Positions 1 through 64,000 of a stretch of 64,000 nucleotides of DNA are shown here, one piece after another. How positions within the stretch are numbered: the first letter of the stretch is position 1; every line of letters begins with the position of its first letter. The notes beneath the pieces were generated by a model, which made no database searches, was not told where the DNA came from, and worked only from the letters and a program-made list of their open reading frames with translations. A program made the position numbers and the translations under genes. The stretch is from Takakia lepidozioides (Eukaryota; Plantae; Bryophyta): the NCBI GenBank assembly GCA_030704615.1, contig CM060731.1, positions 29,946,001-30,010,000 on the forward strand, read 5' to 3'.

Positions 1-2
1 AA

Positions 3-335
3 GACATTATGAAAGCTGGAATTGCACCAGATATCATTCTAGAGGCTTCCCTTGCTGCCATCTATGCCAAGTGCGGAAGCATGAAGGAGGCCCGTCGAGT
101 TTTCGTCAATATGGCTGGACGAGATGTGGTTTCATGGAGTGCGATGATTGCAGGATATGCTCAGCAAGGGTGTGGTCAGGAGGCCTTGGAGACCTATGAG
201 CAAATGATATGGGAAGGGTGGGTACCGGACAAAGTCACATTCACTTCCGTTCTCGATGCATGTGCCAGCCTAGCAGACCTGGAAAAGGGCAAAAAGATCC
301 ATGCTGATATTATCAAAGCCAGAATTGAGCCACCC
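3..335 (+). pseudogene. PLS-class PPR repeat fragment (continues upstream of window)
   Basis: ORF 9..476 begins with S/P/L PPR motifs (YAKCGSMKEARRVF, DVVSWSAMIAGYAQQG, VTFTSVLDACASL). It switches to non-PPR sequence near 335. Functional status is unknown. Confidence 0.8.
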
Positions 336-369
336 GGCATCCTTGAGCGCGGAGGGGTTTCACGCAATA

Positions 370-951
370 TGGTGACGGCACCCTCTTCTTCGACCTATTT
401 CAGCCTGTTTTTGCCTCTCATCAGACTCGGCCCTGAGATGCCTGTTATCAGAATCAGCCCTAAATTTTCATGTTGAATTCTGCAAGTTAGCTGGTTGACT
501 AAACCTTTGATAGTTTGGAGTGACTGACATGATACTGCCAATGTGACAACAGGAAAGTATCCAGAAACAGGTAACAGAGACGAGAAGCTGTGGAATGAAT
601 ACTTTTCTGACCCCTGTTAATGGTGGGACAATCGAGGCAAAAAGGTAAATGCCTGTTGGATTACAGAGAGTAGCAGATGCAATTGAGCATAGGAACTAGT
701 GTGATAAGTTGAGTTGGGTGTTTCCTAGAACAAATCTAGGCTGTCATTGTCAGCTGCTAGCAGCAAAGCAAGGATGTATGCATGATTTGTACATAGGCAT
801 GGATAGCTGAAGGAGCAGGGATAGAGTGTGGGTCCACTAGACTCATCCAACAGGGCCGGACTTCAAGCTCCAGATGACCTATGATTCCCTGTGGATCAAT
901 AGCTACAAGAAACCTGCATGGGGAAATGGTCAACTAACTAGCGCAACATAG
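370..951 (+). pseudogene. OSB-type PDF-motif module (two exons, GT-AG intron 645-840)
   Basis: Exon 553-644 reads GKYPETGNRDEKLWNEYFSDPC*WWDNRGKK. The intron runs gtaaat...ccactag. Exon 841-951 reads THPTGPDFKLQMTYDSLWINSYKKPAWGNGQL...*. This matches the PDF motif of organellar ssDNA-binding (OSB) proteins (W..FF..P..WWDNR..K.NP..PDFKHK.T..LW...P.WV..QL), with one in-frame TAA. Confidence 0.8.
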
Positions 952-984
952 AGAGTGCAGCAAACAACGTCTTAGGAATACTTG

Positions 985-2670
985 CTGGCTTTCGGCGAAA
1001 CAGGGGCTATGTGGATCATATCCTGGATGTCAAAAAGGCTTATGACACAGTGTGGAGAGATGGCCTATGGTTCCGCCTCTGGTCTTGTGGGATCAAGGGA
1101 AAGATGTGGAGAGTTGTCCACAACTTGTATGCTCACACCAAAAGCTGTGTCACTGTTAACGGACAGAAGTCCAACTTCTTTGACATAGACCAAGGTGTAG
1201 CTCAAGGATGTACTCTCTCCCCTCTGCTCTTCAATGTTTTCATCAATCAACTCCTCGAGGATGTGGAAAGTGAGGGATTTGGGTTAAGGGTGGGTGATAC
1301 CACCATACCAGCCCTTATGTTTGCGGATGACTTCGCAGGCATAGGGGAGACTCCAACCAATCTCCAGGAGTTGATTGATTGCGCAAAGAGATACTTTGAT
1401 CTTTGGGGGCTAGAGGCTAATGTCAGCAAATGTGCAGTGGTAGCATTCAACGACAGATGAGAGGGAGGAAGTGATCTTTAGTGGCAGTGGGGTAGCCAAG
1501 AGATCCCGGTCCTCCCTTCCTACACTTACCTGGGCGTTGAGTTCTCCTCCAATTGTAATTGGGATGCACATATCCCGAAAGTTGTTCAAACTGGCAAGGG
1601 CAAAGCTCTGGGGCTCACTAAATTTTTCCACTGCAGAGGGGTCAACTTTGAGGTTAAGAAAACCATGCTTTGTCGCGTTATTAGACCTGCCTTGGAGTAC
1701 GGATCTGCTATATGGGTTGATAACTCCAACCAGGCTAAGTCTCTAGAATCCATTCAAGTGGGGGTGCTTAAGGAGTGTATGTCAGCATGCTCCAAAACAG
1801 CCAATGTGGCTGTTCGGGGTGAGTTTGGCATTCCGTCCTTAAGCTCCCGACGAGATGAATTCAAGGTCAGATGGTGGGGTCAGCTGCAACATATGCCCAA
1901 CACCAGATATCCTAAGTTAATCGACTCTATATCTTGGAAACAGGACCGCCCTGTCAAACAGGCTAAGTCCTGGCAGAAGAGAGTAGAAGAGATCCTCAAG
2001 GACCTGGACCTGGATCCGCAAGTCTTGACCCTGCTGGATAAATCTGACTTAGAGGCTGTAGTGTCCTCAGCCATGTCTGTTGCCATGAGATTGTCTGATG
2101 AAAATGAAGTTAGGCAGAAAACTTCCCTGAACTTGTTTCCAGTCTGTGACGTGGGGGAGGACATCTTGGATGACCTCAAGGGTCTACCCACTCTCGGCAC
2201 TAGACTGAAATTTAAACTCAGGGCAGGAAGCCTACCTTTGAACAGCAAACAGAAGCAGAGAGGAAAGTGAGAATGCAATTGCCCGTTGTGTGGGCAATCT
2301 GAAGACAATATTCATTTTCTGATACACTGTCCGGGCTTCTCTCACCAAAGAGACGCTCTCTTCAAATCTATTAAGGGAATTGTGCCTGTACCCCTGTTTA
2401 CCAACTTTGAATGTCTCGAGGCTGAGCCAAAAGCCCGGGCCCTCCTGAGGCCTAGTTTTTGGGCAAATCACACACAGCAGATTGATGCTTGTGTGAAGGG
2501 ATTTCTAGAGGATATCTGGAAAACCCGGATTAATTCTTTATATGGAGGTAAGTCTTACTACCAATGTCAGCCCCTGACAGAAGTAGGTTCTGTCCCTTTT
2601 GTTCCCGCTCAAACTGGGCGCGGGGTCAATGGCCACAAGGCTACGGCAAACAACGTCTTATGAGTACAAT
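985..2670 (+). mobile_element. 5'-truncated non-LTR retrotransposon (RTE/RTEX-like RT with C-terminal CCHC)
   Basis: ORFs 1011, 1665 and 2286 share one frame with 3 internal stops. Motifs: GFR..R, LDVKKAYD, GVAQGCTLSPLLF, MFADD, YTYLG, RPALEYG, and C-x2-C-x7-H-x4-C near the end. A near-identical copy lies at 27641-28685. Confidence 0.85.
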
Positions 2671-2682
2671 CTCTATCTCTCC

Positions 2683-2818
2683 CTCCAGACGAGAGGAATT
2701 CAAGGTCAGATGGTTGGGTCAGTAGCAATGTAGGACTAAAAACACATACCCTAAGTTAATCGACTCTATCTTGGAAGCAGGATTGCCCTGTCAAACAGGT
2801 TAAGTCCTGGCGGAAGAA
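2683..2818 (+). mobile_element. diverged internal fragment of the same LINE
   Basis: Aligns by eye to ~1845-1980 (gaattcaaggtcagatgg, cctaagttaatcgactctat, gccctgtcaaacagg). Confidence 0.75.
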
Positions 2819-2847
2819 GCGGTTTTCAAGGATCTGAGTCTAAGTCC

Positions 2848-3115
2848 GCAAACACAAAACGAACGTGATGTGGATGGGCTTCACCCCTCGTGTGCACCTG
2901 CTTTCCAGCTTCAAGGCCTTTCATCTTGATGCACTTATGCAAGAGACAGCCATACGTATCTGAATCTGCTGAAATTCCTCCTTGATTTAAAGTCTGTAGA
3001 GCCTCTTTCAGTCTGCTTGCCTCACAAAGCATCTTCACATGCCCAGAAGTGCCAGAAGTGCCAGAAGTGTTGTGGACTCCCTCTCTTGATCCTCTTTCAG
3101 AAGTTGTGGTAACGG
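2848..3115 (-). pseudogene. inverted PPR N-terminal leader fragment
   Basis: Reads GHVKMLCEASRLKEALQTL...DSDTYGCLLHKCIKMKGLEAGKQVH. Homologous to 3999-4090 (+) and 53990-54210 (-). Confidence 0.75.
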
Positions 3116-3216
3116 TATATGCCCATGAATTTGAGCATAGTAATATATGTGCAACACCCGCTGTCAGGAGCTGATGAATCGATGGGGTGTGATGGCAGCT
3201 TGTCACTGAATGTTAA

Positions 3217-3476
3217 GCCGTAGCCTTGTGGCCATTGACTCCGCGCCCAGTTTGAGCGGAACACAAAGGGACAGAACCTACCTTTGTCAGGGGCCGATGC
3301 CCGTAGACTTACCTTGGAATAAACAATTGATCTGGGTTTTCCAGATATCCTCTAGAAATCCCTTTACACTAGCATCAACCTGCTGTGTGTGGTTTGCCCA
3401 ATAACTAGGCCCCAAAAGGGCCTGGGCGTTTGGCTCAGCCTCGAGACTTTCAAAGTTGGTAAACAGAGGTACAGGC
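3217..3476 (-). mobile_element. 3'-end fragment of the RTE/RTEX-like LINE
   Basis: Reverse complement of 2384-2647 with scattered substitutions. Confidence 0.85.
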
Positions 3477-6400
3477 GTATGAGCAAATGATGCGCGAAGG
3501 GGTGAAGCCCAACCACATCACGTTCGGTTGCATTTGCAATGCGTATGCAAGCCTGGGAGCCCTGGAAAAGGGGAAAGAGGTCCATGATGACCTCGTCAAA
3601 GCTGGAATTGTACCAGATGTCATTCTGAACATTGCCCTGGTGGACAATATGTATGCCAAATGTGGGTGCATTAAGGATGCAAAGGCAGTTTTCAACAATA
3701 TGCAGGCTGAATGAGATGTGGTGTCGTGGAGCGCGATGCTTGCAAAGTATGCACAGCAGGGACGTGGGGTGGAGGCTTTGGAGACCTAGGAGCAAATGAT
3801 GGGGGAAGGGGTGAAGCCCAACCACATCACGTTCGTTTGCGTTTGCAATGCTTGTGCAAGTCTGGCAGCCCTGGAAAAGGGCAAAGAGGCCCATGGCGAC
3901 ATCGTCAAAGCTGGAATTGTACCAGATGTCATTCTGAACAATGCCCTGGTGGACATGTATGCCAAATGTGGGTGCATTAAGGATGCAAAGGCAGTTTTCA
4001 AGGAGGCATTTCAGCAGATTCAGATACGTATGTCTGTCTCTTGCATAGGTGCAAGATGAAAGGCCTTGAAGCTGGAAAGCAGGTGCACACTCACATTATC
4101 CAAAGTGGATTTAGCAAACTACTCAACACCCTTGTCAACATGTATGTTAAGTGCGGGAGCATCATGGATGCTCACCAAGTGTTCAACGGAATGCCTCAAC
4201 CATCTTTGATCACGTGGAATATAATGTTGGTGGGGTTTACCAACCATGGGTGTGGTACGAATGCTTTGGAGACCTATGAGCAAATGATGCGCGAAGGGGT
4301 GAAGCCCAACCACATCCCGTTCGGTTGCGTTTGAAATGCGTGTGCAAGCCTGGGAGCCCTGGAAAAGGGGAAAGAGGTCCATGATGACCTCGTCAAAGCT
4401 GGAATTGTACCAGATGTCATTCTGAACATTGCCCTGGTGGACAATATGTATGCCAAATGTGGGTGCATTAAGGATGCAAAGGCAATTTTCAACAATATGC
4501 AGGCTGAATGAGATGTGGTGTCGTGGCGCGCGATGCTTGCAAAGTATGCACAGCAGGGACGTGGGGTGGAGGCTTTGGAGACCTAGGAGCAAATGATGGG
4601 GGAAGGGGTGAAGCCCAACCACATCACGTTCGTTTGCGTTTGCAATGCGTGTGCAAGTCTGGCAGCCCTGGAAAAGGGCAAAGAGGTCCATGATGACATC
4701 GTCAAAGCTGGAATTCTACCAGATGTCATTCTGAACACTGCCGTGGTGGACATGTATGCCAAATGTGGGTGCATTAAGGATGCAAAGGCAGTTTTCAACA
4801 ATATGCAGGCTGAACGCGATGTGGTGTCATGGAGCGCGATGCTTGCAGGGTATGCACAGCAGGGACGTGGGGTGGAGGCTTTGGAGACCTAGGAGCAAAT
4901 GATGGGGGATGGGGTGAAGCCCAACCACATCACGTTTGTGTGCATTTGCAATGCGTGTGCAAGCCTGGGAGCTCTGGAAAAGGGCAAAGAGGCCCACAGC
5001 GACATAGTCAGAGCTGGAATTGTACCCAATGTCATTCTGAACAATGCCCTCGTGGACATGTATGCCAAATGTGGGAGCATCGAGGATGTGAAGGGAGTGT
5101 TCAACAATATGGCTGAATGAAATGTGGTGTCATGGAACGCGATGGTTGCAGGGCATGCACAGCAGGGGTGCGGGATTGAGGCTTTGGAGACGTGTGAGCA
5201 GATGATGGTGGAAGGGGTGAAGCCCGACCACATCACATTTGTGCGTTTGCAAGCCTGGCAGCCCTGGAAAAGGGCAAAGAGGTGCATGGTTGTATTGCAA
5301 AAGCTGGAATTGTACCAGATGTGATTCTGAACGATATCCTCGTGGGCATGTATGCAAAATGTGGGTGCATCGAGGATGCGGAGGGAGTGTTTGACAGTAT
5401 GGCTGAACGAGATTTGGTGTCGTGGAGTGCGATGATTGCAGGGTATGCACAGCAAGGGCGCGGGATGGAGGCTTTGGAGACCTATGAGCAAATGATGGGG
5501 GAAGGGGTGAAGCCCGACCACATCACGTTTGTTTCCGTTTGCAATGCCTGTGCAAGCCTGGCAGCCCTGGAAAAGGGAAAAGAGGTCCATGGTGACATCG
5601 TCAAAGCTGGAATTGTACACTGCCCTAGTGGACATGTATGCCAAATGTGGGTGCATTGAGGATGCGAAGGGAGTGTTCGACAATATGGCTGAACGAAATG
5701 TGGTGTTGTGGAACGCGATGTTCGTTGGATATGCCCAGCATGGTGTCATAGGGAGGTCCTGCAACTATTTGAGGGAATGTAAAAGAATGGCTTGAAGCCG
5801 GACAATATCACCTTTATATGTGTTCTCTCTGCATGCAGCCACTCTGGCCTACTGAATGAAGGAAATCAAGATCATGGTGTCACTCCGACAGTAAAGCACT
5901 TTGGCTGTATGGTGGACCTTCTTGGACGTGCAGGACAACTGGATGAGGTAGTGGATCTGATTAATAAGATGCCAATCAATCCAGACGTTGTGGTGTGGAA
6001 GGCCTTGCTTCATGCCTGCAGAATCCATGGCAATGTGGAGATGGCTGAACGTGCGGCAACATCTATCCTCAAATGGGATGAGCACTAGGATGCCATGCTG
6101 CATGTCGGTCTGCCTTCGTGCTGCAGCTGGTAAGTGGGATAATACTGCAAAGGTGAGAAGAATGATGAAGGTTAGAGGGGTTAGAAAGGAGCCAGGTCGC
6201 TGCTGCATTAAGGTTGGCAACAGGGTGCACACCTTCGCTGTAGATGACATCCCATAATTAAGGAAATCCATGCTGAGCTGAGTCTGGGCAGATGAAAGGA
6301 GGCGGGGTATGTGCCTGACACGCGCTTTGTATTGCATGATGTGGGGGAGGAGGAAAAGGAATTTTCTGTTTGCCACCACAGTGAGAAGCTGGCCATTGGT
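3477..6400 (+). pseudogene. PLS-class PPR-E-DYW RNA-editing factor pseudogene 1 (DYW truncated)
   Basis: About 7 P-L-S triplets of ~300 bp carrying TGA/TAG stops and frameshifts. Then ITFICVLSACSHSG, the E motifs, the PG box (VRKEPG), and [13 protein letters not shown]...HHSEKLA. It is cut off by a LINE fragment. Confidence 0.9.
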
Positions 6401-6439
6401 TTTTTTGTGTCTGGAGACGAAGGTAGTGGATCTGCCAAC

Positions 6440-6652
6440 ATCCAGTCCAACAGGTGAAGTCCTAGCAGAACGGGAAGAGGAGATTTCAAGTACCTGAATA
6501 TTAGGCAAGAGGAACTGACCCTGCTAAGATGAAGTTGACTTGGAAGTTGACTTGGAAGCTGACGTGTCCAAGGCCATGTTGGAAGAGTGCAGAATGTCCG
6601 AACAACAGTTAGGCATAAAACCCTGAACTCATTTCCGGTTTGTGACATGGAT
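6440..6652 (+). mobile_element. old diverged fragment of the RTE/RTEX-like LINE
   Basis: Similar to ~1950-2155 (aagtcct.gcagaa, tgaccctgct, gttaggca..aaa, ccctgaact..tttcc.gt.tgtgac). Confidence 0.6.
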
Positions 6653-6659
6653 GAGTGAA

Positions 6660-9600
6660 GGGCAGCCTTGCGTGTGCAAACCTGGGAGCCCTGGAAAAGG
6701 GGAAAGAGGTCCATGATGAGATCGTCAAAGCTGGAATTGTACCAGATGTCATTCTGAACACTGCCCTGGTGGACATGTATGGATGCAAAGGCAGTTTTCA
6801 ACAATATGCAGGCTGAACAAGATGTGGTGTCGTGGAGCGCGATGCTTGCAGGGTATGCACAGCAGGGAGGCTTTGGAGACCTATGAGCAAATGATGGGGG
6901 AAGGGGTGAAGCCCAACCACATCACGTTCCTTTGCGTTTGCAATGCGTGTGCAAGCCTGGGAGCCCTGGAAAAGGGCAAAGAGGTCCATGATGACATCGT
7001 CAAAGCTGGAATTCTACCAGATGTCATTCTGAACACTGCCCTGGTGGACATGTATGCCAAATGTGGGTGCATTAAGGATGCAAAGGCAGTTTTGAAAGTT
7101 CAACAATATGCAGGCTTAACGAGATGTGGTGTCGTGGAGCGCGATGCTTGCAGGGTATGCACAGCAGGGATGTGGGGTGGAGGCTTTGGAGACCTATGAG
7201 CAAATGATGGGGGAAGGGGTGAAGCCCAACCACATCACGTTTGTGTGCGTTTGCAATGCATGCGCAAGCCTGGCAGCTCTGGAAAAGGGCAAAGAGGCCC
7301 ATGGCGACATTGTCAGGGCTAGAATTGTACCCGATGTCATTCTGAACAATGCCCTCATGGACATGTATGCCAAATGTGGGAGCATTGAGGATGCGAAGGC
7401 AGTGTTCAACAATATGGCTGAATGAAATGTGGTGTCGTGGACCGCGATGCTTGCAGGGTATGCACAGCAGGAGCGCGGGACGGAGGCTTTGGAGACCTAT
7501 GAGCAAATGATGGTGGAAGGGGTGAAGCCCGACCACATCACATCTGTGCGTTTGCAAGCCTAGCAGCCCTGGAAAAGGGCAAAGGGGTGCAAGGTGACAT
7601 CGTCAAAGCTGGAATTGTACCAGATGTCATTGTGAACACTACCATGGTGGACATGTATGCCTAATGTGGGTGCATTAAGGATGCAAAGGGAGTTTTCAAC
7701 ACTATGGCTGAACGAGATGTGGTGTCATTGAAGACGATGCTTGCAGGGTATCCACAGCAGGGACGTGGTATGGGGGCTTTGGAGACCTTGATCAGATGAT
7801 GGGGCAAGGGGTGAAGCCCAACCACATCACGTTTCTATGCATTAGCAATGCGTGTGCAAGCCTGGCAGCTCTGGAAAAGGGCAAAGAGGTCCATGGCGAC
7901 ATGTTCAGAGCTGCAGTTGTACCAAATGTCATGCTGAACAATACCCTCATGGACATGTATGAAGGGAGCGCTCGACAGTATGGCTGAATGAGATGTGGTG
8001 TCGTGGAGTGCGATGATTGCAGGATATGCACAGCAAGGGCGTGGGATGGAGGCTTTGGAGACCTATGAGCAAATGATGTGCGAAGGGGGTGAAGCCCAAC
8101 TACATGACGTTTGTTTGCAGTTGCAAGCCTGGCAGCCCTGGAAAAGGGAAAAGAGGTCCATGGTGACATTATCAAATCTGGAATTGTACCCGATGTCATT
8201 CTGAACACTGCCCTGGTGGACATGTATGTCAAATGTGGGTGATTCAAATGGAGTGTTTGACAGTATTGCTGAACGTGATGTGGTGCGTGCATTGAGGCTG
8301 GACTTGAGGGGGATGGCCCTGTGGGGACTGCCCTTGTCAGCATGTATTGCAGGTGTGGGAGTTTGATGGATGCCACCCGAGTATTTGACGTGCAATGCCC
8401 AAGCGAGATGGGCTCTCATGGACTGCTATGATTGTAGGATCTGCTCAGCATGGTCATGGTCTTTTTAACTCTTTCAGCGCATGCAAAGAGAAGGCATGAA
8501 GGCAGATATTGTCTCTTTTATTAGTGTCCTCAACGCTTGTGCTGGCCCGGAGGCTTTAGAACGGGGCAAGCAGCTCCTTGCCAGCATCATCAAAGCTGAA
8601 TTTGAGTCAGATGTTGGACTCGGGAATGCCCTTGTCAGTATGTATTGCAAGTGCAGGAGTGTGATGGATGCACTCAATGTGTTTGACAGAATGCCTAAGC
8701 GAGATGTGGTCTCATGGACTGCGATGATTGGAGGATGTGCACAGAGTGGTCATGGTGAGGAGGCTTTCAAACTCTTTCGACAAATGCAAAGAGAGGGTGT
8801 GAAGCATCCCTGGAACAGGGCAAGTGGGTCCATGCCTACATTATCAAATCTGTGTGTGAGTCCGATGTGTACGTCAGGAATGCCCTCATTGATTTGTTTA
8901 CCAAATGTGGGAGTGTAGAGGATGCACGGGAGGTGTTTGACAAAATTCTTAAACCAGATGTGGTCTCATGGACTGCGATGATTATAGGATACGCTCAGCA
9001 TGGGCGTGGTCACGAGGCTCTCCAACTGTTTGAACTGGTGTGAAGCCAAATGAGGTCACATTTATTGGTGTTCTCTCTGCATGCAGCCATTTGGGCCTTG
9101 TAGATGAAGGTGGTCATTATTTTCAATCCATGTTTCAAGAGCATGGCATTACACCAACAGAAAAGCACTGCACCTGCATGGTTGACCTCCTTGGCCATGC
9201 AGGGCGCTTGGATGAAGAAGATTTCATTGCCAACATGGCACTCAAACCAGGTGCTTCAGTGTGGGGGGCCTTGCTTGGTGCCTGCAGAATCTATGGAAAT
9301 GTGGAGTTAGCAGAGTGTGCTGCAGAATGTATTTTCAAGGTGGAATCACAAGATGGATACATTTGCCGTTGAAGATAGATCTCACCCACAAGCAGAGGAG
9401 ATCTATGATGCGTTCGAGAGATTGACTTGGCAGATTAAGGAGGCGGGATATGTGCCTGAGACACGCTTTGTGTTGCGTGACGTGGATCAGCAGATGAAGG
9501 AACATGCTCTTTACCACCACAGCGAAAAGCTGGCCATAGCTTTTGGGCTCATTAGCACACCCCCTAGGACCCCTATCCGCATCATTAAAAACCTATGTGT

Positions 9601-9730
9601 ATGTGGGGACTGCCACACTGGCACCAAGTTGATATCCAAAATTGTTGCACGAGAAATTATTGCAAGGGATGCCATCTGCTTTCATCACTTCAACAATGGG
9701 GTGTGTTCTTGTGGGGACTACTGGTCATAA
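6660..9730 (+). pseudogene. PLS-class PPR-DYW pseudogene 2
   Basis: About 5 further degenerate triplets, then more divergent PPRs (8290-9040) and E1. A deletion removes E2 and the PG box near 9355. The DYW domain has HHSEKLA, CGDCH and the terminus CSCGDYWS*. Confidence 0.9.
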
Positions 9731-9969
9731 ACTCAGGGTAATACAGCAGCCAGAAAACACTCCAGACAGCTGTTTCACCTACCAACTAAAAAATATCTTT
9801 CCCCAGGGTATGTCACCCACCTTGCAGGTAAGGCCTTAAAGTTCTCCCAAGGTATTTCCCTTGATTTAATACGAGTTACCGCATGTATATAAAGAAAAAT
9901 CAACTTGGCGGGTGTGGTATGATCTTCCCCCCCCCCCCCACCCTCCCATGCACCCTGGGGTCCCATGAG

Positions 9970-10190
9970 CCTTGTGCCCGGTTAGTGATCCTGGGTTCAA
10001 TCCTTCACCATGTGCCTTCAAACTGACCATTGGCCTCTAGATGGGCTGTGTTGAGCAGTAGGCTCTATAGATTCATTGGACATTAAAGAAAATTTACCTT
10101 TATCTTTATCAAAGAGGTTATTTTCTCCTCACCATAGTGAAGGGCCTGATTTGTGAGAAGTAGCTTCCCCTTTTTTCCTTTTCTTTTTTT
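9970..10190 (+). mobile_element. degenerate SINE-like copy 1
   Basis: B-box-like GGGTTCAATCC at ~9993. The 3' core aaagaggttattttctcctctcac...aagggcctgatttgt is shared with 10671-10730 and 14815-14880. Confidence 0.45.
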
Positions 10191-10527
10191 TGAAAGTCTT
10201 AGGTGTCTACCTATGGTAATGCAGCTTAGTCTTAGTGGCAATCTTTATGTGCTTTGTCAAACTCTGGGGATGCCGAAGAGGAGGGACAAGCAAAATTTCA
10301 GCCCTCTTTTCTTTGAAAAATAAAAATAACATGATAGCTTCGGCAACACTCCTTCGAAAAACAATGAAATACAGAGTGTATGCATGTAACACCATGGGAA
10401 TGACCCACCCCTTTTTGTGAAAATTGAACATAGGTCTTAGAATCGTCGCTAGTAGTGCGGAGCAACGCAAAGCCCTAGTATTTTTGATGCCTTCGATCAT
10501 GGTTGACATGTGTAGCTGAATAACGAA

Positions 10528-10758
10528 GAGTCAGTAGCTCAGATGGTTAGTGCTCTGAGTGCCACCCAGATGATTCTGGGGTCAAATCCTATTACTTGAC
10601 AGGTGTGGTATACTCTTATCCCCTTCCCTGGGCAGTGTCCCATTTACGCCTTAATGGCGAGATTACTAGGAAAGAGGTTATTTTCTCCTCTCACTATTAA
10701 GGGCCAGATTTGTCCGAGGTGTTTCCCTTTAAAATAGTTAATAAATAGATAAGTAAAA
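10528..10758 (+). mobile_element. tRNA-derived SINE-like element
   Basis: A-box TAGCTCAGATGGT (10535-10547), B-box-like GGGTCAAATCC (~10579-10589), the shared 3' core, and an A-rich tail. Confidence 0.6.
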
Positions 10759-11067
10759 TTGTTTGACTACAAGGTTCATCGGTTTTTACAAGAACATAAG
10801 TTGAACTCGCTTAAAATAAACGGTCTTGGGAATCAGCTCTGGCCTCACCAAGCTGCTTGGTGGAACCCCCCACCTATGCGGGCTCTCGGGGAGGCGCAGC
10901 TTGCCTGGTCAACCTATCTATTCTTCCCTTTGTCTCTTCTTGCGTCCTGGGTGGGTGCAGTGTCTCTTCATTAACCCCCCCAATGATGCGGGCTCTATTG
11001 GTTTGGTCAATGTCTATGCACCTAACTCTGCTATAGATCGCTCTTTGATATGGTGTCTTATTAAGGA

Positions 11068-12016
11068 TAGGCAGATTGTAATTGACCAAGAGAACGGGCC
11101 ATGTGCTCCAACTTGTGGATTGAGCTCCGTAGGGAGTTACACCGTCTAAGGCCAATCCAAATCGCAGAGATCGTGGCTCTGCAGCAAAATCCGCAAATGT
11201 GGTGTCAATGTGTCTCCATGCTTTGTTATCAGCTGGATGTCGAACCAACCCATCCTGGCTCTTATGTCTGTCGTGCCATGTCATGAGGTTAGCGATCGAT
11301 TTACATCGGTACATACGTTTCAACCTTGGAATGACAGGAAAGTGTCGCAATAGTTTCTTGGGCACACTTCCACGATCTGGAATGTAACGGGAACTGCGGC
11401 ACACTGGGCAAATGTCTACATTCTCATACTCCCCACGGAAGAGTACACAACCACGCTCACAGGCATGAATCATGGTGTACTGCAATCCCATCTTGGCAAT
11501 CATGGTTTTTGCTTCATAGTGAGTTTTCAGCAATGAATTCTCTTTAGGCAAAAAACTTTTACGTAACAATCCCCGAAGCTCATCTACAAATGCATTGGTG
11601 CACTTGTGGGTAGTGCATGCGTTCAGCAACATCAAAGTTGCTTGTAGCCGGCTGATGGAGCACCCTTCAAAAAGTGGACATTGCGACTGTCGGAATAGTT
11701 TATCATACTCGGGATCAACGTGCAGGTGAGCATTCTCATCAAATTCATTGTCTCCGGAATCGTCGAGATCATCGTCATGATCGGCAAATGTGTGATCGGT
11801 TCCACCATGAATGGGGTCCTCTCTGTTTGCATCTGCAAAGAGAAACGCTTCCTGCAATGCACGCTGCATTTCTACCTCCAATCCATCACTCTCATCTGCG
11901 TTCTCTGTGACATTTGGCTCCCGTTGTGCCGCAGGGCCTTCGTCTTCATCTTCTGAATATTCACATCCCTGCATCCCAATAGTCATCTTGTGAGTGGACC
12001 AACAACGATGTGACAC
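11068..12016 (-). mobile_element. CACTA/En-Spm transposase (TNP2/Transposase_21-like) N-terminal fragment
   Basis: Reads IHAC..GCVLFRGEY...CPVCRSSRY, FPVIPRLKRMY, RHPAD..AWRH.D, LRFGLALDG..P, STWPVLLVNYNLP. It is truncated at the L1 junction. Confidence 0.9.
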
Positions 12017-12199
12017 TTGTTCATATTATGACATAGGAGGTACGGTGACGTTGCAGTGATGCAGTCATATTTACGTATGTATCTTATGAATATACACCCA
12101 ATCAAAACACGACATTTGTAACCATTGAAGTCATAGTTGCAGTCATTTACTATCCTGAGAGCTCCTTGGAGCAGTTCTCAGAGCCATTTCATTCCTTGT

Positions 12200-12722
12200 T
12201 TTTTTCATTCTGTGCTACTTGCATCTTACTCACTTCGCGCTTTGGTGGGTTGGGATTTATCTCCTGTTTAACATGTACACAAAATATGTACTTATGGAAG
12301 GAAATCACCTGAGCGGTATTCCAGACTATCTTGACATGTGGTCGGACCCAACAAACGATCCAACCATGTATACTGCAGGAATATTGAAGGACTGGAGTCC
12401 TTCTCACTTCAGAGACTGTGGCTGGTACCTTGACTGCCCACCGGAGCTCACGACCTTTCAAAGAACAACACATGAAATATTTGAACAATAATGCTGAGAT
12501 GCTGGCGCCTCTGACTGACGAGCAGTACCAAAGAAACATAACAACATTGGCTGTCAAGGAGCCTGATGCTCAGGGAACGCCGCAGAAGGGAAAGAAGGCG
12601 GGCCGCAAACCAAAAGACAAGGCTCCTGATGTCATAGCCATCTCACCAGCAAAGCCAAAAGACAAAGACAAGTCCAAAGAGAAGGAGAAGGAAAAGGACA
12701 AGGGGAAGGACAAAAAAAAGGA
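12200..12722 (+). other. unidentified coding-like fragment with Lys/Asp/Glu-rich tail, inside the L1 insertion
   Basis: Overlapping ORFs 12219..12491 and 12418..12738 ending in KDKDKSKEKEKEKDK. No family recognised. Confidence 0.35.
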
Positions 12723-14716
12723 CTTGCTTGCCCTTTAGTGGAGCATTGGGTTCTATCTGGAGATTTTAATATGGTTGAATCCCCTGAGGATATGATGGGG
12801 GCTCATGATTCTGGCCTTGCCTCGGCAGAGGCTTCTGAATGGGAGGCACTTATTCTATGTGTGGGCCTTGCAGACAGCTATGCCTTTCCCCTTTCTACAG
12901 CCTTCTCTTGGACAACCAATCGGGCTCCGCTGGGTCTGTGCATGGCAAGGCACGACCGCATTTATTTTTCTTCTTCCCTTGTCTCTTGGTTCCGATACTT
13001 GCCTATGGGTCCTATCCTCGCGAACTTTGATCATGCAGAGATCTCGGCGCTACTTTAGTCTCCTGGACCTAGGGCCCGGGGCCGGGGGCTTTGCATGATG
13101 AACATCAGTATTCTTTCTGATCAGTCTAGTCTAGATGCTCTCAAATTGTGCTGGTCCTCTTCTTCTTCCCCCTTTCTCTCACCGACCTTATCTTTTCTCA
13201 ATAAGCTGGATAAATGTCGTTTGTTGGGCCTCAGTTTAGCCAGGGATTCTGCCCTGAAAAATAGCAGATATGAGCGGGCCCTTATTAAGTGCTTGAAGGT
13301 TTGCCAAAAGCGGTTAGAAAGAGGCCAGCAAGGGCCTCAAACTCTCGTTTCCTTGATGGAAGCTAAAGCCAAGCTTTCAGCTCTGCACCTTTCTAAGGAC
13401 CGCTTGATGAGAATGAAGGCTGGGATCAATTGGTTGTTGAAAGGTGAAAAAATGAACAGTTATTTTTTTCCTAAAGCCCGACAGAGGATGGCTGGTCAGG
13501 GAATCAGTTGTTTATATGACAATTCCATGGTCCCTTGCTCTCACCCAAAGTTGCTTTCTTCCATTGCTAGAGATTATTTTTCAGCTCTTTTTTCTTCGGA
13601 GCCTGATTCTCCTGCCTCCCTGAATGCTAGAGATGTGGTGTACAGTATGATCCCCCCTCTACTCTCGCCAGAACAATCTGACTCTCTCAATGTGCCTTTC
13701 GAATTGATGGAATTACAAGATGTCATTCAGAGCCTTAAAGTGCTTAAAGTCCCGGGGGCTGACGGCATCCCAGTTGAATTCTTTGATTCTTTGTGGATGA
13801 TTTTTGCTGAGGACTTCTTGTCCATGGCCAATGATATCCTCTTAAAGAAAATTATGCCATCCCAGATGTCTTTGGGGGTTATTGCTCTTATATTTAAGAA
13901 AGGGGATAGGGCGGATATAGCTAATTACCGCCCTATTACCCTCCTTAACTCTGCATATAAAGTTATTGCCAAGGCATTGGCTATGCGACTTCGAAAGCTG
14001 CTACCTGTCATGATTCGACCGGCCCAGACTGGCTTTGTGAAGAACCGGTTCATTCTGGACAATATTATCCTAGCCAATGAGGCCCTACATTTCGCTTCCG
14101 ATTCTAATCAACCTCTGGCTATGTTGATGTTGGACTTTGAAAAAGCTTTTGATAGGATCAATTGGGGCTTCCTTCTTAAGGCTATCCAAGGTTCTGGGAT
14201 CAACGGTAGCTTTCTTGAATGGATCAAGATTCTCTTGTTTTCGGGTTCCAGCAAAGTTTTAACCAATGGATACCTCTCCTCTGCTTTTCCTCTTCAGCGT
14301 TCTGTCAGGCAGATGCCCTCTTTCTCCCTTCCTCTTCTTGATTGCGGCCGATTGCCTTGGTTACCTCATGGATGCTCAAGTTAGGCTGGCTGGCCTCATC
14401 ATCCCAGTTCCTGGTTCTCTTCCCTGTAATTTAAAAATGTCCATGTATGTAGACGATACTGTTTTATACTTTAGGAATGCTGACATCCAGAACATTAACT
14501 TGGGGCTTGAATCCTTGAACTTCTTTTGCCTTGCTTCTGGTTTTAAGGTGAATTGGGGAAAATCTGTAGGGATTCTCTCTTTGGGTGCGGCCGGGGCTGC
14601 GCATGTTCCCCCTTGGGGATTGGATCTTGGTTTGCGGTGGTTAGAAGATGGTGAATCCCACTCTCTGCTAGGCCATCTCATTGGTCACCACATCAGCTCC
14701 GAGGTCCGTTATCTGT

Positions 14717-14916
14717 AGGGTTCAAAACCCGCTGCCCTGCCTGGTGTGTGGATCGTTCGTGACCGGTTGGTCTGGTGGTGAGTTTCCCACCTGTGTGCCT
14801 AATGGCTTATCTGAAAGGGGGTTACTTTTTCCCTCTCCTCAAGGGCCTGAATTGTGAGCAGTCGCTCCCAGGTTTCCTTAAAAAAAGAAAAAAAAGAAAA
14901 AGAAAGAAAAAGAAAT
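14717..14916 (+). mobile_element. SINE-like copy 3 with A-rich tail, abutting the L1 break
   Basis: GGGTTCAAAACCC at 14718, the shared 3' core at 14815-14880, and an A-rich tract at 14880-14916. Confidence 0.5.
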
Positions 14917-16369
14917 ATATGCTAACGTACAATTCACCACTCCCCATAAAATCCATTGTTGGTATAACAGAGTTTTTTTACACCCTCCACCCTCCTGGTC
15001 GTGTCCAACCAGGAGACATAAAGAAAAAATTGTATATCCGCAACCCTTGAACCTCCCTCAAGCCTCCCTCTTACTAGTGTTGCCACCAGCCCCCGCCAGC
15101 CTCTACCGCCAATACCCCATAGTGAGCCTCCCCTACCGCCACCTCCCTCCTTGTTGCCTGCCTCACATCCTCCTGTACCTTATTTTTTACTTCCTCTGGT
15201 ACTCACTCAAGAACCATGAACTCAACTCAGGAGGCACTATTCCACTTCCTTCCCTCCATTCCATTCTAGAACATTCGCTACCTCCAGAACCTTCTCCCTA
15301 GCCAAGTCTGGCGCGCGGAGTGCATGGGACCCCATACGCAATAGCCATGTGGGACCGCATGCAACTACCCACCCTCGTTCAGCCAGCCTGGGCATTGGGG
15401 CCTTTCGTAGCTTTTATTTTTTGAAGGATTGAAGTACATATCCACAATATGAAATGGCTTATTGCACAGCAGAAACTCCCCTAGTGAAATTAAAAAAAGG
15501 TACCCAATGCATATAGAGATACTTCATTCCAACTTTTTAAGCCTCATGCAGCTGCTTCAAATTGCTTTCTACACTTGACAAATGAAATATGATCTGCACA
15601 CCATACCATTTAATACTCCAAAGAGACTTTCACTGTCATTCTCTGTAGAAGCCACTTCCTGTGCAATTCCACAGATCAACTGATAGTCTATTGCTATATT
15701 AGCAAGATAATCAATTGGAGTTCTGAAGTCCATAGGGAACATGTTTCCAGTGGCAACTACTGTCTGCAAAGGAGGAAATTGATTGCCACACTTGCTGAAG
15801 GGCAGTATTACCACCTCCAAGTGAAGGAGGAAAAGGCCACTGCGTGTAACCTGGACTTGAATTCCTCCAAGATCTCTGGCGCCTATTACATCCAGTTAGC
15901 AGGTGGCAAATTTTGACACCCACCAAACATGAAACCTGTCTACCCGAATATACCAACTTAGGGAAGGAAGCAGGCCTAAGAGAACCATATTGCAGCTCCC
16001 AAGGTTGCAGCATAGTAGATCCCACTACTGTTTGCACCCCGGCTGCAAGGACATTGGGGTTGATCGAAGGCCTTCACCGGGCTGTGTCACAGACTGAATT
16101 GAATTGACCCTAGCCTCGGTCAGCAATGAGAACCAGAGAGGGAGGCGTTAAGGAAGATGCATCATATCATTGGACCCCTACAGAATCCAAGCCGAAAGTT
16201 CTTAACATAAGTTTACTTGAAGTGTGAAAAGAGGGTGAAAAGAGGATCTTGAAAAAAATGACTCCTGGAATGATGTTGTCTATCGTCAGATAGGACATTA
16301 AACAGGCCCACTTTTGTGTAGTCTACATAGAGATCATTGTCTTCCCAGCAGAATTTATTGCACAATGAT

Positions 16370-19300
16370 CTACCGCCTAGTTGGGCAATCAGCTGCGCGA
16401 TGTCCAGCCTGGTTGCACAGGTAGCATGTTCCCGAAAAACTCCCGCCAGAAAATGCATTTCCTCTGGAAATATAGCCCCCACTGCATATTTTCATAATAG
16501 AGTCATAAGTCCGAAAACACCATTTCGTTGAGCAAAGAGGCACCGTTGCAGGTCTTCATCAAGAAAACTACAAACGACAATGGACCACTGGGCTGGTTTG
16601 TATTGACTTGCATGATCTTTGAAGATGTGGGTGCCAGCCATCTTTACCATCATAGTAATCCCCCCAGCATATATCGATCCCCAGAAGTCTTGCATAAAAC
16701 ACAAAACTAAGAGAAAGTATTCGCAAGACGTTGCAACACTACACTAACAGAGAGAAGGTAAGGGGGGTTCCAAAATATCCAGGACAGAAAGAATACCTGG
16801 ACCCCCAATCTGAACGACCTGAAGAGAATCCACCAGACCTGTCATTAGTCTCAGGCCGGTTGCTGCTGAAGTTACCACGGCTCCGATCATCAAAGCGACC
16901 ACCTCCACTAAAAGAGTTACCTGCTCTACCTTGTAGCACTGCGGTTCTGTCAAAACCGCCTGAGCTTCGGCCACCACTAGAACCCCCTCCACCTCTTGAA
17001 AAGGAGCGGCCATACATATCACCACCCCGCCCACGAGCGGCAAACTCATCCTCCTCTATTTGTGGAAGCTGTGCACAAATCGAAGTAAATCAGAAACGAA
17101 TCCACTGTACTACCAAATAAGACAAGATGTGAAGAAGGATCCATGTAAATACACTACTTGCCCTATCTACCATCCAGAATGCAACTGAAATATCATTTTC
17201 TCTTACAAGACTACTGCCTTCAGTCAGCTCCCGCCACTTTAATAATCTAACCCTCTGTAGTTACAAATTAAAAAGAGAGCACAATTCAATATGCTTTCAC
17301 AATTGGCAGAATTTTCCAAAATTGAATAAGAATATGCTTATGTGCAGGACAGGTGAAGGAGCGTGCATGACCAAACCCACCTTCTTGGGAACATCAATGG
17401 CATCACCAGGAGTCGGGGGTCTTGAAAGCAGCTCTTTCGCCACATCCTCAGGCAAATCAAAGACAGCTCCTTCCATCTGATCAAGACAAACTCCAGATCT
17501 TACTAAGCACAAAAGTCTTCAAAATCATGCCAATGTTTGTGGAGTCCCAAGCATCCACAAGCCTATTGAAGTACCAAAACTCATGCAGAAAAAGAGGATG
17601 CCAACCAAGGTTTCACGCAACACACCTGAGGATCATCAATGATACGGATCTTGCCAATTGTGTCAGCTGCCCTCTGCCAGATTTCTGAAAGCACTCCCAT
17701 CACCACACGTGCAGACAAAGGTCTCCCTGAATTGCCTGAGCGAAGTAGTCGTAGTGTAATCCAACCCTGAAAGACCACACATAACTTCTGGGTTTAATAG
17801 TCAAGAACAAAGATATTTCCAGGGTTGTCTCTGACAAAACACACTCAAGAGATTTCCAGGAGGCATATTAGCCAGTGCCCACCATCTCCTGAGCACATAC
17901 TACTGGAACGTCTCACCAATTGGGAATGGTATCCAGTTCCTCAAATAATTGCACCCTGTAGATTTCATGACAAAATCACTGAGCCACATCCAAAAATGGC
18001 ACAGTTCACATTTGTAGTTCGGACAACTTGCTCCTATTCCTCTCCAAACCAGCAATAACCTCGTACGTCGATGCGTAAAAAACCGAGAGAGTACACACCT
18101 CCTCATGGGTGATAAGAGAGCGTGATGCAGGGGGCTGGCTATACCCACTCAAGTGTGCAAGGGCCGCAGCAAGTGCGCCTGGGCCCTGCTCCCTCAACAG
18201 GAATTCTGCCGTTGGCAGGAATACCTGGGCCAACTCTGGGTGGACCCGTTTAATGACCTCTGTCGCTTGATTGCTGCTGGCGCGCAACACTTCCTCCACA
18301 TGTGGTGCTCCAATGCGTTCAAACTTGCAACCAACATCCCTTTCAATCAGACGCATCGTTCGCAGCTGATTATCTGAATACATCAGAATCGCAGTGCCCA
18401 GCTTTCCTGCACGGCCTGTGCGGCCTGAGCGATGCACAAATGTCTCGGGGTCATTGGGTATCTCAAAGTGGATCACCTGGAACCCGGACAAACCCAAAAT
18501 CCTTGTCAGTCACCACCACAGTTCAACTGTTCTTACTTGAGGTATGGAGTATGCCATACCCAGGTTTCCAAGAACAATCTGAAGACCACTACCTGGGAAA
18601 GAGTCCCTGTATCATACAGGAATGATTTTCACTGTTTCCTCATTAGCCATGCTCGCTATGGCACTAGTTCGCAAATAGTTTTACACTAACAACAAACCTG
18701 CCAAACAAGAAAGGCAGATTCCTTTGTCAATTTTGACATGAAAGATTCCAATTAGCACATACCTCTAAGGACATAGGAGACCAAGTATGACAGGTACAAC
18801 TGTAAATGATAAACACACAAAACAGCAAAAGACAACTCCATTGGCATCTTCACAGATTCGTGCGAAGAGATGGAGTACAACTGATCCTGATTGCTTTCTG
18901 AGCTCTCTAAGCAGAATCCTATAATAAACGAAATACAGAAGGGCTCCAATTCTGAATCAGTCAGTGACACAACTTCTGGGACACCACCCCAGTCTTGTAC
19001 TTCGTTCTCTGAGAACTACCCACCGACAGCAAATGAAAAAGACAACAACCCAACAGGTCAGGCCATGTAGTGTTCAAGGCATACCAGATCAACATTAGGA
19101 ATGTCAAGGCCACGAGCAGCGACATCGGTGGCTACCAGAACTGAGAACTTTCCTTCACGGAAAGAATTTAACGTCTTCTCTCGCTGGTTCTGAGTGATGT
19201 CACCATGCAAAGCTTCACAGCCAACTATTCGCCCCATGGCTAAAGCAACATCGTCTGCGTCTCGTTTGGTTTGAGTGAACACAATTGATTTTCCTCCCTT

Positions 19301-21888
19301 GCCATACACCTGCCTCACCACAGGATCATATATAAGCCCAAGTCTCCAGGCAGGACACCACTTCCAGTTCCAAAAAAGTGACAATCATACATTTGAACAC
19401 TGTACTGGCACATGCATTTCCTTACTGCGACATGGTTGGGGGTAAGAGAGAAATGAAAGTTCATGGGGATCAGCCACTTTAAGACAGCCAAAAACTGAGA
19501 TGGAAAATGGATGCCCTGCTCAAACAGTTCCAAACCTACAACCTGGAGTAGTGACTTATTTGCATGTGGGATTACATCGACAACAAACCATTCCTCAGTC
19601 TAATTGTAGAACGCTGTTTCAGGAAAAGTAGATTCCAATTGTCAACACCCATGATTCAACCGAGATGCACATAAGCCTTGCAGGGATTTCCATACCGCAA
19701 TGAGGTCATTGAGAATGGAACGCTTGGCAGCTGCCGGTGTTGACACTGCAAACAGCTTGATGCCCTTTGCCAACTTCTCATCTGACTCCCCCACCTGCAA
19801 GATACCAAAGCCAGCTCATCTACATAAAATATATCTCATCATACCCATGGTGAGAAAGGGAAAACATACCAAGTTAAAAATTTCCTGGAAGGCAAGGACT
19901 GCAGCATAACCATCCAGATTGTTTCTACATACAGCTTTGCCAACCTACGAAACAAATGATCATACTCCTAAAAAACTCAATAAGGGAGGGTGAGGGTTGG
20001 GGGGAAATACCAGGTCAATGGTCAACGGATCATTCAAATACTTGCGGGCCAACTTCTTTATCCATACTGGCATTGTGGCTGAGAAAAGCATACTCTGCCG
20101 CTGCTGGGGCATCTTCTCCAAAATTCGTTCTACATCCTCTTCAAAACCTACTGCCAACATCTGATCAGCCTCGTCCAGCACCACAAACCGCACATCATGC
20201 AGATTCAGGGACCCGCGGTCAATCAGGTCAGTAATGCGTCCAGGTGTACCCACTGCCACATCCACCCCCCGCTGCAACTGCCGTTGCTGTGCTGTGATGG
20301 ACACACCACCATACACACAGATTGTAGACAGCATAGGTGCTGACTCCATGAACTCTCGCTCGACTTGCTTTGCCAGTTCCCGAGTTGGTGCTAGAACCAA
20401 CGCTCTGGGTGCTCTTCCCATCCTCCTAAAAGTCCGCCCAACATTAACTTCAGGCATGGTTGCTAGATCCAGAAAAGTCGAACTCCCTTCTTACACAAAG
20501 AAATGGAGAACTGTTGAAGAGTCAAGGCATGATGTGAAGCCACACTGACATAACCACATTTGAAATAAAAATGAATTATACTAGAGGCGGGAAGCAGACT
20601 ACAAAGGCGTCATTACCCATTGAGATAGCCGAAAAATATAGACAATCAAAATACAAGCCCTTTCTACCCAAGGACAGGAAGACCAGACCTCGCCAGCCGG
20701 TTCTGCTCGTTCTCGTTCACAATGTGGTGGATGATAGGGATGCCGAAGGCAAGAGTCTTGCCAGTTCCTGTCCTGGCACGGCCAATGAGGTCACGCCCTT
20801 GCATGGCAGGGTCCAACACTGCTCTCTACAGCAAATAAACAGCCAACCAGCTTTCAGATCCCATACAGCAGGCAGCGGGAAGTGACGTTCGATCTGACCA
20901 ATGGACTTCACAAAGGAAGGTACTCCATCTTTCGAGGAATGCTTGAGGCCCCAAGAACAATTCAAATCTTATTCCCTATCACACAATGCTCCCAACAAAC
21001 GGGGACAAGTACACCTTCAGTGCTCTAACTCGCTACTAAAATTTATCTCAGAATTCGTGGACAGATAAAGCGAGCGTTGCAGCCAGTCCAAACATCCATG
21101 CAGGAGCTAATGATTTCAAAGAATATCCCAACTGAATGAACTGCGACACCACTTACTCTCATGATTCCAAGCCAGCAGGAGCACTGCCTAAATCATATCC
21201 TCCCAGGCATTTACCGTTCATATGTTTGTTTTTAGCAGCACCGCCAGCTACAGGCCTAAGTTAATTCCCAGATACGCATGCATACCTGGATGGGGAAAAG
21301 ATGAGTAATGCCACGCTTGGCCAGAGCATCTACAACTTCAAGCGGAATGCCAAGGCCTGCAATGGAGAGCTCATCCTGATTTACGGTCGACGCATTACTA
21401 GCATGCCGCAAGTCCCCCACTCCGTCGTACTCATCGTCAGTACCCTGTGAGTACCCAAATAGCCCATTCCGGCTCTCTGCCATTGTACGGTCAGTGGCCA
21501 CTGCGCTCGTCTCCATGGCTGCCGACGCCCCCTTGTCTGTGGAAGGATACAGTCCTCGCAAAGAATCCCACGGCTTCTCTCCGTGATGAGCACCATCCCT
21601 CGGCACCGCCGCCACAGTTTGAATAGTTTTTCCCGCACACGCACAGGCAACAATAGGCTTCATCCGAACCTTCTCTCCTGAGAAAGACGAAACCAGCGAG
21701 GGACCAGCGGCCGCATTGCCACCCAGGCTGCGCGGCGCACATTCTGCGGCAAGTGCAGCCGAAGTGCACAGCGATGGACAGCCGCTATTCACAATTGGCT
21801 GGCAAAAAACCTTCCCTGGTACCACATCTCTCCCTGCGCGTTCCAAAGACAGCGGCAGAGCTGGCGAGAAGCCGACAATGGCGGCCAT
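16370..21888 (-). CDS. RH3: plastid DEAD-box RNA helicase RH3-like (transit peptide, DEAD, Helicase_C, GUCT, G/R-rich region, CCHC zinc knuckle), 10 exons
   Basis: Approximate exons: 21888-21286 (..HLFPIQ), 20829-20690 (ARTGTGKT), 20425-19992 (PTRELA, DEAD, SAT), 19794-19696, 19310-19085 (ARGLD), 18476-18098 ([10 protein letters not shown]), 17767-17626, 17477-17381, 17069-16796, and 16481-16370 ([17 protein letters not shown]). The borders inspected are GT-AG. Confidence 0.9.
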
Positions 21889-22263
21889 ACCTACGATGCG
21901 AGGAGCAGAACAAATCCCCGCCTCCTACACACCTCCCTCCACCAATACTTCCCCTCTCTACAAACCTTCTCACCTTCACTACCCTCACTCTGCATACAAA
22001 CGACCTCTCCACAACCCTCAGCCACCGTAATCAGAAATTCTGCCGAGACTCTGAGCTGCCACCTCCTCTCAAATTGTGAATCTCTTTCTCTCAGAGAACA
22101 GATTTCGAAATTCCTGCTGATGCAACTGCCTGTCTGCGACCTGGAGAGCGATAATCTGCGGTATGTGCAGATATGCTCGGCCAGTCTGCGGCACTGCACT
22201 CTACACAACACAATGCAGCGCAGCGAAGCGGACGAGAGAGAGAGGGTTCAGCAAACCCTGAAC

Positions 22264-22290
22264 CTCTCTTCTCTCTCTCTCTCTCTCTCT
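22264..22290. repeat. (CT)n/(GA)n microsatellite upstream of RH3
   Basis: ctctcttctctctctctctctctctct, ~380 bp upstream of the RH3 ATG. Confidence 0.8.
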
Positions 22291-22667
22291 AGAGGCGGGC
22301 AGCAGCCTTAGCCACACGACCCCTGTGGGCCAATCCTGACCACCCCTTTCCCGCCTCCCGCCCCGTCCCGGGCTCAAACCCACGCAAGCAGCTTCTTCGA
22401 TTACCCGAGAGTTTATTACTAGTACTGCCCCAGACATTCACATTAGTAACTCTGTTAGTGTCTTACAAGTAACCCTGTGGAGTCAGTTGCAGTTGGTTAG
22501 TGAGTCGGTTAAGTAACTAACGCTATCCTCAGTTTGCCCTTCCCATGCCGACCACACGTCCGGCTCACCTTTTGGAAGATATTTGTGACAATTTTACTTT
22601 TACTATATATAAATGTTGGACCAATTGTTTTTTTCTTTTTTTTTGAGGAAAGGGGAGGGGTCACGGG

Positions 22668-22908
22668 CAGTGCATTTATTTCTGGCGAAATTTTTCGGTT
22701 TTTCGACCTCCAAAAACAAATCGAAGATTCTGTCGTAAATTCCCTATTTTCTCAAAAATATATAAATCTTGGATGAATTCGCCTAATATGGATGATATAC
22801 ATGGTTGAAAGTACATAGGAGGATGATTCTGTCCAAATTTCAGTGGATGAACAGAAAATATGGCTATTTCCTGTAAAACTCAGTAGCCACTCCTGAAAAA
22901 AAACACTG
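22668..22908. mobile_element. hAT-type MITE
   Basis: Termini CAGTG...CACTG. 8-bp TSD gtcacggg (22660-22667) / gtcatggg (22909-22916) with one transition. A related copy lies at 35172-35458. Confidence 0.7.
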
Positions 22909-22914
22909 GTCATG

Positions 22915-23603
22915 GGTCCTCTCATTTTTGAATAATTAGGAATTTAAGGCGCACCTGTGCGCCAGGCATAGGGCCCATGCACGGACGTCGGGCGCCCCCC
23001 CACCCGGAGGGTCCGGGTCTCTGCTCGCAGGTTGGGTCTGTTGGCAGGTCGGGTCGGGTCTGCTCGCAGGTCGGGTCTGCTGACGGTCGGATCGGGTCCG
23101 CTCACTGCTCGCAGGTCGGGTCTCCTGGCGGGTCTTGGGTCCAACTGAATGGTCTGCTCGTCGCGCCGCAGCCCGCCCGCAGGACTTAGAAATTTTTGCA
23201 AGAAAACTCGCCCATCAAAAAGAGGATCATTAATATACATGCAACGCCAACCGGAACCATCATTAATACACATTTGGCACAACAAGATTTGAACCCACAA
23301 TTTTATAGGTACTACTCAGTACTTCCAACCACCAAAACTACCCGTTACTTGATAATACCCTAACATTTTTTTTCTCTCTTAACCTAGAAAACAGCCGCAG
23401 TGAGCAACTCCACCTAGGGTCTGGCCTGCGGACCCTACCTTGCGGCAGACCATACCTGGGGAAGACCCATCCGCGCGGCAGACCCACCCGGGGCCGGGTC
23501 ATGGGTCGCGGCGGGGCCACCCAAGGGCGACGTCCGTGCGTGGGGCCCGCTGCCTGGCACACACGTGAGCCTTAAACTCCCAATTATTCAACAATGAGAA
23601 ACC
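22915..23603. mobile_element. non-autonomous long-TIR element (Mutator-like MITE)
   Basis: ~80-bp imperfect inverted repeats at 22915-22993 and 23525-23603, with GC-rich internal subrepeats (ctgctcgcaggtcgggt). No clean TSD. Confidence 0.65.
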
Positions 23604-24154
23604 GGGGTGGCCTATTTGGGATTATGAGGAGGAAAAGAATTAAAATCTCCAAGCCAAATTAAATAACAGAATCTGCGAATGAATCTGCGGTTGAATCTGT
23701 ACCGTCAGAACTGATCTTGGTGCCCAGGATGAAGTTAGGGCGTACTCCACAGCAGCCTCTGCGTGGACGATGGACTCTCACCGGGGATGAAAGTGGGCAT
23801 TATCACAGATTTTATCTATATCTTTCCATCCAGTCGATGCCATGGATGAATGAAGATGTGTTTATAGATGAATAATAGCAGGGGTGGATGTTTCGTGGAC
23901 CTTTAGTTTCAATGTACAATGCAATTGAGTTTTTTTTTTCTTTTTTTTCTATTTGCTAATTCAAATACAGGAGAAGTGCATTCTCTTTGTAGCTGGAAAT
24001 ATTAATACATTTGTGGACAACTCTTCACTAAAATGATTGATAGATCTGACTACTGCGGGGCGACATTTTGAAAACAAATGTCATACAAAATTTCCCAACT
24101 GGGCATCTCCTACACAGAAAACACATTTCTTAGCGAAAAGAGGATGATGATGGC

Positions 24155-27100
24155 TCAATATGTGCGCGAAGGGTCGTATCGCCTGTACCCCTCCCTACTG
24201 TAATAGGGAGTGTGTTCTATTGTTTTGCTCACATAATCTGTGAATGGCTGTGGGGGGGATCGGCTGCCAAAAGTCTTGGTTGGTGGAGTAATCTCCAACA
24301 CATCGGGAGTTTTAGGAGAGCCAAATGCCCGTTGCCGTAAGCTGAGGGGCCTGAGAGGAGTGCCGATGGGCTGTCCATTGACTACAGGCTCTTCTGAAGG
24401 GAGGGGTTCACTGCCCCGAGGGCGTCCTCCTGGCCGAGGGAGATCAAGCAAGCGCGTACAGAATATCAACGGAAGCACAAGAAGGACTAGAATAATAACA
24501 ATCGCAGTCAAGATCTGAGCTGAAAGTCGAGCTGCAGTCCGTTCGGTGGCCTTGTAAACCACTGGTATCTCCACGCATTGACCTGTTTAACCACACACAA
24601 ACCGAATTATCATGTTGGGCCAGAACAAGTAGGAAGTCAAAAGGCCAATGCATGTAATGAGACACTTGACTGTAAGTCCGCCACTATGGTAAGCTTTTGA
24701 TGCCGGGCACTTGACAATCAGAGAAATGCATTGTTTCGTGCATGGTTCGTACCCCTCAAGAACCCCTGGACCTCCTAAACACTCGTCCAGGGGGTGGCAT
24801 TCGATTTGATAACTGCGGTGTTAAGGAAGGGGGGGCGGCTGGAGGAAGTGATGCTGACAGTCAACGATTTGCCAGCTAATGGCATGATCTGTGACATGGA
24901 ATACACATCAAAACCAGCCAGACTACCACTTAATTGACCACTATATATTAATGGAGCCTATGGCTACTAGGTTACGCAACATCTCATACATTATCTACAT
25001 ATTAGCGAGCATGGTTCGAAACAAGATCCAAGCTCTATGTGCTTCAGTGCACAAGGTTTGTCCTGCCACCTCCCAACAGGAAATATGCCCCTGTACTCGC
25101 CTGATGACCCGTGTCCATGCAAGGAGGACAGCATGCATGCAGGGAGGTGTAGTAAGGAATTAGCTTACAGTATAACCACAGGTTCAACATTAGCGCCCTC
25201 TGCTTCCAACACCCACCCCCTGGTCCTCTATATATGAGCCAAGGGAAATATTGACAGTGACTGTTCCCCATATGATCATATGAATTAAACAGAGTACAGG
25301 TCAGTAATGGAATGCGTAACTTGATAGCACTCACCAGTTAAGGCAGATGTTATCACCACTTTATCAGCAAATGGTTTGTGTTCCCCCACTAGTTTCACCT
25401 GCAGTTCACAATGGAAGTACTCAGTGAAAACAGAACCACCTGCACCGAAATCACCTCTACCTGAACTCAATCTTATTAAGCTTTCCTTCTAACAGGAAAA
25501 TTCCAGAGGCCAGATGGATAGGCTCGCAGTGGTTAGGTGTTAAAACTCTATTGGTAGTGCCGCCTACACAAAGGTAAATAAGAGTTTTCAGCGCCTCACC
25601 TTATAGACAGCACGGCCACCCACACCATAAGTCTCTCTCACATCATTGGCGAGCTGAACGTAGATGGCAGTTGTTCTTAGCCATGAAAGCTGGACAGAAT
25701 CTACACAGACGAAAGTGAGTTCAGAGGAAAAATAACCCCTGCATGACTATGGGCTTGTTGCAAGCTGATGTGGACTTCATGGGATGGTGAACAACTACGG
25801 TTCTGCATGATGATATTAAGGCTTGGTATCTTCCACGGACTTATACCCTTTGTTTAAGAAAATGGAAGTCACCAAACACCCTACAGCCTTGGATAACCAA
25901 ACAAGTCGACAAGCCAGAAGGGACTAGAGGGCCAAACAACACAAGGATTCCTGTGAAAACCCCACAGGGTACTCACCAGGATGGACACTGCCAACAATGG
26001 TGACAAGGCTATCGGTCGCCGGCGACAAATGAATCTGCCACATCATCACAGACAGGCAAAAGATGTCTTTTTCAGCAAGAACAGATATATGCAGTATATG
26101 TTATTTGCCATAGCACTGTGTCCTAGACCCTGCAAGGAGGAAGTGGAAAGGGGTATAGTGCAGGCATTCATGGAAGGCTCGGTCAGAAGTGGGACAGGGG
26201 TAATGGCCGCAAGGTCGGGGCAAGCTACGATGAATTAGTATCCAACTACCTGCTCAAATAGTTACAGAACATACCGAGGATATGTAGAATGGATCAGTTA
26301 CCCTCATGGTAATACACAAATTGTAGTTTCCAAAGCTACATAACTCCCGAATCTGCAATTAAAAGGGTCAATTGAAAGAGAAACCACTAACCTCTGCTGG
26401 CATATCAAGCGTTTCAAAGCCCCCTGCGAACGAAACATTCACACTATTGTTAATAGGAGGCGTTCCTGGGACAATGGAAGTTATGGTTAATTGCAATTTC
26501 CCCCTTGCCTCCTCCGGTGAACGCTTTTGTTTCACTGGCCGCACTTTTTGCAACGTCGACCACAGTTTCTTTGGGGTGTGTGGGAAGAAGACACAATGGA
26601 ATGTGCTTGCCCCCGGTTCTCTCCAAGCCTTTGCTTCCCTGTGGACCAATCAAAAAGCAGCAGGTTGGATATTATGACTGGACAATGTGCCCTGTTCAAG
26701 ATGGTAATACAGACTGCAAATCTGAAAGATGATTTGAACTGACCAATGATAACTACTCCAAAAGAACCTGCGGCACATCTCTTCATGTGTCCTACGAATC
26801 CCAAAGTGACCTATCTCTGCATGCAATTCCTTTGCTCATAGATCAAGAAAGCCTCCCTATCAAACCCATGCTTGGCAGATGATGCCATCAATATAAGAAT
26901 CTAGCTGGCAAACTTTCACATCAATTTGCAAAAAACACACCCAATGAAGGGTGGATCAATATGGCAGCGATATGAAACCTCGCGACCCTCTCCAATGACT
27001 CCAACGTCACGACCCTGAGAATCACTGTTTCCAAGCCACCAGCAGACAAATCGAGCAACGATAAGTACCGACACTTAAAGAGCTTTGGATAATTAACTCC

Positions 27101-30100
27101 TCTGCAGGTATCAAAGGATCTATTGCCAGAAAACCAATTGTATGTGTGCGAAAATGAGACGTTGTTTGCCGTAGCCCCAGTTAGGGCAGAACAAGAGGCA
27201 GGTGCCCACTCCAGTAGGACTTACCTTGGTATAAACTATGTGCGCGTAAGAGACAGTGAAGAAGAACAGGCAGTTACAGAGTTGATGGGAGCCCCAGAGG
27301 CTCATGGGCCATGGTAAAACTACTGTAGAAAACCCAAAGTTTCCCCTTTCCTCCCGAGATAGACAGACAGAGGGAGAGAGGTTTCAGTCACCTGAATTTG
27401 ACCGGAGATCTGTAGCCCTGCTCTGGAATATGCACATTTGTGATTTGGATTACATCTGGAGGTGGCTCGATTGTGACAGAAGCTACCCTGACAACTGTAA
27501 CAGTTGTATATGTCGTCAACCGGGAGCCATTGAAGCTGACTGCATAACAAAACATTGAAAAAAATCAGAGTACGTTTGGATTTAAACGAACTAAACTAAT
27601 GTAAGGTATCGCTTGTTGTTCCTTCAAGAGTTTTTAGTAGATTGTACTCATAAGACGTTGTTTGCCGTAGCCTTGTGGCCATTGACCCCGCGCCCAGTTT
27701 GAGCGGGAACAAAAGGGACAGAACCTACTTCTGTCAGGGGCTGACATTGGTAGTAAGACTTACCTCCATATAAAGAATTAATCCGGGTTTTCCAGATATC
27801 CTCTAGAAATCCCTTCACACAAGCATCAATCTGCTGTGTGTGATTTGCCCAAAAACTAGGCCTCAGGAGGGCCCGGGCTTTTGGCTCAGCCTCGAGACAT
27901 TCAAAGTTGGTAAACAGGGGTACAGGCACAATTCCCTTAATAGATTTGAAGAGAGCGTCTCTTTGGTGAGAGAAGCCCGGACAGTGTATCAGAAAATGAA
28001 TACTGTCTTCAGATTGCCCACACAACGGGCAATTGCACTCTCACTTTCCTCTCTGCTTCTGTTTGCTGTTCAAAGGTAGGCTTCCTGCCCTGAGTTTAAA
28101 TTTCAGTCTAGTGCCGAGAGTGGGTAGACCCTTGAGGTCATCCAAGATGTCCTCCCCCATGTCACAGACTGGAAACAAGTTCAGGGAAGTTTTCTGCCTA
28201 ACTTCATTTTCATCAGACAATCTCATGGCAACAGACATGGCTGAGGACACTACAGCCTCTAAGTCAGATTTATCCAGCAGGGTCAAGACTTGCGGATCCA
28301 GGTCCAGGTCCTTGAGGATCTCTTCTACTCTCTTCTGCCAGGACTTAGCCTGTTTGACAGGGCGGTCCTGTTTCCAAGATATAGAGTCGATTAACTTAGG
28401 ATATCTGGTGTTGGGCATATGTTGCAGCTGACCCCACCATCTGACCTTGAATTCATCTTGTCGGGAGCTTTAGGACGGAATGCCAAACTCACCCCGAACA
28501 GCCACATTGGCTGTTTTGGAGCATGCTGACATACACTCCTTAAGCACCCCCACTTGAATGGATTCTAGAGACTTAGCCTGGTTGGAGTTATCAACCCATA
28601 TAGCAGATCCGTACTTCAAGGCAGGTCTAATAACGCGACAAAGCATGGTTTTCTTGACCTCAGAGTTGACCCCTCTGCAGTGGAAAAGAGTTTTTAGTAG
28701 AGACACATCCAAGCACAACCTCATAGCAAATTAAGTGTAACACATATAATCACCAGTTGTGGTCCCATCTCCAATGGCCTGGGCTTCTCCTGTGTGGCTA
28801 TTCACCCGGACAACCCTCTCATCTGCACTTGACCAGTGTCCCCGCTCACCTGCTGGCAGGCCATGCAGACCTTCACCCACATCACCCAACATACATGCTG
28901 AGTGTCACTTCTCTTGGAACTAGTACAATGACTCATACCATGGGAGATCATGAGAAGGCAAGGACACTATTTGTTGTGAAAGAAAAGTTAAGAACAAGCG
29001 AGCAGTCACACCCATCTCAGTGTATGTAAGAAACAACGCCAAGTGCAGTAGCAAATAATACCCTTGCCAATGATGGAGAAGTTAACACGACCACCAATAA
29101 GAACTGCTGGGTTCCGAGGATACACATAAGCTCCCACTTTGATCTGCACACCCGCAGCATCCAGTCAAGGCGGTTCCTACTTTTGACGTTTACAAAATCA
29201 TTTGAGTGAAGACATCTTCACCGGTCAATAAAGCAGCTGCCACTTGATACTCAGTGAGGGAACCAGCCACTTCATTGAAGGTGTGCGAGTCAAGGTGTTG
29301 ATTAGGCTTACCACGATCCAGTCGATAACGGCTGGGTCACTTTTTAACGTTATACGCACCAGCGCAATGCCTTGCCGCAATGCCTACAGCCAGAGGAGGA
29401 TAAAGGTTAAGTCCATGTTGCACCACACAGTTGTACACCAACCTCCCCCCTAAAAGTGGGAGGTTTTTGTAGAGCATACGGATCTTGGTTGTCTTTGGAA
29501 CTCTATGTCAATGGTTAACAGAGATTTTTAACAAGTATGACCTGCTCATCAGACATTGACGATTTCAAACGACAACAGGTCTCACAATTCTGTGCCTTGG
29601 ATCCAAGGCCATCAACATCCAAATGACTGTTTCTTTGCACATGCCCTCCTCTACAAAGATGACCAGTCTGGTCATCCCTAAACTATCCTAGTTACGAGGA
29701 ACCATTTTGTCCTGGTGAAATCTAAAAGCGTAAGTTGCCTCTACACCCACCTGCACATTGATGGTAACATTAGTGGGACCACTTGTTGGCTCATGCTCTG
29801 CCACTTCGATGGAGATCACATCGGCATGATTGGTATCCAATGCCACAGGAACTGCATCTCTAGCTTCTAGAAAAGGAGCACCTGAGAGGGAGGCAGTAGT
29901 CCAAGTGTCAGATACAACTTGCCAGAAAATCTACAATGTGACTCTACCCTGCTTGGAAAACTTACAAGCCTAAGGTGGACCAGAAAACAAGGTATTTCTT
30001 CTAAGTAGGCCCACTTTAGATTAAAATATTAAGACATCTGGCTGGATACGGTTTGCAGTGATTGCAGGGGTTTCTGGTATGTAGTTGCAGTTACTATAGT

Positions 30101-33100
30101 GAAAGTGCCTACCAAGATCGTCGCGGAAGATCACTACAATTTGCTGGTTGGCACCCACTGAAAGCTCTGCCACATGGACTGCGAGCTCATCGTCTCCGGC
30201 TGTTACAGAGGTCACCTATTTTCACCACAAACCCACAGAAACAATCGGGTGCTAAATATAAATCACTGAGGGAAGCCACCAACAAGTTCCAGTGAGTGTT
30301 ACAACAGTCAGTTGTACCTCACAACAGAAGCAGGTTCTAGAATGAGAATTGGGTCAGAATCAAAACGGCTGCTCATAAGGTAAAAGGCTTGAGGGTGCAA
30401 ATGTAGATGGGCAGATTGATATATGGAGTTCATCCTTATTTCTCAGTCTATCAGTCGAACATGTTTGGGACAAGGATTGATTGATTAAATTAAAAATCTT
30501 TCCAGTTTTACTACCAAACCCAGTGACAAACTTTCAAGTACAATACAATCAGATAATTTGATTGAACAAGACACACAGATAGATTATAACATCGAACAGA
30601 AGAAATGAAATGAAATGAAACCAAACCTTATACCGTCCGCAGAAAGTGATTAAATTAAAAATCTTTCCAGTTTTACTACCAAACCCAGTGACAAACTTTC
30701 AAGGACAATACAATCAGATAATTTGATTGAACAAGACACGCAGATAGATTACAACATCGAACAGAAGAAATGAAATGAAATGAAACCGAACCTTATACCG
30801 TCCGCAGAAAGCTCAAGATTCTATCGTCACGGAGAACTAAGAATGTCTCTCGATAGAAATGGAGTTCTGTTTTAGAGTGGCCGGCTTCCATGTTTGCCTG
30901 ACATGGAAGAATGCAGTGATCTGCTCAAAGTCTTATACATCAATTCAAACGAATTTGCTGGCAGAGTGATCATACAAAAGTTCCAACAGTGAAGGATAAA
31001 TATAGCAGATGAGAGCCCACCTCTGTAACACGAACACAAGTGGCAACTTCAGAGCGTCCTGTGATCCGATCTCTTGCATGGATGCACGCGACCTCTCCTC
31101 TCTCTGATGTTCGAACACGTCCATCATCCAAAATGCTTAGGAGTCCAGCACCAATGCCTCCCTCATGTACCTTTTGAATAAGACATTTTTGGCTACCAGT
31201 TTCAGTAGGTGGACATAGGTGAGAAGATTTTATTTTATGTGCAATGCTTTGATATTGTGCAAATGACATACCCTGCCTCCCTTGACCACACTCCTGTTGG
31301 TTAACGTCTCAGTATATAACCATAGCTATGACATAGCTATAATATATCAGAAGCTCTGATACATCACTGACTGATAGGATGACATATGATATAGCTATGT
31401 TATATCACAAGCACAGCAGTACAAGTCATTTTATCACTGATACCTTTAAACTGGTGGATTCTATCATAAGACGTTGTTTGCCGTAGCCTTGTGGCCATTG
31501 ACCCCGCGCCCAGTTTGAGCGGGAACAAAAGGGACAGAACCTACCTCTGTCAGGGGCTGACGTTGGTAGTTAGGACTTACCTCCATATAAAGAATTAATC
31601 CGGGTTTTCCAGATATCCTCTAGAAATCCCTTCACACAAGCATCAATCTGCTGTGTGTGATTTGCCCAAAAACTAGGCCTCAGGAGGGCCTGGGCTTTTG
31701 GCTCAGCCTCGAGACTTTCAAAGTTGGATTCTATAGAGAGAGAAGTAAAGGAAGAAGGTTCCACAGGGGGGCCCCGAGGCCCCATGGGACAATGTAGGAC
31801 AACAAGCAGCTAATCAAAAAACACCAAACATCATCCAAAGGTGAAGTGCCTCGAGAGAGGTGCAACTAGGAGTTCAAACAGGAATTTGCATTCATTGTCA
31901 GAAACAAACCTTGGAATGGACATATCCCTCCCAGAGAGAACAAACTCTCCTGCTTGCCACATCCCGTCTATGTACACTCCACACTTGAATGAATGTAGGA
32001 AACAAGAAATGGTGACATGGTATCTAACTCACATGCATGGCGGAGTAGACCACTGTGCGTCCACTCCTCTCAGTATCTATGCGTGCTGGGAAGTGCTTCG
32101 TCCACTGGGGGAGAAGCGGTGAGGATGTGTAGTGGGGAGGCAGCAGCCATGTTGCTCTCATACCCAGAGCCAAAGGCGGGTCTGGAACCACCCATATTGT
32201 GTCAGATGCCTTGTACTCTTTGCGCACCAATTGGTTGTGAATGTTGAAATGGCAAGTAAATGATAAACCAACTGTTGTCCTTCCAGCAGACCTGGGCCCA
32301 ACGAAAATTAGGTCAATGTTTAGCCCAACGGCTTAACAAATTACCTCTATTGTTTTCAATGTAGCAAGACAGTTTGTTCACAGACTTTCCACATATACCT
32401 GCCAATCGCTCTGGCAGAGAAACCTCCATCAGTGCCTGGAGTTGCCTGATGTCCGCCTACATGTGCCAAGCGCTCACTTTTGTTGCTGGCTTTGTCTCCT
32501 TCAGCAGAGGTAGTCTCGGTATCCTCCATCCCAGCGTTGTCAGCAATGCGCAAACCCAGTACCTGCAAACGATAATATCACTCGGCATCGGCTTCTGCAC
32601 AATAGGTCATGCATTGTTGTGACGACTTCTAATTGACAATGGTTACACCTTTGCCAGTTAACATACACCTGGCATAATCCACCTGCAGTTTAAATAGTTC
32701 TCATTGTAAAAAAGTGAATCTCATCCCTGATTATCAGGGCATACCTCTCCATTTCCCTTACTCCCCACTCCATGATATTTGGCCCTGATCCCACCCTACT
32801 TTTCTCTACCTTTTGGATAGCAGCCTCTGTTTGAGTCTCCCTCTACAAGATACTAACCTGTTCATCTCCAATGAGCCACTTGTAATTAGTGCACAGCTCA
32901 AAGAACGAGAACAAGTCTTCCTGCACATTGCCAATACAGATGATAAAAAAGCCAGTCCAGCGAGCACAAGTTGAAGTCAATCCCTACCATATGTTGCTGC
33001 TATATCCCTGAAGCAACCCCAGGGCCCACAACAGTAAGGCAGAAGCTCATTTCTATCCAAAATCGGTTCTAGAGAAGGAGGAGATACATGCAAAGGAGGA

Positions 33101-36100
33101 CTGAGGTATCTCAAATCAACACCACCATGTAACAGGAAAAAAGTGGCTGTGTCATGATGGCAGTAAGCTATTGGCCTACAGTTGACCAATACAAGCCTGT
33201 GTCACAGTCATACTTGCTGCCTTCATGTTCCCACTTACCTCTGGTCCAAATGGAAAGATACTGATCTCCCGTCCCACAGCAAGCTGCCCCCCCCTCACAT
33301 TGAGGTGCATGGAAGATGGCACTTGAACACACACTGCTGATGTAGCCTCACTCAGGAGCTCCCCAGCAGGACTCCATGCCTGGGCTCGCACTGTCTGCAT
33401 CATGCAAGCACCTCCAAAAAAGAAATCAGATGCCAGCTAACGATGCTATAAAGACAGATGGTGTAAAATTTGCAGTAGGTAAGCAGGACCTCACTTCCAT
33501 AGCTGGGTTGGCTATAAAGGGTGACATCCAGCATACACCTAGTGGCTTTGAATCAGTGTTGGCCAGGTCTCATGTTTAGGATTTTTTCTACGGTCTGGGT
33601 ATGGCATTTTCTCCAAGGGTGAGGCACAGCCGGTGATGGATAGTGCACGGATTTGCAAATTTCCCCGGGTACCAGTTATCAGTCAAGAGGTAATTTCTTT
33701 CTTTGTGCCGGTTATCGATATCCCGGTTAGTTGATCATGGGGCAGTGAGGCTTACATAGGGGCAGCTATACAACGGAGAGAACCATCCAGTGGATGAATA
33801 ACATGTGATTGACACATAGGCGCAACGTCAGCAGGACACCCCCTAAAAACACCAAAAAATAAGCTCAAGTTGACAGGTCAATACCCAGGGACATCGGGAA
33901 CCCTACAGGTCCGGGTCCGGGTTCGAGCCTACATGACCCCGCTGGGTCCAGGACACCCGCACCTGTATGTTGGTGCCGGGTCTATATACCTTAATACCCA
34001 GAAAAGTACCCGGCCGGGTACACCATTCCAGAGTGGGACCCAGCCGTCACTGCTTCGAACCCACAACCCTTGCAAGTCAGCCTTGTGCCCTAACCACTGG
34101 GCCATCTGCTGGATGCTCCAATTCTACAACTTAAGCTGTGCAACCCATATATCTGGGAACCTACAAATGGTATTAAAATCCAATTGTAGTGTTCTGTTAG
34201 CTGGCATGATACAATGCTTATAGTCAAGCACCTGAATATGATATGATTAAACCATTAATGACAACAATCTGATGGTCACACGTACAACCAATATTGTAAG
34301 GAAAATACAACTTGGTGCAACTTACAGCTGAGAAGTGAATTCAAACAGAGTGCTTACCATATTACCTGGAGCCTCAGCCACGAGTCTTCCAGTCGTAGAT
34401 TCAATTGTGGCAATTTCAGGTTGTGAGGTTGAAAACTGGACAACCACACCAGCTCGAGGACCACCATGAACCACCAACTGCTCCACCCCATGAGTGCACA
34501 CATGCAGTGAAGCTTTAGGGGACACAAGTGACTGAATGAGGAACAGTCCAAGATCAGCTCTCACAGTGTGCCACTATCTTTCTTGTTTTCGTCAGTTAGA
34601 GCTTGAGAGCTGCCTCTCCACCCTGCATCCATGAGTCCTCTCACCTGCTCTCCCCCTCAAATGCATATGCCATGTTCTGCAGGGGAATATTCCCTTGAAT
34701 ACTCAGTTTTAGTTCTCCCGAATATAATATAAAGGAATTTCTAACCACAAGTTACAACTGTAACTCCACACAGATATTAGATATTGCTAAAAGCTATTGA
34801 TAGTACCTTACAAGTTTATGTATGAGGTCCAGACTTGGTCAATAGACCTAACTTACAGTGCTGGCACTTGAAAAGTGAAATGAAAGGTACTTTAAAAGTC
34901 CACGGGAAACTTAAAAAGAGAGAAAGGGACTTACAAGATACTTGGCACCTGGAGCAAGAACCAGAGAGGGTGGGTGGATGGAAAGAGGAGCATAAACTGC
35001 CACCCTTTCAAAGTCTGACAATACCTCTTTGCCTGAGTATTGCTTCACACTTACCTGCACAACAACGCCTTAGAGAAAGAAACTTATGAAGTATACTGGA
35101 AGCCCAAACGGTCTATGAGAGCGGTGAGGGGGGGACAGAGGAAAAAGAATACGAAAATTTGGAACTTCCGTCAGTGTTTTTCTTTCTGGCGAAAAATCGC
35201 CAGATTTCGACCTGGAAACTCAGTCAGATACTTGTACAAAGGAATTATGGGGGGTAAAATCCGAGATTTTCGCCAAAAAGCACCAGGAGATAAATTTCAG
35301 GAGCCTAATCTTGCCGATGTGGACCAATTCAAACGTGACACCTGGAATATAGCCACTTTTCTAACTTTGTCACCTCGATATTCTCGCCACATGGGCACTG
35401 GGTGGAATTCACAGGTGGCCCCGCCAGCAATTTTGGAAATATGAAAAAAAAAACACTGGAGGCCATAGTATAACAAGAGGAGAACCAAAATCTTATCAGA
35501 AAACTCAAAAATGGCTAGGTAAACAGAAGAAGCTGAGTGTGCTTACCAAATGAGAGACAAAGAGCTCAGTTGAGCTGCAAAGTCTTAAGAAACCGGAGAA
35601 CTCGTTTTGTTTATACTACAGATGGCCTTGTCCACAATGAGGCATCCAGATCATGTCCATACTGGCATATTTTTGTTAAATGTTACTTTCCAAACCTTCT
35701 GATGCGCGAATGATGGTAAGGTGCAAGAACTTAAAGGAGGCACTGGATGAAATATGGATCAACCAACACGAGTCTTAGGGGTGTATGTAACCTCCAAAGA
35801 ACTACTGTCCATATACATCATATTACAGGGAGACCTAGAACAACACCAGCAAAGATCCCCAGTCTTTCAAAACTTACATGAAATGTGGTAACGCCGACGT
35901 GGGCCCCGGAAATGACCAACTCATTGGGAGGTGTTGGTTTTAAGGCAACTTTTAGTACCTCATCTTGCAAATGCGCTTGCACACCCATGAATGCGAACTA
36001 CACAGAAATAGCAATAGAAAACAAACACATCGGTGAGTACATATTTTCAGAAGAGCGTAACTGGAGCTGTACCCTGATATTCTAGATCAGTTTGACCTTG

Positions 36101-39100
36101 AGAGATCATGTGTTTGATTACGTGTCAACTCGCTTCGTGCAAGACATTTCTTAGTGAAATATGGAAAAGATGAAGCACCTGGGCAGAGTCAAACACATGG
36201 CCGGCACGGTCACCTGCCTGCAATCGCACTGTCATACATGACCCCACCTACACACAAGGTAAAATATAGCCCACTCAGCACCTCATACAATGCCAGACCT
36301 GATACCAAAGCTCATTCAACACAAAGATGACATAAAGACTCAATCATGGAGGGAAGCTGTTTAGTCATTCTAGCTCCACCCACAAATAAAGTGAATGGTG
36401 GCACATATGAAGGAATACAAGAACAAATGCCGAGAAGGGCAGTATAAACCTGGAGGCTTGCATCATCAGGCAGAATTAGCTTGACCCAGGCTACATCTGC
36501 CACCGTTACCTACAGACATGCAAGACAATTTAGAAATGGACCATACAACTGTCAATGTGATATGGGAAGAAAACTAAAGCTTTGTGATAGCTGCAAGAGA
36601 AACCCAAAGGAGTGAATAAGGAAAGCCCAAATATCATTAGAGATGGAGTGCCTCTGTAATAAGAGCAAGACACAAACATATGATACCCTTGCACACCTCT
36701 TCGATACTGTACTAGGTGAACCCCAATGCATTGCACAAATAGTCTGTGGCTTATATGCAAAGAATGTCGCAATGAGACACATAACACAAGGCATGCTCCA
36801 CTGAGAGTGATTGGGGACTCGACTTGCTTGGATGTTTACAGACCAGCAAGCAGGAGAACAGAATTGGAAGTACTCTAACAATACATCAAAATGGTCCCTA
36901 CATGACTCTTGACACCAATGCAGACTAGAAATAAGACTGATGAGGCCAAGTTAGGGAACTGGACTCACCAAAGCTGATGCTGAGGCTGGAGTGGCCAATC
37001 CAACATCCAGTATAGTGATGAGAGCTGTCCCTGGACCCCTGGCTGCGACAATCAGATCACGAGTGTCGACAGGGACAACGACTGCCACTTTGGAGTCGTT
37101 AACACGAGCCTCAATGTCGCTGGTACCCCCGATTACTTTAAAGCTTGCCTACATCTCACCAGGCCAAGAGCAAAACTCAAATGGATTCCTCACACTGCAC
37201 CAGCTGTATGAGTAGGCTCTTAACTCGCAAAAGAGAGATTAGTTCCATTGCTTGAGGAGACAGTGTTTTGCATTGCAATTTGGTGCATTAGCAAAAAGCG
37301 CAGACCACAGGATGATAATCCCGCTCTCCCTGGGCAAAGGATTGTGGTATGTCTTAACAGCACAATGCCATTATCTTTTGAGTCTAAAGCAGATTCCTTG
37401 GCCTGTGGAGAGCCTGTGGAGATATTATCTACAGAAAACATACTGCATCTGACTGAGGTGTCATACGTCAAAAACGTGGGGAAGCTTACCTGTTAGAAAA
37501 CCACACAAGCTACCATCCGATTTGATTTCATGGTACATTGAGACTTCAATTTAAAGAGGAACATGGATAAAGTAAGAACCTTGGCTTCAGGGTGGAAAAA
37601 GAGTAGGACAGCAGTTGGCTGTAGCCTCAGAGCTGTCACAAGCTGCAGCAGACAATCAACCCCAGTTAGTCAAGTACCTATATCTCTAATCCTACACTTC
37701 TATGAATGTTGACCATGGTGAGTATCCTCTCAAAGATCTTTAATACACATATATATAGTCCGAAATGATGCAAGTCAGGGGGTGTTTTACAGATATGCCA
37801 GAAAAACTACTCATTGGGCAGCCTGCTCTGGTGACAGGGGCAGAGGAGCAAGGAAGCTAAAGCTTTCTAGCACTCGAGTTTCTATCAAACTGGACTTTCA
37901 CAGGAGGATAATCCAAGCATCCACTGGTGCAAAACAACCGCAGTCGCAAGCAACGGCCTTGTCCTCAAAACAAGGTTCTTCAAGATGCTCAAGACTCTTT
38001 CTCAAAGGCACCGGGTCAGGCCCCCTTTTGACTGTCTGATCAGACGACTGAACATGGTGACTCACAGAAGATAGTCATAGTGACCCCAGAAAGGTTTTAG
38101 TCACCATACAGCAGAGCTTCATAAATCTGTTTAGTTGGTCATCAGTTCCAGATCATTTGTGAATGTGTTCTGAAAGCCAAACCTGTATCTGTGCAGCATC
38201 AGTGAGTACATGCTTTTCTATGAGACTGGGTCCTTTAGAGTCCTTTTCAGCAAACCCAACAACTTCTCCCCTTACAATGCACTGCAAGAAAATCCAAATA
38301 GTGAGCAAAAACTGAAGATTACACAGAAGAAGACTTCTTGCTTCCACCGTGTCTGCACTCACACCAGAATATAATGTCAGTTGTAGATGGAGCGAGGGAA
38401 GAGACAAGAGATCATGACTAATAAAAGTTAACCAACGTTGTACCTTGTGGCCATAGAACCAATGAATCATATCTTAACCTGGCAAGCGACAAACATGGAG
38501 GGGAAAAAACCTCAGTACACACTGCCTGCCATCCCCTAACTAAGAGTTTTCCACCTGAATGACACCAGTGTTGGTGACCAGTTAGAGTGGTATTAAGGGA
38601 AGTCAACACTGGTAAGAGGTAGAAAGAAAAAGCATTTTATGACGTCCACAGTGGGATCTGGTCACATTCCACGGGAACCCAACATCACATTGAGAATATT
38701 CCTTGAAGCTGTAGACATTCAATACATTGTGGAAATTTTTTGGTGCAGACATACCTCTCCTGCCATGTTTCCAAGCACCAGACAGAGCTCCCACCCATCT
38801 ACCACGCTGGTTCCCTTATCAGATCCTGAGACTTCCCAGTGTGCCAGGTTGTGACATCCATCGACCTGCCAACTAAAACATAAAGAAGAGGCATTAGCAA
38901 AGGGCCTCCCAGAGCTATGTAAGGCAACAGCCGCCACTCGAATCGAACGACTGTTGATGACCGTGATGGGGGCCACACGGAGACGAGTCTCATCCCGGTC
39001 AACTTGGGCTGCCGCTTTGATGTGAGACAAACTGTTTTCTGGCCACATCCAGAGAGTTTTATAAGTCTCATGAGAGGAGACCAGTGCAGTTGCTGTACAC

Positions 39101-42100
39101 AATTGATGTAACATAATCAAAACAGAACACAGGGACACAGGCCACAGATATGTGAAGTACATTTCAATGTCTTCAAGATGGCCAGCTCAGGTGGCTTCTA
39201 GAGGAATGCTGTTCTAAAGAATGGGGCGGTGACAAGGTTATTCACTGATTGGAACACTGCAATTTCTACTGTTGTCCATGCCAACCAGCCACTGCATACT
39301 GTATAGCAAGTGCAATCATGAGTTTGACCCAAATGACCTAGTAATCACAACCATTAAAAAAATTTCCCCCATACAATGCTGTCTGCACTCTCTTTGCCTC
39401 TCCATAGTTGACTTTGCAAACAATGAGATTATACAAGATTCTTTCATGCCACAATGTAAAGAAACTTTCTGCAAAAGACAGTATGTACCAACCAGGTTCA
39501 TCGATGAGAAGAACAACTTCAGAGGGAACATCGCAGACAACTGACAGTGAAACAGTTGCAACAGTCCTTGTTGGGTGGTCCTCGCCCACAAGATTGCCGC
39601 GGCGGAATACGACGGTCTGTATCAACAATCAGTATGAAGGAAGATGAAATTTCTTATCTTGAAGGAAGAGATGCAATCCAGGAGATGGACTCCACATAGA
39701 AGAAACAGAGTATAGACAGATACCTACATAGTTGCCTAAGGCCTTGCACACTATGGAGTAGATACGGCCCATGCCTTCCAGGGAATGAAGTACTGCGACA
39801 CCATCAGGGCCATTCCTAGCTCCCTCGCCAGGAATCACCTGGCATGCCTCCACAAACTCAATACCCTGCCGCCAACGCTCGGGACCCCCTCGTAAAATCA
39901 CTGTCATGGTGCTTCTCAGTACCAGCAGTAGCTCTCTCAGTGGTTCCCCTTCAGTTCGACGTGTGCTACCAGAGACCCCTGCAGTGCCAACAGCTACATT
40001 GTGCGCACAACCCCCGTGTGCATTTCCATCACCTGCCTGCTCTAGCATAAGTGGGGCAAAGGCTGCAATTGTCCAAGCAACTTCCAAATAGCGAGGTTCA
40101 ACTGCTGCCACTGCTTGGTCATGTAGCAAATCTGGCAAATTTAAAGAGGCTGTAACAGTTGCTCGTCCTGGTTGGGCCGCATAGATCCAAGTCCATGAAC
40201 ATGCACGTGGGTGAATGACTTGTAGTGCCTTTTCCTGTGCAGGGATCAGACTGCGGGATTTGGGATCCTCTGAAATAGTTTGAAGTAATGACATGCAGCT
40301 GCTGGAGTTGCTTACAGCCGAGAACACACCATCAGCTCCAAAAATGCTCCAAGAGATGAATGGACAGAAGGCATCACATTGCGAGTACTCTAGACCTGCA
40401 AAGCAAGACCATCAATACTCCACCATGAACGGAATGTACAAGGCTCATCCTTCCTTCCCTCTGTTCCCTGATGAGCTTTCCAAGCAAGGGATTAATCTAG
40501 AAAAGTCTTCCCAACGCTCAGGATCCGCATCCTATTCCTTTTGCAGTGGCTTACATGTTAGTAACAGAACAACAGGGATTAAAGGACATTATCATGTGGC
40601 CAACCCAAGAAGCTTTAGTAATTCGCCAGAAAGGTCGACTCACCCACAGGATCCTGCAGACTGACAGCTGCAGGAAGATAAGAACCAACTTCCACTTCAA
40701 CAGGCAGCCCAGGCACTGTATCCATTGCAGATGGAACGGAGACTTCTACTTCAACCTGCGTGGGACGAGAATAGGACTATCACGCTTCAGGTTCAACAAA
40801 GACATCATCAAGAAGGTGTGAATAATGGCCTGAGGAGTTGATCACAGTGGAAGTTGGAATCATATCAGTAATAATGTTATCTAGCACACACTTTTGTGTG
40901 GGCATCACATGGCTCGTTTAGAGTGATGCATAATATGTAGGGGTAACCTCATAGGCAGTGAACGCTTATTGCATGACAGGGATGCGGGTCATGAAAGATC
41001 TATCCTCAGATACCGTTATATGTTCAACACATGGCTGGTTCTGGAAGGAGCAGAAACATGAGACGAGGGGAGGGGGAAATGAGCTGAGAGCATGGGGGTC
41101 ACTGCAATTCCCTCCAGCACAAGGGCAGCAATTATGAAAGATGCTAGAGCAATGAATCATATACATTCGTTTGATGCTCGCATTTGTACCTCATCACTGT
41201 TGAAAGAATCACGTAGGGCACGAATGACTGCTCTCCCCGGTCCTTTGGCTTTAACCACTCCAACGTCATTCACTGTAGCCACGGCAGGGTTCGACGAGGA
41301 CCAGTGGTAATGTGCTGCTCCCTCCCCGCAACCTATTTCACCAGGAGAATGCATTAGAATTGGAAGGAAATTCCCCATGACCTAAAGGATAAGGGAGCAA
41401 TTTGTAAAAACCAACTGTAATTTTTGAAGTAAGATCTCAATTCCAGTGATCAGGCTAATGCCCTTATCGAGTAGTTTCTTGGTAATAACAGATGAGGCGT
41501 GTTTGTTTTTACTACTGGATCTCACTGCAATGGCCGTAATCTAAAGTATGAATGAGATTTTAAGGCTAGCTTAGACCACACCACAACCTCTTTTTCGGTC
41601 CCATAAGCCACTGGCATTTTCATTCAGAGCCAGTCCCAGAGACCACAAATGATGAGCAACCAGCATGACACAATAATATTAGGAAGGGCTTTGAGTACAG
41701 TATGAACAAAAAGTAAAGAACATACCCCCTTCAGCAAGCAAGGAATACTCTTGCCCATTTCCAGGAACCCAGGGGAGCCGTAAAGAGTCCAGGCCATCGG
41801 CTGTCTTTTTTATATTCACCGGTGCGCACACCATAACGTCCTGCTCCACAGTAAGAACCTGCACCAGAAGTTCATACTTTAGGTTGTGCCCGAGATGGAA
41901 CATTGAGACAAAGAAAGCTCTATTTGCATGAACCTTGATACTACTAAATGTGAAAATCCCAATACCTGTTCATCGGTTAGCACCCAACTGCCAGTTGTCT
42001 CCTCTTGTATCATAACTCCATGCGTTAGGCTTGCACCAAGGCTTCCATTCCCCTCAGCCAATGCTTCCAAAAGAGTGCAATTGCGCCAACCTTGCTCTGT

Positions 42101-45100
42101 TACCACATCATCTGGAACTTTGGAGACTTTCCAGTAGGGACTTGAAGAGGGCATTTTTAAATGATTGTCCTGGGAGAAAAGAAAACAGATGTGATTATTA
42201 CTGCGGTCGTGGCCATGGCCATATGTGGGGCCGCAAGGGCTCAAAAAATATAAGACACTCATTTTATAGCTAGCCTCCAGCATCTCAGTCAAGCAGCCTG
42301 GATTGTAAGGACCTGAATAAGAAAGAAACAATGTCTTACTCAAGATTTGGGGCCATTTAAAGCAAAAAGGCAGGGTCAACCTTTGTCAGCAGCAATGGCT
42401 GAGTGCCTGATTCCCACGAAAAGGCGAGCACTTGAATAACGTACTTCCGATTCACTACTACTTGCCATACACCATCACTTGACAGTACTGGCACATCTTT
42501 ATTGGTTGATCCAGTCCTCCTCCCAGGAAGGGGAGACAAATACGTTGCCAAACTGATGGGCGCCACTACATAGAGGGTCGATGTTTGCTGATGGCCTGTC
42601 ACCCTTACGTCCTTAACGACCACGACTGTAACCCCATACGTCCGTGTCATTATGAGTCCAGTTGATGGGTCGATGTTGGCTACCGTTGAGTTGTCTACGG
42701 ACCAGAGATGGTGCGGGGATGGCAATGGCACCACTGCAAGTGATCAAATGCTGAGCTTCAGAACCCTGTTCATGACCATATACATCTGCTTGATGACACC
42801 AGCCTCTTTTGCTTTCAGGACAGTGTGAACAGGGCTGATCAAAACTTGGCAATTGCTGTATCTTAAGGAGGCACGCAAGACCTAGACAACACTGGTTTTT
42901 GCAAGGAGGTGCCTGATAGCATGGTAAACTTCTATGTCACTTCTGTTCCAAACCGGACTGGACAGCTGTGATAAAGAGACAAGAGTAGGCACAAGCACTC
43001 GAACACGAGAATGCTCAAGTAAACACCATGAAAGATTCAACTTGTTCTGCAATGCACCCACCCTTCGCCACATTTTGGCGCAGTGCTCGCAAGGTGTATT
43101 GAAGGCGCGTGCCCGGGATGACGTAAACAGGGGAGGGGGGGTCCAAAATGACAGCCTCAGCCACAGTGACGGTTATGGCATGCATCAGGTCTGGAGACTG
43201 GGTGTCCATGAGATGTGCAGTCACTCTCTCTGGGCCTGCACTAGTACCTCGTACAACATATAGGTCAGACCCGAGCCCCTGCAAGAACGCCCACTTTCAG
43301 CACAGAACATAGATGCCAGGAATATACTCAGATTTTCAATGGCATGAGCATGTACCTACATCCTTTATGTGTCCTGTGCCCCAGGGTGCTTGAATGTCCA
43401 TCCAGCTAACTACCTAAGATCTGTAATAGACAGATTATTTCCTATGAAAAAGTGGGTTGGAATCAACAAGGGAAACCATGCTCTCACAATTGTGGTGAAC
43501 ACTGGGATAGGATTTCCTGGGCTGGCTTATCCATCTGGCAGGCATCTGAGAGATATGTTATTTGTATTACCAGTTTTTCAGGAAGGGGCACAACAATACT
43601 TACACTCTGCTCCAGCTCAATCCGAATTTCAATCTCGCCCTCAATGAGAGGTGTGTCCTTGAGAGGCACATGGGTCAGGCGGTGGCACACATCGCCTGCC
43701 TGGCCTACTGGTGACAGCTGCCACAAAAACTGTAGTCCCACCAGCGACGAAAATACATTGTCTGTTTCAACCCCCCAGTACTGGTCCTGTGTCAGTATCA
43801 GCTGTTTGGAATACCATCCCAGCACCCTCGTGTCCTTATGTGTGGACTTGTTAAGCTTTCTCATCATACCTATCCCAATAGCCTATCACTTTCCGGACCT
43901 CCCAAATTTCTTTTGACTTGTTCTTTCTCTTTCATGGATGTTATAAAGCACCATTTTCTTCCTAGTTTCTCACTTTGAATGCGAAAGCTCTACTCAGATG
44001 ATACACAAACAGATTTACTGTTTAACAACCCAAAATATCATGTTTCCCATTACTCCATGAGCAACTCCGTGCAAATTATTGGATGTGCGGGTAAAATTCC
44101 CAGTCCCACTTGACAAGATGAGTCTCAAAAGGACACGTTACATCTGCACGTATTTATACCTTCAGCATCAAATGCGCGGATGCGGAGGGTTGCCAGTCCA
44201 TCAAGATCCAGCTTAAGAGAGTGATGGAAGATCTGAATGCGTGAAATTTTGTCAATGAAGACCTCACATCGCAGTATTTGGCCTGTCACTGTATCAGTTG
44301 CATGGACCGCTGTTGATCTTCGTCCTGAGTATGGAGAGATTGATGTGAGCACTGCACTGGTGGAACAATCTTTATCTGTGCCATTGAACTCTGCCTCCAC
44401 ATGAAGGATATCATAATGGTCGCAAGACCTAGCAAGTCAGCAAGCAACACATAAATACACCTGAGGTGGACGGGAATGTTAAAGAGACGAACTAATGTAT
44501 GGACACTTCCAAATACTGTTATGAACTTGTCTATACAAGCCTTCATGAGATTCCAGCGCTACTATGCAAGCCATAGCTATGATCCATCATGAATGTGGGA
44601 AGATTTTAGGCTTTGACCTCTGGGGCAATGTCGAGCACTTGGGGTTTACCGACAATGGCATCAATTCCCACATCAATATGTGACAGAATACCTAGTCACC
44701 AGAGCAGGTAGGGTTTGAGGTTTTGTCAGCTGCAAGTGCTTTGGGGTCAATCTGACATACCCTGGAGGGCTGAAACCGACAACTTGCTCCAGAGGGTTTA
44801 GTCTACAAAGGGAACAAAGTTTATAAGGGTACGCCAGTGCATATGTTTGCAGGGAACCACAATGTCTCTCTCTCTCTCTCTATGCCATGTGAAATTCTCA
44901 GTATTAGTCGGCAACTGGATAGTTGATCTGAGCCACTTTCATGATACCGCATCAATCCGTTAGTTTGGTGTGAAAATATGTGAGATTGTACAGGAACGTC
45001 TTGCCAGAGCACTGTCAAAAGCACCCAATTGTGCTAAACATGCGTAGATTTCTATAAGTATGGTGGAGAGTCAGTTAATCTGGTTCACAGTGGTTTTCCA

Positions 45101-45910
45101 GAGTGTGGAATGCCTGGTTAAGACGTCCGAGAAAGCTCATTAAGACCTAAATGTGATATTGTGGACCTGATCCATTCATGGGGTAGAAGAGCCAAAACGT
45201 ATACACCACATCGGACATAGTTAATCTCTAATGGGTCCAGTTACAGATAGCCTTTGCGCAGACATCTCCATTCAAGATTGGCATGCGAGCCTAAACCCTA
45301 AACCCCCAAGTGTTCTGCACACTGCGACCTGGCCCGTTTGTAGAGGGAGTTCTCCGAATCAAAGATTGACGGATCCACCTTATTCAATTTCGAGTGCCAT
45401 CCACGCAAATAGACGGTCGTGGGATCCTTCCAAAACAAGCGCAACATCTTACAACTCTCTACAACTGCCAGCAATAATTTCGAGAATGAACAGTCTCCAT
45501 GGTCAGGCTTTCTTCTCCAGTGTCACAATCCTATTGTAACTGTCTTTGGTGAGAGAAGCGGCACTGGTGCCAGAGAATGAGAGAGGAGCCACAGGAAGAC
45601 CAAGAGAGTTCGACACAATGAAATGCGAAGTGGGAGTGGGAAAGGATAGTGGTGGTGGGGGGGAAGGGCGCTTAGAGAAAGACACAAACCAGGTGAAGCA
45701 ACCATTGTAGCCTTGAAGGTGATAGTGAACAGCGTGAGCTGTGCGAGGAGGTAGAAGTAGATTAATACTGTTGATGTGAGGGCCTTCCGGTGCATGAATT
45801 ATCCCTGCGACCACAACTCTCGCATCCCACCCGACAGACAAATGAAGAAGTGCCCCCAACACGACCAATGTCGGAATCCGCATGGGGAAGAAGATGACAG
45901 GCTCCTTCAT
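24155..45910 (-). CDS. GP210: nuclear pore membrane glycoprotein GP210/Nup210, multi-exon
   Basis: Signal peptide plus GPHINSINLLLPP...LQGYNGCFTW in exon 1. Internal exons include RCEVFIDKISRIQIFHHSLKLDLDGLATLRIRAFDAEG, NVFSSLVGLQFLWQL, YHWSSSNPAVATV and GGPERW. The last exon has a TM helix and the tail SP.TP..PF.DYV..TI..TPYY.REG.RR..P..TY, as in plant GP210. Internal exon borders were not all mapped. Confidence 0.9.
27641..28685 (-). mobile_element. 5'-truncated RTE/RTEX-like LINE in a GP210 intron
   Basis: Near-identical to ~1625-2670. 16-bp TSD aagagtttttagtaga at 27626-27641 and 28686-28701. Confidence 0.92.
30482..30811. repeat. 165-bp tandem duplication (2 copies) in a GP210 intron
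   Basis: 30482-30646 versus 30647-30811, with 4 substitutions. Confidence 0.9.
31464..31727 (-). mobile_element. short 3' copy of the RTE/RTEX-like LINE in a GP210 intron
   Basis: Matches ~2400-2663. 10-bp TSD tggattctat at 31455-31464 and 31725-31734. Confidence 0.9.
35172..35458. mobile_element. hAT-type MITE related to 22668-22908
   Basis: TIR CAGTGTTTTT...AAAAACACTG. Shares tttctggcgaaa...tttcgacc with the 22.7-kb copy. No TSD seen. Confidence 0.55.
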
Positions 45911-47329
45911 TGCGACAATCGCACAAAGTTCTTCAGCAGCACATATGGACCAAACTTCTTTAACCGGGGATGAAATTTAACCATGTGGGTCTGTTGGAAA
46001 GCGCATCTACAGCTGTCGACAATAAGCTGGCCTAGAGTTAAATTCCGCCCAGTTCAAGAGCCTGACTGGTTATCAGTACTCAAGAAAATCTAGCTCCAGC
46101 TCTGCTACTGATTGTAGGTTGTCAGATGCTAGCTGGGTTGTCTACCAGCTTAACTAGCAAGTGTCTTGAACAAATAGCAATCTCTGATGCAGAGCGACAA
46201 AGCGAAGTTGGAGAGGAACAGACAGTTATTCAAAAAAAGCTAGAGCGATACAGAGTGACCCATAACTCATAGGAGGAAGAAGAAACGAAAAGAGGGAAAA
46301 CACTGATATTGTACGAAGCCTGCTGTGAGTTTGGGCGAAGAGGAAGATCAGGAAGCAGGAAATCTTCTAGGTCTCTGTGGGGCCAGCTTCTCGATCAAAG
46401 CCCTTTCCCTCTTTGCTAACGATGATCTTCACTAGAAATTACATTTTTAGAATGTCACCATGTGAAGAACTAGCTGCAGGTGTCCTTGTACCAGGAATGG
46501 AGAGAGTTGCAAGGGGAGCCCTAACCCTAAACTGTCATAGCCAACTCCTTCCCCCCTCCTCTGCTCGGACGAGCTTTTCAAACACAGGGATCAAAACAAA
46601 ATGCCGGATGTGGGCTCTGGCAAGGTTGGCTCTAATAGGAGGGTTAAGATTATATGATGCCCTGAACATTTTGTACACTTTGAAAGGAGGGCACCTCGCA
46701 CTGTTATCAATCGCGTTGTTGGAATTAAGTACTCTTCCCTATTCATTGTCATATGCAATTTTCCCCCTTGCTTGAGTGCTGTTTCAGGTGGATCTCTGAC
46801 CAGCGATAGCGAATCCCATTGTCCGAAGTGAGATGTTTCAGCTGTTAACAGATTGCGCCTCAATGTATGGCGGTTATTATCGGTTGGGGGAATGGCTGAC
46901 ATCTTTGTCCTTTGGCAATTACAGCCTCTCTCTCCCTCTCTCTCTCTGTCCCTCTCTCTGCCTCAAGGTAGAGGTCTAGAGAGAGTGATCCGCAGGTCAT
47001 GTTATGTAAGTAGAATGATGTCCACCCTCTTTCCTGTTGTCTGACCTTCTTCAGGCTGTAGGTGATACTAGAATAGTTTGATTTTATTCTTTGTGTTAAT
47101 ATATCTAGCTCTACGAGCTTTGGTTGTTTCCTCATGGGGGACAGTTACACCCATTTGTAGAGTCACCCCACTTGGGTCTTTTTATAAAGCTATGCAAGTT
47201 TTCCTTTTTCAATGCTTGTTTCTTTGTGATTTTGAAGTGGTGATCTCATTGTCCTACTGCAGGGACCACAGCTATCATGATCACATAATAATCCGTATCA
47301 GATTTAAGTGGCAGACGACAATGATCAAA

Positions 47330-50152
47330 TCAAAGCTTCCAATAGCACGAGCGAAATCCAAACCCTGCGAGTTAAGTTAGGAAGGACATCTGAAGAAAGG
47401 ACAGGGAGGCCAAGTGGATTCAGAAAGTGTTTCAGAGGCAAGGTTTTATGGAGAGTGCGGGGAGGCGAGATGAAGCCGCCCCGGCAACCTCTGCCCGACG
47501 TAAAATAGATTGAGCTTGAGCCTTTTGCAAAGCAACATAAACTTGTTGTCTAAAGAAAGCTACAAGAACAGAGGCGTATGGGCTTCCAAGGCTTTTGTTT
47601 CCCGCTGCACGATGGGCACATGTGTGAAGGAACTCGTTGAACTGATGATGCAAACAACCAAAGATCTCAACTGCCAAAGGAAGGAATGTGTCTGTGGAAT
47701 GATGTGCCCGATAGTCATGCTCCTTTCTCTGCGCAGCTACTGAAGCGGCAACTCCCTGTGATGAGGCTGTGCAGGGCAAGAGATCCGACCTAGTAGGATC
47801 AGCGATGACAACGTCCGCCAATGTACGCAGTCCGTCATGTGAGAGAACAATGTCAACCCGTCGTCGAGTGGAATGGTGATCGTGGGTCGATGGGAGTATG
47901 TGCCCCTGCTCTCGAATGACATGTATGTCAGCATCACGAGCAACCGCAGCTGCTACATCCCGGACGACGTCATGGGTCGCAGTGCGTTCTCCATAAAGTG
48001 GATTCAGAGAGGACGACCAGACCAATTGAGGAGGATAAGACCTTTTGAGGTGGCATTAGTATATTCTCTTGAGCTGTACAAATGTAAACTTTGAGGGAAT
48101 ATTGGTGTTTATGGATTTGAATGCAATCTCACAAGCCTGTAATTGGGTCAGGAACCCAGTTTTCCTGTGAAGATGTACGCCGAGTGAATCGAGAGGATGG
48201 CGACAAACACACTGTTGTAGTTCTAACACAGAGATATGCGGAAGATCCAGTCGAACTCGTAGGGAGGTGGTAAATACAGTAAAAGACATACGGAAGGGTG
48301 CAATGGTTGGTCGTACCGTGAGCCACGCGCCTACTCCGGACCCTGCGCACGAGAGAAGTCTGGCCCGATGTATATCTGAAGGAGCATCGGAAAGCATGCT
48401 GGCAAATGAGTGTCGGTGCACGCGTTCCATGATGGTATCTTGTAAGTGCTCAAGACCTTGAGTGACCAACTGTTCAAAGGGTGGCAGACAAGCCCGTGCT
48501 GGTGTTGGGATGAGATCCCGTGCTAAACAAAGATGTTGCTGGAAGGACAAAGAGCCATCATCGATATGGGCAACCACCTCCATGAGAAAAGGGCGTTGCT
48601 GACACAGAAACCGAGATGTCAAGGAGCGACTAAGCCCAACTACCTAGGAAGGCAGCAGGGGCAGTGACAACTGTGGATAGTAAACCCACTCCTCCAGAAG
48701 AGATCAGGAGGGTAGCTTGACGACATGCCAAGGGCCCCTACTCAGTATCAAATGCACCTGGGCCTAATAGACGACCAAAAATCCCCCTAACAATCGTATC
48801 GAAAGAAGACAGAAGCTCCACAAACTGGGGAGTGGGGGAAAACAATGCAAAAGATAATAAGGTCGCTGTAAAAAGCATTTAGTGAGAATGCCATGGGCTA
48901 CCTGCATATCCCCTAATTTGGGAAGAAGCTCTATATGGCTTGTATCCTGTAGCAAAGCGTCTTGGAGGAAAGATGTTGTGTAAGGGGTAGTACCAAAGGG
49001 AACACCTAACACTCGAATACCCTCAGATGGTGCTAGAAAGTCGACAGGGGGCACGAAATCTGAAGGCAGACCAGAGGGTGACAAAACTGTGGATTTGCGA
49101 GGTTGAACAGTGAGCCCTAGAGAGTGAAGTTGGGTAGCAAAGTAATGAAAGCCAAAAGGATATCAGTGGGAGGGCCAGTGATGTGGGTACCATCAGCAAT
49201 AGAAGGAAATATACAGGATTAGAAGGCTTACGCAGATGAGCGAAGGGCTCGCAAGTGGGCAAAAGCAAAAAGAGGTCCCCCTAATGGATCGCCCTGACGG
49301 GTTCTTACTTCGGACTGGATTATAGTAAGATCTCCGGTACGGGTATGATGACTGTAAAACAAAAGGGTGGAGGAAGCATAAAACAATCTCACAAAGGGAA
49401 TGAGTTGATGGCATGCGCCGTCGGCTGATCGCAGTTCCTGAAATATTTCTGATCTGGACACCGTGTTGAAGGCGTTGGTCACATCCACCTGAAGGACGAC
49501 CCAGTCTGGATGAAGGTCAAGGGAAGCCCAAATCCCATGCACCACCGCTTCACAACCTCCCGAAGTAGCGACCCCAAACTGATGTGGAGAAAAGTGAGAA
49601 GGAAAGACCTCCTAAAACTGGATGCAGATAGAGCGGCTCACCAAGCGATACAAAACCTCCCCCGCTGCAATAGGACGAATCCCACTTGTGTTCTCGGACA
49701 TGGCCAAGAGCCGTGATGCTCCAAGTAAACGTGTTACTGGGGTAGGTATATGTCCCATTGCAATGAAAGAGCAAAGCTTGGAAAAGCCACTAGCAGAGTC
49801 ATGTGGATTGAGACAATCACGGAGGTGCTCATACACCAAACCACACAGACCGGCTGCTGCAAGATGAGGGCTACGAATGAATGCTTGTATGAAAGTGTCG
49901 CGATCCAATTGAAGGTCCTCATCAGGTTCAAAGTCCTCCACAAAGGAAGGAAGGATGTCGTCCGCACTGGGGTGAAAATTCTCCAGTGTGACAGTACAAG
50001 CCGAAGGCGGTGCTGGGGTAAGAGGAGCAAGAGCTCGAGCTGCACTAGAATACTCTTCTGCCCGGCCTAGCATAAGACTCCGACGAAGACGCATGCGGAT
50101 GGATGGAGTGGCCTGGTGTGGGCTATCATGAGCTATTCGCGCTGCAAGTGCT
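47330..50152 (-). mobile_element. CRE-like (restriction-like endonuclease) non-LTR retrotransposon, RT-CCHC-RLE part, degenerate
   Basis: Motifs GIRPIAAGEVLYRL, LQVDVTNAFN, RQGDPLG, SIADGTHI (catalytic DD mutated), VLGVPFG, AWL, C-x-C...H, HD.V, RVDI...D, and FLPLAVEIFG. Many frameshifts. The 3' boundary is approximate. Confidence 0.8.
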
Positions 50153-51097
50153 TCACTAGTACATATTAATGTTTTTATGACTATGGATATCACCGCATTT
50201 GCAGTGATAAGTGCTGTTATAACTACCTCACTCTGCAGTGACAAACACGAAGTCAATTCTACCATGACTACGGAGTGATAAGTGCAAAGTCATGGTCGTC
50301 AGTGAGGACGTGGCATGGGATAGTGATGCAGGGTTTGGTGATGTAATCATAGCAAATATGACTACATGACTGAAAGTTATGACTAAGATTACGACTACAT
50401 CACTACAACATTGCGCCTACATGGAGAGGCCTTTGCGTGACACGTGGGATCATTGGGCATTGACATGTGTAATCATCACCTGATGGCACAGTGGAGTAGT
50501 CATATCTTTATGACTACACGACTATGGGTATGACTATATCACTACAACACTACAGATGGCACGTGGTCTCGTTGGAGCAGGTGTGACTGACACGTGTTGA
50601 TCATGTAAATTTTATAATTTATTAAATGTTATTTAATTTTAAATGACTAATTTAGATATTAAATTAAATTAAATTAATATGAAATTTAACTTTGTGGAGC
50701 TCTCATAATTGGCAAAGGGGAAAGGCCATCTATACCAAGACACAACCCCTATGCAGGGAAAGAGAGCATGCATTAATCTTTCAATGATCAACGAATCGAC
50801 CCCCAACCCTGCTGGCAGTTGCAAAGAGTGGCAAAGAAAGATTCTACCACCAACCCTGTTGCATAGACTGGCAGAAGCAACAACATCATACAATATGAAA
50901 GACACAACTACAATCAAACATGTCATCCACAGAAACACCACAACACAACCTCAGAGGACATTGCACCTTCGAACGATATTGGATGTTAATACATCAAACA
51001 CTAACATGGTGTTCGAACTAGTCTACATATATATATATTCCCAAGATATACTTTATTCTTCAAGCACGATGTTGCTAAGCACTACCACAACAAGAAA

Positions 51098-53260
51098 TTG
51101 ATCATCTACGCAGGTTTCTTTGTAGCTGTCCTTCCACAGGGAATCATAGGTAATCTGGAGCTTGAAATCCAACCCTATTGGATGAATCTGGACCCACACT
51201 CTATCCCTGCCCCTTCAGCTATCTATGCTTCTACACAAATCATGCATACATCCTTGCTTTGCTGCTAGTAGCTGACAATGACAGCCTAGATTTGTTCTAG
51301 GAAACACCCAACTCGACTTATCACACTAGTTCCTATGCTCAATGGCATCTGCTACTATCTATAATACAGCAGGCATTCACCTTTTTGCCTCGATTGTCCC
51401 ACCATTGACTGAAGTCAGAAAGTATTCATTCCACAGCTTCTCCTCGTCTCTGTTACCTGTTTCTGGACACTTTCCTGTTGTCACATTGGCAGTACCATGT
51501 CAAAGTCACTCCAAACTATCAAAGGTTCACTCAACCAGCTAACTTGCAGAATTCAACATGAAAATTTAGGACCGATTCTGATTAGAGGGAAAAACAGGGT
51601 GAATTGTGTTGAAGAAGGTGCCTTGATTACCAGTGCCTGATTTTATATGGAATCATAGGTAATCTGGAGCTTGAAATCCAGCCCTCTTGGATGTATGTGG
51701 ACCCACACTCTATCCCTGCCCCTTCATCTATCCATACCTCTACACAAATCATGCATACATCCTTGCCTTGCTGCTAGCAGCTGACAATGACAGCCTAGAA
51801 TTGTTCCAGCAAACACCCCAACCCTACTTATCACACTAGTTCCTATGCTTAATAGCATATGCTACTCTCTGTAATCTATCAGGCATTCACCTTTTTGCCT
51901 CGATTGTCTCACCATTGACTGGGGTCAGAAAGAATCCATTCCACATCTTCTCCTCGTCTTTATTACTTGTTTGTAGATACTTTCATGTTGTCACATTGGC
52001 AGTATCATGTCAAAGTCAAGTGCTCCAAACTATCAAAGGTTCACTCAACCAGCTAACTTGCAAAATTCAACATGAGGGCCGATTCCTATTAGAGGGAAAA
52101 ACAGGGTGAATTGTGTTGAAGAAGGTGCCTTGATTATCAGTGCCTGATTTTATCAATTGTGTCGCTGCTGCTGCGGCTTCCAGTTGACCATCTACCCATG
52201 CAGGTTTCTTGTAGCTATCCTTCCACATGGAATCATAGATAATCTGGAGCTTGAAATCCAGCCCCTCTTGGATGAATCTGGACCCACACTCTATCCCTGC
52301 CCCTTCAGCTATCCATGCCTCTGCACAAATTATGCATATATCCTGGCCTTGTTGCTAGCAGCTGACAATGACAGCCTAGAATTGTTCCAGCAAACACCCC
52401 AACCCTACTTGTCACACTAGTTCCTATGCTGATTTGCGTTTGCTTCCAATAGACATTCACCTTTTTGCCTCGATTGTTCCACCATTGACTGGGGTCTTAA
52501 ACGTATTCCTTCCAGAGCTTCTCCTCAGCTACCTTGCAGAGTTCAACATCAAAATTCAGGGACGACTCTGATAGTAGGAAAAACAGGGTGAAATGTGTTG
52601 AAGAAGGTACCTTCATCAGCAGTGCCTTGTTCTATCAATTGTGTTGATGCCGCTGCTGTTTCCAGTTGACCATCTACCCACTTGTAGCTATTGGTTTGAA
52701 ATCCGGCCCTCTTGGATAAATCTGGACCTCTATCCCTGGTCCTTCAGCTATATATCCCTGCCTGTGTACAAATCATAAATACATCCTCAGCCTTGCTGCT
52801 AGCAGCTGACACTGACGGCGTGAAGTTCTTCCAACAAACACCCGAGCTCTACTTATAATAGTAGTTCCAATTCTATATTGCATCTGCTTCTCTCTGTAGT
52901 CCAACAGGCATTCACCTTTTTGTCTCCATTGTCCCACCATTGACTGGGGTCGGTAAAGTGTTCATTCCAAATCTTCTCCTCATCTCAGTTATCTGTTTTT
53001 GGATACTTCGTGCGGCCACATCGGTAGTAACTTGTCAAAGTCACTCCAAACCACCACAGATCCACCCAACGAGCTAACTTACAGAATTCAATATGCATCT
53101 CAGGGCCAAGTATGAGAGGCAAAACAGGCTGAAATAGGTTGAAGAAGGTGGCATCACCACATTGTCCTTGACCCATGGAGGATTTGACCGACCATCAACC
53201 CAAAAGGACCTCTTGTGTGTGATGTTTATGTCTGTAGTCCGGTAATGTCGGATTGGCCTG
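51098..53260 (-). repeat. tandem array of ~4 OSB PDF-motif exon/intron units (~460-570 bp) plus one variant PDF exon
   Basis: WWDNRGKK|GT exon ends near 51380, 51890, 52460 and 52915. PDFK-type exons near 51160, 51670, 52250 and 52700. Variant ANPTLPDYRHK...WVDGRSNPPWV near 53170-53257. The units carry indels and stops. Confidence 0.82.
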
Positions 53261-53517
53261 TGAGAACCACCATTGTGCAGCTGAGCAGGCAAAGATTGAA
53301 ACACGACCTGCTAAGACCAATCTGACTCTCCCAAGAACCTTGTAAACATCAGGAAGAATACCAAATCATGGTACTAACAGGAGCCAAAAGCCCACCTCTG
53401 CAGGATGGACAAACTTCTTCATATCGTACATTAAGAAAAGCCAAACCTTGTGATTGCAGTTGTCCCACCATCGTGAAGGATCTTTATAAAACTCATGCTA
53501 GCTCACATCACGAACGA

Positions 53518-54650
53518 GCTAACTTGCAGAATTCTACATGAAATTTTAGGGACGACTCTGGTAACATGGCAAAACAGGGTGAAATGTGTTGAAAAAAACA
53601 CCTTCATTAGCAGCGAATTGTTCTATCAATTGTGCTGCTGCCGCTTCTGTTTCCAGGATGACATCTGGTACAATTCCAGCTTTGACCATGTCACTATGGA
53701 CCTCTTTCCTCTTTTCTAGAGCTCCCACGCTTGTGCACACATTGCAAACACAAACAAATGTAATGTGGTTGGGCTTCACCGCTTCGCATATCATTTGCTC
53801 ATATGTCTCCAAAACATTCCTACCACACCTATGCTTGGTAAATCCTTCCAACATAATTCTCCACGTGATCAAAGATCATTGAGGCATTCTGTTGAACACT
53901 TGGTGAGCATCCCTGATGCTCCGGCACTTAACATACATGTTGACAAGGGCATTGAGTAGTTTTTTGGCGTGAATCCACTTGGGATAATGTGAGTGTGCAC
54001 CTGCTTTCCAGCTTCCAGACCTTCCATCTTGATGCACTTAAGCAAGAGACAGACATACATATCTGAATCTGCTGAAATGCCTCCTTGGTTCAGAGTCTAT
54101 AGAGCCTCAGGCTGCCTGCCGCACAAAGTAGCTTCACATGCCCAGAAGTGCCAGAAGAGGCATTGTTGACTCCCTCTCTTGATCCTCTAATTTCAGAAGC
54201 TGTGGTCATGGTTGAGGTGCCTAAATTTATCAACTGTGTCGCTGCAGCTGCTACCTTTAGTTGACCATCTACCCATGCAGGTTTCTTGTAGCTACTGATC
54301 CACCTGGAATCAAGGTAATCTGGAGCTTGAAGTCCAGCCCTCTTGGATGAACTTGGACCCACACTCTATCCCTGCTCCTTCAGCTATTCATGCCTCTGCA
54401 CAAATCATGCATACATCTGTGTCTTGCAGCTGATAATGACAGCTAGATTTGTTCTAGGAAACACCCAACTCAGCATATTACACTAGTTCCTATACTGAAT
54501 TGCGTCTGCTACTCTCCTGTGTCAGGCATTCACCTTTTTGCCTCGGTGTCCCAGCATTGACTTGGGTCAGAAAAGTATTCATCCACAGCTTCTCCTCATC
54601 TCTGTTACGATTTTTGGATATTTTCCTGTTGTCACAATGGCAGTATCATG
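53518..54650 (-). pseudogene. PDF unit fused to a PPR leader and PPR repeats, then PDF linker
   Basis: ORF 54090..54362 reads KKPAWVDGQL...GTSGHVKLLC. ORFs 53869..54060 and 53546..53872 carry PPRs that run into AAAAQLIEQ...FFNTFHPV. Confidence 0.78.
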
Positions 54651-56344
54651 TCTCCAGCCCTAAAGTTGAGCTACAGTGTGAAATAAGAAAGATGAGAGAC
54701 AATTCCAATGAAGGCAAACTTGTGATGGGCTCATGAGAAGCTTACTTTTTTAAGAAGTAAATAAGAACATCCATTAAAAGATCGGCCATCCTCTGATGAT
54801 TGGTGAATGTACACACGCGCTCATAGAACCTGTTGATACTCTCTACCTCTGACTCGTACTCAATCTCCTTCCGTGGCATATGCATCACATGCCTCTCCTC
54901 TGCCTCCTTCCTTATGTTGGCAAACAAGTGCAAGTCATTGACCATCCACAATAACAGTGTTTCCTATGCAACAAACTTCATTTGCATGTCCATGTATCAT
55001 ATCTATTTGCTCCACAGCTTGTGCTCTCTTTTAGTCTCAATGTGATTTAGGGCTTTCCTATCATATCTTTTAGTACGTCCTGCAATTGATGCCTCATTGA
55101 GACATGTTGATAACATGTCAAGTCAATCTTGAGCACACACCCTACCATATGTAGGTCGTATTGGGGCTTTGGCGGCCCCCAGAGCAGGCAGCTGTCTCAT
55201 CATCTTGTCGGCCACCTGCCATGGTACACTTCCAGTGCTCAACTATCCCACGAGTGCTCCTTACCCCAGGTGTGCAAAACCAGTGATTGAGAGGATGCCT
55301 TGCCAGACTCTAGGCGTGATGAGTCACCCAAAACACAGTATAGTTTTGCATATTTAACAGTCGACCCAACAACCACTGGCACATTCTATAGCTTCCAAGG
55401 ATAAGGCTTAACCCTACAAGGACTCCATCATCTATCAACATGAAGCATACACCCCAAGTAGATAATGACACAAACTTGTAAAGGGAGACCTATAGTGGTT
55501 GGCTCCCTTTCCTCCTTTAAGGATGATTCTGGTAACAAACACACAACAAATAGCAGCCGAGGTTGAAAGACATTCAGCCCAACAAGAGGAGGTGTGTACT
55601 TCAGCAGAGAATGGAGAGGATGCTCGCCAATGTTCACGATGGTCTGACCTTGCAATCAGCTTCAAATGTAAATGGTGTTCCAGGCTCTTGCGCAATGTCA
55701 AAATTTTCTTCTTCCACCCAAATACCTATACTCGTGTAGTCAGTTAGACTTCTTTGTGGTAGAGTGAGAACTGAGGCAAAGGACAATCCTACACTTGGGC
55801 CCTTTGCCCCATGATTCAGGACAGTTTCCATCACATGTGAGAGCCCTTCAATCCTTTCCAGAGTGCCACAAATGAAGGTGGTGTAAGACAGGTAGTTCCT
55901 GTGCAACCGAGAGTCATCATGGTCCTGGGCATCCGTCAATTCTTTCTAGTTGCCATACTAAAAAATATCAACAACAATGACCTTCCGGCCAAGAAGAGAA
56001 GCGAAGATGTTTTAGCAGCAGGAATCCCCCCAAAATAGGTTGCTACACGACGATCATGTGCAATTCTGGGAGGGACAATGCAATGACTAATTTCAGAAAG
56101 GCATAGTTTAGGACCAATAAATATCGTAAAGAGGTGAAGGGACATACAAGGGAGTCATCGCGGGGAGGGGGAGTTTTTGGGGCTGGCGTAACCCGCCCTT
56201 CCTGCATGCGTGATCACAACAATGGAAGGCTGCATTCGGCTCTCACATCTATCCCATTCAGACTAACAACCTATCCTCCACCTAAAACTTATGGATGACT
56301 AAATGCACACCTCCCGGGAAATTGAGGCTTGCACTCCAAACTAC

Positions 56345-57110
56345 ATTCACTCAACCAGCTAACTTGCAGAATTCAACATGGAAATTTAGGGCCGATTCTG
56401 ATAAGAGGAAAAACAAGATGAAATGTGTTGAAGAAGGTGCCTTGATTAAAATATCAGTTGTGCCGCTACTGCTGTGGCATCCAGTTGACCATCTATCCAT
56501 GCAGGTTTCTTGTAGCTATTTGTTCCACATGGAATCATCAGTAATCTTGTGCTTGAAATCTGGCCCACTTGGATGAATCTGGACCCATTCTCTATCCCTG
56601 TTCTTTCAGCTATTTCTGCCTTTGCACAAATCATACACCAATGCCTCCATCCCGCATCCATGTTGGGCAAATATCCCGTGATCATCACACTCCAGGACAC
56701 GACATTTCGTTCAGCCATATTCTCAAACACTCCCTTTCTATCCTCAATACTGCCACATTTGGCATACATGTCCACGAGGGTATTGTTCAGAATGACATCG
56801 GGTACAATTCCAAATTTGACAATGGCACCATGGACCTTTTACCCTTCTCCAAGGCTCCCAGGCTCGCACACACATTGCAAACACAAACGAACGTGACCTG
56901 GTCCGGCTTCACCCCTTCCCGCATTATATGCTCATACGTCTCCCAAGCCTCTATACCACACCCCCGCTGTGCATATCCTCGCCCTTCCTGCATGATTTGC
57001 TCAAGAATAAGCTCAAAAAAGTTGCATCAGTTGCTCTCATGAATAGGTTGCAAAGCCTCAATCCCACGCCCCTGCATTGCATATCCCACGATCATCCCGT
57101 TCCATGACAT
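56345..57110 (-). pseudogene. PPR triplet fragment joined to a PDF exon
   Basis: ORFs 56787..56993 and 56446..56775 read MYAKCGSIED...VVSWSVMITGY, followed by NSYKKPAWIDGQL. Confidence 0.78.
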
Positions 57111-57645
57111 AAATTCTCACTGCTTCGGCTCAATACTACGAAAACATATGGCGCGAGAGACAAAATGAGGCTAAGTCCCAGCCCTCTGTGTTCATGGCTG
57201 AACGTGGGCAACCCTAAAGCAACTTTTTGAATTTTTTAGTTTTTTACACTTTGTGTCATTCCATTGACACAAGTGCTTCGTTAAAGATAGATGGATGAGG
57301 TCACATAAACAGAGCTGTGAAACCTCTTATAGTCATCTAGTCATAAGCTTCTATGGCATGTCATGTGTAGTATTGGTGTAGTCATTTAGTCATAAGTTTA
57401 TATGGCACGTGTCTGACGTGTAGTATTGTGTATGACTACTAGTTATATAAACCAAGCTTATATTCGTGGTCGACAATGTTTGACCGCGGGTCCTAGTCAT
57501 GTAGTAAAACATATGACTGCATTAGATTAAAATATATTAAAATGCGCCCAACAATGGGTTTCATCACCTCGTAGTCACATGTATAGACATGGTTACCAAG
57601 GTTTATATCACCCGTAGTCATAAAAACGTTAATATGTAGTAGTGA

Positions 57646-58800
57646 GCTTGTGCACGTAGATAATGTTCGTCTTGAAGGGTTTCCCAATCCCCAGAGAGAA
57701 ATCTACGAACGGGCACGCGTCTCTCGATGTCCGGATTCACCACCACGTGGAGGCAAAACTAGACACCATAGAGAAAAAAATAGAAAAAGGTGCCAAGCAG
57801 CAATGTCGTAAGGGTCCCGAGCAAGGCGTTCCAAGGGTAAGCGAAAAGCATGTTGTACCTCTCTGCGAAGCGCCATTGGGATGCGTGTATAGAGCCGGGG
57901 ACGGGGCAAACCCAACTGAAATGCTCCCAAAACATCAATGGTCGCAATCCAAAGCCATGCTTGGCAAAAGGAGCCAGTAAGGGGGTACACAAATGACTGT
58001 CTGGAAAAGACTGATGAAGTGTAGAACACGTGTGCCGATGACGCGTAAGCCCCCTGATACGAGCAAACATCCGACCACAACCTGGACAAGGCACTCGGTC
58101 TGGTGGAGAAGATGGTGGTGCTAGTGGTGGGAGATAAGATGGAGCAAAAAAATGGGCAGTCTGATCAGGTGAAACTGTCCGCTGTCTAGAAGGAGGTGGC
58201 GAGCCAGGTGGAGAGGTAAGCTCTCTGGGAGGCCGCCGTGTACCTGAAAGGCGAATTGGGGAAGGGCCACTAGCCCCTTGATTTGGAGTTGTTGTGCCTC
58301 GCTTGGGGTTGTCGGGTATCTTTCCTGTAGAGCTGTGACCTTGGGTAGAGTAGGAGGGTTCACCATCAGCAAGGCTTCCTCTCCTCCGTGGATGAGGGCT
58401 GCTGTGACCGGAGTGGGAGGGTGTAGTAGTACTCTTGGCCCCATTTCTGCTGCTCCTAGGATTGTCTTGAAAAGAGGGACAGGGCCCACCACCAATATTG
58501 CCCCGGGCTGTATCATGGCTATGACAGATGTGCCTAGTGTAAGGGGGCTGACCACCGTGGCGTCTAGGGTTACCTTGTGTGGCAGAGAAGGGAAAAAGGT
58601 AAGGAAATTTACCAGCAGGCGATTTACAAAGAGAGAATACTACCAAATGCTTTCCATAAACCCTACCCACGGCTAACCCTGGTTGGGTTGGACCCATGAT
58701 CCGGTGGTATCCGACGATAGGATTTGGCCACGCAGGCGCTGTCGGCAGATGAGATGCATCACAAGGATAGACGAATGGACACTTTTTTCATCCGTTCATT
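57646..58800 (-). mobile_element. 5' part of the CRE-like retrotransposon (C2H2-like zinc finger)
   Basis: Reads CPGCGRMFARIRGLTRHRHTC, then RFLSGDWETLQDEHYLRAQA, which joins LAARIAH beyond the CACTA insertion. The 5' boundary is approximate. Confidence 0.75.
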
Positions 58801-59328
58801 GGCACGGTCGAGGTGTAGTGGCAGGCCGCCTCCCTGTAGGCAAATGTGGTTGATTTGAGGGAGTGGAGAAATGAGCTTCTTTCTGGAAGGGATTTATTCA
58901 CACAATCATGTTTTCAATGTTCTCCAGAAGTGAAGAAAAAAAGAAACTGTTGGGAGAGGGGGAGAGGTGATTCCTATCTGCGATGCTTCCCCGCTGCCTA
59001 TGTGTTGCTGCCATTGACCCAACACTGGTTGAAAGCTTGGCTTTACAAGATCGTGTTTGGTTTCACTCCAATCTCTGTGGTGTGTCACACCCCCATGCCA
59101 CCAAGGCCTTATAATGTGAATCCCACCTGGTCTCCGGAACATAGAATCTTCATGTCAGAATTTCGGTCCGTCTGTCTCTTTTGACTCTCTGTGAGGTGCT
59201 CCACCAGCAGCTCTCCAATACATTTGAGGAGCCCAGTGTCAAGTTTGATGACTTGAAGTTTCTAGAACATAATAGAGGAGCTCAGCCTGGTGGCTACGAA
59301 GAGCTCTCCAGAGAGACTCCTGCTTATG

Positions 59329-62028
59329 TCAATCAAACAGATTGGTGAGGGAGCTGAGGCCTGTTTGTGAGGTGCCTTCATTGGGGAATTCAATTGCAGC
59401 ACTCTCCTGTACCTCAAAGCCATCATCCTCCGCTGTATCATCCAAAGCCTCATATAGCAGCCAATCTTCACTAGCTGGAGTTTCTGCCTTCTGCCTCCGC
59501 TGCTCAGCCACTTGTTCAGGGGAATCTGGACACATATTCCGCGGCCCTCGCCTAATGGGCCTCTCAGCCACGATGTACTTGTGACCCTCTCGCTGACGCT
59601 CTGGGAACCCTGCCCACACTGTTTTGCAACCAGCCATAACAATATCCCCCTGTAAGTGCTCAATAAACTTCAGACTTACATTTCAACAGCAACCAAATAA
59701 GAGACTATTTGAAAAGAAGGACAGAAACTTCAAAGCAGGCACAAAATGGGCAGAGGAGAATAAACCTGAAAGAAGAGAAGTCAAAGAGGGACCTAACTAA
59801 CCAGCCACAGGAATGGTTAACGAGCATCATGTTAGAGCTGCCTCCCCCGCTCTATCTCAAACCTAGTGAGGAAGAACACCTGACAGGTCCTATAATTGCG
59901 GCACTGCAGGCAAGACTACAGCATCTGTCCTCTTGCAATGCAAGCCATACGACCCTCTCTTACTCTCCTTTCTAACCCCCACCTGTCCCCAAAGTCCCCT
60001 TGAAGAAGTGTCTCAAGAATGTCTTCAGCGGCTTGATGTTTTCAGAAAGAAGCTCCTACTGTTTTGAGTAACAGAATGGATTATCAACTGTTTTTGTGAA
60101 CTTAGGCTATGATATGCCCATTAGGGCCTAGACCCACCTGATAGTAACATTCCTGGGCTGTCAGAGACAGTTGTACTTATTCACCATTCCCTGCAACCGT
60201 TGTTGTGGCATACCCTTAAAGGCTTAGATCTCAGGGGATACTAACCCTTCCAGAGCCAGCTGTGGAGTCTCAGCCCACCAAAGTCGTCCCAAAATTGCAA
60301 TAACAACCAAGCACAGCCAATAACAATCTGGTTACATTGAGCTTCTGATATACAAGCTCGTTTACACATCATGCTAGAAAACACAATCTGCCCAGAGAAA
60401 GAGAGTACTATGTCATGCAATGCACAGTAAAACAATTGACGTAACACATGCATAACAAACTGCATGTGTATTAACAGGTAACCAGCAAATCTTGTGTCCA
60501 TGGAGACGCACCAGCAAAATGGTGGAGGACAATGGAAGCAGCCACAGTTACATTGAGGGAGGCCGTGCCAGGACCACACTGAGGAATGTAGACAAAGAAA
60601 TCACAAATCTCCATCTCCTTCTCCGACAGTCCTGTTCCCTGCAACTCGCCGGTGCAAGGATGTCCATGTTACACATGAAACTTGTGAAATATATGATTCT
60701 ACTTGCATAGGATGTGTTAGGTATGCGTTGAAATACACTTACTACAGCATATTAAGAATAAAGAGTCTTACATGCAGGTTAGAATCCGTTGAATCAGGCT
60801 TCATACTAACTTGTAAATCATTGAGTCAACTCACCTCATTACCAAGGACAAATGCAGTGCTGCCAGTGAAAGGGTGGGAATTCACCCGGGCTGCTCCCTC
60901 TGTGATCTCCACTCCACATATGGCTACATGCTTTGCCTGCAAATTTCTTCTTCAGTACAGGGGTGGGAGAGAGTCATGGCATGAGCAGCCCCAACAATCC
61001 GACATGGATAAAGACAAAACATAATCAAACATCCGTTAAAAATTGTAGCATTTGCAGTCGGCTTCAACATGGCATATCTATGGTTAGATTACAGGACCCC
61101 CACATCACAAACAGTTCCATCAAATGGTTACCTTTAAATACTGGGCAGCTTTGCCCAGAGTGTGGAAATGGCGAAACTGGAGATGCAATGTGGCACCGTG
61201 GCTCCCAAATGCATTGAAATCCTTTCTTCCCACCAGAATTAACTCTGACACGCCAAACGCAGTAGAACTCCGGGCCAGTGTCCCAAGATTATGCCTCTTA
61301 GCTACGTTATGAATTAGAACAAAGCTTTCTAGCCTTGCCCTGCCATCGCTGTCCAGTTTCTTCGCCCCCACACCAGCCCCCACATCCGCGGTCCCAGCAC
61401 CCTCTCTTCCGTTGAGTACCTCCACAGCATCATTTGAAGAACTCCATTCGCGGTTAGAGGCCACGCACCTCAGGTTATTGGGAAGCTCATCTGTTGACGA
61501 CGACCCTGCAACGTCAGAAGGAGAGTTGAAAGGGTAAACTCGTCCTGCATTCACCTGGGCCTCCAACTGGTTATCTGGACCACTCACTTTGCACATCAGG
61601 GGATTGCTTGTGCCCAAGTTTGCAGTTGGCTGCCTACGCTCGGATTTGGAATCCCCAACTGGATCATGATTGAGAGGCATCTTCTCTTCGTGGAGGAGTT
61701 TGAAATCAATGAGGTCTATGAGATTTTTCCTTATATCATCTCTCAAGAAATCAAACGTTACAGGTGGGAATAAAATTTGCCTCCTCTGTGCCTCTGACAG
61801 CTCCTCAAATTTCATTACAGTAGATGCTGGCCATATGCGGGTACCAGGCAGAGCGCCATAGCTCATTTGTCTACAGATGGGAGCTCCGACCGACTGATCC
61901 TTTGATGTGCCACAACTTTCAGAGTCTGGAGAACTGAGTCCAACATCCTCAGGACCTAAACCGTCTTCCAAAACTGCTTCCTCCTCATCCGACAAACCTG
62001 CGTTAACCGTCACATGCAACTCCGCCAT
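59329..62028 (-). CDS. SpoU/TrmH-family tRNA/rRNA 2'-O-methyltransferase, 4 exons, long N-terminal extension
   Basis: Approximate exons: 62028-61132 (HNVAKRHNLGTLARS), 60936-60835 (GVEI..AFVLGNE), 60637-60510 (GLS..CDFFVYIPQ..SLNVTVA), and 59620-59329 (VWAGF.ER). The true start may lie further upstream. Confidence 0.85.
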
Positions 62029-63729
62029 CCTGCCCGCAGATTTGTCACCAGGAATTGAGTCAAACCCCTGAGCCCAGATAGTGAAGCATTGTCTCTCAAA
62101 TCACTCCAAGTAGGTTAATGGGGCATCCGACTTCAGTTGCTCGGGAATGCATGTGCGTGAGGACGGCCACCCTTTCAGTACCCGAAAATCTCAGGACCGT
62201 TGTGGACAACTGGATACATCAGCAAATATCCACAGACCATATTGCCGCTAGCTTTGCAGGAGTAACTATAGCGAATCCTAGCCGAATAACGGTGACTACA
62301 AACCACACCCATGCCTGCCACATCCTGCGACCATCTCAATGCACGAGACCAGATCCTGTTTACGCATACTGTCACGAATTTAAGCCCAAATCATGCTTAA
62401 AACTCCAGCATAAAGAATATACATGTCGACAAAGGCTCCTCAGGCATGCTCTGCACACCTAACTTACAATCAACACTGCCATCCGAATGCCACAATCACA
62501 AAGACACCCAAATCGAAAACGTCACACCCCTGTAGCATACTTGCCATCCACGACCATTTCCTGCTTGCTGCTTGGAGATCCAAGACAGATCGAGCGAGAG
62601 CCTGCAACATCGCTGTAGCCGTTTTTCCTTCCGACTTCGCAAGTGCGTCTCTGGAGCCAGCGACTTCGTTTTCACTTTTCACTCTTTCAGGATAAAAGTA
62701 AATAAGTAAAAGTAATATTATAAAATTAAAAAAAAGAGTAAGCTATTCGATCGGTGGGATCGATCCGCTTCATGGTCGGGACTCATGGTTGTGGCTCTCT
62801 CTCGCATTCAACTCTTGAACAATCTTCGTAAGCGCCAGTTGTATGGCATCAGAGTGACCAAGTAGACCTTGCGATGCATGCTCTCAAAGTGATCACCAAA
62901 CCCTGATCATGTCCCCATCCTGTGGATTATGGTTGCTGACCAAGCGTATTGTCTCTGGATACTCAATTGAGCTACCAGCTAATGGTTGTTGTGATGTTCA
63001 AGTATAAATGTGTTTGCTCGCCAACAGATATATTCTTTGGATATTGTGAGCTGATGAGTTGGGTATTGTGCTCCTGGAGCTGGACGATTATATAGCCCTT
63101 CCATAGTTTGACAATCATGCATGCACGCGTGCCTGATTCGCCAGGTTCCCTGTTGCTCGGTTCCCTGAGAACTTGCTTAGATGGATGCGGCAGCACTTGC
63201 TCTGTGCAGGCATAACGGTTTGGAGCCCCATGAAGCTCCAAACCGTTAAGTTCGTTGGGGCCCGGCAGTATGATAGGGAGATGATAGGAGGAGGGGAATA
63301 GACTCAAGAAATACGAAAGCGAACAAAAACAAAGAGAGAGCCAGAAGCAGCCGGCCACAAGCAAATTCTACTGCTCAAGGGATTGCCGAAGGGTCAAAGC
63401 TAAAGAGAAAGGACAGTGGAAACGGTGCAATTCATGCAATAATATTTAGATGGGTCAAGAGCAAGGCAGGTAGAGATCTCACGAGATAAATGCATTGGTA
63501 TCAATAGAAATTGTACACTGAACTGTGCAATTATATATTTAGCCTGCTGTAATCATGGGGTTACATAATGTTCAGATCATCCCCAAAGTTTTCTGGAGAA
63601 ATTATACTTCGGAACGCTGAGCCATCTACCCCGAAAATGTCCAGAATGACAGCTCTAGTGACCCCTCTGGATTTCGTTCTTCTACAGTAGTTACTACACT
63701 GTAGCCTGGATGATTTGAATGTTCAAAGC

Positions 63730-64000
63730 TTATTTGATATCGATAGAGCGTGTTTGTTGTTCGGACTGCCTCTGAATCTTGGGGACCGTGACAGTAAGAA
63801 CGCCATTGTCGACCTTGGCAGTCACTTCGTCTACATTAGCATTGTCCGGCAAGCGCAAGCGCCTCAGGAACTTGCACTGACTGCGCTCTACACGGTGCCA
63901 TGTGTCAGTGTCTTTCACGTCTTCGATCTTGCGCTCGCCACTTATCTGAAGCGTGTGGCCATCTTCCACAAGTACCTTCACTTCCTCTTTCTTTAAACCT
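63730..64000 (-). CDS. class I cytosolic small heat-shock protein (HSP20/alpha-crystallin), 3' part
   Basis: Reads [23 protein letters not shown]...[32 protein letters not shown]...SIDI. The start lies beyond the window. Confidence 0.92.

Follow-up and report, generated by a model that had tools for sequence, protein, structure and literature searches.

The joined PDF and PPR sequences at 54652-53513 (-) in a 64,000-nucleotide stretch of Takakia lepidozioides DNA (the window, by which we mean that whole stretch) are probably transposon-borne, non-functional debris of PDF-PPR-type genes, carried within a 7.5-kb non-autonomous CACTA-like element. They are not a new PPR-then-PDF protein, and the locus, a gene graveyard, encodes no protein. 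The locus is a pointer to other plants, in which a PDF module fronts many predicted PPR and PPR-DYW RNA-editing-type proteins that have a conserved gene structure. The original prediction had read four PPR/PDF joins in the window as signs either of an intact PPR-PDF parent gene or of repeated recombination between neighbouring donors.

The window is plant nuclear DNA with many transposons and PPR pseudogenes. On the minus strand, 54652-53513 comprises a PDF module, then a 560-bp PPR fragment (a leader and ~2.5 repeats) and then a PDF-module tail, and stops and frameshifts interrupt all of it. The first part (54652-54217) resembles the repeat unit of a neighbouring PDF array and the last part (53656-53513) continues the same unit; together they make up one ~482-bp PDF unit, with the PPR fragment (54212-53654) sitting between them. 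The start of the last part repeats the final 44 bp of the first, and a 44-55-bp repeat of the PDF unit stands on either side of the PPR insert. The ends of the element and the PDF-derived sequences of the window are listed below (here and elsewhere, slashes within a sequence or between coordinates mark splice points or breaks).

50154-50183 (+), left terminal inverted repeat CACTAGTACATATTAATGTTTTTATGACTA of the CACTA-like element, pairing with 57615-57644 at 31/34 identity
57615-57644 (-), right terminal inverted repeat of the same element
51098-53146 (-), four decayed PDF modules in tandem and the tail of a fifth, with a period of ~482 bp
~51098-51460, ~51533-51975, ~52047-52530 and ~52526-52985 (-), the four array modules, each exon set with stops or frameshifts
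53068-53146 (-), the fifth-module tail, part of the tandem PDF array
53150-53513 (-), a more diverged PDF module (exon a ~53447-53494, exon b ~53161-53263) with weak profile matches (E 0.017-0.044)
53513-53656 (-), PDF-module tail made up of the end of exon b and inter-module spacer, repeating the 44 bp that precede the PDF-to-PPR join (J1, below)
54217-54352 (-), exon b of the PDF module under study, reading ..HPRGLDFKLQIT and, after a 1-nt frameshift, DSRWISSYKKPAWVDGQLKVAAAATQLINLG
54353-54533 (-), intron-like spacer of the same module, closed by stops in every frame and located where PDF-coding genes have their conserved phase-0 intron
54534-54603 (-), exon a of the same module (RDEEKLW..), frameshifted and ending at the donor AAAAAG/GTGAAT
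56353-56637 (-), partial PDF module that starts inside the intron (E=2e-06) and has the best-kept second half, IHPSGPDFKHKITDDSMW
385-948 (+), PDF-module tail (385-496) and a full module (526-937; E=2.3e-10), outside the CACTA-like element

The copy at 385-948 lies in the orientation opposite to the copies at 51-57 kb; exon b of its full module (844-939) reads THPTGPDFKLQMTYDSLWINSYKKPAWGNGQL, and a LINE interrupts this module at ~940. Directly after the module, an ORF at 1011-1460 (+) matches RVT_1 (LINE-type reverse transcriptase, E=1.6e-22), and a second RVT_1 ORF is found at 13095-14381 (+). Other features of the window include a 302-aa ORF at 61123-62028 (-), whose end matches the SpoU-type RNA methylase family (PF00588, E=2e-07) and which may be a host-gene exon, and a 165-bp unit that occurs twice at 97% identity (30482-30811).

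PDF is a ~50-residue motif of OSB proteins with a conserved Pro-Asp-Phe signature, and the PDF motif of AtOSB1 has been reviewed as sufficient for ssDNA binding (PMC6963530). In their true frame the PDF modules of the window consist of two pieces, exon a (DEEKLWNEYFSDPSQWWDNRGKK) and exon b (IHPxG(P/L)DFK(H/L)(K/Q)ITYDSLWxxSYKKPAWVDGQLEAAAAATQLI), split by a stop-rich spacer of ~185-200 bp that separates ..WWDNRGKK from IHPxGPDFKHK in each module. Pfam family scans alone could not decide the identity of these pieces, because no Pfam model matched them in a scan of the window's ORFs. A profile made from an alignment of eight stop-free exon-b pieces (A1) was searched against 1.84 billion representative proteins and matched 33 of these 1.84e9 at E<=1e-3. 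The best match (P0001, E=2.1e-15) is a protein of 1371 aa in which three PDF motifs at the N-terminus precede a long PPR array and an E motif; it is encoded by an uninterrupted ORF on a 4755-nt contig. Another match (P0002, E=5.9e-10) has a Pfam SSB domain and then three PDF motifs, and is therefore a true OSB-type protein. The reverse search, in which an HMM built from 107 public PDF motifs was run on the window, recovers the modules there (best E 2.3e-10). Given agreement of the profile searches in both directions, the window motif is assigned as a genuine OSB-type PDF motif, and the identity that had been proposed for it holds. A first reading of the 'PDF exon' as non-coding satellite that was in frame by chance was ruled out by both profile searches. 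The PDF residues originally quoted are correct in part: SYKKPAWVDGQL makes up the final third of the PDF motif, whereas the 'APDY' upstream of it is out of frame, and in its true frame the copy has LDFKLQ. Only 2 of the 7 window copies retain the P-D-F triplet, with PDFKLQ at 844-939 (+) and PDFKHK at 56525-56602 (-).

The window modules are predicted to be spliced at a conserved donor and acceptor that split the motif. The donor AAAAAG/GTGAAT stands directly after ..GKK in 6/6 units that include this stretch, and the acceptor ..GGGTCCAG/ATT (..TCCAG/ATT) stands before IHP.. in 4 units. The predicted splice product, WWDNRGKK-IHPRG-PDFKHK, has the spacing of intact proteins, for example WWDNRGKK-QNPRY-PDFKHK in P0010. 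A phase-0 intron occurs at ..RSEK/VNARYPDF in a Sphagnum compactum gene and at ..RSEK/VNAKYPDF in a Diphasiastrum complanatum gene, and a corresponding site is probable in Calypogeia fissa, in which the last exon begins GNAKYPDF, ..RSEK precedes it in the protein and the first-half exon is unmapped. An OSB-like gene of the angiosperm Kingdonia has exons ending ..WWDNRFNK, with the intron at the same position within the motif, so this intron belongs to PDF modules in general. Intron position had been considered as a discriminator between OSB and PDF-PPR origin and was dropped, because the OSB-like gene has the same intron. The annotated product of Kingdonia uniflora GIB67_023385 (P0035, 1160 aa) has ~ten PDF motifs before a weak SSB match at 935-1023; this order is the reverse of the usual OSB order, and the annotation may be a merged gene model.

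The PPR-derived sequences of the window are as follows.

53654-54212 (-), PPR fragment with a leader and ~2.5 PLS-type repeats (Pfam), bearing stops and frameshifts
56638-56993 (-), second PPR fragment within the element, decayed, with ~80% identity to members of the 3.4-9.7-kb array
9-346 (+), PPR fragment at the window start, outside the element, ending in join J4
2890-3116 (-), second PPR leader copy, without PDF-like sequence upstream
3440-9720 (+), chain of frameshifted PPR-DYW pseudogenes, the closest relatives (80-87%) of the element's PPR fragments

Pfam matches include PPR_2 for 53549-53872 (-) (E=1.2e-08) and PPR for 12-476 (+) (E=2e-15). The fragment at 53654-54212 (-) shares 87% identity with 3999-4424 (+), and its leader shares 85% with 2890-3116 (-); the fragment has no intact frame to an E or DYW end and terminates at J2. 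The pseudogene chain consists of 306-bp PLS-triplet tandem repeats that are 82-84% alike, with a leader fragment joined into it at ~3990, a truncated E/DYW part at ~5940-6400 and a DYW end at ~9500-9720 (..CSCGDYWS followed by a stop). PDF and PPR sequences meet at four joins.

J1, 54213-54216 (-), in-frame, from PDF exon b to the PPR leader; the PDF-unit homology extends to 54217 and the leader homology begins at 54212
J2, 53648-53666 (-), PPR mid-repeat to PDF exon b (VDGQLE..), with ~19 nt resembling both partners
J3, 56637/56638 (-), PPR ..AQHGCGMEAL to PDF intron, blunt, ~50 nt before the acceptor
J4, ~327-385 (+), PPR to PDF, at the same site as J2

All four had been seen in the original prediction, and their basic description stands. 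The PDF exon reads in frame into the PPR leader in an ORF at 54090-54362 (-) that crosses J1 (..DSRWISSYKKPAWVDGQLKVAAAATQLINLG, then TSTMTTASEIRGSREG..VKLLCAAG); the PPRs read in frame back into PDF in an ORF at 53546-53872 (-) that crosses J2 (two PPR motifs, then ..VPDVIL/ETEAAAAQLIEQ...); and the further PPR-to-PDF joins placed at ~56640 and ~335 correspond to J3 and J4. Their use as joint witnesses of one architecture fails, because the PPR-to-PDF joins occur in mid-repeat, on ~19 nt of imperfect similarity, or run into the PDF intron; at most J1 mirrors a native gene. The break at J2 falls inside a PPR repeat (..AGIVPDVIL), and the ~19 nt align with both the PPR parent (CCAGATGTCATTCTGAACA) and the PDF unit (TAGATGGTCAACTGGAAACAG). 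Many close paralogous contigs depart from the locus at exactly 53652/53654 and go on as ordinary PPR (..NTALVDMYAK), so J2 is not the common form. J3 cannot be a coding fusion, since its blunt junction enters the PDF intron. An origin of J2 and J4 by copying of a single event was considered and rejected: their PPR parts are only ~65% identical, whereas the flanking PDF parts are 85% identical, and therefore either the microhomology served repeatedly or the PPR part was exchanged by gene conversion. The best match elsewhere to the PPR part of J4 is 77%. By their sequence the PPR-to-PDF joins are illegitimate junctions, that is, putative recombination scars, and for these joins the repeated recombination offered as the alternative is borne out.

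The copies are decayed, as had been stated, with stops or frameshifts in every PDF module exon set and in the PPR fragments. Mean pairwise identity among PDF units is 0.87 for exon a and 0.84 for exon b, against 0.85 for the intron, so that the exons are no better conserved than the intron, and the variable sites of exon b number 23, 20 and 20 at codon positions 1, 2 and 3. This pattern is one of neutral drift. KLQ stands instead of KHK in 5/6 copies, 4 of which also have L for P (LDFKLQ); because these lesions are common to copies, the units multiplied after the motif was damaged. A live or recently live gene, with spliced modules and a PDF-PPR-PDF protein or a regulatory transcript as its product, would explain why two ORFs cross joins in frame, why splice-site-like sequences are conserved among units and why runs guessed to be RNA contain contigs similar to the PDF and PPR parts. 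Such a gene is very improbable in view of the stops and frameshifts, which lie in the exons of every module and also between the two ORFs, the neutral divergence pattern, the loss of the PDF triplet from the copy under study and the absence of PDF behind PPR from every intact protein checked; the guessed-RNA contigs themselves map to these repeated parts with 4-10% divergence from the locus and so come from paralogues.

The read data are contigs rather than raw reads: up to 46% of the words of the stretch occur in DNA runs, and two further runs are only guessed to be RNA. In DNA run X1, summed depth is 1e5-1e6 over the PDF and PPR parts and 125-270 over the low-copy middle of the element (54800-56200). 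This ~1000-fold difference in summed depth places the PDF and PPR parts in very large families. Summed depth in this run has a local peak (~7e5) at 53200-53400, which overlaps the diverged PDF module at 53150-53513 and may contain another small repeat. In run X7 (guessed RNA), one contig joins 55207-55327 to 55599-55725 in the low-copy middle, skipping 271 bases; the skipped segment is not bounded by GT..AG on either strand, and the skip may therefore reflect a deletion variant and not splicing. A further explanation, to which we give very little weight, is that the assembler created chimeric joins in so highly repeated a region, where thousands of contigs fit two places in the PDF and PPR parts: the DNA runs that contain up to the above share of the stretch's words are independent, J2 and J4 present the same junction site twice with diverged flanks, and the sequence around the junctions is continuous and diverged, with no identical repeats at the breaks.

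Intact proteins that combine PDF and PPR are encoded in other plants. A search with the PDF region of P0001 recovered PDF + PPR proteins from Adiantum capillus-veneris, A. nelumboides, Ceratopteris richardii, Sphagnum and several transcript-like contigs. A search with the PDF region of the Sphagnum protein recovered 63 proteins, from many Sphagnum species, Diphasiastrum complanatum and Calypogeia fissa, all with PPR families and many with a DYW deaminase (PF14432). Members are annotated as hypothetical or PPR proteins and include Sphagnum fallax BDL97_19G044000, Diphasiastrum complanatum O6H91_01G141200, a Calypogeia fissa protein, Adiantum capillus-veneris GOP47_0009037 and Ceratopteris richardii KP509_14G038700. 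The PDF is N-terminal of the PPR array in all members for which positions were checked (9 from the P0001 search and 9 of the 63-protein set), and none of these 9 + 9 has PDF behind PPR. In the Sphagnum and Diphasiastrum genes, and probably also in that of Calypogeia, the last exon begins at the second PDF half and takes in the entire PPR-E-DYW part. The Adiantum gene has no introns and encodes PDF and PPR in a single ORF of 2406 nt (801 residues).

These proteins make up a real PDF-PPR(-DYW) fusion family that is widespread in seed-free plants (ferns, mosses, a liverwort and a lycophyte). The intact parent once proposed for the locus is thus right as to the union of PDF with PLS-type PPRs, with or without DYW, and wrong as to PDF behind the PPRs. 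The fusion-family idea survives the objection that no intact PPR+PDF ORF exists, since intact ORFs are found in other plants; a second objection, that the junctions are transposable-element cargo, fits this locus. Among open papers and preprints we found no paper on the PDF motif or OSB combined with PPR or DYW, and the architecture seems to be undescribed, as had been supposed.

J1 is the only one of the four joins in the native PDF-then-PPR order. Its order, reading frame and exon continuity are as in intact PDF-PPR genes, and the ~47 residues between the WV of the motif and the first LCxxG.L motif resemble those of fern proteins. J1 is most simply a putative relic of a PDF-PPR(-DYW) gene, or an amplified old cargo copy. 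It could itself be a rearrangement junction, because homology of the leader copy at 2890-3116 starts at the same nucleotide as that of the J1 leader and this copy is without PDF upstream: a search for a PDF remnant upstream of 3116 gave nothing above shuffles. A first impression of ~20 nt of extra homology was not upheld. We regard a native origin of J1 as somewhat probable and a rearrangement as quite possible.

Rearrangement at J1 is part of a more general alternative, a two-donor shuffle in which the PDF array came from an OSB gene, the PPR pieces came from separate genes and every join, even J1, arose through recombination or template switching in the cargo. The public PDF closest to that of the window belongs to the OSB-type P0046/P0010 cluster (P0046 has an SSB domain), with 35/58 identities against 27/58 for the best PDF-PPR proteins in a 58-position comparison done exon by exon, without a joined model of exon a and exon b; the modules may therefore come from an OSB gene. 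The leader copy without a PDF remnant is in keeping with separate donors. The 44-55-bp PDF repeat around the PPR insert, the dual similarity at J2 and a possible GGCA match at J1 are expected of two template switches, and the Kingdonia OSB-like gene also has a multi-module array with two exons per module. We nevertheless consider this alternative unlikely. A tblastn search of the window with three SSB parts found no OB-fold or SSB remnant (nothing below E=0.4), and no SSB domain was matched in Pfam scans of the window's ORFs. The agreement of J1 with intact PDF-PPR genes in order, frame and exon continuity also speaks against it. No cluster of diverging contigs is listed at J1, though both of its sides are very high-copy and one such cluster is listed at J2, and a diverged paralogous contig has GGCAC at the same distance from the leader as at J1. 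Finally, the second half of the window motif (KPAWVDGQL) resembles fern PDF-PPR proteins.

The element that encloses these sequences spans 50154-57644. Its terminal inverted repeats are 30 nt long and begin CACTA, with 0 matches expected in shuffles. Extending the repeat by one base gives GCT on both sides (50150-50152 and 57646-57648); without this extension the flanking triplets are CTT and AGC. Short subterminal repeats connect 50357-50553 with 57327-57400, and a 49-bp unit is repeated twice in tandem at 57330-57432. No transposase family was matched in Pfam by the ten internal ORFs tested, and the ORFs of the low-copy middle match no Pfam family. The cargo comprises at least 7 decayed PDF modules and two PPR fragments. 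These features fit a putative non-autonomous element of the Pack-CACTA type. A tnp2 (CACTA/En-Spm) transposase ORF lies elsewhere in the window, at 10877-12016 (-) (PF02992, E=4.1e-22), and could supply transposase in trans.

Under the preferred reading of the locus as cargo debris, pieces of PDF-PPR-type genes would have been captured by a CACTA-like transposon and the two-exon PDF modules amplified into an array as its cargo. J1 would have been retained from a native PDF-PPR(-DYW) gene or from an old cargo copy. J2 and J4 may have arisen by illegitimate recombination or template switching, with different PPR donors, at a stretch where PPR codons (..PDVILN) resemble PDF codons (..VDGQLE), and J3 by a blunt break into the PDF intron. 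The locus would thereby offer a worked example of a transposon and short microhomologies reshuffling PDF and PPR modules.

To our knowledge, the PDF DNA-binding module is known only from OSB proteins. If PDF adds nucleic-acid binding to the PPR and PPR-DYW proteins, it would bear on the way in which editing factors locate or retain their targets; if it anchors these factors to nucleoids or organellar DNA, it would bear on the coupling of editing to organellar DNA. A wider proposal, which we put forward only tentatively and as a minority view, is that PDF-PPR(-DYW) is an old undescribed architecture of organellar RNA-editing factors of seed-free plants, that CACTA-type Pack elements here amplify PDF modules and PPR 5' ends, and that microhomology-aided exon shuffling spreads or multiplies PDF before PPR genes.

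Three known or newly recognized systems resemble parts of the locus. With OSB proteins the window modules have in common the same ~50-residue motif (..LW..F..P..WWDNR..K /.NP..PDFKHK.T...LW.....P.WV..L). OSB proteins have an N-terminal OB-fold/SSB-like domain and then PDF motifs, whereas the OB-fold/SSB part was not found in the window, whose modules are dead and lie next to PPR fragments. With PDF-PPR(-DYW) genes the window has in common PDF before PLS-type PPRs, a site for a phase-0 intron (predicted in the window) that splits the motif, and the contiguity of the second PDF half with the PPRs, and J1 shares their order and frame. The proteins of that family are intact and have 1-3 PDFs and a complete PPR array with an E or DYW end, in contrast to the window's decayed modules (at least 7) on both sides of 2.5 PPR repeats, its different linker and its PDF closer to the OSB type. 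The element differs from Pack-CACTA (Pack-TYPE) elements (Catoni et al. 2019, PMC6379663) in its ambiguous 3-bp target duplication and in a cargo that includes a tandemly amplified module array, and shares with them CACTA-type terminal inverted repeats around host-gene fragments, the lack of an internal transposase, and the merging of pieces from different genes.
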